From contig OZ024741.1 in assembly GCA_964016885.1 (NCBI GenBank), positions 29,760,001-29,824,000 of the forward strand: a stretch of 64,000 nucleotides of DNA, given 5' to 3'. The DNA comes from Eledone cirrhosa (lineage: Eukaryota). Below, one piece after another: positions 1 through 64,000 of the stretch (within the stretch, counting starts at the first letter, position 1; the number at the start of each line of letters is the position of its first letter). The notes beneath the pieces are model-generated. The model had not been told where the DNA came from, did not search any database, and worked only from the letters and a program-made list of their open reading frames with translations. The position numbers were made by a program, and so were the translations under genes.

Positions 1-1285
1 ATTTATTATAGAATTAAAATTAGAGATAATGATAAATTTCTCGGCTAGGCAGAGATTACATGTTCTGGATAGGGAAGCATTCCGGTAAGGAAAGGCGTTG
101 CAAACCTTCCTCCAAGAGATGTTGTAGTTAATATTTTTGTTTTTAAGGACCATATGAGTTCCGAGAGTGCCGTGTTAGTTCTTTTAAGTTGGTATTTCAA
201 ACACGAATTGTGATTATAAAAGCTTGCTTTAAAGGATGTGGAAGTGGAACCAAAATAGGTAAAAGTATTAGTACCAGTTATACCCTTACATTCTTACACT
301 AAATTTTTTATTAAGGCATTGGTTATTAAGAGGACATTTAGTTCTAACAGGGCAATTACAATTGCGATTAGAGAAATTACCAGAGTTATTAACAAGTGAC
401 CTAGTATTATTTGTAGAAGAAATTGGATTGGAGAAGTTATTTACGATAGGAACTATAGTTTCCTGATTTAACTATAGTTTCCTGATTTAACTATAGTTTC
501 CTGATTTAAATTTACTGAATCTAGCCTGGAGTTAACATTGACGTCGGGTTTACTATTATTATGACGCCCAGTGTTGGATGGATATAATTTATTATTTAAT
601 ACTTTATTATTATGTTTAGAGATAATGTTAGAGATGTTGGAAGTGGTGGAATAAGAGAATTTGATTGTATGTTTGTTAAAGATCTTACTATAGATATACG
701 AGGGAGAGAAGGCCCTAAAAATAGTTTAGGAATATTACTAGTAATAGATAGAGAAAAAGAAGCATTGTACCAAATCCTACTTTTGTATCTTACTCTTTTA
801 TTTAAGTTATTGGAATGTTCATAACTAACTATTTTACTATAAGTCGTTCGATGATTGGTTTCTTTACTGTATTTAATGTTATCAGGATAATCGGCTTTGG
901 AAAACGCATTATTATAATAATTGGCATTAGCATCGAAGATAAATTTATTAGAGGATAGATTTGAGATTCTTTTTTCTACATTACTGACTATAGCATTTTT
1001 ACCGTTAGTGGGGTAGTTAGATTTAAAATTAACATAATTTAGATTCTTATTGTCTTTATGGTAAGGGTAATATAGGCCGGTGTCAAGATTAGGAAGTTAG
1101 CTAGTTTGACGTTGTTTTCAAATACAATTTTTAGGTTATGGTGCTTAAATCGATCAAGTATATTATTCTTAATAATATTAAGATTAACTAAGTTATAGTT
1201 TAAGACAGTAAAATGGGCATCGTCACGATAAATTGCACCGCGAAGTTGAGGAATTTTCCGATTTAAAGAATTCAAAATAAAGATA
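1..1285 (-). mobile_element. Degenerate Penelope-like element fragment (RT C-terminus/thumb and GIY-YIG endonuclease)
   Basis: Minus-strand translation gives YRDD...IVFENNVKLANFL (RT), RISNLSSNKFIF, CNCPVRTKCPLNNQC and TYFGSTSTSFKASFYNH...LSELIWSLK...CNLCLAEK, typical of the PLE GIY-YIG C-terminus. Frames are broken. Confidence 0.8.
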
Positions 1286-1400
1286 CCAATATATATATAT
1301 ATATAGTAATAATAATATATGCGAAGACTAAAATCCAAATATCATATAAATAAGGAACCTAGAGCAAATATTTATTAAAATAACAGATTAATTTTTTTTT

Positions 1401-1451
1401 AGTTTCAGAAGATCTCGTTATGGGTGAAAGCAGCGATTCTTTGCTTAAACT
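1401..1451 (+). ncRNA. Hammerhead-like motif, family C (CAGAAGA core)
   Basis: AGTTT-CAGAAGA-tctcgttatgggt-GAAA-gca...tgc-TT-AAACT. Stem I is 5 bp. Homologues lie at 6815-6905, 33513-33563 and 51340-51520. Confidence 0.5.
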
Positions 1452-1464
1452 TTGATCTATTTTA

Positions 1465-1559
<95 letters not shown>

Positions 1560-1940
1560 AATATGATAATAATGGAGCTGCCGCGCTGCAAATGGGTTAC
1601 ATATGAAAAAGTTTGTCCTCATCAGTGGCCTTCTAACCGTCGTAGGCATTTCGTCGCATTAAAGGCCATATACCTCAGGTTGGTGCGAGCAACGGCTAAA
1701 AAAAGTCGTTGGGACACGTAAATAAGGGGGACGCTAGGGTAAACAAACAAAATGGTTTAAGCAACAGAAAGTGATGAAGAAGGAAACAAGTCCCAGATTT
1801 CTATGAATATAAATTCGGTGGAATCGTGAACGAGAGAACAAAGACCATCAAACCTGGTTGAAATGTGAGCAAGGAAGGAAATTCGCACAGGTCTAACGGG
1901 GGGAAGAAGGGGTCTGGTCTGCGAATTCGGTAAACATAAG

Positions 1941-2007
<67 letters not shown>

Positions 2008-2194
2008 ACTATATATATATATTTATATATATATAGTTACATAAATTATCTGTATGTGGGCTGTTCAGATAATCCTTACTTCTGTTGAAAACCCCAGCAT
2101 TACGTGACGCTAATTTTCGGCGAAACAAACTTTATCTGTAGTTTGTCTAGGAGTTTAATAATTATTGAAATGGTTAGTACACTTTAATTTTTTT

Positions 2195-2325
2195 TCCGGG
2201 TTTAAGTACCACAGTAAGTAAGGTACTTAATACGTAACAGAGTATAAATATTTAATATAGAAATTGCTTCTTCAGGACTAGAACTGTTTGAAATAGTTTG
2301 AAATAGTTCTAGTCATGTAGTTCCA
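2195..2325. mobile_element. Small inverted-repeat insertion of hammerhead family A (tail plus two truncated ribozyme 3' halves)
   Basis: Shares 'ccacagtaagtaaggtac...ttaatatag' and 'caggactagaactgttt' with 12280-12470 and 33682-33813. Flanked by TA-rich tracts. Confidence 0.6.
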
Positions 2326-2331
2326 TATCAA

Positions 2332-2393
<62 letters not shown>

Positions 2394-2642
2394 CAATTAA
2401 TATATATTAATAATAGAATGGTCATACGAGGAACCACCCCCTAGAAACGATCGTAAAATGAGTTCTACTATGAATTAACCGTTTTTTGTTTAATTTCATT
2501 GTTTTACAATTTGTATTTTTGACTCTGTATCCAATGAATTACATGGTTGAAAATATTGTATTTTAAACTTTGTTTCGCATCTTCTACATACGGTTTAGAC
2601 CCTACCATTAATTGATATATATATATACTTTATATATTTATA

Positions 2643-2683
<41 letters not shown>

Positions 2684-2769
2684 TTATATATATAGGAACG
2701 ATCGACTTTCGTCAAATCGGACCGAGGGAACAATGTTTCCGTTGGTCTTTCCAATTGCTAATACTATCT

Positions 2770-3663
<894 letters not shown>

Positions 3664-3778
3664 GGAGGTGAGTTTTATTGTAGTACAATAAAGCAATGCA
3701 GATATCGGATAAGAAGCACTCTTTGTTTTTGAAATGCGCATAATAAAATACAAGGAACTCTTTTAACCATCTTTTTAT

Positions 3779-3834
<56 letters not shown>

Positions 3835-3835
<1 letters not shown>

Positions 3836-4647
3836 ACAAATGGATGTACAGCATAATCGAAGCTTTGGTTGCAGCTAAGTTAACGTATGCAATCGGAATG
3901 TCAGCTAAGCACTCAATAAGGTATTTTACTTTAGAGTTATAACATTACGTTTAGACAGCTTTGCAAATTGAAGACAGCGACCGATAAGGCAGCCGCAGTT
4001 ACCAAAGCAATGAAAAAAAAATGACTCAGGAAAATATGACAAACCTGGACCATCGCCTCGATATTATACAATATCTCCGCTAGGCTTCTGTAAATCCGAA
4101 ATCAACAAAGTCCACTTACAGGGGCCTGCAAGTTATTGGCTTTGGAAGATAGAACAGTGGAATTTACTTCGTCAACAAATTTTCGTTCTAGGCCGCTCCA
4201 GTTGTGAATTTTAGCAGTAAACACCGCGAGTAGTCACGTGGTTTTTACGAAGGGAGGTAACTCCCGGTTTTGGCGGTCAAAATTCAAAATTTGAAAAAAT
4301 GAATAAATTCCTTTCCACAAACCGAATAAAGGTCTCAACTAGATGTTATTAAACAAACATAAACAATTAACGAATCAATAGAATTGTCTAATTAAATTAA
4401 TCAATTAATCATTAAGTCTAGGAGATAATAATACAAATGGAAGTACAGCACAATCGAAGCTCTGGCTGTAGCTAAGTTAACGAATGCAATCGGATTGTGC
4501 AGCTAAGTACTCAATAAGGTATCTTACCTTAGAGTTATAACATTACGTTAAGACAGCTTTGCAAATTGAAGACATCGACCGATAAGCCAGCCGCAGTGAC
4601 CAAAGCAACGACAAAAAAAAATGACAAGAAAAATTATACAAACCTGG
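3835..4647 (-). mobile_element. Retrozyme-like element, ~1.35 copies of a ~598-bp monomer
   Basis: 3835-4048 is repeated at 4432-4647. The monomer contains an HHR at 4043-4180 and abuts a (TA)/(TG) tract. Confidence 0.65.
4043..4180 (-). ncRNA. Extended type I hammerhead-like motif, UUGACGA core (family E)
   Basis: ATTTG-TTGACGA-a-gtaaattcc...ggatttac-a-GAAGC-c..gatattgtaatatc..g-GTC-CAGGT. The architecture matches the 612-bp repeat HHR. Confidence 0.6.
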
Positions 4648-4649
4648 CC

Positions 4650-5560
4650 TGTAAGTCACACCGATCAATATCATTGTCAGAATGACGCACTGGGAATCTA
4701 CCATGTTGTGGTTTTGTCTTCCACTCACAGGTTAGTTTAAAGTATCTTTACTTTGATCTTCACAATCATAGCTATCTCTGCAGCACTCAGGTGTTGATCT
4801 ATGGGTTTATCTTACTCCATGTTCAGGTCTTTTCTGAATATGCTCGCTTCTTTCGGTATTGAGTGTAGTCTTTTATTCAGTTCATGTTTCAGTACAGACA
4901 TGTGAAGTTCGTCTTGGGTGTTGTGGAGATAGCTATCAAATCCAATAGTTGCTGTTTGTATGCAGCTTTTTGTTTTAGGGCCGGCATAAGGCTTCAAGAC
5001 TTGAGATATACAGCCTATATACATCGACTTTAGGGTGGTGCATTTTCTCAATTGTCAGTAATTTTGTAGTTTTAACGTCCATCCTTTGTAATTTTAATGT
5101 CCATCCGATTCTAGTTTATGGCGTTAAAACTGAATATTTTAACTGGTACTGTTAGGCTGTTACTGGCTTTAAACTTGTGGCAAGAATTTTGCTTCCCTTT
5201 GTTATCAATCTCACTCTTTATGTATTCCTTCTATAAATGTTTCTTCATGCTTGAATGCTGGATTCCATCTGCTTTATTAACTCCAGGATATTTGTAAATC
5301 TCTTCATTTTTTAGTTCGTTTGTTGTGGTTTGCTGGTCTATGACACTGTCTTAGCTGCTAGAATGCAACACTCTCTTGAACATGGCATTTGCACTCTTGT
5401 CCGGTTCAAATAGCATATGGATGTCACCACTGAATTGTTTCACAGTGTACAGTGTGATGACTCCAGGATGACTCCAGGCTGTTTGGAATCATTGATTCCA
5501 AACAGCCTGGAGACATCCATATAGAGGTGACTATAGTGTGTGTTGTCTAGTCTATATACA
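4650..5560 (-). mobile_element. Heavily degraded non-LTR retrotransposon fragment (R4/Dong-like)
   Basis: Minus-strand remnants include HLYMD (RT) and KYPG, and the 3' end resembles that of the 26.8-30.75 kb element (gtgtgactt). Confidence 0.45.
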
Positions 5561-5757
5561 CAGCTAGTTGTGTGAAATATATGACTTAGTGGAGCAAGTG
5601 ACATACAGTAAAGGGAACAGTAAAGGGAACAATGTTTATCTCTGCAGCCATGGCAGCTCCGTCTAAATGAACAAGCTGAAGAGTGAGGGTAATGTGAGCT
5701 TAACCAGGTACCATCATGAAACTTTCCCTCTCTCTCTCACTCTCTCTCCCTTTCTCT

Positions 5758-6791
<1,034 letters not shown>

Positions 6792-6799
6792 TATATATA

Positions 6800-7010
6800 T
6801 ATATTTATTAAAATAAAAGATTAAAGTTTAAGCAAAGAATCGTTATTTTCACCCTTAATGGAATCTTCTGTTAAGGGTGAAAGCAGCGATTCTTTGCTTA
6901 AAATTTACTCTGTTATTTTAATAAATATTTGCTCTAGGGTTCTTATATATATGATATATATTTATCCTTATCGAGCCCTCTTTGGATTTCAGTCTTCGCA
7001 TTTATTATTA

Positions 7011-7012
<2 letters not shown>
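6800..7012. mobile_element. Small inverted-repeat insertion of family C
   Basis: 6800-6858 is inverted relative to 6871-6929. It shares a tail with 1310-1390 and 33563-33608 and is flanked by (TA)n. Confidence 0.6.
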
Positions 7013-7080
<68 letters not shown>

Positions 7081-8029
7081 ATGTGTGTTTGTATTTGAGT
7101 GTGTGTGTGTCTGTACCTGTACTTATACGAGAGAAGCTATTTATAATGTATCATCTGTAGGGTTCAATAATGAGCAGAGGTTGCTTTTCCTCGGAACATC
7201 TGACTCATTAAATTAAAATACAAATAGCCGAGTAATTTGCAGCATTTATATATATATTTAACGTATAATTACGAAACCATTTCAGTGCAATACATGTCCG
7301 TCATTATCAGTTATTTAAGGAACTGAACTATCTGCAAATGGCTAAGTATTCCCTTGACAACTATACCATTGAGTTAAGTTTGAGATAGAATCAGAGTGAC
7401 ACTATACTTGGACCTTTGAACTATAGATACATTCCTTCTAAAGTGCTTCCACTGTGTGAGTTAACAGAGTCCAACTCATCTCGCTTCAGTCGGCAAGAGA
7501 TTGTAGTAAAGAAACTCGATCAAGGCGTCGGACAGTGATTTCGAATACAGAATCTCGTGATTACAAAGTGAACTTCTTAGTCACTCAAACACATATATAC
7601 GCGCACATTCATACACAAACATGCACCATGCATACACATGCATATATTGTACATCCATTAAAAAATATGATACTGCCTCACAACGACTCTTCCTGAGGAT
7701 TAAGTTAAAGAAGGCCATGATTGTGAAACACCTAACCACAACATAGAAATACATTTAAAGAATTGTTCATACACTTGATTAAATAACTGAATGGTAACCG
7801 GCGAATACAACAGAAATCCATTTCCTTTTAATTCTAAATATTGCTTCTTACAAATCTCCAGATGTAAACGTTCCCCCATTGCAACCAACACACACACACA
7901 CACACATATATGTTAGGTGTGTAACTATAGATACAGGCCCCGCCATTTTCATTGAATCTCTGCCGATCGAAACAGTTGTAATATATCAATACATTTGTAC
8001 ATATGCTGCAACAATATATATATATAATT

Positions 8030-8258
8030 TGTTTTGCGAGGTTTTTGATATGAACTCGTGTGTCGAAACAAATATTGTTATGTTTGTGTCTATATTATAT
8101 CTGTATTTTTGACCGTTGGTCAGTCAATGGTAAACATTGAGGACCGAATAAATTAACTGATATAAAAGATACAGAAGCGAAAACCAACCAAACAGTGTGT
8201 TCTATTATTAATTCTGGCAATATTATTACAACAATATGACCCTCCCCAAGTATAACAA
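8030..8258. mobile_element. Mini Penelope terminus related to the 34986-38676 element
   Basis: 8030-8078 is the inverted tail (38626-38676) and 8079-8258 resembles 38436-38634. TA-flanked. Confidence 0.7.
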
Positions 8259-8477
8259 TATATATATATATATATATATATAAATATATATATAAATAGG
8301 TAAACATAAATAACAACACAATCGGTACCTTATATGGAAGGGATATATTAGGTTAACGCTTGATATAGCAGGAAGAGGGTCTTAACGTTTTGGAGCTATT
8401 CCTTCATCAGAAGAAAGAATGAAAAATAAGATAGATTGAGGGTACGGGCGGGTTGGAATTGGAAAAAATGTCTTTAG

Positions 8478-8512
<35 letters not shown>

Positions 8513-8514
<2 letters not shown>

Positions 8515-8712
8515 CGAATAAAGTGTGGTAGGGAACCAGGTGGACCATACCGCACCAGAGTACTCAATACTTAGGGAAATAGAGTGGGTAATAGGAAAAT
8601 GTTCAAGACCCCGGCGGCAGAGCTCAAGCCGTTTCGACAGCTATTTCCGGACTCCAGAAATAGCTGTCGAACGGCTTGAGCTCTGCCCAAGGGGCCTTGA
8701 ACATTTTCCTAT
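8513..8712. mobile_element. Truncated palindromic family-B element
   Basis: Similar to 3190-3330, followed by a short inverted arm. Flanked by (TA)n. Confidence 0.7.
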
Positions 8713-9068
8713 ATATATATTTATATCTGTGTGTGTGTGTGTGTGTTTGTGTGTGAGTGTGTGTGTTTGTGCATTGAACAATAAAAAAAACGCAATAAAA
8801 ACAGAAGTCAGGTGTAAGTAGGCAGTTAGTTAATTATTGTTTTACGATTGTTTCAGAGGGTCGATTGATCGATGAAGATCAATGTACCGACTGGCATGGT
8901 AGTAGTTGAGTTGCTACCTATTTCTAGATTCGAAATCCCGGTTCAATCGTCCGTCTTCCTCAGAAACTCCTCGCTGCAACTTCGTCCCAAGGACACATTG
9001 AGTTCTATCAACGTTATCCACTCCAACACAACCAAGTGGTTTACAATATATATATATATATAATATAT

Positions 9069-9111
<43 letters not shown>

Positions 9112-9119
<8 letters not shown>

Positions 9120-9230
9120 GGCTTCTACAGCACTAGAACAGTTTCATTGGTATGAAATCATCAGCATGACCTGATGGATGATTTTATGCGAACGAAACAT
9201 TTCTAGTACTGTAGAATCCATTTCTATATT
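9112..9230. mobile_element. Inverted pair of degenerate family-A hammerheads
   Basis: gcttctacagcactagaacagtttca...tcatcag (minus-strand CUGAUGA...GAAAC...GUA) followed by gatga...gaaac...gtagaatc. Confidence 0.6.
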
Positions 9231-9231
9231 A

Positions 9232-9423
9232 AATAATTGTTTCTACTTTTGGCACAAGACCAGTAATTACCCAGTACATTACTGGTACCTTATTTTATCG
9301 ACCCCGTAATGATTAAAGGCAAAGTTAACTTCGACGGGATTTGAACTCAGACTGTAAAGGCACGTAACTATGCTAGGAAGCATGGTGTCCGACCCTCTAC
9401 CGATACTGCCAATTCACCACCCT
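9232..9423 (-). mobile_element. tRNA-derived SINE (abundant local family)
   Basis: Minus strand has an A box (tggcagtatcgg) and a B box (gagttcaaatccc). About 10 copies occur in the window. Confidence 0.8.
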
Positions 9424-9580
9424 TTCTATATTAAATTTCTATATTAAATAGTGATGTTCACACTCTACAAATGATTGAGTCCCTGATTTAACTCAGGATC
9501 TACACACACACACACAAACACGCACGTACACACACACACATACACACACACACACATGCACATGCACACACATACACACA

Positions 9581-9628
<48 letters not shown>

Positions 9629-10717
9629 TATATATATATACATATATATATACGTGTATATATATATATATTAAGGAAAATGATGAAATTTCGTTTACAC
9701 CTGAAACAATTAATCTCACCCCTTCTCCCACTTTTTCTTTTGTGGCGTTAGAGTCCTTGTTTTTACCCTCCCTTTCCTCTCATTTATGGCTTTTATACCT
9801 CTTTCCTCTACTTTCCCATAGATATACCCTTCCTTACCCCTATCTTCATTTCCCCATTATTTAAATTTGTTTTTATCTTTCTTTTTCACATTTATGTAAA
9901 TATCAATGGTTCTGAAACATTTGTATTCTTTAACTCATATATGGACTTTTCCTTCACAATAATTTTCATATTTTAATTTTCTACTAAACAATTCTGTTAA
10001 TTTAATAGTAGAATTCCTTTCATTTATTGAAACCATTACTGTGTACCGACATTTGCAGCCCCCCTGTATTTACCCTTCTATTCCCCAACAAATCTTCTTC
10101 AATACTACAATGATACCTCGACCAGGAGAGGGTCTTTAAGATGTATTACATTTCTCATACAACACTCCTAACAACAGAAACAGAAGCAGTTAGAAAAAAA
10201 AGGAAATATCTGGTTTCAGCATAAGATTCTTTAATATCACAAAAAACTAACTCAATACCACATTCTATTTTTCAATCCTTAAAACACGTTTTCCCGTAAT
10301 ATATGGATACGGGGCGTTCTTTAAGAAAACGTGATTAAAATATCTCACTATTCCAAATAACGACAATAATTTCGTGTACTTTAATAAACCAACAACACAC
10401 CAACATCTGTATAGCCCAATACATACGCCATCTTTATTTCACTGTTATTTATTCTTTTTTAATTTTTTCTTCACCGTTTGTTTTCTTTTGTTCTCCATAC
10501 ATTTTCCCCGCATCTAAATAAAATAACTCACATTATTTCCCAATCCCGAGATGCCGTAGGAGGAACTAGATAGCAGTTTTATAAGTATCAATTTTATCTG
10601 CTTAATAATCGGTAGTAATCGTTTTTATTGAGGATTTTTTATATTTTTTATTGAGAATTTTTCATTTTTGCATTTTTTGTTATTGACAGTAGCAACACCT
10701 GCTATTAGTAGCATAAA

Positions 10718-11866
10718 TATCAGGTTGTAACGAAAGTTCTGTCCGTTTTGAAGGCTCAATAAAACAATGGAAAAAAAACACAATATCAGATCTATTTAAT
10801 CATTTAACGTAGTCACCATTCTCCTCTATGACCACTCTCCATCTGTCAATAATCTGTTTAATGTCACGTTCATAAAATTCTTCAGGTTTTGAACTAAAAA
10901 GGAAACTAACTCACTTCCGATTTCTCTGGAAGTGAGTTTTAATCCACTCAAATTATATTGAAAACTTTTAAAGCGATAGTTATCTGTTGGTGCGAGGTCT
11001 GAAGAATTTTGTGGGTGAAGGATAATTTCCTAGGCCTATTTTTCTACACATTTGGTCTTTTGTGTTATGTGAGATCTAGGATCATCATGATAAAGGATGT
11101 CTTTTTTTGTGCAGTGTAAGATCTAGTGTTATCATGACGAAGGATGACTCCTATTCTATTTGCTAATGATGGGCGTTTCTGCTGCAAAGCTACTTTCAAA
11201 CATCTTAGATCTTGGTTGTTATTGTTTAATTATCATTCATGATGAATTATTCTCCGCATATCCCACTACACACTCAGAAGAATCTCCTTGGATGTAGGCC
11301 ATGTCTGGTCTGCAGAACAGGCTCTTCACCACAATGTCTTCGCTTAACATCATGGTAAAATATTCATTTCTCATCTCCAATGAGGACTCTGTTCAAAAGA
11401 CACATTCACAACTCACAAGAATGCAGTGATGCACAGTAGTCAACAATTTGTTTATGATTGCTGCAGAAAGTTCATGCAGTATCTTTGACATTTTACCAAG
11501 CTTTTTTTAATTTACGACGAAATCCGTACTTAGTTCTCGAACTGCAACGGTCGGGTTTGCATCAAAAGCAGCTTCCAATGTATCAGAATCCAGCCATCTT
11601 GAGAGCCCTTCTCTTGGTTCATCCTTCAGGCAGTAGTCACTGTTTCTTAACCGTGAAAACCCCCTCCTTCATGTTCTGTCTACCATTACACCATCTCTAT
11701 AAGTGTTTTGGAGTGAATTTTCTGTGGCCCCTGTACAATTAAGTTTTTGAAATTCATAAAGAATAACATGTCGAATGTATTTTTTATTTGGAGTGAATAT
11801 GGCGGCAATATAACAGTTTCAATAAAGATAAATTTGACAAAGTCTAAAAGAAAATGAATCTGATAT
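10718..11866 (-). mobile_element. Degraded mariner transposon
   Basis: Minus strand encodes LHPQNSSDLAPTD (the YSPDLAPxD motif) near 10985-11020. A TIR-like 'tatcaggttgtaacgaaagttc' lies at the left end. The right boundary is approximate. Confidence 0.7.
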
Positions 11867-12410
11867 CGGCACATTCCAAATATGATTGAGAAATTAGACA
11901 CATACACTCAGGTATGCCTACAAGAATGTATGTATATGAGCGTGTGTATGTATGAGTCTGTGTATGTGTGCCTTGGTTTTCCGTCGGTTCCATCGAAGAG
12001 TGTTCAGGTTGTATAAATAACTGACAGTCTTAATCATAAAATTAAAGTACAATTGTTTAACTATTCCACAGATATACCCGACGTTACGCTAGTTCTCAAA
12101 GATGTCCTACACTGTACAAAAATGTAAACCCTTTGAATTACAATTACAACTAATATGCGCTCGCTGAGTGGAACAACAGAAATAGAGTGTCTTGAACAAA
12201 GACTCCAGACGATGAGACGTATTGAACTCAGGACCTATATATACACACACACACATATATATAAATATATATATAAGTTTATCCCGGGTTCAATCGGGGG
12301 TAACCACAGTAAGTAAGGTACTCAATACAACGCAGGGTATAAATATTTAATATAGAAAAGGCTTCTACAGGACTAGAACTGCTTCATTCGGGAGAAATGA
12401 TCAGGAAGCC

Positions 12411-12459
12411 GCTTCCTGAAGATTTCTCCAGAATGAAACAGTTCTAGTCTTGTAGAAGC
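12411..12459 (+). ncRNA. Minimal type I hammerhead ribozyme, family A
   Basis: GCTTC-CTGAAGA-tttctccagaat-GAAAC-agttctagtctt-GTA-GAAGC. Canonical core and a 5-bp stem I. A degenerate inverted partner lies at 12361-12409. Confidence 0.8.
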
Positions 12460-12463
12460 CTTT

Positions 12464-12557
<94 letters not shown>

Positions 12558-12945
12558 ATATATATGTGTGTGTGTGTGTATATATATGGAGATGCGTGTG
12601 TGTGCGTGTGTTTGTATGTGTGTGTATAAAGTGAATAACGAACAATAAAGATAAAATGAAAATGTGTGTGCGTTTCTTTATATTGGAAATATTGGCAACA
12701 TGACTAACCCCAAGCCTGAAATGTTCATTGACAGTTGTCCCCCGCTGCTTCTGGTGGATTCTGTTAGAGAGCGTTAGCCATCAGCCTTTAAATATTCGTA
12801 GCTAGGCTTTCCAAACGTTTATTTATTAAACCTGCCGTATGTCTGTAGTTATACGAAATTCACATATGTCGGAGATAAAATTGTAATTCAACAATATATG
12901 TAACAGCTATATATATATATAGTTGTTACATATATTGTGGAATTA

Positions 12946-13003
<58 letters not shown>

Positions 13004-13022
13004 ATATACATATATACATTTG

Positions 13023-13076
<54 letters not shown>

Positions 13077-13267
13077 AATAAGGGTTGACGGACCCAGCAT
13101 ATTTATCAATGCCAGTACCGGTTGTATCACAGCGCACTCAATGGGCAATGTAAGATACATTACCAGAGTATACACATAGTTATTTGCCTCAACACAACAC
13201 ACGTAAATCGGGTGCCTATAAGGTTCCTGGACTCGAGTTTCTGCACCACTATATATATATATATATA

Positions 13268-13635
13268 GATGTGTGTTTAATGGTAGCTATGATGCTTCCA
13301 TAGGCGGTATGCCAGTTGAGCACTATGTTCTTACAGAGCAGAGTGTGATATAATATAAAACGAAACGTCAGTGATGCATCTGGACTCAATTTATTGTGTG
13401 TTACAATTGTTTCGCCGGCAGATACCTCGAGACAGGATCACTGTATGGATCTGTCTGATTCTAGAACTGCAGGTTCGTCGGACACTTCCAGTAATTTCGG
13501 ACCAAAGTTTCTCACTGAGAAAGTTTGTCCGAAATTATTGGAAGTGTCCGACAATGATCGTGTCTCGAGCTGTCTGCCGGCGAAACAATTGTAACACACA
13601 ATAAATTGAGTCCAGATGTATCACTGATTTTTCGT

Positions 13636-13649
<14 letters not shown>
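13268..13649. mobile_element. Palindromic non-autonomous element carrying hammerhead family D
   Basis: Arms 13347-13513 and 13515-13649 are inverted, with an internal deletion in the right arm. TA and TAA flanks. Confidence 0.75.
13398..13485 (-). ncRNA. Hammerhead-like motif with CCGACGA core (family D)
   Basis: GTGT-CCGACGA-acctgcag...ctgccggc-GAAAC-aatt-GTA-ACAC, with palindromic stem III acaattgt. A deleted copy lies at 13544-13597 (+). Confidence 0.6.
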
Positions 13650-13697
<48 letters not shown>

Positions 13698-13939
13698 TCT
13701 TCTTTATTAACCACAAGGGTTCACATAAAGTAGACATTAAGGACAGTACAGGACAATACAGGACGGTACAAATGGGCATTTCTGCGTGTAAAAAAACAGA
13801 GGTTGAAATAAAATAACAAAGAAAAATTCCCCAATAGGGGGGAGACTTCCAATGGACATTTGTGGAGAAAGCCCATTAAAAGACAACAGTGGCCCTGACC
13901 ACCAGGGCAAGTGCCCTCTCCCAGTTTTCCACCTTTAAT

Positions 13940-16900
13940 TTACAGACACATACTCAGAGAAGGCCCATTCATTCGGGCCATACTTGCTTCTCTCACCCAT
14001 CTTTCAACAAAATGCTGGGAAGAGAGCACTTCCCTCTCTACCCTGATTTTCCTTTTCAAATGAAATTTGAAAAAGTTAATCAGGGCATCACCGAAGAGGT
14101 AAGTGCTCTTCTTCAGCCCTTTCAAACGTGTCCACCATACTATCTCTTTCGCCATGGCCACCAGACAGATAAAAACTGCCTGCCCTTCCAGGCTAAAGGA
14201 AGGGGGCGGGGCAATCCTCACGATGGACTCAGCTGATAGCTGGATAGGTCCTACACGTGACAGCAGGTGTTCGACATAAACCCACAAGTCAGCAATGCTC
14301 GGACACTGGACGAGTGCGTGCAGGACGGTTTCGTCGCCCTGCGCGCATCTCGGACATGCCCGGCTGACGGCACCTCCATGCCTGTAGAGTTTATCCCGAA
14401 CTGGCAAAGCTCCTCGGTAGCACTGCCAGGCCAGGGATTTCTGGAAGTTGTCCATAGGCCCCGGCCCGAAAGTCCTTCCGAAGAGATTGGCTAGTTGATT
14501 TTCGTCGACGCCTAGAGTTTCTCCAAGTACGTCGTCGCTCTTCCCCTCCACTAATCCCCTATAGAACGCCAAGGTGGAGTTTCCACCGATCACATTGCCC
14601 GATTGGTCGAGGGCTGTGAGCGCCTGAAGACATTCCAGTCTCCAAGCGCTCCCTCTCGGTCTTCGCTTGACCCAGGACTGCAGCTCCGTCAAGGAGACGA
14701 GCTGGGGAAAAACGTGTCTTGCAAACGGCGACCACACCTGATCACCGTCGAGGAAGAGGTGGAGATGTCGTAGCCTGAGCGCGTGTCTGCGCATCATCAG
14801 CCACGGCATGCCCAGCCCTCCACGTAGCGGGTGTTGACAGCAGATGGACCGCCTGACCATCGGAGCGCGTCCCTTCCACAAGAAGCGAAAGAGCAAACGC
14901 TCCAGCGCAGTCAGGCGGGGCTTAGGACAAGGTACGACGGTCAGGCGGTAGTAGATGACGGATGCGATGTACGCATTCGCCACCTCCGCTCGACCTTTCA
15001 GGGATAGCTTCCTCTCGGCCCATTTCTGGGTGAGAGAAGCCACCCTGCTCGTCACCTCGTCCCAGTTTTTGTCCGTCTGGAGGTCTGGACCGAAACAGAC
15101 CCCTAGCAATTTAACCGGTCCGTCCGTCCAGCGCCCGACGACGCTGTTGGACGGCATAGACCTGCCTCTCCAGGTGCCGAGCTGCAGGCCCACTGACTTT
15201 TCCTGGTTGATCATTGCTCCTGTCACCGCTTCGTATTCTCTTAGTGCAGTGCCGATCGCCTCGATGTGTTTGGCGTTCAACACCACTACGGTGACATCGT
15301 CGGCATATGGTGACACGGATCTTCCGCATCCTAGTTCGCGCGGGACCCCCCCTCAACGTCTCCAGTTTGTGCAGTAATGGCTCGAGAGTCAATACGTACA
15401 ATAGGGACGAGAGCGGATATCCTTGGCGGACCGAGCGCATGATGTTAAACGGTTCCGAAAGGTGACCGTTCACTGTCACTACAGAGCAGATGTCGTTGTG
15501 CATGGCAGCGATCCAGCCTCTGAAGACGGGCCCAAAGCCAGCCGCCCTCAGGACTGCCGCTAGGTAACGATGGTCGACCCTATCGAAGGCTTTCGACTGA
15601 TCTAAATTGATCAAAGACCCACCCGTGCCAGGTTCCCTAGCTACCCTCTCTACGATGTATCGCATGAGGTGGAGGTTGTCGTGGATGGATCTGTCGGGAA
15701 TGGCGCATGTCTGTGCCTCTCCCACCAGACCACCAACGACAAGCGCCAACCTCTTTGCTAGCACCTTGGCCAAAATCTTGAACTCTGTGTTTAGCAGAGT
15801 TATGGGCCTAAAATTATCTATGTTATCCCCCTTGTTCGGATCCTTTCTCAGCAGCGCCACCGCTCCTCGGCTCACAGAGCTGGGAATTCTCCCGTTCTGT
15901 TGCCAGTTGCAGTAGACGTCCGCCAAGAGGCCTCCGAACAAGTTTGGCATTTGTACGTAAAGTTCAGAGGGCAGACCATCCAAACCAGGCGATTTACCCC
16001 TTGTGCAACTAGTCATTGCATCCCGTACTTCAGCGGTTGTTATCGGCTTTTCGCAACACTGCGCCTCAGTGGCCGAAAGCCGCGGCAGTCCCTCGAGGTA
16101 GACACTAAAGTCCAGCCCTCGATCCGGCCCGCCACTGCCCCCGATCAGTTGAGCGAAGTGTCGCTGAAAAGCTTCACACATTTGCCCGGGATCGAGTAGC
16201 ATGCGCCCGTCGTGGTCCACCAAAGACCGGATCGTGGCTTTGTTGCCACGACGCGCCTCCGCCACTCGGGCCCATTGAACGGCTTTCGTCCCCTCGTGTC
16301 TGAGAGCACGCACCCTAGCTCTGACAACGCAGCCTTCGTGCTTTACATTGAAGAATTGGTCAAGGGCCAATTTCGCCGCAAGTACGTCCGTCGCGATGCC
16401 TTTGCTAAGCGCTTCATCTAATTTTCTAACTAATTCTCCCTCTGCTCTATTTTTCTCTATTGCTAAAGTCTTACTAAACCTAATGGACTCTATTCTAATT
16501 ACTCTTTTCAGAGCAAACCACCACTTGTTGTTGACGATGGCCCCCGTCAACGCCCGCTTAACTAGTTCGCTAATCCGGTCTCTGTAGGCCTTGCGCGCTG
16601 GTAAGGACGCGTTTAGCTTCCAGTAGCCGGGTCCTCGTCTATGAAGCCTATCTAAGTCAAGCACACAGATCACGAATTTGTGGTCCGTGTAGCTGACTAT
16701 CTTGAATTGTGGACAGCCTATGCTAGACCTATCTATTTCCCTACAAAATACTCTATCTAGATATGATCTGGATGACCAGATGCGATTTGTCCAAGTCCAC
16801 ATTGGTACATTCGGGAAATCCATTCGGTACCTGTCAGACAGTTCAAAACGTCTGAGCAGGTTGGTGAGACTCTTGCACCCTCCTTCCCTATCCACTAATC

Positions 16901-17360
16901 CCACACAATCCCAGCGTGCATCTAAGATCCCGTTCCAGTCGCCCACTAACACTAAAGAGCGGGACGTTCCAAGAAAGGTCTCCAGACGCCGGAAGAAATC
17001 AGGCCGCCCTGCTCCTGTCGGGGCATAGACGGCCACTAACCTGAAAGCTTGCCCGTCTCCGCTGGTCACGTCCAGCACCACCAACTTACCTTCTGGGTCC
17101 AGGAAGATGGCCCGTATGGCAAGATCCAAACCTCTCCGAAAAAGCACAGCAACTCCTCCCCCCGATCCCGGACGGCTGGGAGATGCGTACACATCGTAGC
17201 CGCCGAAGATCGGTGCGAAAGCCTGTGCTTCGGAGATTCTGGTCTCGCTGATGGCCACTACATCTATGTTTAGTGACCTGAGGTCGTTGAGCAGGTGGCC
17301 CTGCTTCCATGACGACCCCAAGCCACGCGCATTTATGCTGCCTATTCTGAGTGAGGTCAT
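13940..17360 (-). pseudogene. LINE ORF2 (APE endonuclease, reverse transcriptase, C-terminal Cys-rich domain) with one frameshift near 15345
   Basis: INARGL, ISET, GDWN, LDR, TDH (APE); PGLDG, RPITLLN, KAFD, RQG.PLS, YADD (RT); CPRC...ETVLHALVQC. Confidence 0.93.
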
Positions 17361-17394
17361 GTTGAAAAGGAGTGGAAAAGGCGGGAAAGACCAC

Positions 17395-19396
17395 TTACCT
17401 TACTTCTCGTAGGGGAAGGACGGCTTTTCCATCCTTTTCACTGCTTGTGGCCTCCTCTGGAAGGATGTCCTTATAAATCCTCCTGGAGAGTGCTTGTCGG
17501 AAGTCTCCGATGTCTTTGGGGAATTTTTGTTTTAGTGTCATGTACGTTTTCTGTGTGATGCGAGTGATTTGTATGTGTGGAGGTGGTGTGAATTTTGGGG
17601 TTGTTGTGTAGTCTTTTTCTGTGATGCTGGTGTTGTGTTGGATGTAGTGTAATAATTGCTTGTTGTTCAAATTTAATGCTGTGTAGTGTGTATCGTTTTG
17701 GTTGTTTTGTTTTGTTTGCGTTTGTTGTGGGTTTGTTTCTGTTTCGCATTTTGGTGACTTTTGTGGTGTAGGTGATGGTGGTGTTGGAGTTAATGATGGT
17801 GATGGTGTTGGTGTTTGGGTTGATGGGGTTGGTGATGCTGGTGTGGATGGTGGCATATCTGTCCTAACTTTTTTGTTTCTTAGTTTATTTGTTTCCCTCT
17901 GTATTTTGTTTTTGGAGGGGGAAGGAAGAGAATTTTTTCTTTTTTGGTTTTTTTTTTTTTTCCGGATATCGTTTCCCACTCCTCGTCGTCACAATCTGTC
18001 TCCAGTTGTGATAGGCCGGGGAGTGGAAAATCCTCCACAGCCGTTAGTTTTGGTTGTGGTGTGGTGGATGGTGTAGGCGCTGGTTCTAGTTCTGAAGCGT
18101 TGGGTGGTGGTGGTGTTGGTTTTGCTGGTGGTGGTAGTGGTGTTGGTTTTGCTACTGTTGCTGGGGTTGTTACTGTTATAGTTTCTTCTGTTGTTGCTGC
18201 TACAGTTGTTGCTGCCATCTCTGCTACTGGTGGTGTCGATGGTTGTGTCACTGGGGTGGGTAGGAGAGGTGGCCTCAACCTTTTAGCCTGAGGGCAGAAA
18301 GCCCTTAGGTGGGTTCCTTCACCACAAACGACACACCTAGGTCTTCTGCCCTCGACAATTACCGTGAGGTGGCTGCCGTCAGTGAGGTCTATTACCTCTG
18401 GGATCTCCTCAATGCTTTTTTGGTCCGCTTGGATCAGGAGCTCCATCCCAGATCCGGACCAGTTTTCCTGCTTTTCTTTTGCTACTGCTATTATTTTCGT
18501 GTTGGGTTCGATGCCGGCGAGGACAGCCGCTATTAGCCAGGGAATTTCGATGGCCGGTGGAACGTGGGTCACCCTGATCTTTACGAGTCTCTGGCCACAA
18601 TAGCTTGGGACGAGTGTGAGGTCGTCACTTTTTAATGGTGCCATGGAGTGTTCTCTAGCCTCCTCTGGTGTTTCAAAGAACACATCCACGGTTCCATACT
18701 TTTGCCCACGTCTGATGTGGGTTTTTCTTGCCCACACATGTCCCAAAGCTTTTTGGATTTGGGACTCGGATGCCCGTTCCACTCGGCGCGATTTTACATT
18801 TATTGTTCTATACGACACGGTGCACATGCGCCGATGCTCCATTTTATTAGGTTGGGGGGGGGTGGGGTGAGGCTGACCCTGTACCCATCTTTCTTTACCA
18901 TTTGTTTGGCATTTTCTAAATCTTCTTGAGTTACCGTGAACGCTTCGAATTGTTTTGCTACGATGGCGAAACTGAGGGTCGGTTTTATAATGTCATTGTT
19001 GTTGTTGTTGCTATCGTTATTTGTGTTAATCTTAATTTTTGTTTCAGTTGTGGTGGTGGTGACGTCATTCGTCTTTGGTGCGGAAGAGTCCATTTTGCTT
19101 GATTTCATTTCGACATCACGAGTTAAGTTATTTTTTTCTTCTTTTGTTTCTGTTGTCGCGGTGGTGGTGGGGGTGGTGGTTGTCGCGGTGGTGGTGGTGG
19201 TGGAGGCTTTAACACCTGCAGTCATTGGTAATGGCGGGAAATGAATGTCTGCCTGAGACAAATTTAAAATATTGCTACTGCTTATATTTTTTTTTGTGTT
19301 GGCAAACGTAGTAACATTTACAATGGTGGTGTCGGTGTGAGGTGTTATTTTGTGAGGAAGGCTTTCAGCTGCTTCGTGCAGAGGGGAATTAGCCAT
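17395..19396 (-). pseudogene. LINE ORF1 (gag-like, CCHC zinc knuckle), frameshifted at homopolymer runs
   Basis: VEGRRPRCVVCGEGTHLRAFC and Pro/Thr-rich linkers. Split over the ORFs 18800-19396, 17880-18842 and 17395-17979. Confidence 0.85.
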
Positions 19397-19604
19397 TTTT
19401 TTTCAAAGAAATGTTTGGATAATAATAAAAGTTAAAATTTTGGGCACAAGGCCCCAATCTTTTTGGGTGTCCTTTTCGGAAAACAATGTATGTGCGCTTA
19501 TAAACAGTTAACAATAAAATTTTCCATAAATGACAATTTTTAACAAACGGAAATAACAAACCTTTGCGGAGCTCACGATGATACGATTTACTAAGTAGGT
19601 CGCC

Positions 19605-19642
<38 letters not shown>

Positions 19643-19890
19643 TTTCTTTATTAACCACAAGGGTTTGCATAAAGTAGACATTAAGGACAGTGCAGGACAA
19701 TACAGGACGGTACAAATGGGCATTTCTGCGTGTAAAAAACAAAAACAGAGGATGTAACAAAAAATAAGAATGAAAAATTCCGCAATAGGGGGGAGACTTC
19801 GGAGGGACATTTGTGGAGAAAGCACAGTAAAAAGACACAATGACCCTGACCACCAAGGCAAGTGCCCTCTTCCAGTTTTCCACCTTTAAT

Positions 19891-22800
19891 TTACAGATAT
19901 ATACTCAGAGTAGGCCCATTCACTCGGGCCATTCTTGCTTCTCTCACCCATCTTTCAACAAAATGCTGGGAAGAGAGCACTTCCCTCTCTACTCTGATTT
20001 TCCTTTTCAAATGAAATTTGAAAAAGTCAATCAGAGCATCATCGAAGAGGTAAGTGCTCGTCTTCAGCCCTTTCAAACGTGTCCACCATACTATCTCTTT
20101 CGCCATGGCCACCAGACAGATAAAAACTGCCTGCCCTTCCCGGCTAAAGGAAGGGGGCGGGGCAATCCTCACGATGGACTCAGATGATAGCCGGATCCGT
20201 CCTAAACGCGACAGCAGGTGTTCGACATAAACCCACAAGTCAGCAATTTTCGGACACTGGATGAGTGCGTGCAGGACGGTTTCGTCGCCCTGCGCGCATC
20301 TCGGACATGCCCGACTGACGGCACCTCCATGCCTGTAGAGTTTATCCCGAACTGGCAAGGCTCCTCGGTAGCACTGCCAGGCCAGAGATTTCTGGAAATT
20401 GTCCATAGGTCCCGGCCCGAAAGTTCTTCCGTAGAGATTGGCTAGTTGATTTTCGTCGACGCCTAGAGTTTCCCGAAGTACGTCGTCGCTCTTCCTCTCC
20501 ACTAACCCTCTATAGAACGCCGAGGTGGAGTTTCCAACGATCACATTGCCCGATTGGTCGAGGGCTGTGAGCGCCTGAAGACATTCCCGTCTCCAGGCGC
20601 TCCCTCTCGGTCTTCGCTTGACCCAGGACTGCAGCTCCGTCAAGGAAACGAGCTGGGGAAATACGTGTCTAGCAAACGGCGACCACACCTGATAACCGTC
20701 GAGGAAGAGGTGGAGATGTCGTAGCCTGAGCGCGTGTCTGCGCATCATCAGCCACGGCATGCCCAGCCCTCCACGTAGCGGGTGTTGACAACAGATGGAC
20801 CGCCTGACCATCGGAGCGCGTTCCTTCCACAAAAAGCGAAAGAGCAAACGCTCCAGCGCAGTCAGGCGAGGCTTAGGACAAGGTACGACGGTCAAGCGGT
20901 AGCAGATGACAGACGCGGTGTACGCGTTAGCCACCTCCGCTCGAACTTTCAGGGATAGCTTCTTCTCCGCCCATTTCTGGGTAAGAGAAGCCACCCTGCT
21001 CGTCACCTCGTCCCAGTTTTTGTCCGCCTGGAGGTCCGGACCGAAACAGACCCCTAGCAATTTAACCGGTCCGTCCGTCAAGCGTCCGACGACGCTGTTG
21101 GACGGCATGGACCTGCTTCTCCAGGTGCCGAGCTGCAGGCCCACTGACTTTTCCTGGTTGATCATTGCTCCTGTCACCGCTTCGTATTCTCTTAGTGTAG
21201 TGCAGATCGCCTCGATGTGTTTGGCGTTCGACACAACTACGGTGACATCGTCCGCATATGCTGACATGGATCTTCCGCATCCTAGTTCGCGCGGGACGCC
21301 CCTCAAGGTCTCCAGTTTGTGCAGTAATGGCTCGAGAGTCAATACGTACAAGAGGGACGAGAGGGGACATCCTTGGCGGACCGAGCGCATGATGTTAAAC
21401 GGTTCCGAAAGGTGACCGTTCACTCTCACCACAGAGCAGATGTCGCTGTGCATGGCAGCAATCCAGCCTCTGAAGACGGGCCCAAAGCCAGCCGCCCTCA
21501 GGACTGCCGCTAGGTAACGATGGTCGACCCTATCGAAAGCTTTCGACTGATCTAAATTGATCAAGCACCCACCCGTGCAAGGTTCCCTAGCTACCCTCTC
21601 TACGATGTATCGCATGAGGTGGAGATGTCGTGGATGGATCAGTCGGGAATGGCGCATGTCTGCGCCACTCCACCAGACCACCAACGACAAGCGTCAACCT
21701 CTTTGCTAGCACCTTGGCCAAAATCTTGAACTCTGTGTTTAGCAGAATTATGGGCCTGAAATTATATATGTTATCCCCCTTGTTCGGATCCTTTCTCAGC
21801 AGTGCCACCGCTCCTCGTCTCACAGAACTGGGAATTCTCCCGTTCTGTTGCCATTTGCAGTAGACGTCCGACAAGAGGCCTCCGAACAAGTCTGGCATCT
21901 GTACGTAAAGTTCATAGGGCAGACCATCCAAACCAGGCAATTTATCCCTTGTGCAACTAGTCATTGCCTCCCTTACTTCAGCGGCTGTTATCGGCTTTTC
22001 GCAACACTCCGCCTCAGTGGCCGAGAGCCGCGGCAGTCCATCGAGGTAGACACTAAAGCCCATCCCTCGACCCGGCCCACCGCGGCCCCCGAACAGCTGA
22101 GCGAAGTGTCGCTAAAAAGCTTCACACATTTTCCCGGATCGGGTAGCATGCACCCGTCGTGGTCCACTAAAGACCGGATCGTGGCTTTGTTGCCACGACG
22201 CGCCTCCGCCACTCGGGCCCATTGAACGGCTTTCGTCCCATCGTGTCTGAGAGCACGCACCCTAGCTCTGACAACGCAGCCTTCGTGCTTTGCATTGAAG
22301 AATTGGTCAAGGGCCAATTTCGCCGCAAGCACGTCGGTCGCAATGCCTTTGCTAAGCGCCTCGTCTAATTTTTTAACTAGTTCTCCCTCTGCTCTATTTT
22401 TCTCTATTGCTAAAGCCTTACTAAACCTAATCGATTCTATTGTAATCGCTCTTTTCAGAGCAAACCACCACTTGTTGTTCACGATAGCCCCCGTCAACGC
22501 CGGCTTAACTAGTTCGCTAATCCGGTCTCTGTAGGCCTTGCGCGCTGGTAAGGACGCGTTTAGCTTCCAGTAGCCGGGTCCTCGTCTATGAAGCCTATCT
22601 AAGTCAAGCACACAGATCACGAATTTGTGGTCCGTGTAGCTGACTATCTTGAATTGTGGACAGCCTATGCTAGACCTATCTATTTCCCTACAAAATATTC
22701 TATCTAGATATGATCTGGATGACCAGATGCGACTTGTCCAAGTCCACATTGGCACATTCGGGAAATCCAATCGGTACCTATCAGACAGTTCAAAACGCCT

Positions 22801-23306
22801 GAGCAGGTTGGTGAGGCTCTTGCACCATCCACCCCTATCCGCTAATCCCACACAGTCCCAGCGTGCATCTAAGAGGCCGTTCCAGTCGTCCACTAACACT
22901 AAAGAGCGGGACGTTCCAAGAAAGGTCTCCAGACGCCGGAAGAAATCAGGCCGCCCTGCTCCTGTCGGAGCATAGACGGCCACTAGCCTGAAAGCTTGCC
23001 CGTCTCCGCTGGTCACGTCCAGCACCACCAACTTACCCTCTGCATCCAGGAAGATGGCCCGTATGGCGAGATCCAAACCTCTCCGAAAAAGCACAGCAAC
23101 TCCTCCCGCGATCCAAGACGGCTGGGAGATGCGTACACATCGTAGCCGCCGAAGATCGGTGCGAAGGCCTGTGCTTCGGAGATTCTGGTCTCGCTGATGG
23201 CCACTACATCTATGTTTAGTGACCTGAGGTCGTTGAGCAGGTGACCCTGCTTCCATGACGACCCCAAGCCACGCGCATTTATGCTGCCTATTCTGAGTGA
23301 GGTCAT
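19891..23306 (-). pseudogene. LINE ORF2 (APE-RT) with several frameshifts
   Basis: MTSLRIGSINARGL start, YADD and CPRC, colinear with copy 1. Confidence 0.92.
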
Positions 23307-23339
23307 GTTTAAAATAGAGTGGAAAAGATGGGAAAGACC

Positions 23340-25479
23340 ACTTGCCGTACTTTTCGTAGAGGAGGGATGGTTTTTTCCATCCCTTTTCACTTGATCGTCT
23401 GGTGAAGGGACCGTTGAATCGTCCCTTCGGCTGGTCGTCGGCTCTTCTATGAGTAAGTCCGAATATACTCTTCGGTTGAGAGTCCCTCCTAGGTATCTGA
23501 AATCACCAACTGCGTTGGGGAATTTCGTTTTATTGTTTCTGTATTGTTTCTGTGCTATTTTTAGCAGTCTTATGTTAGTTGGCGTTTTGATTGGTGCTGG
23601 TATTATGTAGTCGTGTTGTGAAATGTCTGTGTGTTCAATTATGTAAGTCATTAGTTTCTTGTTGTGTGTATTTATTGCTGTGCATTTGTTTTTCTGAGGG
23701 TGGGGTGTGGTTCTGCTATTTTCTTGTCGTTGTTGCTGGGTGTGTGTGTTTTGTTGTTGTGTTTGCGATGTTGGTGCTTGTGGTGGTGGTATTGACGTTG
23801 TTGTTGTTGTTGGCGGTGGGGTTGTCGCCGGTGGTGATGGTGGTGCTAGTGTGGGTGGTGATGGTGTTGGTGGTGTTGCTGCTGTGAGTCTCTTTGCAGT
23901 AGCCTTTACCCTTTTTACATTTCTTTCCTCCCTTTTCGAAGGCGACGATGCGCTGCTTCTGCGTTTGTGCCTTCTTACGACCTTTTGCCTTCCCTCTCCC
24001 ACCTCACACTCCATGTTTTATTCTGTGAGGTCGGGGAGGGGTACCAGCTCCACTCGTTCACTTGTTGTTGTTGGTGATGTTTGCACTGGAGTCTCTGTTG
24101 CAGCTGCATTTGGTATTGCTGTTGTTGTTGTTAATACTTCCACTGCTGCTGCTGTTTTTGATTTCCGTGGCGTGGGTATGGGTGCTACGGACCTATCGTT
24201 CCTGGTTGCCACTTGTCCTGTTGCTGGTAGCCGTGGAGCCGTTTTCGGAAGGAGGGGGGTTTTCTCCTTTCTCAGGGTCTTCTCGTTGCAGAAGGCCCTG
24301 AGGTGAGTCTTCGATCCACAGCGAAAGCATTTCGGGCGTTTGCCCTCAACACTTATGGGGAGTTGAGTGCCGTTATCGAAGTCTATCACATCCGGGATAG
24401 CTTCGATGCACTCCTGGTTGGTTTGGATTAACATCTCAATGGAGGTGCCGACCCAATCTTCTCGTACTTTTTTCTATACTTGCAGTACAGTCGTTTTGTC
24501 CTCGATTCCGACGAGGACAGACGCGGCCAGCCAAGAAGGGGCCATCCCGGGGGTTGGGGGGGGGGGGGGGGCGTGCGTCAGTTTGACCCTCACAATTTTT
24601 TGCCCGCAGTAGGAGGGCACCAACGCCATTTCCTCGCTCCTTAGCGTCACTAAGGATTGAGCCTTTGCCTCCTGGGGTGTGGCAAAAAGCACGTCCACGG
24701 TGGCATATTTCTTGCCTCGGGTGATATGCGTTTTCCGCTGCCACGCAGACCCTAAGGCTTTTTGTATTTGAGATTATGTGGCTCTTTCAACCCTACGGGA
24801 TTTTGTGCTTACTGTACGGTACGTGACCGTACAGTGCTGTTGGGTTTCGAAAAATGTTTCGGCTGCCTTGCAGATTGCTCGGTGTCCGGTTTTCGTCACC
24901 ATCTTCTTCGCTTCCTCTAATTCCTCATTTGTTATGAGGATGGTTTCCAGGTTCTTTGCGATACCTGCAAACGAGATTTGTTTTTCTTTGTGGCTGTTGT
25001 TGTTGTTGTCGTCAGAGCTGCTGTTATTTTTGTTGTTGCTGCAGGTACTACGACTACTGCCGCCGCCGTTGTTGCTGTGGTTGTTGTTGTTGTTGTTGCT
25101 GCTGCTGCTATTGTTGATGCTGCTAATGCTGTTGTTGTTTATGCTGCTGATGATGCTGTTGCGGCTGCTACTGTTGTTTTCCTTGTCACTGTTGCTGCTG
25201 TTATTACGGCTGCTACTGCTATTATTCCTGACGTCAGACGAATGAAATGGGTTTTCGTATTTCCCACACACCTTTTTCGTCGTTGTCGTCGTCGTCGTGG
25301 AGAAATCTTGCTCGCTTTGCACGTGATTTTTCTTTTCTGGCGTCGCTTGCGAAAGAGATGAGAGACACATTTAGAGAAGAGAGGGAGAGAGACAATCTTC
25401 TCTCTGCTGTAGTGACGATTGAGGAAGAAGAAGACGGAATGAGTGGGAGTGATCTATGAAAATTCTTTTTCGTAGCCAT
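23340..25479 (-). pseudogene. LINE ORF1 (CCHC knuckle), disrupted
   Basis: VEGKRPKCFRCGSKTHLRAFC and LVPSYCGQKIVRVK, homologous to copy 1 ORF1. Confidence 0.82.
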
Positions 25480-25694
25480 GTTGTTTTTTTGTTTAAAATA
25501 AATATTGGGCACAAAACCCCAATAAGCGGTTATTTTACCCCGAAGGGCCAAATAACGGGCAGAAAGACCCCTCTCACGAGGAGGAGGGTGTTTTTGCCTA
25601 CAAGTTGGTTAAAGTTTTAAACAATTTACAATTGTTATAGCGGTCAAAATTTACAATACCTTACAGAGCCGAGCCTCCGTCAACCATAGCATTC

Positions 25695-25807
<113 letters not shown>

Positions 25808-26769
25808 GGGAAGAAGACGCACGTGGTGGATAGAGTGTTAAGGAATCGCTCCTGTAAGTTTTTGATTTTAAACAATTGTGATATAACAATTCTTAGTACA
25901 AATGGGACATAAAGCGCCAGGCTTCACTCTCGGGAAATCCGGATCCATAATATCCTGTTATATCGCTCAAATATTCAATTTTGTATTATAAATTTTATAT
26001 TCAAAAAAGAAAATGGTTATAAATGGAAGAAAACACCCTTTGTCAACACTATATAGAACAGCCAAATAACAGCAATTTCACCTACACCACAAACTAGATA
26101 CACCACCTATCCCATCAGCCCTCTGTGTACACTAAATACAAAAGCCAGATAACGGCAATTTCACCACCACCACCACCAATCCCAGCATAATAATAATAAT
26201 TACTATTATTGTATCTCAAGTTTTCTCAAAACGTTTAATTCAAATATTAAGAAAATATGTCAACACATATATTAAATATACGGGATAAACCGCATAGATA
26301 CACAGATCAAACAAACGCATACTACTACAGTATATTCAACGAAACTCAGTAACGACAACGCCATCACGATAATCACCACCGCCACCACTCCCTCATTTCT
26401 ACCACTATCCCATCACCACCGCCACCACTCCTTCATTGCTACTACCACTATTCCCCCACTACCTTCTGTTAACTTAAGAAAGGGGAAGGTGGCGGTATCA
26501 CTAGACAAGGGAGAGGCTAGCAAAAGATATAAATAGACTGACTTAGTGACCCGGTCAAACGTAATCGACTATGGCACTGCTGGCTCTCCCCTTCCCCACC
26601 AACAATAGAAAAAGCCCCAGCACCACCAGCGACATAGCCAACAACAATAACAGGCAACTTCAACAAAAAGTATATTATATTATTAATAATAATTTCATTC
26701 TTAAGCCACGCAATGCTCACATTAAGGAACCACTCATGATGATAACAATTTAAAAAAACAACAAAAAAG

Positions 26770-29700
26770 AAAACCCCGTGACCAAGAAATACTGGGATGG
26801 CGGCCGGAGGGGAATAGCCGTGTCTCTAGGGGAGGATGACCCGTCTAATTTGGTTGACACTCGTCCTAGAAGTGGTTACACGAAATGATTACCCCTTGGC
26901 GGTTAAGGATAAAACGCGACAAAATAAAGTAAATGTCAAATGATAAAATCTCATACCGGATCGACCGTCACCCGGGTTAAAAAGGGCCGCGTCCCTCAGA
27001 GAGGAACCAGACTGGAGTCGAAACATCAGCTAATGGTTCAAACCTTCCCATCACTTCGGAGCTGGAGACCTCCCGTAACCGGAATACTCCTACTGTTGGC
27101 CCTCCATGCTCACCACCAAGAAATCCAAAGAAAAAGAGAGAAAAATGGTCAAGGGAAGACAATAAAGAAGTCCTTGAGGCTTTCTACACTGCCATGTACT
27201 ACCCATCAAATAGATCGAATACGGAACAGACATATATCAACTGGAAAAAGAAACATCCCGAAAACAGAGGCTATATTGACAGTAACAAACTAGCCAATAT
27301 ACGAAGAAATATTGTTAAAAAAAGTTACTAACAGATATAGAAATTGATCAGATCAAGCTATTAGCACAAAGTCAGCGAAGGGAAAATGAAACATGTGTCA
27401 GTGAAAACGAGGTAAATTGTAACACTTCGAACCCCAGGGTTGGGGCGGAATCACTGACAACAGAACAAATTAAAAAAGGATCGAGAAAGTGGAGGGAGTG
27501 CATGCTCAAGATGAAACTCAAAATGAAAACAATGAGATCGTGAATGATAAAGAAATGAATGAGAATGAACTTGCCAACTTGAAGGATGAAATTATGATCG
27601 AATGGATGAAAATGAAAGAATCTGACATGGGGGAACGAGACACTCTCCCTAATATCCAGAACTCCAAACAGAACCAAAAGATAATACACAAGACTAACAT
27701 AATTTTGAAAGACATTATCATCACAAACAAACTAAACATTACTGATTTAAATCATCTCTATTATGCATCGGCTAAACTCACCACTCACTTATGTGGAGTG
27801 AAAATGAAAAAACAAAGGAATTCCCACAAGAAATCTACTTGGCAAGAGAACATCAATCGCCAAATAAACCTTCTCCGATCTGACATAGACATTTTAACAA
27901 ACTACAAAGTAGGTGAACATGTTAAACAAACTAAACTTAGAAAATGGAAAAAAAAATGCAGTATAAAATCAACAAGTGACATAGACATGCTGATAGAAAT
28001 AATCAAGCAAAAAGTGTCGGCCAAAGCTGCTCGTATAAGGCGCTTTGAAAAACGATCTAGATTCTATAAGGACAATAATATGTTCAAAAACAACCAAAGA
28101 AACTTCTACAGAAAAATTGGCAAGTCAACAATAACTGCTAAATCAATACCACCCAAGGAGGAAGTGTAAGAATTCTGGGAAAAGATCTGGACCGAAGAAA
28201 AAGTTCATAATATACATGCCCCATGGATAGACAGACAAATGAAAGATACAACTCACCTTGAAGAACAAATATGGGAAAATATAACAGTTGATCAGTTACG
28301 TTTGGCTCTTAGAAAAACCAGCAAATGGAAATCCCCAGGAAAAGACAAACTACCAAATTTTTGGATAAATGCCTTCACAGAGTCACATAAGCTGTTAGCC
28401 CAACTTTACAATGAAATAGTTAAGGAGCCAGAAAAGATACCATCATGGCTAGTTAACGGTATTACATTCCTGCTTCCGAAGAATGATGAGACAAACAATC
28501 CCAAAAATAACAGACCGATAGCTTGCTTGACCACAATGTCTACAATTTTAACATCAGTCCTAACTGAATATACATATGACCACCTGATAACAAATGATCT
28601 ATTTCCCAATGAGCAGAAAGGATGTAAACGAGGCTCATATGGCTGTAAGGATCAGCTTTTGGTTAACAAAATGATACTGGAAGTTGTCATAATAGACACA
28701 AAAATCTATCAATTGCTTGGATAGATTATAAAAAAGCATTCAATGGTTTGCCACACAGTTGGATTGTAAACGTTTAGAGATTTTCAAAATATCTCCCGTT
28801 GTCAGGAGCTTCCTGTCATTCAGTATGACGACATGGAAAACGACACTCCTTTTGAATAGTGAAAAAGAATCACTGGAAGCTGGAGAAGTTAATATTAATT
28901 GTGGAATTTTTCAGGGTGACTCTTTATCACCGCTTTTATTCTGCATCGCACTTATACCATTAAGTAAAATGCTCAATGAAACAAAACATGGATCTAAAGT
29001 CTATGACAAAACCATTAATCACTTGTTCTACATGGATGACCTGAAACTATTTGCAAAAAATGATGAACAATTGCAAGGGCTATTATCCACTCTGGAGCAT
29101 TCAGTGATGACATAAAAATGGAGTTTGGACTAGATAAATGCGCCAAAGGAATGTTCACCAGAGGAAAGCTGCTGAAAAGTTCAGACATTAATCTTGATCG
29201 GGGGAACGTGATAAGAGAACTTGATCAAGAAAAAACTCACAAATATCTACGTGTTTGTGAAGGAGACAGAATCAAGCACTCGACAATGAGGGAAAGGATA
29301 AGGAAGGAATGTTACCGCAGAGTAAGAACAATCTTAAGAACGGAATTGAATGTAAGGAATAGGATCGATGCCATAAACACCCTTGCCATACCAGTAGTAA
29401 TCTACAGTTACAATGTCATCAACTGGTCAAGCACAGAGATCTGTAGGCACGATACAAAAATTTGAAAATTCTTAACCGTGCACAGAATGCATCACCCTAA
29501 GGCAGATATAGATAGAATATATCTCCCTAGGAAAGAAGGGGGAGGTGGATTAATCCAGTTAGATATTGCGTTGAAACCTGCAACATTGGATTATCTACAT
29601 ATCTAAGAGAATCACATGATTGGATGATCAAACTTGTTTTGAAACACGAAAGCATCAAAAGATCATACTCCATTACAAAAGATGAACACAGATACAATAA

Positions 29701-30753
29701 TGGACTACAAATTTCAGAAGTTCCATTTACTACTGAAATGGAAAACACAGAAGAAGCAAAGCAGGTAAAAGTAACTGCAAAGGAAGAACTGCTACAGAAA
29801 CTGGCTAAGAAATGGCAAGAAAAGCCTATGTATGGAAAATACCCAGAAAGAGCTAACAATCCTGATGTTGACAAAACTTTAACCCATCAGTGGTTGGCAT
29901 CCTCTGGACTGAAATCGGAGACTGAAGGACTGATTATATCAGCACAAGATCAGTGTCTGCCAACAAAAAATTACCAAGCCAACATAATAAAAAATGGATG
30001 CAACCCATTATGCCGTTTATGTAAAAAAACAACCAGAGACCATTGATCATATAATTTCAATGTGCAGTCCTATAGCTCCAACCGAATACCTAAACAGGCA
30101 TGACAGAGCTGCACAATACATTGGATAATGTGTAAGCATTTTGACCTGCCCCATCAAAAGAATTGGTGGGAGCATCAACCACCTCCCATACTTGAAAAAG
30201 ATCACATCTCAATCTTATGGAACTTTAGCATCGAAACAGACCTAAAAATAGATGATATAATACTGAATAGACCTGATATAATACTGAAGGACTTTAAAAA
30301 GAGGGTATGCTTGCTAATTGATATGTCCGTGCCAATAGACAAGAATATATCTATAAAAAACATTTGAAAAATTGAGCAAGTATAAGGACCTGGAGATAGA
30401 AATTGGAAAAATGTGGAAATTGAGAACTAAAACAATACCAGTGGTTGTAGGCGCTCTAGGAATGATACCTAATGGGTCTAATGATTACTTATCGCAAATC
30501 CCAGGAAAGCCGCGTATAGGAGAAATACAAAAGATAGTACTAATGGGAATTTCCCATATACTAAGGAAGATTCTGTCAAATTAAGTACATCACAAGTCTA
30601 AACACCTAAAGATGCATGTGTGTGAATGTATGTTCTTTCTTGAACATGGCGGACCTTGTTGTCTCTTGAGGTCACTGGTTGTGACTTGGTGATAACTCGT
30701 ATGAACTTAAAGCAAGATAAATCAACTGTAATAATAATACTAATAATAATAAT
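26770..30753 (+). mobile_element. R4/Dong-clade non-LTR retrotransposon (single ORF: RT, CCHC, restriction-like endonuclease), disrupted
   Basis: WKSPGKD, RPIACL, EQKGC, GIFQGDSLSPLLF, HLFYMDD, GLKSETEG...AQDQ, CRLC and RPDI...IDMSVP...KYKDL. 3' (TAA)n tail. The 5' end is approximate. Confidence 0.9.
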
Positions 30754-30870
30754 TGTTTCTACTTTAGGCACAAGGCCAGCAATTATCGCAGTACATTACT
30801 GGTACTTTATTTTATCGACCGCGTAAGGATGAAATGCAAAGTTAAACTCGGCGGGATTTGAACTCAGACA
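30752..30870 (-). mobile_element. SINE, partial copy
   Basis: Matches the 9232-9423 family. Confidence 0.7.
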
Positions 30871-31381
30871 ATAATAATAATAAAGTAAGCAACACAGTAC
30901 AATGAAGAAATATATTGGTTTAACGCTTGAAATAGTAGGAAAATAGGGCCTGACTTTTCGGACCATAGTCAGCAGAAGATAGAATAAGAAATAAAACATG
31001 AAATAGAAAGATAGAGAGAAGAGGAATGAACGGAAAACAAATTGAGAAAAAACACGTCAGCCATTTTGGAGAAATACTGCTTAGTGTGTAGATTAGGTAT
31101 TAGAGAGGTTTACAAAGTGAGATAGTAGTTGCATATTGAGTGGACCCGTGTGGGTGCGTACGTGAGTACGCGTGTGTGTGTGTGTATGTGTGCGTGCATG
31201 TCTATGTGTATATGTGTATGTTTGTGTGTGTATCTCTCTGTGTGTATCACTGTGTGTGTGTATCTCTGTGTGTGTATGTGTGTGTGTTTGTCTGTTTGTG
31301 TATGAATGTGTATGTAAATGTATGTATGTTTGTGTATGTGGGTATGTCTGTATGTGTATGTGTATATATGTGTGTGTTAGT

Positions 31382-31423
<42 letters not shown>

Positions 31424-31755
31424 TTGTGTGTGTGTGTGTGTGTGTGTATGGCTGTGTGCAGGTTTGTTCGTTTGTCTATGCAAATCTGTGAAGGATGGCC
31501 GTTGAACCGTAACGGAGCTGGCTGCTGGTGTAGATGTATGAGCCAGCCCGCACGTGGGAACTGAGCAACGAGGCGAGGTGTAGAAATATGTATAGAAAAT
31601 TATAGGTATACACACACCCACACACAAACAATCACACACACACACACACACACGCATACACACGCACTCACACACACACACCCATACATACACACACACA
31701 AACACACACAAACACACACACGCACACACACACACAGACAAACACACACACGCAT

Positions 31756-31807
<52 letters not shown>

Positions 31808-31849
31808 GCATACACAGAGAGTGAGAGAGAGAAAGAGATAGATAGAAAG

Positions 31850-31939
<90 letters not shown>

Positions 31940-32129
31940 TCGCAAGATGTTGCAGAGAAAAGGTGGCAGTAAATATGATCGTATGTTTGTCCATTTCGTG
32001 ATAATGACTTGATATTCTTTAATCATCAATTAATTTACAATGTGAGTCACGTGATTGTCTCCCTCACCATCCTGCGGAGAAACACCTTCTCTATTTTGTC
32101 CGCGGGGTGGCCAGTGAGAGGGCCGCTAT

Positions 32130-32335
32130 TTGCCCATAGTGGAGAGAGCAGGTGAGACAGAGGCAGTGACAGTAGAAGTTCCATTGTATCAGTCCGCGAC
32201 TAACCCAGGTTCTGCTGCACGTCGGTCTAAGGAGGTCAAACTCTTCAAATACCGGTCGCTATCCGACAGGTTTGCGGTTGCACCCTTGGCAGTGGAGACT
32301 TCTGGTAACTCCCTACTCACCACCATAGGCGCTGA
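32130..32335 (+). mobile_element. Fragment of the restriction-like endonuclease domain of a non-LTR element
   Basis: PGSAARRSKEVKLFKYRSL...PLAVETSG matches the K..KY...P.AVET.G RLE pattern. Confidence 0.55.
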
Positions 32336-32829
32336 ATGGTACTAATTTGAATTACCAGAACTGTAAATATGAGCGAAACAAGTAAACATTAAACAATCTT
32401 TTAAATAAATTAAAATACAATTTAAATATTTACCTCTTCTAGTGGCATGACCGACGGTTTCGCTTATCAGAAGATTGGAAATTCAGAGAATTTCCAATGG
32501 AAAGATATAGATCTTCATATAGCTTTTCCAAATCTACTAGACATAAGTCCGTATAGATGTAGATATATCACCCTCTGCCCAGTGAGTGAATCAAGCCGTT
32601 AAAATGACCCACACACTTATTGGACCGTTAAAAAAAGCGGGAATTATAGACTCGCTGATATTTGATGCTGCAAGAAATAGCAGCATGATAAAGCATTTTT
32701 TTTCTCTACATTAAGGAGAATTAGATAAATGATATAGATATCCCAGTAGGTACTAGGTACTAATGGAAATATAAATGGTGTCTATAATATCTACATCTAT
32801 ACGGACTTATGTCTAGTAGATTTGGAAAA

Positions 32830-32909
32830 GCTATCTGAAGAACTATATCTTTCCATTGGAAATTCTCCGAATTTCCAATCTTTTGATAAGCGAAACCGTC
32901 GGTCATGGC
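32830..32909 (+). ncRNA. Type I hammerhead ribozyme with long stem II
   Basis: GCTAT-CTGAAGA-actatatc..attggaaattc.gaatttccaat..gataagc-GAAAC-cgtcg-GTC-ATGGC. Confidence 0.78.
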
Positions 32910-33293
32910 ACTAGAAGAGGTAAATATTTAAATCGTATTTTAATTTATTTGAAAGATTGTTTAATGTTTACTTGGTCCGCTCATATTTACAGTTCTGGTA
33001 TCTCAAATTAGTACCACAGAACAGCCACTATTATAGACACCATATATATTTCCATTAGTACCTAGTACCTACTGGGATATCTATATCATTTATCTAATTC
33101 TCCTTAATGTAGAGAAAAAAATGCTGTATCATGCTGCTATTTCTAGCAGCATGAAATATCAGCGAGTTTATAATTCCCGCTTTTTCTAACGGTCCAATAA
33201 GTGTCTGGGTCATTTTAACTGCTTGATTCATTCACAGGGCAGAGGGTGATACATCTACATCTATACGGACTTATGTCTAGTAGATTTGGAAAA

Positions 33294-33373
33294 GCAATCT
33301 GAAGAGCTATATCTTTCCATTGGAAATTCTCTGAATTTCCAATCTTTTGATAAGCGAAACCGTCGGTCATGGC
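33294..33373 (+). ncRNA. Type I hammerhead ribozyme, second tandem copy
   Basis: GCAAT-CTGAAGA-gct...agc-GAAAC-cgtcg-GTC-ATGGC. A third, core-mutated copy lies on the minus strand at 32444-32523. Confidence 0.78.
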
Positions 33374-33443
33374 ACTAGAAGAGGTAAATATTTAAATCGT
33401 ATTTTAATTTATTTGAAAGATTGTTTAATGTTTACTTGTTCCG

Positions 33444-33496
<53 letters not shown>

Positions 33497-33512
33497 TAAA
33501 AATACAGATTAA

Positions 33513-33563
33513 AGTTTCAGCAAAGAATCGCTGCTTTCACCCTTAACGGGATCTTCTGAAACT
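33513..33563 (-). ncRNA. Hammerhead-like motif, family C
   Basis: AGTTT-CAGAAGA-t-ccc-gttaa-ggg-t-GAAA-gca..tgc-TG-AAACT. Confidence 0.5.
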
Positions 33564-33605
33564 ATCGAGCCCGCTTTGGATTTTAGTCTTCAAATGTATT
33601 ATTAT

Positions 33606-33681
<76 letters not shown>

Positions 33682-33764
33682 GTTATTCCGGGTTGAATCG
33701 GAAATAACCACAGTAAGTAAGGTACACAATACATAGCAGAGTATAAAAGTTTTAATATAGATGA

Positions 33765-33813
33765 GATTCTACAGGACTAGAACTGTTTCATTCTTTAGAA
33801 ATCATCAGGAAGA
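33765..33813 (-). ncRNA. Minimal hammerhead, family A
   Basis: TTC-CTGATGA-tttctaaagaat-GAAAC-agttctagtcct-GTA-GAA. Confidence 0.7.
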
Positions 33814-34524
33814 CCGGACAAATCAAATCAGACAACACTCGCCTCCTACGTTTGGGACCTCAAAAGGAACTCCACCCCCTTCACGCTTAAATGGAAAATA
33901 CTCCAGAAAGCGCGCTCTTACAACGGAGGACACAAGAGCTGCGACCTTTCTATTTCAGAGAGCTACGAAATTTTATTCGCCAAGGGCCCGCTACTGAACA
34001 AACTCTCTGAACACTGCCCGAACTGCATGCACAAGAACTTTGCAACTTTCAAACACTTTAAGCCAGTGTTAAAGCCCGATGGCTAAAAATGACCTCCCCC
34101 TATTGGCCCCCTATACCTCCTCCCAACCTTACCCCCACCCCTCCTCAACCTGAAATACGGCCACTATGGTTATGTGAGTACCTCCTCCCTATCTACATTT
34201 TCTGCCTGTAGAGGTGTTTTTATGTGCCTGCGTATATGCGTATATTTATTGAGTACTTATTTATTTGTATGTGTATATATTTGTATGTGTATATATTTGT
34301 CTGTATGTGTGTATATGTATGTGTATGTGTGTATATATATATATATATGTATGTGTGTATATGTGTTTTATGTGTGTATATTTATGTATGTATATGTATG
34401 TATATATGTATATATATGTGTATATGTATATATATATATATATATATGTGTATATATATATGTGTGTATATATGTGTATGTATGTGTATGTGTATGTATG
34501 TATGTATGTATGTATATGTGTGTG

Positions 34525-34569
<45 letters not shown>

Positions 34570-34642
34570 TTCTGTATGTGTGTGTATGTGTGTGTGTATA
34601 TATATATATATATGTGTGTGTGGGCAGGTGTGTGTATATATA

Positions 34643-34758
<116 letters not shown>

Positions 34759-34939
34759 CGTGAGAGAGAGTGTGTATATATATTTGTGTGTGTGTGTGTG
34801 TGTATGTGTGTATGCGTGTATATATATATATATATGTATATATGTGTGTATATATGCGTTATATGTCTGTATATATGTGTATATTTATGTATAGGTCTGT
34901 GTATGTATGTGTATATATATATATGTATGGATATATATG

Positions 34940-34993
<54 letters not shown>

Positions 34994-35883
34994 GGGAGGG
35001 TCATATTTGCGTAATATTGCCAGAATTAATAACAGAACCCACTCACTGTTTGGTTGGTTTTCGCTTCTCGCTGTCTTTTATATATATATATATCTGCGAT
35101 CTAACTTACTCGGTCCTCAATGTTGCCATTGACTGACCGGCGGTCAAAAATAATACAGATACAATATAGACACAAACACATATATATAGTTTACATAATT
35201 TACATAAATCTTTCGTTGCACATCTGCAACATCGTCAGTGGTGTTATATTCATTGTTCCTCCTGTTGTGTTGTATGTCTACGCCATTTTTTTTTGTTCAG
35301 TCTGTCTATATATTTATTTATTTATTTGCTTGTTTGTTTATCTTATTTTATTTTGTCTTCTTTGCGCATGCGTTTGCGTGTGTGTATAGTGTTATGTGTG
35401 ATGTGTGACTAGTGTGTATAGTGTTGTGTCTGCTGGGTGACTAGTGTGTGTTTATGTGCTTGTGTATGTATTTGTTTATCTTATTTTATTTAATTTTATT
35501 TACTTATTTATACTTCTCTTAGGTCAGTGTTGTTTGTTTGGGTGTTGTTGTTGTTCCACTCATTCTTTCTGTTTAGCTTTGGTCTTCTAATTTCTATTTC
35601 ACTGGCCTCTCTGATTTGCCTATCTGCTGGGTCATTCCTATGTTTAGATATTATTCTAATTTCTATGTTGTCTATGTTACCGTCATGTTGTTGTCTAGCA
35701 TGTTCGTATAGTACTGACCCGTTTTTTCGTCCTTTTAGTTCCCCCCGTGTTGGTCTATCCTTTCACCTATGCTACGAGCTGTCTCACCTATGTATGTTGT
35801 TGTCATGTTTCTGCAAGTACCCTCTGTACATCTTATGCTATAGACTACGTTTCTAGTTTTACAGTTTATCCGGGGGTTCACCT

Positions 35884-38109
35884 GACAGAGCAGACCAGAG
35901 GCCCAACAACTTGGGATAAAACCTGTAGAAGGCTTGGTTAGCCTCAAGCAGCGCACAAGGGATGGTGAGGTAGTGTGTCTACCCACAGATACGTCTGGTA
36001 GGATGTCAATAGATAGCATGCCGAACTACATCGAGGCAATGCAACCCCACATCACCAACACGAGCGAAGTTGCACAACTAACACACGATGGGAAAGAAAA
36101 AATCCTCAACGCTCACATGATGATGTGGACTGACATCCTAAAGCCAAGCAGACGCACTGCCAACAACTTACAGGCGTCTAACAATGGCATACCACCCTTG
36201 TATGGGCTCCGCAAAGACCACAAGACAGTCGACGACCCGACAACAGGACCACCAACAAGACCCGTATGCGGAGCTAATATAGCTAGCAACTACAGGATCT
36301 CCTACTTCCTCTCAATGGTTATACGCCCCATAATGAAGATGTCCCCAGATGTATGTGAAAGTACAGAGGACCTCCTCAGCAGAATCAGTGAGTGCAACAA
36401 AAACAGGAGCCTATCCAACTGCATAATAGGCAGCATGGATGTGGTGTCACTGTACCCATCCATTAACATTGATTTTGCTGTGAAAAGATGTGTGGAGATG
36501 ATCATTGAGAGTGAGGTGGAGTTCTGCGACTTCGACACAGACGAACTGGGCCTCCTAGTTAGACTTACCTACGACACTGACTACCTAGACAGCCATGACC
36601 TTAGATGTTTCTGCCCTAGTAGACCTATAAGAGGTAGACCCCCCACCATAACCTCAATGGCTAAAAAGACTCCCATAGGAAGGTGGATTGGGTGGACCAA
36701 AGCTATACGGACCCCCCAAAACACTGATCAGGTAAGAAAAATGGTCGCACATGCAATAGGGGCTAGTATCAAAACTACCCTAAAGGGCCATATATTTTAG
36801 TTCAATGAGAAAATCTACACCCAAAATGAGGGAGCAGCCATCGGCGTCGGCATAGCTGGTGATGTTGCCAACCTTTTCATGGTATGGTGGGAAAGGAGAC
36901 TTAAAGATCTCCTTAATGAAAGCTCCATAGACCTCATCATGTACTCTCGTTATGTAGACGATATCAATATAGTTATAAGAACACCCCCACTAGAGAGCAC
37001 TAACAAGTTTGATTTAGAACGTAGCACGATGGAAAGCATCCAGCAGATAGCTAATTCCATACACCAGAGTATAACTGTAACTATAGACTTCCCTTCCAAA
37101 CACCCTAACAATAGACTACCTGTATTAGACACAGAACTCTGGATTAACACTATAGACGAGAGAGCCCAAATTCTCCACTCACACTATGCTAAACCCATGG
37201 CCTCCAAATACCTGATACTCAAAAACTCAGCAATGTCCAGTAGTGCTAAGTTTAATATTCTGATCGCAGATTTGGTACGAGTGATGAAGAATGTGTCCAG
37301 CATGTGCGACCCAACAGAAATGGAAGGACACATCCAACACTTCATCAACCGCATGCAGTTCTCTGGCTACAACCAAAGAGACAGAGTCAGAGTATACGAA
37401 GGAGCCATGGAAAAGTATAAGACCCTCATAGAACTGGACATGAAAGGAATTTTCCCACTATACAGGAGCAAATCATGGAATAGCTTAGATAGGGCTAGAC
37501 ATAAGATAGGGAAGGCCACATCATGGTACGACAACCAGAGATATCAGAGTGTCATGTTTGTGGACGCCACCCCTGGAGGGAAATTAGCTAACCAGTGTAG
37601 AAAGGCCCTGAGAAAGACCCACTTAAAAATAAAGGTGGTAGAAAAGCCAGGAACCACCATAAAATCCCTGATCAGCAAAACCTACCCTTTTAAGAAAACC
37701 CACTGTACTAATAGGAAATGTATCATATGTAAGGTGAACCCCCGGATAAACTGTAAAACTAGAAACGTAGTCTATAGCATAAGATGTACAGAGGGTACTT
37801 GCAGAAACATGACAACAACATACATAGGTGAGACAGCTCGTAGCATAGGTGAAAGGATAGACCAACACTGGGGGGAACTAAAAGGACGAAAAAAACGGGT
37901 CAGTACTATACGAACATGCTAGACAACAACATGACGGTAACATAGACAACATAGAAATTAGAATAATATCTAAACATAGGAATGACCCAGCAGATAGGCA
38001 AATCAGAGAGGCCAGTGAAATAGAAATTAGAAGACCAAAGCTAAACAGAAAGAATGAGTGGAACAACAACAACACCCAAACAAACAACACTGACCTAAGA
38101 GAAGTATAA
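35884..38109 (+). pseudogene. Penelope RT + GIY-YIG endonuclease, 5'-truncated, one stop (36798) and one frameshift (~37890)
   Basis: PPLYGLRKDHK, RPVC, SMDVVSLYPSI, GAAIG, YSRYVDD, LPVLD and CxxC...VVYSIRC...TYIGET. Confidence 0.92.
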
Positions 38110-38372
38110 ATAAGTAAATAAAATTAAATAAAATAAGATAAACAAATACATACACAAGCACATAAACACACACTAGTCACCCAGCAGACACAACACTATA
38201 CACACTAGTCACACATCACACATAACACTATACACACACGCAAACGCATGCGCAAAGAAGACAAAATAAAATAAGATAAACAAACAAGCAAATAAATAAA
38301 TAAATATATAGACAGACTGAACAAAAAAAAATGGCGTAGACATACAACACAACAGGAGGAACAATGAATATA

Positions 38373-38426
38373 ACACCACTGACGATGTTGCAGATGTGCA
38401 ACGAAAGATTTATGTAAATTATGTAA
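38373..38426 (+). ncRNA. Hammerhead-like motif in the Penelope pLTR (inverted copy at ~35190-35244)
   Basis: CTGACGA-t-gttgca-gatg-tgcaac-GAAA-gatttatgtaaatt. Stem II is strong and stem I is weak. Confidence 0.5.
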
Positions 38427-38813
38427 ACTATATATATGTGTTTGTGTCTATATTGTATCTGTATTATTTTTGACCGCCGGTCAGTCAATGGCAACATTGA
38501 GGACCGAGTAAGTTAGATCGCAGATATATATATATAAAAGACAGCGAGAAGCGAAAACCAACCAAACAGTGAGTGTGTTCTGTTATTAATTCTGGCAATA
38601 TTACGCAAATATGACCCTCCCCAAATATAACAATATCTGTTTCGACACACGATTTCATATAAAAAACCTCGCAAAACTATATATATATATATTTATACAT
38701 ATGCATGTGTGTATGTGTGTGTGTGTGTATATATGTGTATATGTGTGTGTGTATATATATGTGTGTGTATATGTATGTATATGTATGTATATGTGTATGT
38801 ATGTATATATATA

Positions 38814-38868
<55 letters not shown>

Positions 38869-38891
38869 ATGTGTATGTTTGTTTATATGTT

Positions 38892-38930
<39 letters not shown>

Positions 38931-39095
38931 GTATGTATGTATGTGTATATTTATTTATATATATATATTTATGTATATATATATATGTATATATATGTAT
39001 ATATATATATGTATGTGTGTATATATGTGTATGTATTTGTGTATATATGTATGTATGTGTATGTATATGTGTATATGTGTATGTATATGAGTGTA

Positions 39096-39147
<52 letters not shown>

Positions 39148-39173
39148 GAGCTTTTTCCTCATATATGTGTATA

Positions 39174-39226
<53 letters not shown>

Positions 39227-39307
39227 GTGTGTGTGTATGTATATGTATATATTTGTTTATGTATATATATATATATATATGTGTTTGTGTGTATGTGTGT
39301 GTATATG

Positions 39308-39357
<50 letters not shown>

Positions 39358-39518
39358 CTATGTGTCTTTATGTGTATATGTATACACATGTATATTTGTG
39401 TTTGTATGTATGTGTGTGCGTGTATTTTTATATGTGTATATATGTATGTGTGTGTGTATATATATGTATGTGTGTGTGTATATATATGTGTGTGTGTATA
39501 TATATATTTTTTTTTATG

Positions 39519-39549
<31 letters not shown>

Positions 39550-40131
39550 ATGTATATGTATGTATATGAATATATTTATATATATATGTGTGTGTGTTTT
39601 TATGTGTGTATATGTGTATGTGTATGTGTGTTTATGGTTGCGCGTGAGTGTGTGAGTGAGTGTTTTTTTGTGAATGTGACTGTTGATTTTTGGCATATAG
39701 TTGATTAGTTTAAGAGAAGTTCGAAGATAATTGTAAGATATGCACTCAGTATTTTGAATCTGTCTACAGAATTCTCTAAACCTTTGTCACTTAGTAGAAC
39801 CTTAATGATTTTAGCTTTTAAAGAATCTCCCTTTTCTTTAATTCTTTCTACCATGACTGACCCCCCACTGATCTTATAGACATCTGTTAGCTTAAGAGAA
39901 ACTTAATGACAAGGAATCGTATGCCATCCGGAACCTGTTTATAGAATTCTGTCTGCCTCTGTTACTCTAAAAACATAAATAAATAAAAATAAAAATGAAC
40001 TATAGCTTTGTAGAATTAGCTTTTAATGAATTCCCTTTTCTATCAACCAATGACCTACACCCATCCCACTCCCCACCCCCTCCTACCACTTGTAGAGACC
40101 TATAAATACCATTTTTATTTTTTGATACCCA

Positions 40132-40180
40132 GATTCCTGATGATTTCTAAAGAATGAAACTGTTCTAGTCCTGTAGAATC
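40132..40180 (+). ncRNA. Minimal type I hammerhead ribozyme, family A
   Basis: GATTC-CTGATGA-tttctaaagaat-GAAAC-tgttctagtcct-GTA-GAATC. Stem I covaries with the 12411 copy. Confidence 0.82.
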
Positions 40181-40195
40181 TCATCTATATTAAAA

Positions 40196-40245
<50 letters not shown>

Positions 40246-40735
40246 CACATATACATATATATATTTTTAGTAGATACAGCACGTGTTACTGGCCAGTCGC
40301 TGATTTGAACTTAATGCGTAAACACAGGCAGCTGGACTTCTTCCTTGTTGAAAATCCAAGTATCGGCATCCATGATTTACCATTCGATTAATTGGTGAAA
40401 TATATTTCTTTAACGGAATATATACAGGGAAGATTATTCATATTATAAGGTATCTATTTTTGAAGTTCCAGTAAACTTTATTTAGTTACCTACCTAGCTA
40501 TGTGTGCTTGAACACTTGTAAAAATTATCCCCTGTGATTGTTTCATATGTTTATTTATATGTTAATCAATTTCTAGTTGTTATAAAATGCTCGGACTTAT
40601 TCATTAGCATCTTGGAGCTTATTTTACGGGTGATATTGCGCATGCCTTGTAGATTAAATTCATTTTGATTTATCTTAATTTTGTATATATATATATATAT
40701 ATATATACATAAAGATGCAAGTTGTCTCTCTCTTG

Positions 40736-40790
<55 letters not shown>

Positions 40791-41566
40791 CTCTCTCTCT
40801 CTCACTCTCTCTCTCTTTCTTACTCCGTAATCCAACGGCTTATTTAAATCTACTCTCATTTAAAAATATCCCATACTAATTTACATATTAGTATAAATAA
40901 ATTTATAACCTCACTATCTGGGAGCTTCCAACAGTAATGGTCGCATTCTTTAAGGGTATGTCAATATTTATTTATAAAACTGGTCTATATTATATTTTAG
41001 CTGATGAAAGCACACCATAATTTAACTTGGTGTCCTTGAAATATGTATAATGAAATAAATATGATTTTATAAATATAGTTTCCATTTGTTAATATCGTAT
41101 TTTTACTCCAATTATTTGTTGAGTGCTTTATATCAGTTATAATAATATTTGCTTGTTGTATCCCAACAATTTAAATAGAACTTCTACATATATACATATA
41201 TATATGTATATATATATATATTTATATATCACATTTTATTCACAATTGTAATTATTGTGATCAGGCGCGTTGATCGAATTTCTCACATTAGAGTCATCTT
41301 GAAACTAGTCCTTTGCTCCTAGGATTGGCTAAGTTACCAAACGCATGTTTATTTCATATATTCGATCTAATTTTATTTGTAGATTTTGTTGAATAAACAC
41401 TGTTACCAGCACAACCGTTTGATCACCAGAGTTACAAGAACTACACATTGTAAGATGTGATAATAACCTCTAGGAAAATCACGTTCACATTCACTGTACT
41501 TCATTTCCTTTTCTTTGCCACTCCGTTTCTCTCTCTCTCTCTCATTATATAATATATATATATATA

Positions 41567-44179
41567 TCGGTCGTATGGTTGATTTTAGACATGTTCTATG
41601 TGTGTCGGTATTTTAACGATAGTTATAGCTCTGATTTATCTGAATTATTGAGCCCTCTGCCGCTCATTTCGAATTTTGTTTATCGTGAACTCGTGCGCCG
41701 ATTTTTCGATACTCGATTATTCTACTATATTTAGCTCTAGACTTAGCTATTGACCAGTTAATTTTATTGTTCATTTTTTGTCGATTCTATTAAATGATGA
41801 ATAGCTCCTGTTTATTTTAACATGTCTATTGAGCACTCTTATTCGATATGTGTATTTCCACATTTTCCCGAATATTTTTTGCGGATATAGAAGTTATCTC
41901 CCTTGCTGAATTCCATGTGCGTTTTTTCAACTTGGGTTATGCCTTTTTATTCGTTGGAACAAAAGCTCGTTGAGGAAGTAAATTCCGGTCCGCTGCTTTC
42001 TAGAAGTCTTATATATTTTTATGTGGGCTGATAGAGGGCGGTTTAAGGATTTACAGAAACACAAGAAGCTAGATTTACCATCTTTCTAGCGGGTCCGGGT
42101 ATGCTTTTTACATTCATTTGATTTATTGATTTATTGATATTTTATCGGAGTGTCCCGAATCTTCCAGATCGTAATTTTTCGGTCGTATGGTTGATTTTAG
42201 ACATGTTCTATGTGTGTCGGTATTTTAACGATAGTTATAGCTCTGATTTATCTGAATTATTGAGCCCTCTGCCGCTCATTTCGAATTTTGTTTATCGTCA
42301 ACTCGTGCGCCTATTTTTCGATACTCGATTATTCTACTATATTTAGCTCTAGACTTACCTATTGACCAGTTAATTTTATTGTTCATTTTTTGTCGATTCT
42401 ATTAAATGATGAATAGCTCCTGTTTATTTTAACATGTCTATTGAGCACTCTTATTCGATATGTGTATTTCCACATTTTCCCGAATATTTTTTGCGGATAT
42501 AGAGGTTATCTCCCTTGCTGAATTCCATGTGCGTTTTTTCAACTTGGGTTATGCCTTTTTATTCGTTTGGACAAAAGCTCGTTGAGGAAGTAAATTCCGG
42601 TCCGCTGCTTTCTAGAAGTCTTATATATTTTTATGTGGGCTGATAGAGGGTGGTTTATAGATTTACAGAAACCCAAGAAGCTAGATTTACCATCTTTCTT
42701 GTGGGTCCGGGTATGCTTTTTACATTCATTTGATTTATTGATTTATTGATATTTTATCGGAGTGTCCCGAATCTTCCAGATCGTAATTTTTCGGTCGTAT
42801 GGTTGATTTTAGACATGTTCTATGTGTGTCGGTATTTTAACGATAGTTATAGCTCTGATTTATCTGAATTATTGAGCCCTCTGTCGCTCATTTCGAATTT
42901 TGTTTATCGTCAACTCGTGCGCCGATTTTTCGATACTCGATTATTCTACTATATTTAGCTCTAGACTTAGCTATTGACCAGTTAATTTTATTGTTCATTT
43001 TTTGTCGATTCTATTAAATGATGAATAGCTCCTGTTTATTTTAACATGTCTATTGAGCACTCTTATTCGATATGTGTATTTCCACATTTTCCCGAATATT
43101 TTTTGCGGATATAGAGGTTATCTCCCTTGCTGAATTCCATGTGCGTTTTTTCAACTTGGGTTATGTCTTTTTATTCGTTCGGACAAAAGCTCGTTGAGGA
43201 AGTAAATTCCGGTCTGCTGCTTTCTAGAAGTCTTATATATTTTTATGTGGGCTGATAGAGGGTGGTTTAAGGAATTACAGAAACCCAAGAAGCTAGATTT
43301 ACCATCTTTCTAGTGGGTCCGGGTATGCTTTTTACTTTCATTTGATTTATTGATTTATTGATATTTTATCTGAGTGTCCCGATTCTTCCAGATCGTAATT
43401 TTTCGGTCGTATGGTTGATTTTAGACATGTTCTATGTGTATCGGTATTTTAACGATAGTTATAGCTCTGATTTATCTGAATTATTGAGCCCTCTGCCGCT
43501 CATTTCGAATTATTGTTTATCGTCAACTCGTGCGCCGATTTTTCGATACTCGATTATTCTACTATATTTAGCTCTAGACTTAGCTATTGACCAGTTAATT
43601 TTATTGTTCATTTTTTGTCGATTCTATTAAATGATGAATAGCTCCTGTTTATTTTAACATGTCTATTGAGCACTCTTATTCGATATGTGTATTTCCACAT
43701 TTTCCCGAATATTTTTTGCGGATATAGAGGTTATCTTCCTTGCTGAATTCCATGTGCGTTTTTTCAACTTGGGTTATGCCTTTTTATTCGTTCGGACAAA
43801 AGCTCGTTGAGGAAGTAAATTCCGGTCCGCTGCTTTCTAGAAGTCTCATATATTTTTATGTGGGCTGATAGAGGGTGGTTTAAGGAATTACAGAAACCCA
43901 AGAAGCTAGATTTACCATCTTTCTTGTGGGTCCGGGTATGCTTTTTACATTCATTTGATTTATTGATTTATTGATATTTTATCTGAGTGTCCCGAATCTT
44001 CCAGATCGTAATTTTTCGGTCGTAGGGTTGATTTTAGACATGTTCTATGTGTGTCGGTATTTTAACGATAGTTATAGCTCTGATTTATCTGAATTATTGA
44101 GCCCTCTGCCGCTCATTTCGAATTTTGTTTATCGTGAACTCGTGCGCCGATTTTTCGATACTCGATTATTCTACTATAT
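41567..44179 (+). repeat. Tandem array of ~4.3 copies of a 612-bp monomer, each with a hammerhead-like fold (retrozyme candidate), inserted in (TA)n
   Basis: Period is 612-613 (ORF echoes at 42134, 42746, 43358, 43971). TA tracts lie at both ends. Confidence 0.9.
41965..42100 (+). ncRNA. Extended hammerhead-like motif, UUGAGGA core (family E); repeats at 42577-42712, 43189-43324, 43802-43937
   Basis: GCTCG-TTGAGGA-a-gtaaattcc-[long hairpin]-ggatttac-a-GAAAC-[cc aagaa...ttctt gtgg]-GTC-CGGGT. Confidence 0.65.
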
Positions 44180-44217
44180 ATATATAATATATATATATAT
44201 TATATATATATACTACT

Positions 44218-44318
<101 letters not shown>

Positions 44319-47300
44319 TCTTTGTTGTAGCTGAGAGCCCTTTTACTCTGATTTTCCATCTCCGTGATAGCAGGATCATCCTCTACATGAGATATGTGCT
44401 TACACACACTCACACACTTGCATCTTTATCTTTTCCACACACACATTCTCTCTTACTCAGAACTGTGCCATATCTATGTATATTTGACAAATGGGAGCAA
44501 TATATCTCAGATATAGTACATAAAGAATACAATGAACATTTACTGCAAGATACCTGGTGAGACATACAGATGTTTCAGTAACTTTGTATGCTATAAAGTG
44601 ACCTGAACTGACTGAGGCCTTACAGACTTGGTGGGAGTACACGACGAGAATTATTTCTGCCTTTCGCAGTTTGAGTTCAGATCCTGCCGAGGTCAACTTG
44701 ATGTTTCATTCTTTCGCAGTCAATAAATAAGTTCCCGACTCTGCCGCAAAATTTGTAGCATTGTTAGAGCTGCGGACAAGATGTCTTACAACATCTAACC
44801 CGGTTCTATACTTTCTGTGTTTATATTCGGCATAGAGACACAAAAACTCCCTGATGGGAAGGCTGTCGCTAATAACATACTGATAGGACGTATCAAAGGG
44901 TAGAATGATATCATGCAACACCAGCATATATCTGTAGTTTTGAAGACCAAGTCCAGCACGACAACTTTTCACCATACTAAACAAACTCACAGGCAAATGG
45001 CTCCAGTGTCTCAGAAATCTTAGAAACAACTTGGATAACGAATTAACACCCATCAATGACGGCAAAGATAAATAGGAATAAAAATTGCTTGAGGTTTTAC
45101 ATGATCATAAATTTATAAGATGCTTAATCGTGATAAGGTTTTTGCTCTCGGATAATTGACACGTCGAGATAACAGCGACATTTTATAATGATCCTGCAAC
45201 AAATATCTGTTTTCATCTCATTAATCCTAAATACAGCCACAAAAACCCGGAAGAATTTTAATATATATGATTGCAGTGGTCTTGCAGACACGAACTATAT
45301 TAAGTTGGCAACATGACAGTTCTAAATATAAATATTAAGACTGACAATGTTGAGGATTTCGTGAACTTTTTAAACAATATTCTGGAAACTCATTTGGAAA
45401 TACTTTACGCTTCATATCTTCTTGAAGCTTTTGTGCAAAATATTTCTCCCAGTTACATTTGAGAATTTGTAATAACCAAGTAATGCTAAATTGGAATATT
45501 TTGGAACGCATTTCCTTCCAAATTCTATACTACGTGTTCTCGAATAGGGACCCCCATCCCATCTCATAGAAAAAATAGTATTTATTCTTGAGTAGAAAGC
45601 TGAAATATTCGATTACAAAACAAACACAAGCCTTTGTAAATTGTTCTGTTTCAACAATCGATATTTTCGGAGTTCTGGTTTATGAGTTATGTTGGAATAT
45701 ATGTCAGTCTCATTAAGTAAGGCGAAAATTATCTCGCATTAAAATTCTCTATGTTGTTATGATTTTAGTGGTTGTTTTGTCCCGCGTTAACCCTGATACA
45801 GCAGAACTATAATGGAATGCATGTCAGGTTTTATAACCAGGTTTCTTGAGACATTATAAAAGGAGGCATTATATTATATTTCCTTCCATTTTAAAATGGC
45901 AATGTTGTGATTCGAGTGACATTTTGCTGTTGTTTCCAACATATCAGGCAAACGATTCTTCTAAGAATATTTGTCATAAACGATAATATTTTCCAACTTA
46001 CTTTGGGGAGAGACAAAAAAGCATTTGTATTTACCCAATAAATGGCATAGGCAGTGAATTTATAGACTCATTAAAATATGAGGCGGCGAATTACAAGAGT
46101 CATTAGAAGGTCAGATAGTATGCTTTGCAGTATTAGTTCCGTCTCTCCACTCTCTGAGTTCAAATCCTGCCGAAGTCAATTTCGTCTTTTAGCCTTTCTA
46201 GATCGGAAAAAAGTACCTGTCTAGTACTGGTATCGATTCCACATCTATATTTCTTTCTCACTTCCATTTCCTCACTTTCCTTATCCTTTTTTGAAAGAAA
46301 TCTGATGTATTCCGACATGGAGAAGGTTAGGTTCCGCCAGGTTTTAAAATGTTCAAGAAACGTCGTCCCAACGATTCCCTAAGGAGTACCATGCTTGCAT
46401 GTATATGATAGATTTTTGAGGGTTTTTTTTTCTGGCTGTCTGTTATCTGAGTTCAAATCCAACCGAAGTTAACTTTGCTATTTATTCTATTTGAGTCTTT
46501 CAATATATTTAACGTTCATTCCTTCTCTTATTATCCCTTTTGTCTTTCTCAAATCTGGATACATTACGCTGCAAAAAAAGGGTCATTATGGACCGCTGAC
46601 AGAGTTAATTTCACAGGAAATGGAGAAGGGTTGAACGAGAGTGTTAGCAACTAACTTTCATTGAGAGAAATATTTTATATGCTTTGGGAAGCGTGAGAAG
46701 TCGGACCGATGTGCATGCTGTGTAGCACGGCACAGACATCAAGAATGAATTACAGTAGCTGTGGGCAAAGCAAGAATATGTCAGAGAATACTAATATTTG
46801 GTTAACATTAACTATTAAATTAATACCTAGTTGATCTGGGCACCGGCAATTACATGAGCAGACAATTTATCTTAGAAAATGTTTGACGTTGAGTGTCTTA
46901 CATAGAAGAAGGAAAAAAGAAAATTACCTGCTGGCGCAATAATTTCAAGTAATCAAATATATTGGTGTAATGCCAATGGAAATTAGGCTGTCTACAGTAA
47001 AATCATGTCTCAAGAAAATGTGTGCTTAGAACTGATTCCTCTACATTTCATTTAAAAAAAAGTGTTGAAAGGTACAAAGAGAAGCAGAACAACAATAAGA
47101 AGTAATTCTTATCGCTTGAAGAACAAATGCAATATAAATAACAACTGCAGATTTCTAAGACACAGCTAATAAGAGCGAAGAGAACAATTATGAAGACAAC
47201 AAAAAAAACAAAACAACTACGACAACCACAAATCAAAAAAGACATTACATAGAGTTTATTATGTATCAGAATATATTTAATTTGAAATATTTATAGAATG

Positions 47301-47793
47301 TTAAGTTAAAATTGTCCGTAATTCCATGGAATTCTATAGGAGCAATTCCTATTGATTATTTTTGAAGATAAAAGCTTTGATGACAATGAGGATGGTAATT
47401 GTATTATTGTTGTTGTTTTTGTTGTTGTTGTTGTTGTTATTATCATCATCATCATCCTCATCAACCTTTCCATTGTCATCATTTTCAACATCATCATCAT
47501 AATTTCTGCTGTGGATTTTATGAACGTCTTTGAAGTAACTTCGTGTAGGATTTGGATTGACCATGTTTATACTAATTAAAAAATTCAAAGCTCCTTTTGG
47601 AATATGTTGCAGACAGAATTATTTTGAGAAAATAGAATCCATTCCTTTAATTTTAAAGTGGAAAAAAGAAATTTGAGTTTTGAGATTTCATCTTATTTTT
47701 GGAATATTTTACAGAGAGAACTATTTCACGTAAGTTTAGTGCAGGGTGAATATGGAAATGTCATACATTAGATGTTGTAAACATTATTCTATT

Positions 47794-49401
47794 CAGGGCG
47801 GTGAATTGGCAGCATCGGTAGAGCGTCACACACACACACACCATGCTTTGCAACACAGAGTTATGACCCTTTACGTTCTGAGTTCAAATCCGGCCTAGGT
47901 TAACTTTGCCTTTCATCCTTAAGTGATCGATAAAATAAAGTACCAGTAATACACTGATATAATTGCTGGCCTTGTGCCAAAAGTAGAAACAATTATTTTA
48001 TTCAGATTTCAGCATTGATTCTTTTCCTAGTGTAAGGATGAGAGGTATTAACCAGAACGGAAGCAACACTGATCCTGAAATCTAGGTAAATTATTGTAAA
48101 ACATTAACAGTGGGTTAAATACTGGTTTCTGATTAGGGGAAGGGAGAGTCGATTAAATCTACCCCAGTGTGTTAGGGTGCTTTATTTTATCGACCCCTTA
48201 AGGATGAAAGGTAAAGCTAATCTTGGCGGGATTTGAACTCAGACCGTAAAGGTCCGTAGCTCTATGCTGCTAACCTTATTGTCCGACGCTCTACCAATTA
48301 TGCCAAACTACCACCCTTACAGTGGTTTAAATAATGGTTTCTTATATAGGCACTAGGCCAGTAATGTTGGGGGAGGAGAAAGTAGATTAAATCGACCCCA
48401 GTGCATTACTGGTACTTTATTTATCGACCTCGTAAGGATGAAAGGCAAAGTTAACCTCGGCGGGATTTGAACTCAGATCATAAAGGGCCGTAACTCTATG
48501 CTGCAAAGCATGGCGTCCGACGCTCTCCAGATTCTGCCAAACTACCACGCTTACAATGGTTTAAATAATGACACGAAAAAAGGTTAATGAAAAATATTGA
48601 GTAAATAAACTTTTTAAAACTAAGATTATAATGAATTTGTCACCAAAACACGAATTTTATTAGGATGGCAATCCACAAAATATCTTTAGAAATAGATCGG
48701 CTTGTTGAAACCAAAATGACGTACTTAGATGAGACATATTTCAATCGCTAACACTTTCATGAGATATCGAGATATTACGAAAAATAGAAGTAGCTTTCAT
48801 TTGCCAAACGTACACAGTTGGAGAAACGAACACTAACGCATTCTATCTGACCTTCTAACGACTCAACCAAATCACCGCCTCTTTACTAAATAATTGTTTC
48901 TACGTTTGGCACAAGGCCAGCAAGTACCCAGTGCATTACTGGTACTTTATTTTATTGACCCCGTAAGGATGAAAGGCAAAGTTAACCTCGGCGAGATTTG
49001 AACTCAAAATGGCAAAGGCCGTAACTTTATACGTCAAAGCATGGCGTCCGACCCTCTACCGATACTGCCAATCCACCGTCCTCTTTACTAAATAACATGT
49101 ATGAAATACAACTTTGAACATTAACAAGCTAGAAACATTAGGTTTCAGATGGAATGATGTAACAACAGAAGTCATTTTGGTACATTTTTATTATTAATAT
49201 TAGAGGATAAATCTTGCAATTAGTTAAAAACTATCATTCGTTCAAGAATGAATAATAAAAACATTTGCACCAAAACAAGCGCCCCCACTCTCTCTCTCTC
49301 TCACACACACACAGACATATATATATATATATATGTATACATACACGTTCAAATATATATACATATATACATCTCCCCCTTTCTCTCTCTCACTATGACT
49401 C

Positions 49402-49441
<40 letters not shown>

Positions 49442-50280
49442 ATATATATATATTCAAATATATATGTATGTGTGTGTGCCTGTTTGTGTGTGTGTCTGTG
49501 CTTGTGTTTGTGTGTGTGTGTGTCTTTGTGTGTATGCACAAACACACACATATACTCACACATACAAATGTATTTAGTGTACAAATATATATTCCAGTGA
49601 ATTTAGTGTATACTAATTGTGCCATAGTGATTAACTCTTATACGTATCAATCAAACGTTTTTGTTTTTCACTACTATATATCGACACTAGTAACTAGAAG
49701 CGATACAAGACACTAATAATATTACTGTAAACTGTGAAGATAATTATGGAGTGTGTCATTTAACAGGTCTTAATGATAGAGATCGAAGAACAAAATGTCT
49801 GAGACAGGCAAGTTTGGATTCGAAAGAAATAATGTTTTCTACTATAGGCACAAGGCCAGCAATTTTGGAGATGGGGAAAGTCGATTAAATCGACCCCTGT
49901 ACATTACTGGTACTTTATTTTATCGACTCCGTAAGGATGAAAAGCAAAGTTAACCTTAGCCTTAGGCATTACAAGCTGTGCTGTATTAACTCATGGACAG
50001 GTCCTTAGACTTCCAGGCATTAAAAGCTGAGCTGGCACTTTACCTTTCACTCCACCACAGCTGGAATGGTATATTTCATTAATATAATTATTTCTACTTT
50101 TGGCACAAGGCCAGCAATTATTCAGTACATTACTGGTATTTTATTTTATCGACTCCGTAAGGATGAATGGCAAAGTTAACTTCGGCGGGATTTGAACTCA
50201 GACCGTAAAGGGCTGTAACTATATGATGCGAAGCATGTTGTCCGACGCTCTACCGATACTGCCAGTCCACTGCCAATGCG
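47794..50280. mobile_element. Cluster of tRNA-derived SINE copies (47794-47995 +; ~48120-48320, 48335-48552, 48892-49082, 49830-49960, 50088-50275 -)
   Basis: Repeated 'tactggtactttattttatcgac...gggatttgaactcag' with A/B boxes. More degraded copies lie at ~44600-44735, 46080-46240 and 57330-57420. Confidence 0.8.
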
Positions 50281-50580
50281 AAAGAAAGAATGTAAAAATT
50301 GTGTGTATATAAGAGAGAATTTTGCATGGGATGAACATTTGATGTGTATATATAATGAAGAGTGGATGAAGAGGTGTCAGAAGATGGTGGGAAACTGCTG
50401 AAACGGAAAACCAAGAAAGAACTGGGCAGTACTGATTAGAGAGAAGTGGATGAAGGATCTGAACGATGGAAGGATACTGTCACGGAAAGGGCTTGTTCAA
50501 CACATGCTTACATCACGCAACCAGTAACGCTACACCATCAGAAAAAATGGCTCTGTCTAGTTTATGTATATGTAAATCTA

Positions 50581-50620
<40 letters not shown>

Positions 50621-51392
50621 GTATCAATTTTTACCATAATATTTAACATTCTGCATCTAATAAACTTGATATATTCACTTTCTGCCTTACCCAGGCATGC
50701 TTTTATTAATATTCTGTATATTTTGCTTCATATACCCTTATTATAACACCTTTCAATGCTATGATATCTTTTTACGCCTGTATTACTCTTATGTATAACT
50801 TTCTCTATAATATGCTTATTATAATCACTTTAAGTAATAACCTCTTCATAAGAGCTGCCAATATTTTGCTATCTGTTTACTATAATATCATTTTGTTACT
50901 CTTGATTTTCAAAATGATGCCACTGACATTGTTCATTACATTATATCTTAAAGAATGTTCTAAAGAGTGGGAATGTAATTATTTGTTTAAGTATTGTGTA
51001 AGCTCCGAGACAATTATCTCCAAGAAACGATCGTCAGCAATTAAAGGTATTAAGCAAAAATTTGATTGATTTATATTTTGTATCTCTGCTCTGTAATACA
51101 TCTGATAATTTACATTGTGCTATTTCTGTTATTGGCAATCGGGTAGTACAGCATACTACCCTTTCATATTTATAATTATATATAACTCATATATAAGTAT
51201 ATATATATATTATAAAGATTCGGGGGCCCCGACGGTTGAGCTCTTTCCCTTTCAACAGCTAGTTCCGGACTCAGTTGAAACGGCAAGAGTTCAGCTGTCG
51301 GGGTTCCGATCCTTTATAAGGTAAGCATAATCTACTACCTCGTTAAGGGTGAAAGCAGCGATTGTTTGCTGAAACTTTAATCTGTTATTTTA

Positions 51393-51468
<76 letters not shown>

Positions 51469-52172
51469 TTATTAAAATAACAGATTAAAGTTTCAGCAAA
51501 GAATCGCTGCTTTCACCCTTATATATATATATATATATATGGACATATATATCTATATGGATATTTAGAGCTTTTCAAAGCTAAAACTATAAAACTATTT
51601 ATATGTTTACTGAATATCTGGACTTATAGTTGTAGTAATTTTGAATACTATAAGATTCATATGTTTATAGTTTTATAATCTTTTCTACGTAGACACAAAT
51701 TCTGTATCACTGGTTATATCTAAAGGTATCTGATCACATGTATCGATCTTTTAAGAACACACACACAAATGCATAGGCACACACCCACACACAAACATAC
51801 GCACACTTTCACACACACACACACACACACAAATATATAGGCACATACACACACACGCGCGCACACACACGCACGCACACACATATATATGTATGTATGT
51901 AGATGGATAAATAGAAGGCTTACATAATATTCTTCAGCTTATATATATCCATATATATATACAAACACATAAACAGACAGACAAACACACACACACACAT
52001 ATATATATAAACACACTTGTATGCATATAAATAAATATATATATATATATACAGATCTAGAGAGACAGGATGGTAGATAGAAAGAGTGTTACATATAGAA
52101 ATAGATAAAGTTAGATAATATATTATTTCTTCTATGGAAGAGTATATTCATATCTATATACATGAAACTTGG

Positions 52173-52215
<43 letters not shown>

Positions 52216-52968
52216 ACGCACATGCACACCTCCATAAACATACACAAACATTATATATGCGTATATATATATATAATATATGCGTATATGTATATATATA
52301 TGTATATATATATGTATATATATGATATATGCGTATATGTATATATATATATATTTACGTGTGGGTGTGTGTGTGTAAACTGGCATGTAGAATTAGAGTA
52401 GTGATCTGTAGCCTCTTAAATATTCCTGATACGGTTATGTTTTCAAAAACACTGTGGAAGTGTTGTCTTTGATCATTTTATTGTTTGTTCATAGTCTGCG
52501 ATTCCTAACTTATGTTGATACAACCCTCCTTACTGTTGCTTAGTGGCTACAAAGTAACTTGTAGAACAGCAACAACAACAACATGATGATGACGATGATG
52601 ACGATGATGATCATCATCATCATTATCATCATCATCACCATCATCGTCATCATCAGCGTCATCATCATCATCATCAAGAGTAGCAATAATACTCGCAAAA
52701 TTAAACAACAATAACAGCAACAAAAATGGCGAAAATAACATCAGCAGTAAGAGCGAGATCTGTTGTGCGTGTACGGTCGATTAAAGAAGACGGTTTGAAT
52801 ATGCAATGTAGCAAATCTGATATCTGGTGTAGGAAATATGGTGTGTATTGAAGGAAGACGACCTATCAATAAATATTTGTTGCACACAAACGAGCATCGC
52901 CTCATACCCTGGTACACACGCATGCACACACACGCACACAGACGCACACACACATATGCATACACACA

Positions 52969-53000
<32 letters not shown>

Positions 53001-53088
53001 ACTGTGCATCTCTCTCTATATATATGAAAGCACATACCCGAGTACGCAAAGACATTTGTTAAAAAAGACCAATGCAATGTTGCATAAG

Positions 53089-53145
<57 letters not shown>

Positions 53146-53242
53146 CTGTGTGTGTGTGTGTATGTGTGTATGTGTGTGTGTCTGTATGTGCATGTGTGTG
53201 TGTGCATATGTTTTTTGTGTGGGTGTATGCGTGTTTGTGTGA

Positions 53243-53289
<47 letters not shown>

Positions 53290-53839
53290 AACACACACTC
53301 ACTCACTCTCTCGCTCTCTCTCTATCTCCCTCTCTTTCTCTCACACTCACAAATATAATATATATATATATGCGTGTGTTCGCTTGTGTGTATGAAATGC
53401 TTATAAAAGGCGTAGGTATGAATGGCAGCGTGAAATGTTGCAATAGAGCAAATATATGATATAATACATATTCAAAAGACAAAGCTGAAACTGGTATATA
53501 GTAAAATGGCTATAGCTGGACATTATGGTTGTATACAATACTGGAGACTGTGATATACATGAACACGTTTTGTAACATATGAACTCAAACAGTATTAAAA
53601 GCATCAATATTGTTAGGCAGTATATGACAATGTCGTATCTAGTAAATAGTGTAGCTGATGCGTATTATTAACATATACAGATACACAATATCACCTTTGA
53701 CTACAGAAATAATACAGAAATATACACATATATATAGACAGAATATATATCATACACAAAAAAATGACTCATTTACTTGCGTGAACATATTTTCTTATAC
53801 ACACACATATATGCTTAAGTTAATGGATATATAGGCAAG

Positions 53840-53936
<97 letters not shown>

Positions 53937-53956
53937 CATTTATCTATACATCTATA

Positions 53957-54029
<73 letters not shown>

Positions 54030-54099
54030 GTATATATATATATATATATGTATCATGTATTTATATGTGTATGTAACTATATTTATATATATTTATATA

Positions 54100-54130
<31 letters not shown>

Positions 54131-54145
54131 GTATATATATGTGTA

Positions 54146-54325
<180 letters not shown>

Positions 54326-55264
54326 TCACACACATACATATGAACATATAGGAATATTTTGAATATTCTCATACATTCTTGTTTGGTGAAAATGAAAGTT
54401 TGACCAAATTAGTGTGTGGGTGTAGACTGGTGGTGGAATGTAATGTGCGTAACATAAGAAAGTCTACCGTAACACGATACATATTCGGCCATATATTAAA
54501 TAGAAGACATGACTATTATTGTTGAATATTACTCAGATATTATAGAAACGCGAACATATAAAATGTAAAAAGAATACACACACACTAAATATACAAAAGC
54601 ACGTAATGTTACTCAATAAAGTAAAAATAAAAATAAAAATAAATCAAGGGCTGACGAAGGGGATGAAACCTTCAATAAGAAACGACACCAATAGCAATAG
54701 CAATAACAACATCAATAGCTACAACATAAATATGGTCGACAAAGTAAAATGAAAGAGAGATAGTATGAAAGAAAGAAAGTATTTCGATCAAACATTTCCT
54801 CTTTCAACTTAAATAACACTTCTTATTTCATACAACCAACTGAAACCCGTTATATAAATCGATGTTTTACGCACAATGAAATGACTATTTTCAAGTGCAA
54901 TTCAAGTGATAAAAAGCCACTTGCTGTGTGAGAAAACCTAGTAAGATTATGAATGTTTGTAGACAGAATTCCTTTCGTCAATTAAACCGCCATCTTTAAC
55001 TAATACTTCTGCTATTCTTAATAACACAAAGATGTTGGCCATCTAAAAAGGTTCTTCGTTACTTTATTACTCACGCCATTAAATAAATCTGCTTGCGATA
55101 TTCAACGACCCCTTCGTCTTCTAAAACGCAGTGTGTATTGCAATAACAACTGTTTCTTTTTTTACTAACTTTCTGCTAAAGCCATCGAAATCATATGTCC
55201 ATTGTTTTCCTTAACTTCTGCTTCTACACACGTTTATTATAAATTATTAACACCAAGAAAATCA

Positions 55265-56700
<1,436 letters not shown>

Positions 56701-56789
56701 GAATTTGATACAACCTTGTTATTGATAAAATTAATATTACTTGTCGCACACTCGACGGGGACAGTTTCCCTCAAAGCTGCTTAAGGCTT

Positions 56790-57165
56790 AGATATCTCCT
56801 TCTCACAGATGATCCGTGAAACAACACGTCTTGCCAGGTCCAAGCCCAACCTTCCTATTCATGGAGATCTGGCAAACCTTCCCAACAAGCGCTTGAAATT
56901 ACGCAAACCATTCTGGGAATCAATGAAGAACCTTCAGGACAATAACCTTGATCTGAGTGGCGATGATCAGAAAGGAATCCAAATTTGCCAACCAAGACCT
57001 CGTCCAGGACCCCACATCTAAACCAGTCGGCTTTGACCATCCCAGAAAGCAATGAGTGTCGCTTAATTGGATCAGCACAACACATGCCAGGACAGATCAT
57101 CATCGCCATCGATGGAAAATAAAAGACAGCCCAGCTTGTGACTGTGGGGACCCTGACCAGAGAGT
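56790..57165 (+). mobile_element. 3' fragment of an APE-type LINE ORF2
   Basis: PNLPIHGDL...RLKLRKPFW and LNWISTTHAR...W...SPACDCG..DQ resemble the LNRLRTGHG...CDCG C-terminal domain. Confidence 0.55.
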
Positions 57166-57196
57166 AGTGCAGTTCTGGTTATCGCAATTGTCTTCC

Positions 57197-57299
<103 letters not shown>

Positions 57300-57748
57300 G
57301 AGTAAAGGAACTGTATTTAGCGGGCAGACAATTATGAAAAGCAAATTTGATTTGAACTCAGAGCTCAGAGATGGGGAATCAATACTGCGGATCATTCTAT
57401 CCAACGTTCTAACAAAGACCCAATCCGCAGACTTCGTTAGTAGCATGAATTATAGAAATTTACATCACGCTATTGGTTTCAACGCTGAATGATATGTGAG
57501 CTGTTTTAGGTGTAAATTCATAATCATTGACGAAATATAATGCATATGCTATATATGATTTAAATTAATATGACTTTGAAATATGAAATAGTAGAGATAA
57601 GCAGTAAGATTAATACCCACACAATAAACATGTTCAACTGTGGTAAAAAGAACTTCATATAAACTTAATAAATAGGAGGTTTTTAGTGAATTCACGTAGT
57701 GGTATCTGAAAATCATGTAGTGAATGTACGCACATATCCCTACACACA

Positions 57749-57794
<46 letters not shown>

Positions 57795-57968
57795 TGTGTG
57801 TGCGTGTGTGTATGAATATATATATATATATGTGTGTGTGTGTGTCTGCATGTGTAGGAGGTTGTTTGATTGCGCGCGTATGTGAATGTATTTTTTGCAT
57901 ATGTGAGCGCCTACGTGTATGTAACTATGTTCGTGTGTGGTGTGGTTTGTGTGTGTGTATGTATGTGT

Positions 57969-58003
<35 letters not shown>

Positions 58004-58599
58004 ATGTACTATATAGCTACTTACATAGATACAGGCATATATACGCTGCTGTCTACCAATTAAGAGAATGATATTTTGACGTTATAAGTTTAATGGCGGT
58101 GGATCTGTTTTATGTTCGAGAAGATGAAAGCTTTTGCGAATTATGAGATATTGCATTAAACCTATCTTACTTGTTTGACGAAAAAATTTTGAAAAATATT
58201 TATCAACATTTTTTATCTAAATCAGTGACTTGTTGTTAGATATTTTTTGTTTCTTTCTTGTCTCAGCAACATTTGAAGATACTTATATGAAGGTTGTTAA
58301 AAAGCAATAAGTATGTAGATGAGTGCGTGTGTGTGTGTGTACATGAGAGCGTATGTATATATGTGGATGTGAATGTGTGTTTGTGTGTGTGAGTATGTGT
58401 ACATACGAGCGTATGTATGTATGTGGGTATGAATGTGCGTATGCTTGTATATATATTATATATATTTGCAGGTAGTTACGTAATTATATATGTATTATTG
58501 CTTATATGAATATGTTTACATTATATATGTATAAATGTTAGTGCCTGAGCTATGTATGTGCTATATCCGCACACACACACACATTTATATATATATACA

Positions 58600-58799
<200 letters not shown>

Positions 58800-59194
58800 C
58801 TCCACCCACCCCCTAACACACATATGTATATATATATGTATATCAGTATTTAACCAGTTTTAAACTAGTTAGACCATTGTTTAACAAAGTACTCTACTCC
58901 TCCAGTCAGGAACTAGCTGTTGAAACAGCAAGAACTCAGCCGTCGGGCCCGACTCTTTCTAACACACAGACACACATACACATATATATATATATATAAT
59001 TATTTATAAATGAAAAAATAATCCCCAAGGTTCAATACACTAATACATTATTCAATTGACAAGAATCACGATAAAAAAAATATTTATTTAAATATAAAAA
59101 AGATATTTATTTACCGACCACATCTTCTCGGCTGTCGTAATACGAAGATTTCAAAAATATAAACAAGTTTCATATTTAGCAAAAGTGTTAATAT

Positions 59195-59930
59195 ATTGTT
59201 ATATTTTGGGAGGGTCATGCTTGCCAATAAAAACACGCACACCAGAGAGTTTCACTCCAATATATTATAATTGATCCATCGGTTAGTTTAATAACCGGAT
59301 GGTTGTTTAGTTGTTGATTGCCAAACCTCTTTCGTCACACAATGTGTCACATCTTCAATAACTATTTTTGTTACTTTATGTCTTCTCGCTGTTCTGTTTT
59401 ACACTATGTTGTCTTTATGAACTATGCACATGGACTGCGCAGGCGTTACACCCAGGTGTGTGTGTTTTCTCTTCTCACTTTCCTATTGTTACTAGTTAGT
59501 TAATTGTTATACTGACTTTTGTATTCTCTATAAATATGAGTGTGTGTGGCGGAGGGGTTTGTCTTAGTATCTCATAAGTGTTGATTGTGTATGTTTTTAT
59601 ATTGTCCTTAGTGACTACCTTGTGATGTTGTTGCTATTTCACTCATATTTTCTATTTAATTAGGGTCGAAGTTCATTTATGTTTGTTGCTTCAGTAATCT
59701 CATGGAGCATTGCATCTGTTCGGTGTCTAGATACTATTTTTATTTCGATGTTCTCTAGTAAGATCCCATGTTCCATTCTGGCATGCTGGTAGGATGCTAA
59801 TGAGTTTTTCTCGTGTTGGATTTTCCTCCGGTGTTTTTTCTTCCTTTCTTCTATATTACGGGCCGTCGGTGTATTCTTTCCACAACTGTCTTCCTCAATT
59901 TTGGAGGTCACGTGCTAGCATGTTAGTGAA
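59195..59930 (-). mobile_element. Penelope 3' fragment (GIY-YIG C-terminus plus pLTR) related to the 34986-38676 element
   Basis: YQHARMEHG..ENIEIKIVSRHRTD...EA aligns with YEHARQQHDG..NIEIRIISKHRND...EA. The terminal 'gggagggtcat' motif is shared. Confidence 0.7.
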
Positions 59931-60225
59931 ATGCTAGAATCGGGAAGCTAACAGACTCGCTATTCGTCTACACCTGCTGATGAGATGTAATTAGCCCAGG
60001 TTACGTAACATTTGGCGATATTACGCAATCCTCTGCATGTAGCATATTTAATATTTGTGATAGGGAGAAGATTACATTGAAACGGATTTCCAACTTATTT
60101 AATGCAATAATTATTCATTCTGTCGGATTAAAGAAAAATAATCTTTAAATATACATCTGGTCATTTTCACCTTCAATGTTTAACTACAACCATTGTTTTG
60201 TATGGAACTTTACCCCACTCTTCAA

Positions 60226-60321
<96 letters not shown>

Positions 60322-60324
60322 TAA

Positions 60325-63300
60325 TCTAGCTGTCGTCTGTTCTACAGCGTAGATGTAATTCACTTCGCGCAGAAGTTTTGTTCAAATTTATTGCGGAAAT
60401 TTCGTAAGTTCAATTTTAATTTTGATACTATTGTGTAGCTTGACCCCCCCCCCGTCTGAACTGTCAGGCGGTGGGTCAGCTTATCTTTGCCACTCCCAGG
60501 GGTGAAAAACCTGTTTTTAAAAATTTTGTGGCATAAAAAATTTCAATCGTCTGACAGAAATGTTAAACGAAGCTAACGAAAATAGTGGTGGGGGAGGGGG
60601 GCAGCGGTAAGAGTTGTAAGCTCGCACGCTTTAGTCCCCCCCCTTCCTTCCCAACTAACGTCATAGAGAAGGAAAGAAAAAATAAAATAAAAACAGACGA
60701 ATCTGCGGAGAAAAATGACGAAAACACAAATCTGGACATTGATTCCAACAACGAAAAAAAAAATGTGAAAAATTGCATGACAATATTAATACCACAAACA
60801 AAGACACGACAAACACAAAAATAACATTTGAAAACAACATCATAACAGAAAGCAAAGCAGACGACAAAGTCAACACCAATAATATTTCATTTGCACAAAC
60901 AACAAAGAAATCTTTGAGATATATACCTGAACATATTTCAGATGTGGCACAAAGAATTACAGACGCCAAACAATACATAACTGAAGGGGAAAATGGTATG
61001 TTATGGGTAAAAATGCCTCAAGAACTCACCAAAGACATTGAAAGTCGGACGGTCGTTTTCCGCATCATCAACAACATTTCTAAAAAACCTCAACAGCCAA
61101 CACAAACAGATATCAAAGCAATACTCACAGAAGTACTTAATGAAACCACTTTCATAAGAAGAGACAGACTGTATGGAAGCCTAGCGATTATTATGAAGAA
61201 CGAATCGGCGGCAAAAAAATGTGCTTTGTCACCGATTCGTTCGACAAATTTTACCTTTTATCCATCTTATATGGGTAAAAGAACTCAGCGCATATGGCTG
61301 GATGCAATGATGCCAGATGTGGACTACTGCTGGCTCATAGCTGGCTTCGTCGATCCAGCGAATGACAACGTGATTTCCATTGGGAAAACCACAGGCAATG
61401 CGTTCAGTGGAACAGGTATAGAACTTGTAGTGCAAATGAAGCCTGAACGCATCGCCCAAATACCCGACAGAATCCTATTAGAGGGCCACGGGTATATAAA
61501 CATTAGCGTGGAGGGGAGAAGACCGTCCTGTCATATCTGTGCAGGCAGAGGGCACCTGAAGGCGGCTTGTCCCCAACTCAACAAAAAGAAAACCCTGCTA
61601 CCAACACCAGCTCCACCACCACCACAACAGATAAACAAACAACAAAACTCAGTCCCACCCAACCCGTCTCTCACTAAAACTACACCACCACCACAACACA
61701 AACAGTCACAACACATTACCCAAAAACAAAACACAGTACCACCCAACCCCTCACTCAATAAAACAACACAACCACCGCAGCCACAACACACGACACAGTC
61801 TAACATTGTGACATCCATCTCCCCCACAAAGAAAACCAACACGGAAACATTACCAGCAAACATACCTCTTCCCTCCAACACTGAAGATAACCCAACGAAT
61901 TCGGAGGAAGAAACGGAGTCCTTCAGACAGATTAAAAGGAAAAAAAGAAAACATGTGCAAAACACACAAGGCCAAACAACCCCTACCCAAATGTCAACAC
62001 AATCCAACAAAACACGAAACACCCCTCCAGCAACAAACAAAACCAAACCTGCCCCTCCCCTCTTCGAAACACTCACACCATCCGAAAAAAAGACATTACA
62101 CTATACTTACATCAACAGAAACAATAATAAATTAAATGAACTCATAAACAATAATCCTTCGGTACAAACCGAAGGTGTAAACTTTGTTTCTTCAGAAAAC
62201 TACCCACATTTAAAATTAATAAATATCCCAATGAACCTCTACCAAAAACTAAAAAGGATTTTAAGGAGGACGTAGGACCACCCTCTGTGAAACCCATAAA
62301 CCGCGTCCTACTAAAAAGCTTTCCCCCTCCCCTTCCCCTCCCCACCACAACTCCAAACACCCCAACCCCACCACACACTGACGACCCCACACCACCACAA
62401 GACACCCCTTCACCCAACACCCCCGACCCCATGGAAGTCGTGCGACCCGAACCCCGGGAAGCAGAAAGGTAGGTCTCTACACTCTCCTTTGGTTTTGCCG
62501 CCCACATGGATGTGTTAAGAGTAGGATGTTTGAATGCACGTGGCCTGGGCTCAACTTGGAAGCAAGCAAAGCTTCTAAATGACCTCAGGTCACGTTATAA
62601 ATGTAATAGTTATCTGTGAGACTCGGATCATCGTCATGCGGCAGCTGGCCCCTACCTTCGATGACTTTGAGGTGCATGCATCTCTCTGTCAACCTGGAGG
62701 TGGGGGTGGGGCTGCCGTACTGCTGGAAAAACACCTGGGTCTCGCCGTACAGGTTGTTCACTCGGACCCGGAGGGTCGTTTGTTGAGCTGGACGTTGGCA
62801 GTAGGGAAGGTGCAAAGCCTTGACACTGGTCGCCGTCTACTCCCCTTACGGAGCTGAACGGCCCGACTTCTTCCAGCGTTTGGAGACTTTTCTGGGAACG
62901 TCGCGTTCCCTGCTTCTAGCGGGGGATTGGAATGACATCCTAGATGCACGTTGGGACTATGCAGGAGCATGTCCTAATAGAGGAGGTGTAACAGCCTCAA
63001 GGGGTTACTCGACCATTATAACTTGGTCGATAGATATCGACTAGATTTTCCAACTGTGCCAACCTGGACTTGGACGAACCACAGTGGTCAATCTAGATCG
63101 TACTTAGATAGATTCTTAGTTAGAAGTAAGGATACGGACATATTAAGCAGTTCAGAAATACTCACGGTTGGCTATACGGATCACAAATTAGTGACCTGCG
63201 TAGTCAATCTCGAGAAAACACATAAACAGGGTCCCGGTTACTGGAAACTTAATTTCTCTTTACCGACAAAAGAGACTTACAGAAACCGGATTAGGAGATT

Positions 63301-64000
63301 AGTTAAGGAGAGGTTGACGGGTGCAATCGTCAACAACCGATGGTGGGTATCTCTCAAAAGAGAGATTAGAACAGAATCAATAAGTTATAGCAAGATGTTA
63401 GCTGCTGATAGGAATAGAAACGAGAAAGAATTAACAGGTAAATTAGAAGAGGCAATCAAGAGCGAAGATGTGGCCAGAGTGCTGGCATCGAGGACGGCCT
63501 TGAACCAGTTTTTCGATGCAAAGCACGAAGGCTGCGTCATTCGAAGTAAAATACGTGCTCTAGGTAATGAGGGGGCCAAAGCCGTTGGCTGGGCCCGCGT
63601 GACAGAAGCTAAGAGTGGAAATCGATCCACCATCCGGTCGTTGCAAGACGAAGATGGACGGGTGATCCAGGAGCCTAAGCAGATGTGCGAGGCCTTTCAA
63701 AGACACTTTGCCTGATTGTTCGGGGAAGGAGAGGGTCCGGGCGGGGGCGTGGATTTCGGTCCATACCTCGATGGCCTACCGCGTCTCTTGAGCGAAGAGG
63801 CAGAGTCCTACGAGGGACCAATCTCGGCTGATGAGATCGGAGATGCGCTGAGCCAATGCAGCAGACGCGAATCTCCAGGTCTCGATGGTATACCTTACGA
63901 ACTTTATTTAGCAATGCCGGTCTTCTCCGAACTCCTCGAAGCGGTCTACTGCAATTGGCAGCAGAACGGGAGAATTCCTTGTTCTGTAGCCAAGGGCGTA
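60325..64000 (+). mobile_element. Tx1-type LINE, copy 3 (diverged subfamily), running off the window end, adjacent to (TATC)n
   Basis: ORF1 (~60560-62470) has VEGRRPSCHICAGRGHLKAAC. ORF2 from ~62507 has LNARGLGS, GDWN, SYLDR, TDH and GPGYWKLN, with frameshifts and stops. Confidence 0.9.

Follow-up and report, generated by a model that had tools for sequence, protein, structure and literature searches.

Non-LTR retrozymes of animals are non-coding, low-GC elements built of tandem units, each with one type I hammerhead ribozyme; they occur as monomers, dimers and multimers, and together with PLEs (PMC7229834, Cervera & de la Pena 2020; Li et al., preprint 10.64898/2026.07.22.740005). A link to PLEs has been proposed in both sources, and the available text of neither describes a fixed 3' end combined with a pile-up of 5' ends at the ribozyme site. 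Eight of nine vertebrate retrozyme dimers tested did not cleave, according to the accessible part of the preprint (10.64898/2026.07.22.740005), and the role of the hammerhead in endonuclease-bearing PLEs and in animal retrozymes has been stated to be unclear (PMC8557442, in the text available).

PLEs are biased towards (TA)n targets (PMC8557442) and have hammerheads of their own in their pseudo-LTRs. As described in the accessible text of PMC4209133, these ribozymes, above all the U3-A8 ribozyme of Schistosoma Cercyon, have U3-A8 covariation, an extra nucleotide between A9 and G10.1, a G10.1-C11.1 pair, type I topology and a long stem II, and a C directly precedes GAAA in the consensus. U3-A8 is a published, active and natural hammerhead variant (PMC3088659; PMC7151607); a natural variant from a saltern has U3 and G8, with a 2-nt insertion before position 3, and the available passages of the same two papers describe no insertion between positions 11.1 and 12. 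The Poseidon PLE of Anolis (PAc, PMC11167929) has a fixed internal start of reverse transcription downstream of the ribozyme site, an AT-rich target and tandem organisation. In the available account this sole reconstituted PLE did not need cleavage in vitro and 0 RNA-seq reads ended at the site.

We analysed a 64,000-nt stretch of the Eledone cirrhosa genome (contig OZ024741.1, positions 29,760,001 to 29,824,000; the window) that contains a hammerhead-bearing repeat (Table 1). The repeat is a decayed member of a dispersed, non-coding 599-nt family (family A). With a probability of roughly two in three, this family is a non-autonomous retrozyme mobilised by a PLE, and its variant hammerhead cut the RNA template in vivo. 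Elements of this kind are already known, and the window copy is probably dead.

Table 1. Features of the family A copy, its surroundings and the family B array (positions in the window).
Feature	Position	Strand	Remark
Whole insertion, 1.36 units of the 599-nt family A repeat	3835..4646	-	Begins at the base that follows a predicted cleavage site and runs to +213, the fixed 3' end
One complete 599-nt family A unit, N1.1 to C17	4048..4646	-	37% GC
Terminal partial repeat, +1 to +213	3835..4047	-	3' end is the fixed end of family A
Type I hammerhead-like motif	4043..4180	-	C17 at 4048
Motif stem I	4180-4176 / 4047-4043	-	
Motif core UUGACGA, then extra A	4175-4169; 4168	-	
Motif stem II	4167-4090	-	Carries an insert of ~60 nt; extra A next, at 4089
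Motif GAA; stem III; C17	4088-4086; 4085-4049; 4048	-	
A15.1G change	4085	-	Rare; predicted to impair the window copy
5' junction	4643..4650	-	CC.GG microhomology with the LINE
Older decayed LINE fragment	4651..5634	-	Copies 71-78% alike; cut inside the coding region
(CA)n(TA)n tract at the 3' end of the insertion	3781..3834	.	Usual target
Family B array, 612-nt unit	41567..44182	+	4.3 units, four motifs; core the same as that of family A

Family A has the architecture of a non-LTR retrozyme. Its tandem units are non-coding and low in GC, every unit bears a type I hammerhead, and the 599-nt unit of the window (4048..4646) has no ORF of at least 120 aa. Its unit length falls within the 51-972 bp range of the preprint (10.64898/2026.07.22.740005) and the units here are longer than the 170-400 nt given in PMC7229834, as far as the available text of these sources goes; unlike the retrozymes described there, the core variant escapes Rfam, family A consists mostly of dispersed partial copies, and the elements are known here from genomic DNA alone. 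The hammerhead shares with those of PLE pseudo-LTRs the U3-A8 covariation, the extra nucleotide between A9 and G10.1, the G10.1-C11.1 pair, the type I topology and the long stem II. It differs from the accessible account of them (PMC4209133) in another additional A that separates C11.1 from G12, in the U3.G8 of its most frequent lineages, in a stem II insert of ~60 nt, in the lack of an accompanying ORF, and in a full stem III, which should permit monomeric folding. U3 with G8 is shared with the saltern variant. Literature searches, mostly of openly available papers, returned no report of the family, of 'U3-G8' so spelled, of a base inserted to separate C11.1 from G12, or of 5' ends piling up at the site. 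The core is new only in part: both U3-A8 and the 5' extra A have been published, and the 3' extra A (before GAAA) was not found in the literature searched.

The direct repeat and the letters of the motif were as the initial annotation gave them. Positions 3835-4048 match 4432-4647 at 89% over 217 nt (offset 597-599), and the minus strand reads AUUUG (4180-4176) UUGACGA (4175-4169) A GUAAAUUCC...GGAUUUAC (4097-4090) A GAAGC (4088-4084)...GUC (4050-4048) CAGGU (4047-4043). This is the only hammerhead motif in the family A copy of the window; the family B array has four.

Families A and B are related outside the ribozyme as well, contrary to the original description of the two monomers as dissimilar there. 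The 599- and 612-nt units are colinear (local score 122 versus 41+-6 for shuffles, with a maximum of 62 in 200), 279 of 404 aligned columns are identical (~69%), and the fixed 3' ends of the two families come within about 10 nt of each other when aligned. Because the monomers are colinear homologues, their common core is inherited from a shared ancestor. Across the core and its flanking positions 22 of 23 are identical between the families, versus 69% elsewhere, N7 being the sole difference. Both families are abundant in the 3.0 Gb genome: an exact 32-nt motif of family A has at least 365 matches and the family B motif 897 (0 for either reversed control). Two or more distinct hammerhead motifs were found at 4 of 125 family A loci and 11 of 51 family B loci, and family B forms arrays of 4-5 units that are 97-98% alike. 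In one family A lineage (L078, L089, L136, L142, L180 and others) loop III has grown into a TA/TG-rich mini-repeat, with core and stems intact.

The ribozyme core is conserved in a non-canonical form. We compiled 129 family A and 67 family B motifs, picked for high alignment scores against the window motifs, a choice that leans towards intact copies. In place of the canonical C3UGANG8A, U3 is present in 126 of 129 A and all 67 B motifs, and opposite it position 8 is G (73 A, 35 B) or A (55 A, 32 B) in both families. The G10.1-C11.1 pair is present but displaced by one A from A9 and from G12, rather than directly adjacent to them; the two extra As occur in 125 and 123 of the 129 A motifs and in 65 and 67 of the 67 B motifs. 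The family has GAAA with A15.1-U16.1 and a GUC (NUH) site; the window copy has G15.1. GAAGC, as read in the initial annotation, is not a family trait: an A occupies position 15.1 in all 67 B motifs and in 123 of the 129 A motifs (G in 4), and contigs of two public sequencing runs, which have DNA-type variation only, give A there at nearly all summed depth. Because the G is rare and A15.1-U16.1 is usually essential (PMC3088659, in the text available), the window copy is predicted to be crippled, and judged by its letters its ribozyme is likely dead.

The stems of the motif covary. Three stems surround the core with stem I open, as in type I hammerheads, and 87% of cells are paired versus at most 47% when the strands are slid. 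Compensatory changes were found in stems I, II and III, with a shuffle control that is inflated by sequence relatedness: pair 2.2-1.2 of stem I is U-A or C-G between the families, pair 10.3-11.3 of stem II is A-U (95) or G-C (19), plus 8 G-U, and in one lineage GCG/CGC of stem III has become ACU/AGU. Among motifs parsed by a strict pattern, 51 of the 57 from family B and 21 of the 43 from family A put the hammerhead fold no more than 2 kcal/mol above the MFE; for the window copy with flanks the MFE structure is not a hammerhead (z -0.51). A covariance model trained on 26 selected motifs recovers the window A motif and four in the 612-bp array (41959-43945), two of these being in the training set. 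The earlier argument that U3, the A.A step and the stem II base, being kept across two monomers, speak for function is partly supported by core conservation and covariation; it is weakened in that the core is shared by descent and the variant is partly published.

Rfam gave no hammerhead match for the window motif at gathering or at E<=10 and recognised 0 of 5 window motifs, and 775 motifs in the genome match a two-part core pattern exactly (reversed control 0); a core with an extra A before GAAA would, if active, broaden the descriptors used in hammerhead searches. A search for the variant core elsewhere gave 0 matches in viral contigs and two in metagenomes, without similarity to either unit. 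Short-stem-II relatives in the genome were rejected as a class (2 matches versus 1 in the control).

The 5' ends of genomic copies heap just 3' of the predicted cleavage site in both families. Two samples that had been selected for coverage of the whole unit or of the ribozyme had suggested that 5' ends were random, so for family A we took exact matches to a motif at +82..+113 in listing order, unselected for 5' extent, and this motif-anchored sample overturned the impression of randomness. The first 100 listed gave 90 loci, to which five long copies were added and from which two were removed (one duplicate, one misaligned), giving n=93; one listed place within an insertion already counted, and four listed places, were left out, and five copies with apparent alignment artefacts were checked and counted as real upstream ends. 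The family B sample comprised 70 loci minus 5 duplicates (n=65) and left out four multi-unit insertions, which slightly favours short copies (16/56 becomes at worst 16/60). The +1..+35 bin was chosen after viewing family A; family B and a second-round sample serve as replications.

Of the 76 family A copies that reached the zone, 39 ended within +1..+35 and 37 crossed the site; the 35 nt upstream held 3 ends. The rate ratio to the rest was 6.1 (p 2e-14), and ~40% of the sampled copies start just past the predicted cut. In family B, 16 ends fell in the bin versus 0 upstream (p 8e-5). About half of the A copies and most B copies cross the predicted site. The upstream edge of the pile is +2 in both families, where four of 93 A copies and one B copy end. 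Apart from these and the window copy, the bulk of ends lie further along, up to 35 nt past the site, and the next ends upstream come at -15 in family A and at -37 in family B. Measured from the 3' end, the pile spans ~180-212 nt in family A and ~215-249 nt in family B; because these distances differ, the pile tracks the site and not a fixed length. The 5'-end histogram, the check named in the initial annotation, is therefore non-random in both families.

The pile stands out more clearly in family A than its counterpart does in family B. In family A it reaches 2.06 ends per 100 nt, every other 35-nt window has 0.85 or less, and the correlation with AT content is weak; in family B, sparse far-upstream windows equal or exceed the hazard of the pile (1.19 versus 0.93). 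Family A has a second pile one unit upstream (4 ends in 139 nt at risk). In the separate, partly overlapping second-round sample of family A (48 of 50 loci used), 9 of 15 ends were in the pile, with an unsharp edge, since 6 of 15 crossed and ended within 110 nt. The second-round motif sample of family B had 2 ends in the interval of the pile and 4 just beyond, and a best-hit list, which is a biased sample, had many starts at +1..+26 one unit up. Stops were no more frequent in U3-A8 lineages (1/3 in family A, 8/21 in family B) than in U3.G8 lineages (36/29 and 7/17).

The 3' ends are fixed and lie at (TA)n. Family A ends at +213 in 66 of 90 alignments and family B at +250 in 55 of 65, and a TA run adjoins the 3' flank in 70 of 88 A and 54 of 62 B copies. 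With this end placed past the ribozyme, truncated 5' ends, incomplete tandems and (TA)n targets, the families look as a non-autonomous PLE derivative should. Any target-site duplication or tail would be masked by the microsatellites that flank the copies. We infer that +213 is the start site of reverse transcription in family A, and a fixed start downstream of the ribozyme, an AT-rich target and tandem organisation are also found in Poseidon, at whose site RNA ends were absent whereas here genomic 5' ends pile up. Based on these properties, we conclude that the family has the features of a PLE-mobilised non-LTR retrozyme as far as they can be tested, and departs from the strict canonical hammerhead core. 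Eight of 50 family A copies (L230, L231, L216, L288, L297, L282, L215, L236) end at +2..+14 past the predicted site and not at +213; those that are readable (L230, L231, L282, L288, L297) have lineage markers in common. These copies possibly reflect a shifted start of reverse transcription, which would require a joined or uncut junction.

We believe, at the same odds of about two in three, that cleavage explains the 5' pile-up, judging from the distribution of 5' ends and the covariation. Tandem copies would be transcribed, and the ribozyme would cut some junctions, not all; a PLE reverse transcriptase/endonuclease would nick (TA)n and begin copying internally at +213, and reverse transcription would run off the cleaved 5' end. 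The cDNA would then be joined to the target, usually after being trimmed by 1-35 nt to a microhomology, and inserts of 1.x units would be copies that had passed an uncut (or re-ligated) junction. The window copy would have passed one junction, stopped at the next cut end and joined the old LINE via CC.GG, with loss of target DNA.

The same ends could arise in other ways. Reverse transcriptase might stall, without any cleavage, at the foot of the folded three-way junction, with the cDNA joined at nearby AT microhomologies and the core kept as a protein-binding fold or a relic. Such stalling would suit the scatter of ends over +2..+35, their clustering at TA-like spots (+14 in family B, six copies), the missing dose effect between U3-A8 and U3.G8 and the dispensability of cleavage for a PLE in vitro (PMC11167929, in the available text). 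However, the ends of four copies in family A and one in family B extend to +2, within the 3' strand of stem I, 0 end at -14..+1, few ends fall inside the long stems II and III (0.21 and 0.12 per 100 nt), and catalytic nucleotides are preserved, not pairs alone; we consider stalling distinctly unlikely. A transcription start seems very improbable to us. Here an internal promoter of the kind known from SINEs or PLE pLTRs would start RNAs at about +1..+20 and coincide with the ribozyme site by chance or history; the start site does lie in PLE pLTRs (PMC8557442, in the part available), and the second pile one unit up would suit full-length transcripts. Yet in both families, which are 69% alike and have different sequences over +1..+35, the edge is no more than 1 nt away from the bond predicted to be cut, and many copies of both read through the site.

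A further alternative concerns the form of the template and is compatible with cleavage, differing solely in how junctions are crossed. In the published retrozyme model, monomeric RNA circles, covalently closed, serve as templates for rolling-circle reverse transcription, and short copies would come from re-cleaved circles. The highly similar multi-unit arrays of family B, the family A sublineage that ends at +2..+14 and needs a joined junction, and the circles shown for mussel, coral and axolotl retrozymes (PMC7229834, available text) point this way; the second family A pile at the previous site is expected of linear, partly cleaved multimers, not of a closed circle. We hold circular templates to be possible, and somewhat doubtful. 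On the cleavage reading, the U3.G8 core with its symmetric A.A step (from the A9/G12 layer to G10.1-C11.1) may be catalytically active in an animal germ line, with genomic 5' ends as a fossil record of in vivo cleavage that sets the template end for PLE-driven retrotransposition, and linear multimers with some junctions left uncut would serve as templates besides circles; we consider this proposal, drawn from sequence comparison, to be evenly balanced. A 5'-end histogram of genomic copies is a cheap read-out of cleavage in vivo for any retrozyme or PLE family, and it can tell linear from circular templates.

The boundary of the window copy is less informative than the family-wide pattern. Similarity between the repeats does end at 4647, at C17 of the next unit, as originally observed, but microhomology blurs the exact boundary: the old LINE continues CC-TGG where the family A element reads CC-AGG, and the junction can therefore be placed anywhere from C17 to about +4. 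A contig from a public sequencing run crosses the junction (4582-5200) with 0-1 differences. The identification of the element's 5' end with that of a self-cleaved RNA fits the pattern of the family, and the lone boundary at 4647 is weak evidence for it on account of the microhomology. Uncertain by ~4 nt, this boundary could be secondary. For this copy only, 4647 would be uninformative about RNA ends if a longer element had later been joined to the old LINE by a deletion at microhomology; the CC.GG at the junction, a LINE continuation that was not found within window positions 1 to 4646, and the rarity of exact +1 starts among copies are in its favour. Against this, 4647 sits at the edge of the family-wide pile, which is present at the first and second site, and we regard a deletion as unlikely. 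The greater age of the LINE, whose copies are 71-78% alike, and the microhomology at the junction also make a template switch from retrozyme RNA to LINE RNA unlikely. The claim that the non-canonical hammerhead is or was functional thus draws support from the population of 5' ends and the covarying stems.

No pile was found in an abundant autonomous PLE of the same genome, which has a CUGAUGA core and a minimal ribozyme with a short palindromic stem III. Three of its 37 ends were at +1..+35 (Fisher p 4e-6 versus A, 0.02 versus B); many of its 5' ends appear to be inversion junctions, and five are in the loop of stem II. In 38 loci of one abundant PLE family we found no sequence in common with the retrozyme families that would mark a partner, and Pfam gave no match for five retroelement ORFs.

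Other PLE-type elements are present in the window. A very abundant autonomous PLE with a reverse transcriptase and a C-terminal endonuclease (1-1290, minus strand, and 3661-3780; L373-L380) carries a hammerhead 132 nt upstream of its 3' end and has another end point ~45 nt past the site; from its motifs it is presumably Hydra-like. A second PLE, with GIY-YIG at the C terminus, lies between inverted pLTRs (34635-39005), each of which has a canonical CUGACGA hammerhead (35238 minus, 38379 plus). Palindromic (fold-back) inserts in (TA)n, typical of PLE-type inversion, occur at 3190-3600, 8481-8712 and 32337-33453. A compact hammerhead whose core is canonical (CUGAUGA...GAAAC...GUC) belongs to an abundant repeat that often forms inverted pairs in (TA)n and is found at 2240-2290, 9130-9175, 12400-12460, 33760-33815 and 40130-40185. 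Another (TA)n-inserted repeat, CAGAAGA-UCCC-GUUAA-GGGU-GAAA...AUUC (1400-1461, 6830-6914, 33500-33593 and 51340-51520), is a possible hammerhead with a U4A core change.

Follow-up and report, generated by a model that had tools for sequence, protein, structure and literature searches.

A probable retrozyme copy with Penelope-type insertion marks in Eledone cirrhosa

Non-LTR retrozymes have been described in coral, mussel and axolotl, according to the cited parts of PMC7229834, and those of bioRxiv 10.64898/2026.07.22.740005 argue that retrozymes derive, as non-autonomous elements, from Penelope-like elements (PLEs). Which enzyme moves the retrozymes of animals, and whether an RNA circle serves as the template, has so far been inferred in the same portions of these two sources from co-occurrence and pLTR homology. 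The locus described here raises both questions for a single insertion: which enzyme copied it into the genome, and from what kind of RNA.

Layout of the locus and its hammerheads

The window analysed is a stretch of 64,000 nt (contig OZ024741.1, positions 29,760,001 to 29,824,000 of the forward strand) of microsatellite-rich animal DNA full of retroelement debris. It holds a 464-bp non-coding unit arranged as a forward tandem of 1.43 units with an inverted 5' arm. Positions within the unit are given as phi, which counts nucleotides from the hammerhead cut onwards (the position less 32904, modulo 464). The parts are as follows.

32337..32789, minus strand: inverted, 5'-truncated arm, unit phi125 to phi112
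32337..32370, minus strand: the "tail", a 30-34-nt 3' extension (phi79/83 to phi112) at the left insertion end only
32438..32541, minus strand: hammerhead copy C, degenerate, nominal cut after 32449
32787..32789, no strand: inversion junction, 1-3 nt common to the arm and the forward array
32787..33450, plus strand: forward partial tandem of about 1.43 units, 5'-truncated at phi347, stopping at phi78-82
32812..32915, plus strand: type I hammerhead A, predicted cut after 32904
32905..33368, plus strand: 464-nt cut-to-cut monomer
32992..33022, plus strand: stem-loop phi88-118, with an AC bulge at phi112-113
33017..33028, plus strand: 12 unit positions, phi113-124, missing from the inverted arm
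33276..33379, plus strand: type I hammerhead B, predicted cut after 33368
33447..33494, no strand: (TA)n microsatellite, the probable target, sharing ATAT with the right end of the element

The direct repeat (32789-32989 against 33253-33453) is 98% identical at a spacing of 464. The inverted arm spans 452 of the 464 unit positions plus a 1-nt insertion, and is 95% identical to 33029-33453 over 426 nt and to 32787-33016 over 230 nt. An assembly fold-back artefact was ruled out, as the arms are about 5% different (22/448). Within the 64-kb window there are no further copies of the unit, and a relaxed blastn found no family in the window that resembles it. A plasmid collection gave no match to the unit. 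One phage match (45 nt, AT-rich) was taken as chance, as was the single locus (L001) returned by a GTDB exact 23-mer scan, a 24-nt match with no further homology in apparent bacterial coding DNA.

The longest stop-to-stop frame inside the element is 63 aa, and the ORF with RT plus GIY-YIG that is the hallmark of an autonomous PLE is absent from it. Searches for a remnant of a PLE protein by tblastn with 83 PLE-type proteins gave a best E of 0.059, and 150 additional proteins gave nothing at E<=0.01; no tRNA was found. The monomer is more structured than its shuffles both as a linear molecule (z -3.6, 0/100) and as a circle (z -3.4, 0/60). A head-to-tail 464-bp repeat, a type I hammerhead in consecutive units, the lack of coding and a self-paired monomer are all features of retrozymes; tandem, hammerheads and non-coding character thus support the sequence-only reading of this DNA as a retrozyme. 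Such membership would fit all of the sequence features, and self-cleavage is predicted. A read-through transcript of the whole locus (32337-33453) is predicted to form a long duplex, 88% paired at -726 kcal/mol, which in this model would block the ribozymes and offer a dsRNA substrate.

The earlier reading had also placed two tandem hammerheads 464 nt apart, and its motifs and coordinates were confirmed. CTGAAGA lies at 32835 and 33299 (the CUGAAGA core of hammerhead A is 32835-32841, the core of B 33299-33305), CGAAAC at 32891 and 33355, and an 11-bp inner hairpin at 32855-32879 and 33319-33343, whose pairs mostly have probabilities over 0.9. GUC sites stand where it had put the cuts, so that cleavage is predicted after 32904 and 33368. 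In helix I a 12-nt bulge separates 5 bp from 6 bp; helix II has 7 bp with a one-base bulge, followed by an internal loop and the 11-bp hairpin. In hammerhead A the helix II region takes up 50 nt (32842-32891), and helix III (32895-32903) is a near-palindrome of 3 bp with a 3-nt loop.

To call these hammerheads canonical was nevertheless an overstatement: each copy carries a lesion, helix II is long, 0/3 copies pass a strict descriptor (10.1-11.1 paired, perfect 5-bp helix I), and Rfam does not match them. Copy A has an A10.1.C11.1 mismatch in helix II, and copy B keeps G10.1-C11.1 intact and has an A.G mismatch in helix I at 33296. The third hammerhead claimed on the opposite strand, copy C, is indeed present but has a broken core (AUGAAGA at 32518, C3->A), together with U10.1.C11.1 and a C.C in helix I. 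Position 10.1 (32842/33306/32511) reads A, G and U, the sole site among 201 to differ in all three copies; other hammerhead families in the window have U.U at the 10.1-11.1 pair. A type I descriptor with looser settings (core exact, at least 5 in stem I, at least 3 in stem III, mismatch tolerated at 10.1-11.1) finds copy A and matches 0/1000 shuffles of one unit; when one core mismatch is allowed, it matches 5/1000 shuffles. Rfam returned microsatellite noise only, with no hammerhead family, both for the whole window at the gathering score and for 32200-34300 at E<=10, a miss probably due to the long helix II. The hammerheads are type I and complete in outline, yet atypical and decayed.

Predicted folding suggests how such ribozymes might work. 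The 9-mer of helix III has no fold alone and forms a self-duplex of -11.3 kcal/mol. In a two-ribozyme transcript the helix III sequences cross-pair with p 0.83-0.99 (8/9 positions). Compared with a pair of single hammerheads, the double-hammerhead fold gains 5.4-9.5 kcal/mol; the double form is favoured because helix III is near-palindromic. Dimer dependence is known for animal type I motifs, in the cited parts of PMC4209133 and PMC7229834. Relative to the MFE, the active fold is less stable by 6-7 kcal/mol for copies A and B taken singly and by 8-10 kcal/mol for the double form, pseudoknots being outside the model in both cases. The helix I bulge UGGAAA can pair with UUUCCA of loop 2 (-6.3 kcal/mol), and this predicted pairing may substitute for the usual loop-loop contact. 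UUGGAAA and UUUCCA motifs occur twice each in 32818-32879, in the bulge of helix I, in loop 2 and in the two strands of the inner hairpin; alternative pairings among them could, in such a model, act as an on/off switch of the ribozyme. Decayed by 2-5%, the copies may cleave weakly or not at all at this locus.

Insertion ends, junction and neighbouring elements

Each outer end of the insertion corresponds to a 3' end of the unit, and the two are offset by 30-34 nt. From its start at phi347 the forward array extends to phi78-82, its right end being placed at 33446-33450, as ATAT belongs also to the (TA)n run. The outer end of the inverted arm maps to the AC bulge of the phi88-118 stem-loop, and the other end of the insertion lies just 5' of that stem-loop. 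The inner 5' ends are joined flush, with the microhomology ATA against copy C and 1 nt against copy B, and no target DNA stands between arm and forward array at the join. At the left flank there is no (TA)n, which is found at the right end only; no target-site duplication (TSD) is present, the longest word common to both flanks being 4 nt, and the insertion has no poly(A) tail. With neither (TA)n nor a TSD in the left flank, the end on that side may be due to later truncation and not to a start of reverse transcription.

A partial tandem, an adjacent inverted 5'-truncated copy, a one-end tail of 30-40 bp and a bias for (TA)n make up the published scheme of PLE insertions, according to the cited parts of PMC8557442. 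The present insertion, a single locus, has the inverted 5'-truncated copy beside a partial tandem and a 30-34-nt tail at one end. In Anolis PAc, as the available portion of PMC11167929 describes it, the tail is the stretch between two internal start sites of RT, and RT starts in an AC-rich stem-loop 111-118 nt into the ORF, the cut lying at +26; by subtraction of the figures given there, RT starts 85-92 nt past the cut. In PAc extension takes place on both DNA strands, and its main substrate is uncleaved RNA (same portion of PMC11167929). By analogy, we infer that the phi88-118 stem-loop is a candidate RT start site, its likeness to PAc being one of position and shape and not of sequence. Its stem pairs in the circle mostly at p 0.8-0.95, and the hairpin alone is modest (z -1.9, 10/200 shuffles). 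The insertion marks suggest that Penelope-like enzymes copied the retrozyme into the genome; the evidence from the ends is that of one locus.

The window contains several insertions of related build. A young PLE at about 34990-38680 lies in (TA)n and encodes an RT, a CX4CxxC linker and GIY-YIG at the C-terminus, in an ORF interrupted by a stop at 36800. It carries an 880-bp inverted 5' copy (5 differences), and its right end is 55 nt longer. The best named match of a protein from a neighbouring PLE is from Octopus vulgaris, at 64% identity, a single match that points to a probable octopod host. Pieces related to this PLE were observed at 8013-8254 and near 59200-59870.

A second hammerhead family (33679-34086, 12265-12472, 40134-40203 and 9110-9240), which we presume may belong to the Hydra clade, has a CUGAUGA or CUGAAGA core, a U.U at the base of helix II, a long helix III and a GUA cut. 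It ends in (TA)n 16-22 nt past the cut in 2/5 copies and 89-90 nt past it in another 2/5, and the fifth copy has no (TA)n run nearby. At 33808- the second family is located on an arm in inverted orientation and is followed by the C-terminus of an RT-endonuclease family of proteins with 1842 relatives, of which P0116 has RT motifs; Pfam gave no name for the 33799-34083 fragment or its relatives. A third, hammerhead-like family (1406-1446, 6801-6928, 33494-33564 and 51339-51521) shows the same kind of change in the core throughout (CAGAAGA in the copies read), mostly has G where the cut would fall, and is either a decayed or a variant ribozyme. In 5/6 copies it ends in (TA)n 23-25 nt past the nominal cut. 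Several of these insertions form short palindromes, often in the third family. Inverted arms are thus routine in the window, which supports the mechanism and lowers the surprise. Taken together, the two 3' ends 30-34 nt apart, the (TA)n, the microhomology and the PLE insertions of the same build nearby make the Penelope link, which the earlier reading had drawn from the inverted arm, stronger than it had been put there.

Elements of other kinds were observed as well. The left flank (32118-32336) looks like the C-terminal end of what we take to be a restriction-like endonuclease retroelement, cut off near the insertion; the frame 32118-32342 found no homologue, only unnamed Atlas clusters. An RT-bearing non-LTR element occupies 27474-30046, and 5910-6789 is a fragment with inverted ends that resembles mariner. 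Dispersed repeats of 100-200 bp cluster in both orientations at 46100-50300, where 47795-48317 is an imperfect palindrome of about 520 bp. At 13940-24473 and 60743-63715 are tandem elements, presumably L1/Tx1-like, with an ORF1 and an endonuclease-RT ORF2.

Open reading frames of this presumed LINE type in the window, and the fact that inversion with microhomology is typical of LINE twin priming too, speak for a different retroelement as the mover. We consider this, or a DNA-level rearrangement of a satellite, very improbable. Twin priming predicts the outer end of the arm near phi347, whereas it is observed near the 3' end (phi112), and neither a poly(A) tail nor a TSD accompanies the insertion. 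It is the forward array, and not the arm, that is longer than one unit, and since the arm lacks phi113-124 the forward array cannot be a DNA copy of it.

The divergence of the arm bears on whether the insertion was one event. Arm and forward copies differ at 22/448 positions and A and B at 4/196 (about 5% and 2%; Fisher p 0.13), and arm-private changes number 6/9 (p 0.04). The higher divergence leaves room for two events or homogenisation: the inverted copy would be the older one, and either the forward copies were inserted later into that AT-rich spot or A and B were later homogenised, the ends in that case being unpaired. The changes in the arm resemble random decay, as two events would have it, and a PLE endonuclease is able to cut its own pLTR, in the cited parts of PMC11167929. 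Nevertheless, the difference in divergence is not significant at p 0.13, the join is flush with microhomology and no target DNA between, and the offset of the ends is within the tail range, and we regard two events as improbable. Editing of the arm template from A to I was also considered and rejected, 0 of the arm-private changes being A to G in the three-way region.

The RNA template

In the sequence-only reading, passage of the arm through the unit junction was what a circular or multimeric template would give. The arm does cross the cut site and the phase at which the array starts, but it runs only from phi125 to phi112, without crossing phi112-125. A cleaved linear monomer was not the template, because both cDNAs cross the cut site, the forward one twice; the RNA was continuous over the cut. 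A circle does not follow from this: PLEs reverse-transcribe their own hammerheads when these are uncleaved, and the cited part of PMC11167929 has the PLE starting reverse transcription downstream of its hammerhead on unprocessed RNA. Short junction reads would look alike for a circle and for a tandem transcript, since ligation into a circle restores the sequence already present in the genomic tandem.

The unit is contiguous across phi112/113 because the stem-loop spans it, and in the folding model this point looks native and the unit closes on itself. Restart positions that complete the phi88-118 stem-loop number 4/464 with Watson-Crick pairs and 20/464 when G-U is admitted, a post hoc count that includes the real position. 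If the locus were only the pLTR piece of an autonomous PLE, phi112/113 would be a seam, with three 5'-truncated cDNAs joined and no independent retrozyme or circle. The layout agrees with the PLE scheme in the cited parts of PMC8557442, where one copy is inverted, another truncated and a third longer; the arm never crosses phi112-125, short palindromes of PLE ends are common in the window, and retrozymes are homologous to pLTRs in those of bioRxiv 10.64898/2026.07.22.740005. The stem-loop pairs over phi112/113, so that the seam looks native; the 464 nt are without an ORF or a PLE protein remnant, and two cDNAs would have to stop no more than 12 nt apart. We hold such an origin to be unlikely. 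No autonomous partner sharing the unit sequence was found in the window by relaxed blastn, or in one supplement file of PMC8557442.

Our preferred reading, in which we have high confidence, is that the locus is a decayed copy of an animal non-LTR retrozyme, i.e. a non-autonomous PLE, copied by a PLE enzyme from uncleaved multimeric or circular RNA. A tandem source copy would be transcribed into multimeric RNA, which would cleave itself best as a double hammerhead and could give a 464-nt circle by ligation. Both strands of AT-rich DNA would be nicked by the RT/GIY-YIG protein of a PLE, working in trans, and RT would begin inside RNA continuous over the cut site, whether uncleaved multimer or circle. 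Two RT starts, at phi about 80 and phi112, would flank or lie within the phi88-118 stem-loop; one cDNA would extend over about 1.43 units and the other over 452 nt, their ends would be joined by microhomology, and the copies would afterwards have decayed by 2-5%.

More-than-unit copying from circles was proposed earlier for PLEs and retrozymes, in the cited parts of PMC4209133 and PMC7229834. Here the arm stops 12 nt short of one turn, which hints at a circle; the hint comes post hoc from one arm, and the forward cDNA went on past that point. A fuller reading would join PLE-driven reverse transcription on a 464-nt retrozyme circle with a new ribozyme variant. Both target strands would be primed on the circular RNA at the two PLE tail sites; one RT would have displaced its own product and run for 1.43 turns, and the other would have run into its own start and halted 12 nt before a full turn was complete. 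In this reading the ribozyme would represent a new variant of type I, in which a long helix II goes together with a loop 1/loop 2 pseudoknot; it would be dependent on dimers, silent in the circle and active only in multimers. We regard this combination as conceivable and rather doubtful.

Place among retrozymes and Penelope-like elements

The unit shares with the retrozymes described in the cited parts of PMC7229834 a non-coding tandem unit of low GC, a type I hammerhead per unit, a self-paired monomer, the presence of PLEs in the same genome and, apparently, the lack of any LTR/PBS/PPT organisation. Dimer-assisted cleavage, reported there for axolotl, is also predicted here. Those retrozymes are about 170-400 nt (150-450 bp repeats), whereas the present unit is 464 nt with only 1.43 units and has a helix II region of 50 nt with the inner 11-bp hairpin. 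Canonical metazoan type I hammerheads, as set out in the cited parts of PMC4209133, have a helix I of about 6 bp, a helix II of about 4 bp and conserved loop-loop nucleotides, a pattern from which helices I and II depart here; the short palindromic helix III permitting a dimeric fold is present in both. Plant LTR retrozymes differ in carrying a type III hammerhead in LTRs and a 4-bp TSD, in contrast to the type I hammerhead and lack of TSD seen here.

With PLEs (PAc/Poseidon of Anolis; cited parts of PMC11167929 and PMC8557442) the element has in common the partial tandem, the inverted 5'-truncated copy, the 30-40-bp tail at one end, 3' ends that lie about 80-110 nt past the cut and an AC-containing stem-loop. 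PLEs favour AT-rich or (TA)n targets and often show no discernible TSD, to which the (TA)n at the right end may correspond here. Unlike PLEs, the unit is without an ORF; in place of the minimal hammerhead of PLEs it has one in which helix III is full and helix II long, and it is without sequence likeness to the PLE ends in the window. Chlamys elements such as MRC1 (available portion of PMC8557442) are likewise ORF-less PLE passengers with pLTRs and head-to-tail copies, but are from green algae, mostly lack canonical hammerheads and have a 3' sequence common to an autonomous family, which was not found here in the window or in one supplement file of that paper.

The cited parts of bioRxiv 10.64898/2026.07.22.740005 reach the same conclusion about retrozymes, with family lengths of 51-972 bp that take in 464. 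The argument there draws on 35 genomes, among which these parts name no mollusc, and its evidence is co-occurrence and pLTR homology, whereas here it is the anatomy of an insertion for which no pLTR homologue was found. Only 1/9 tested retrozyme dimers cleaved in that study, in the same parts. Its main text has no arm or tail analysis, and the words "inverted" and "tail" are absent from the main text of PMC7229834. In the texts searched, evidence from a tail plus an inverted arm at a retrozyme was not found, nor did we find a paper describing an octopus retrozyme or the hammerhead motif of this unit. A giant-squid genome paper gives 235 Rfam hammerhead-1 hits, without analysis in the cited parts (PMC6962438).

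The class of element, the PLE link and each of the signatures have already been published, and we see in this locus a useful confirmation, probably in a new host group, and not a surprise. The phi88-118 stem-loop is a candidate cis signal that could be tested with purified PLE protein. A retrozyme with a PLE-specific tail and an inverted arm offers evidence of another sort, which bears more directly on the enzyme that moves these elements. If the circle reading were true, arm lengths just under 464 across this cephalopod family would be a genome-scale read-out of the circle as the template of retrotransposition.
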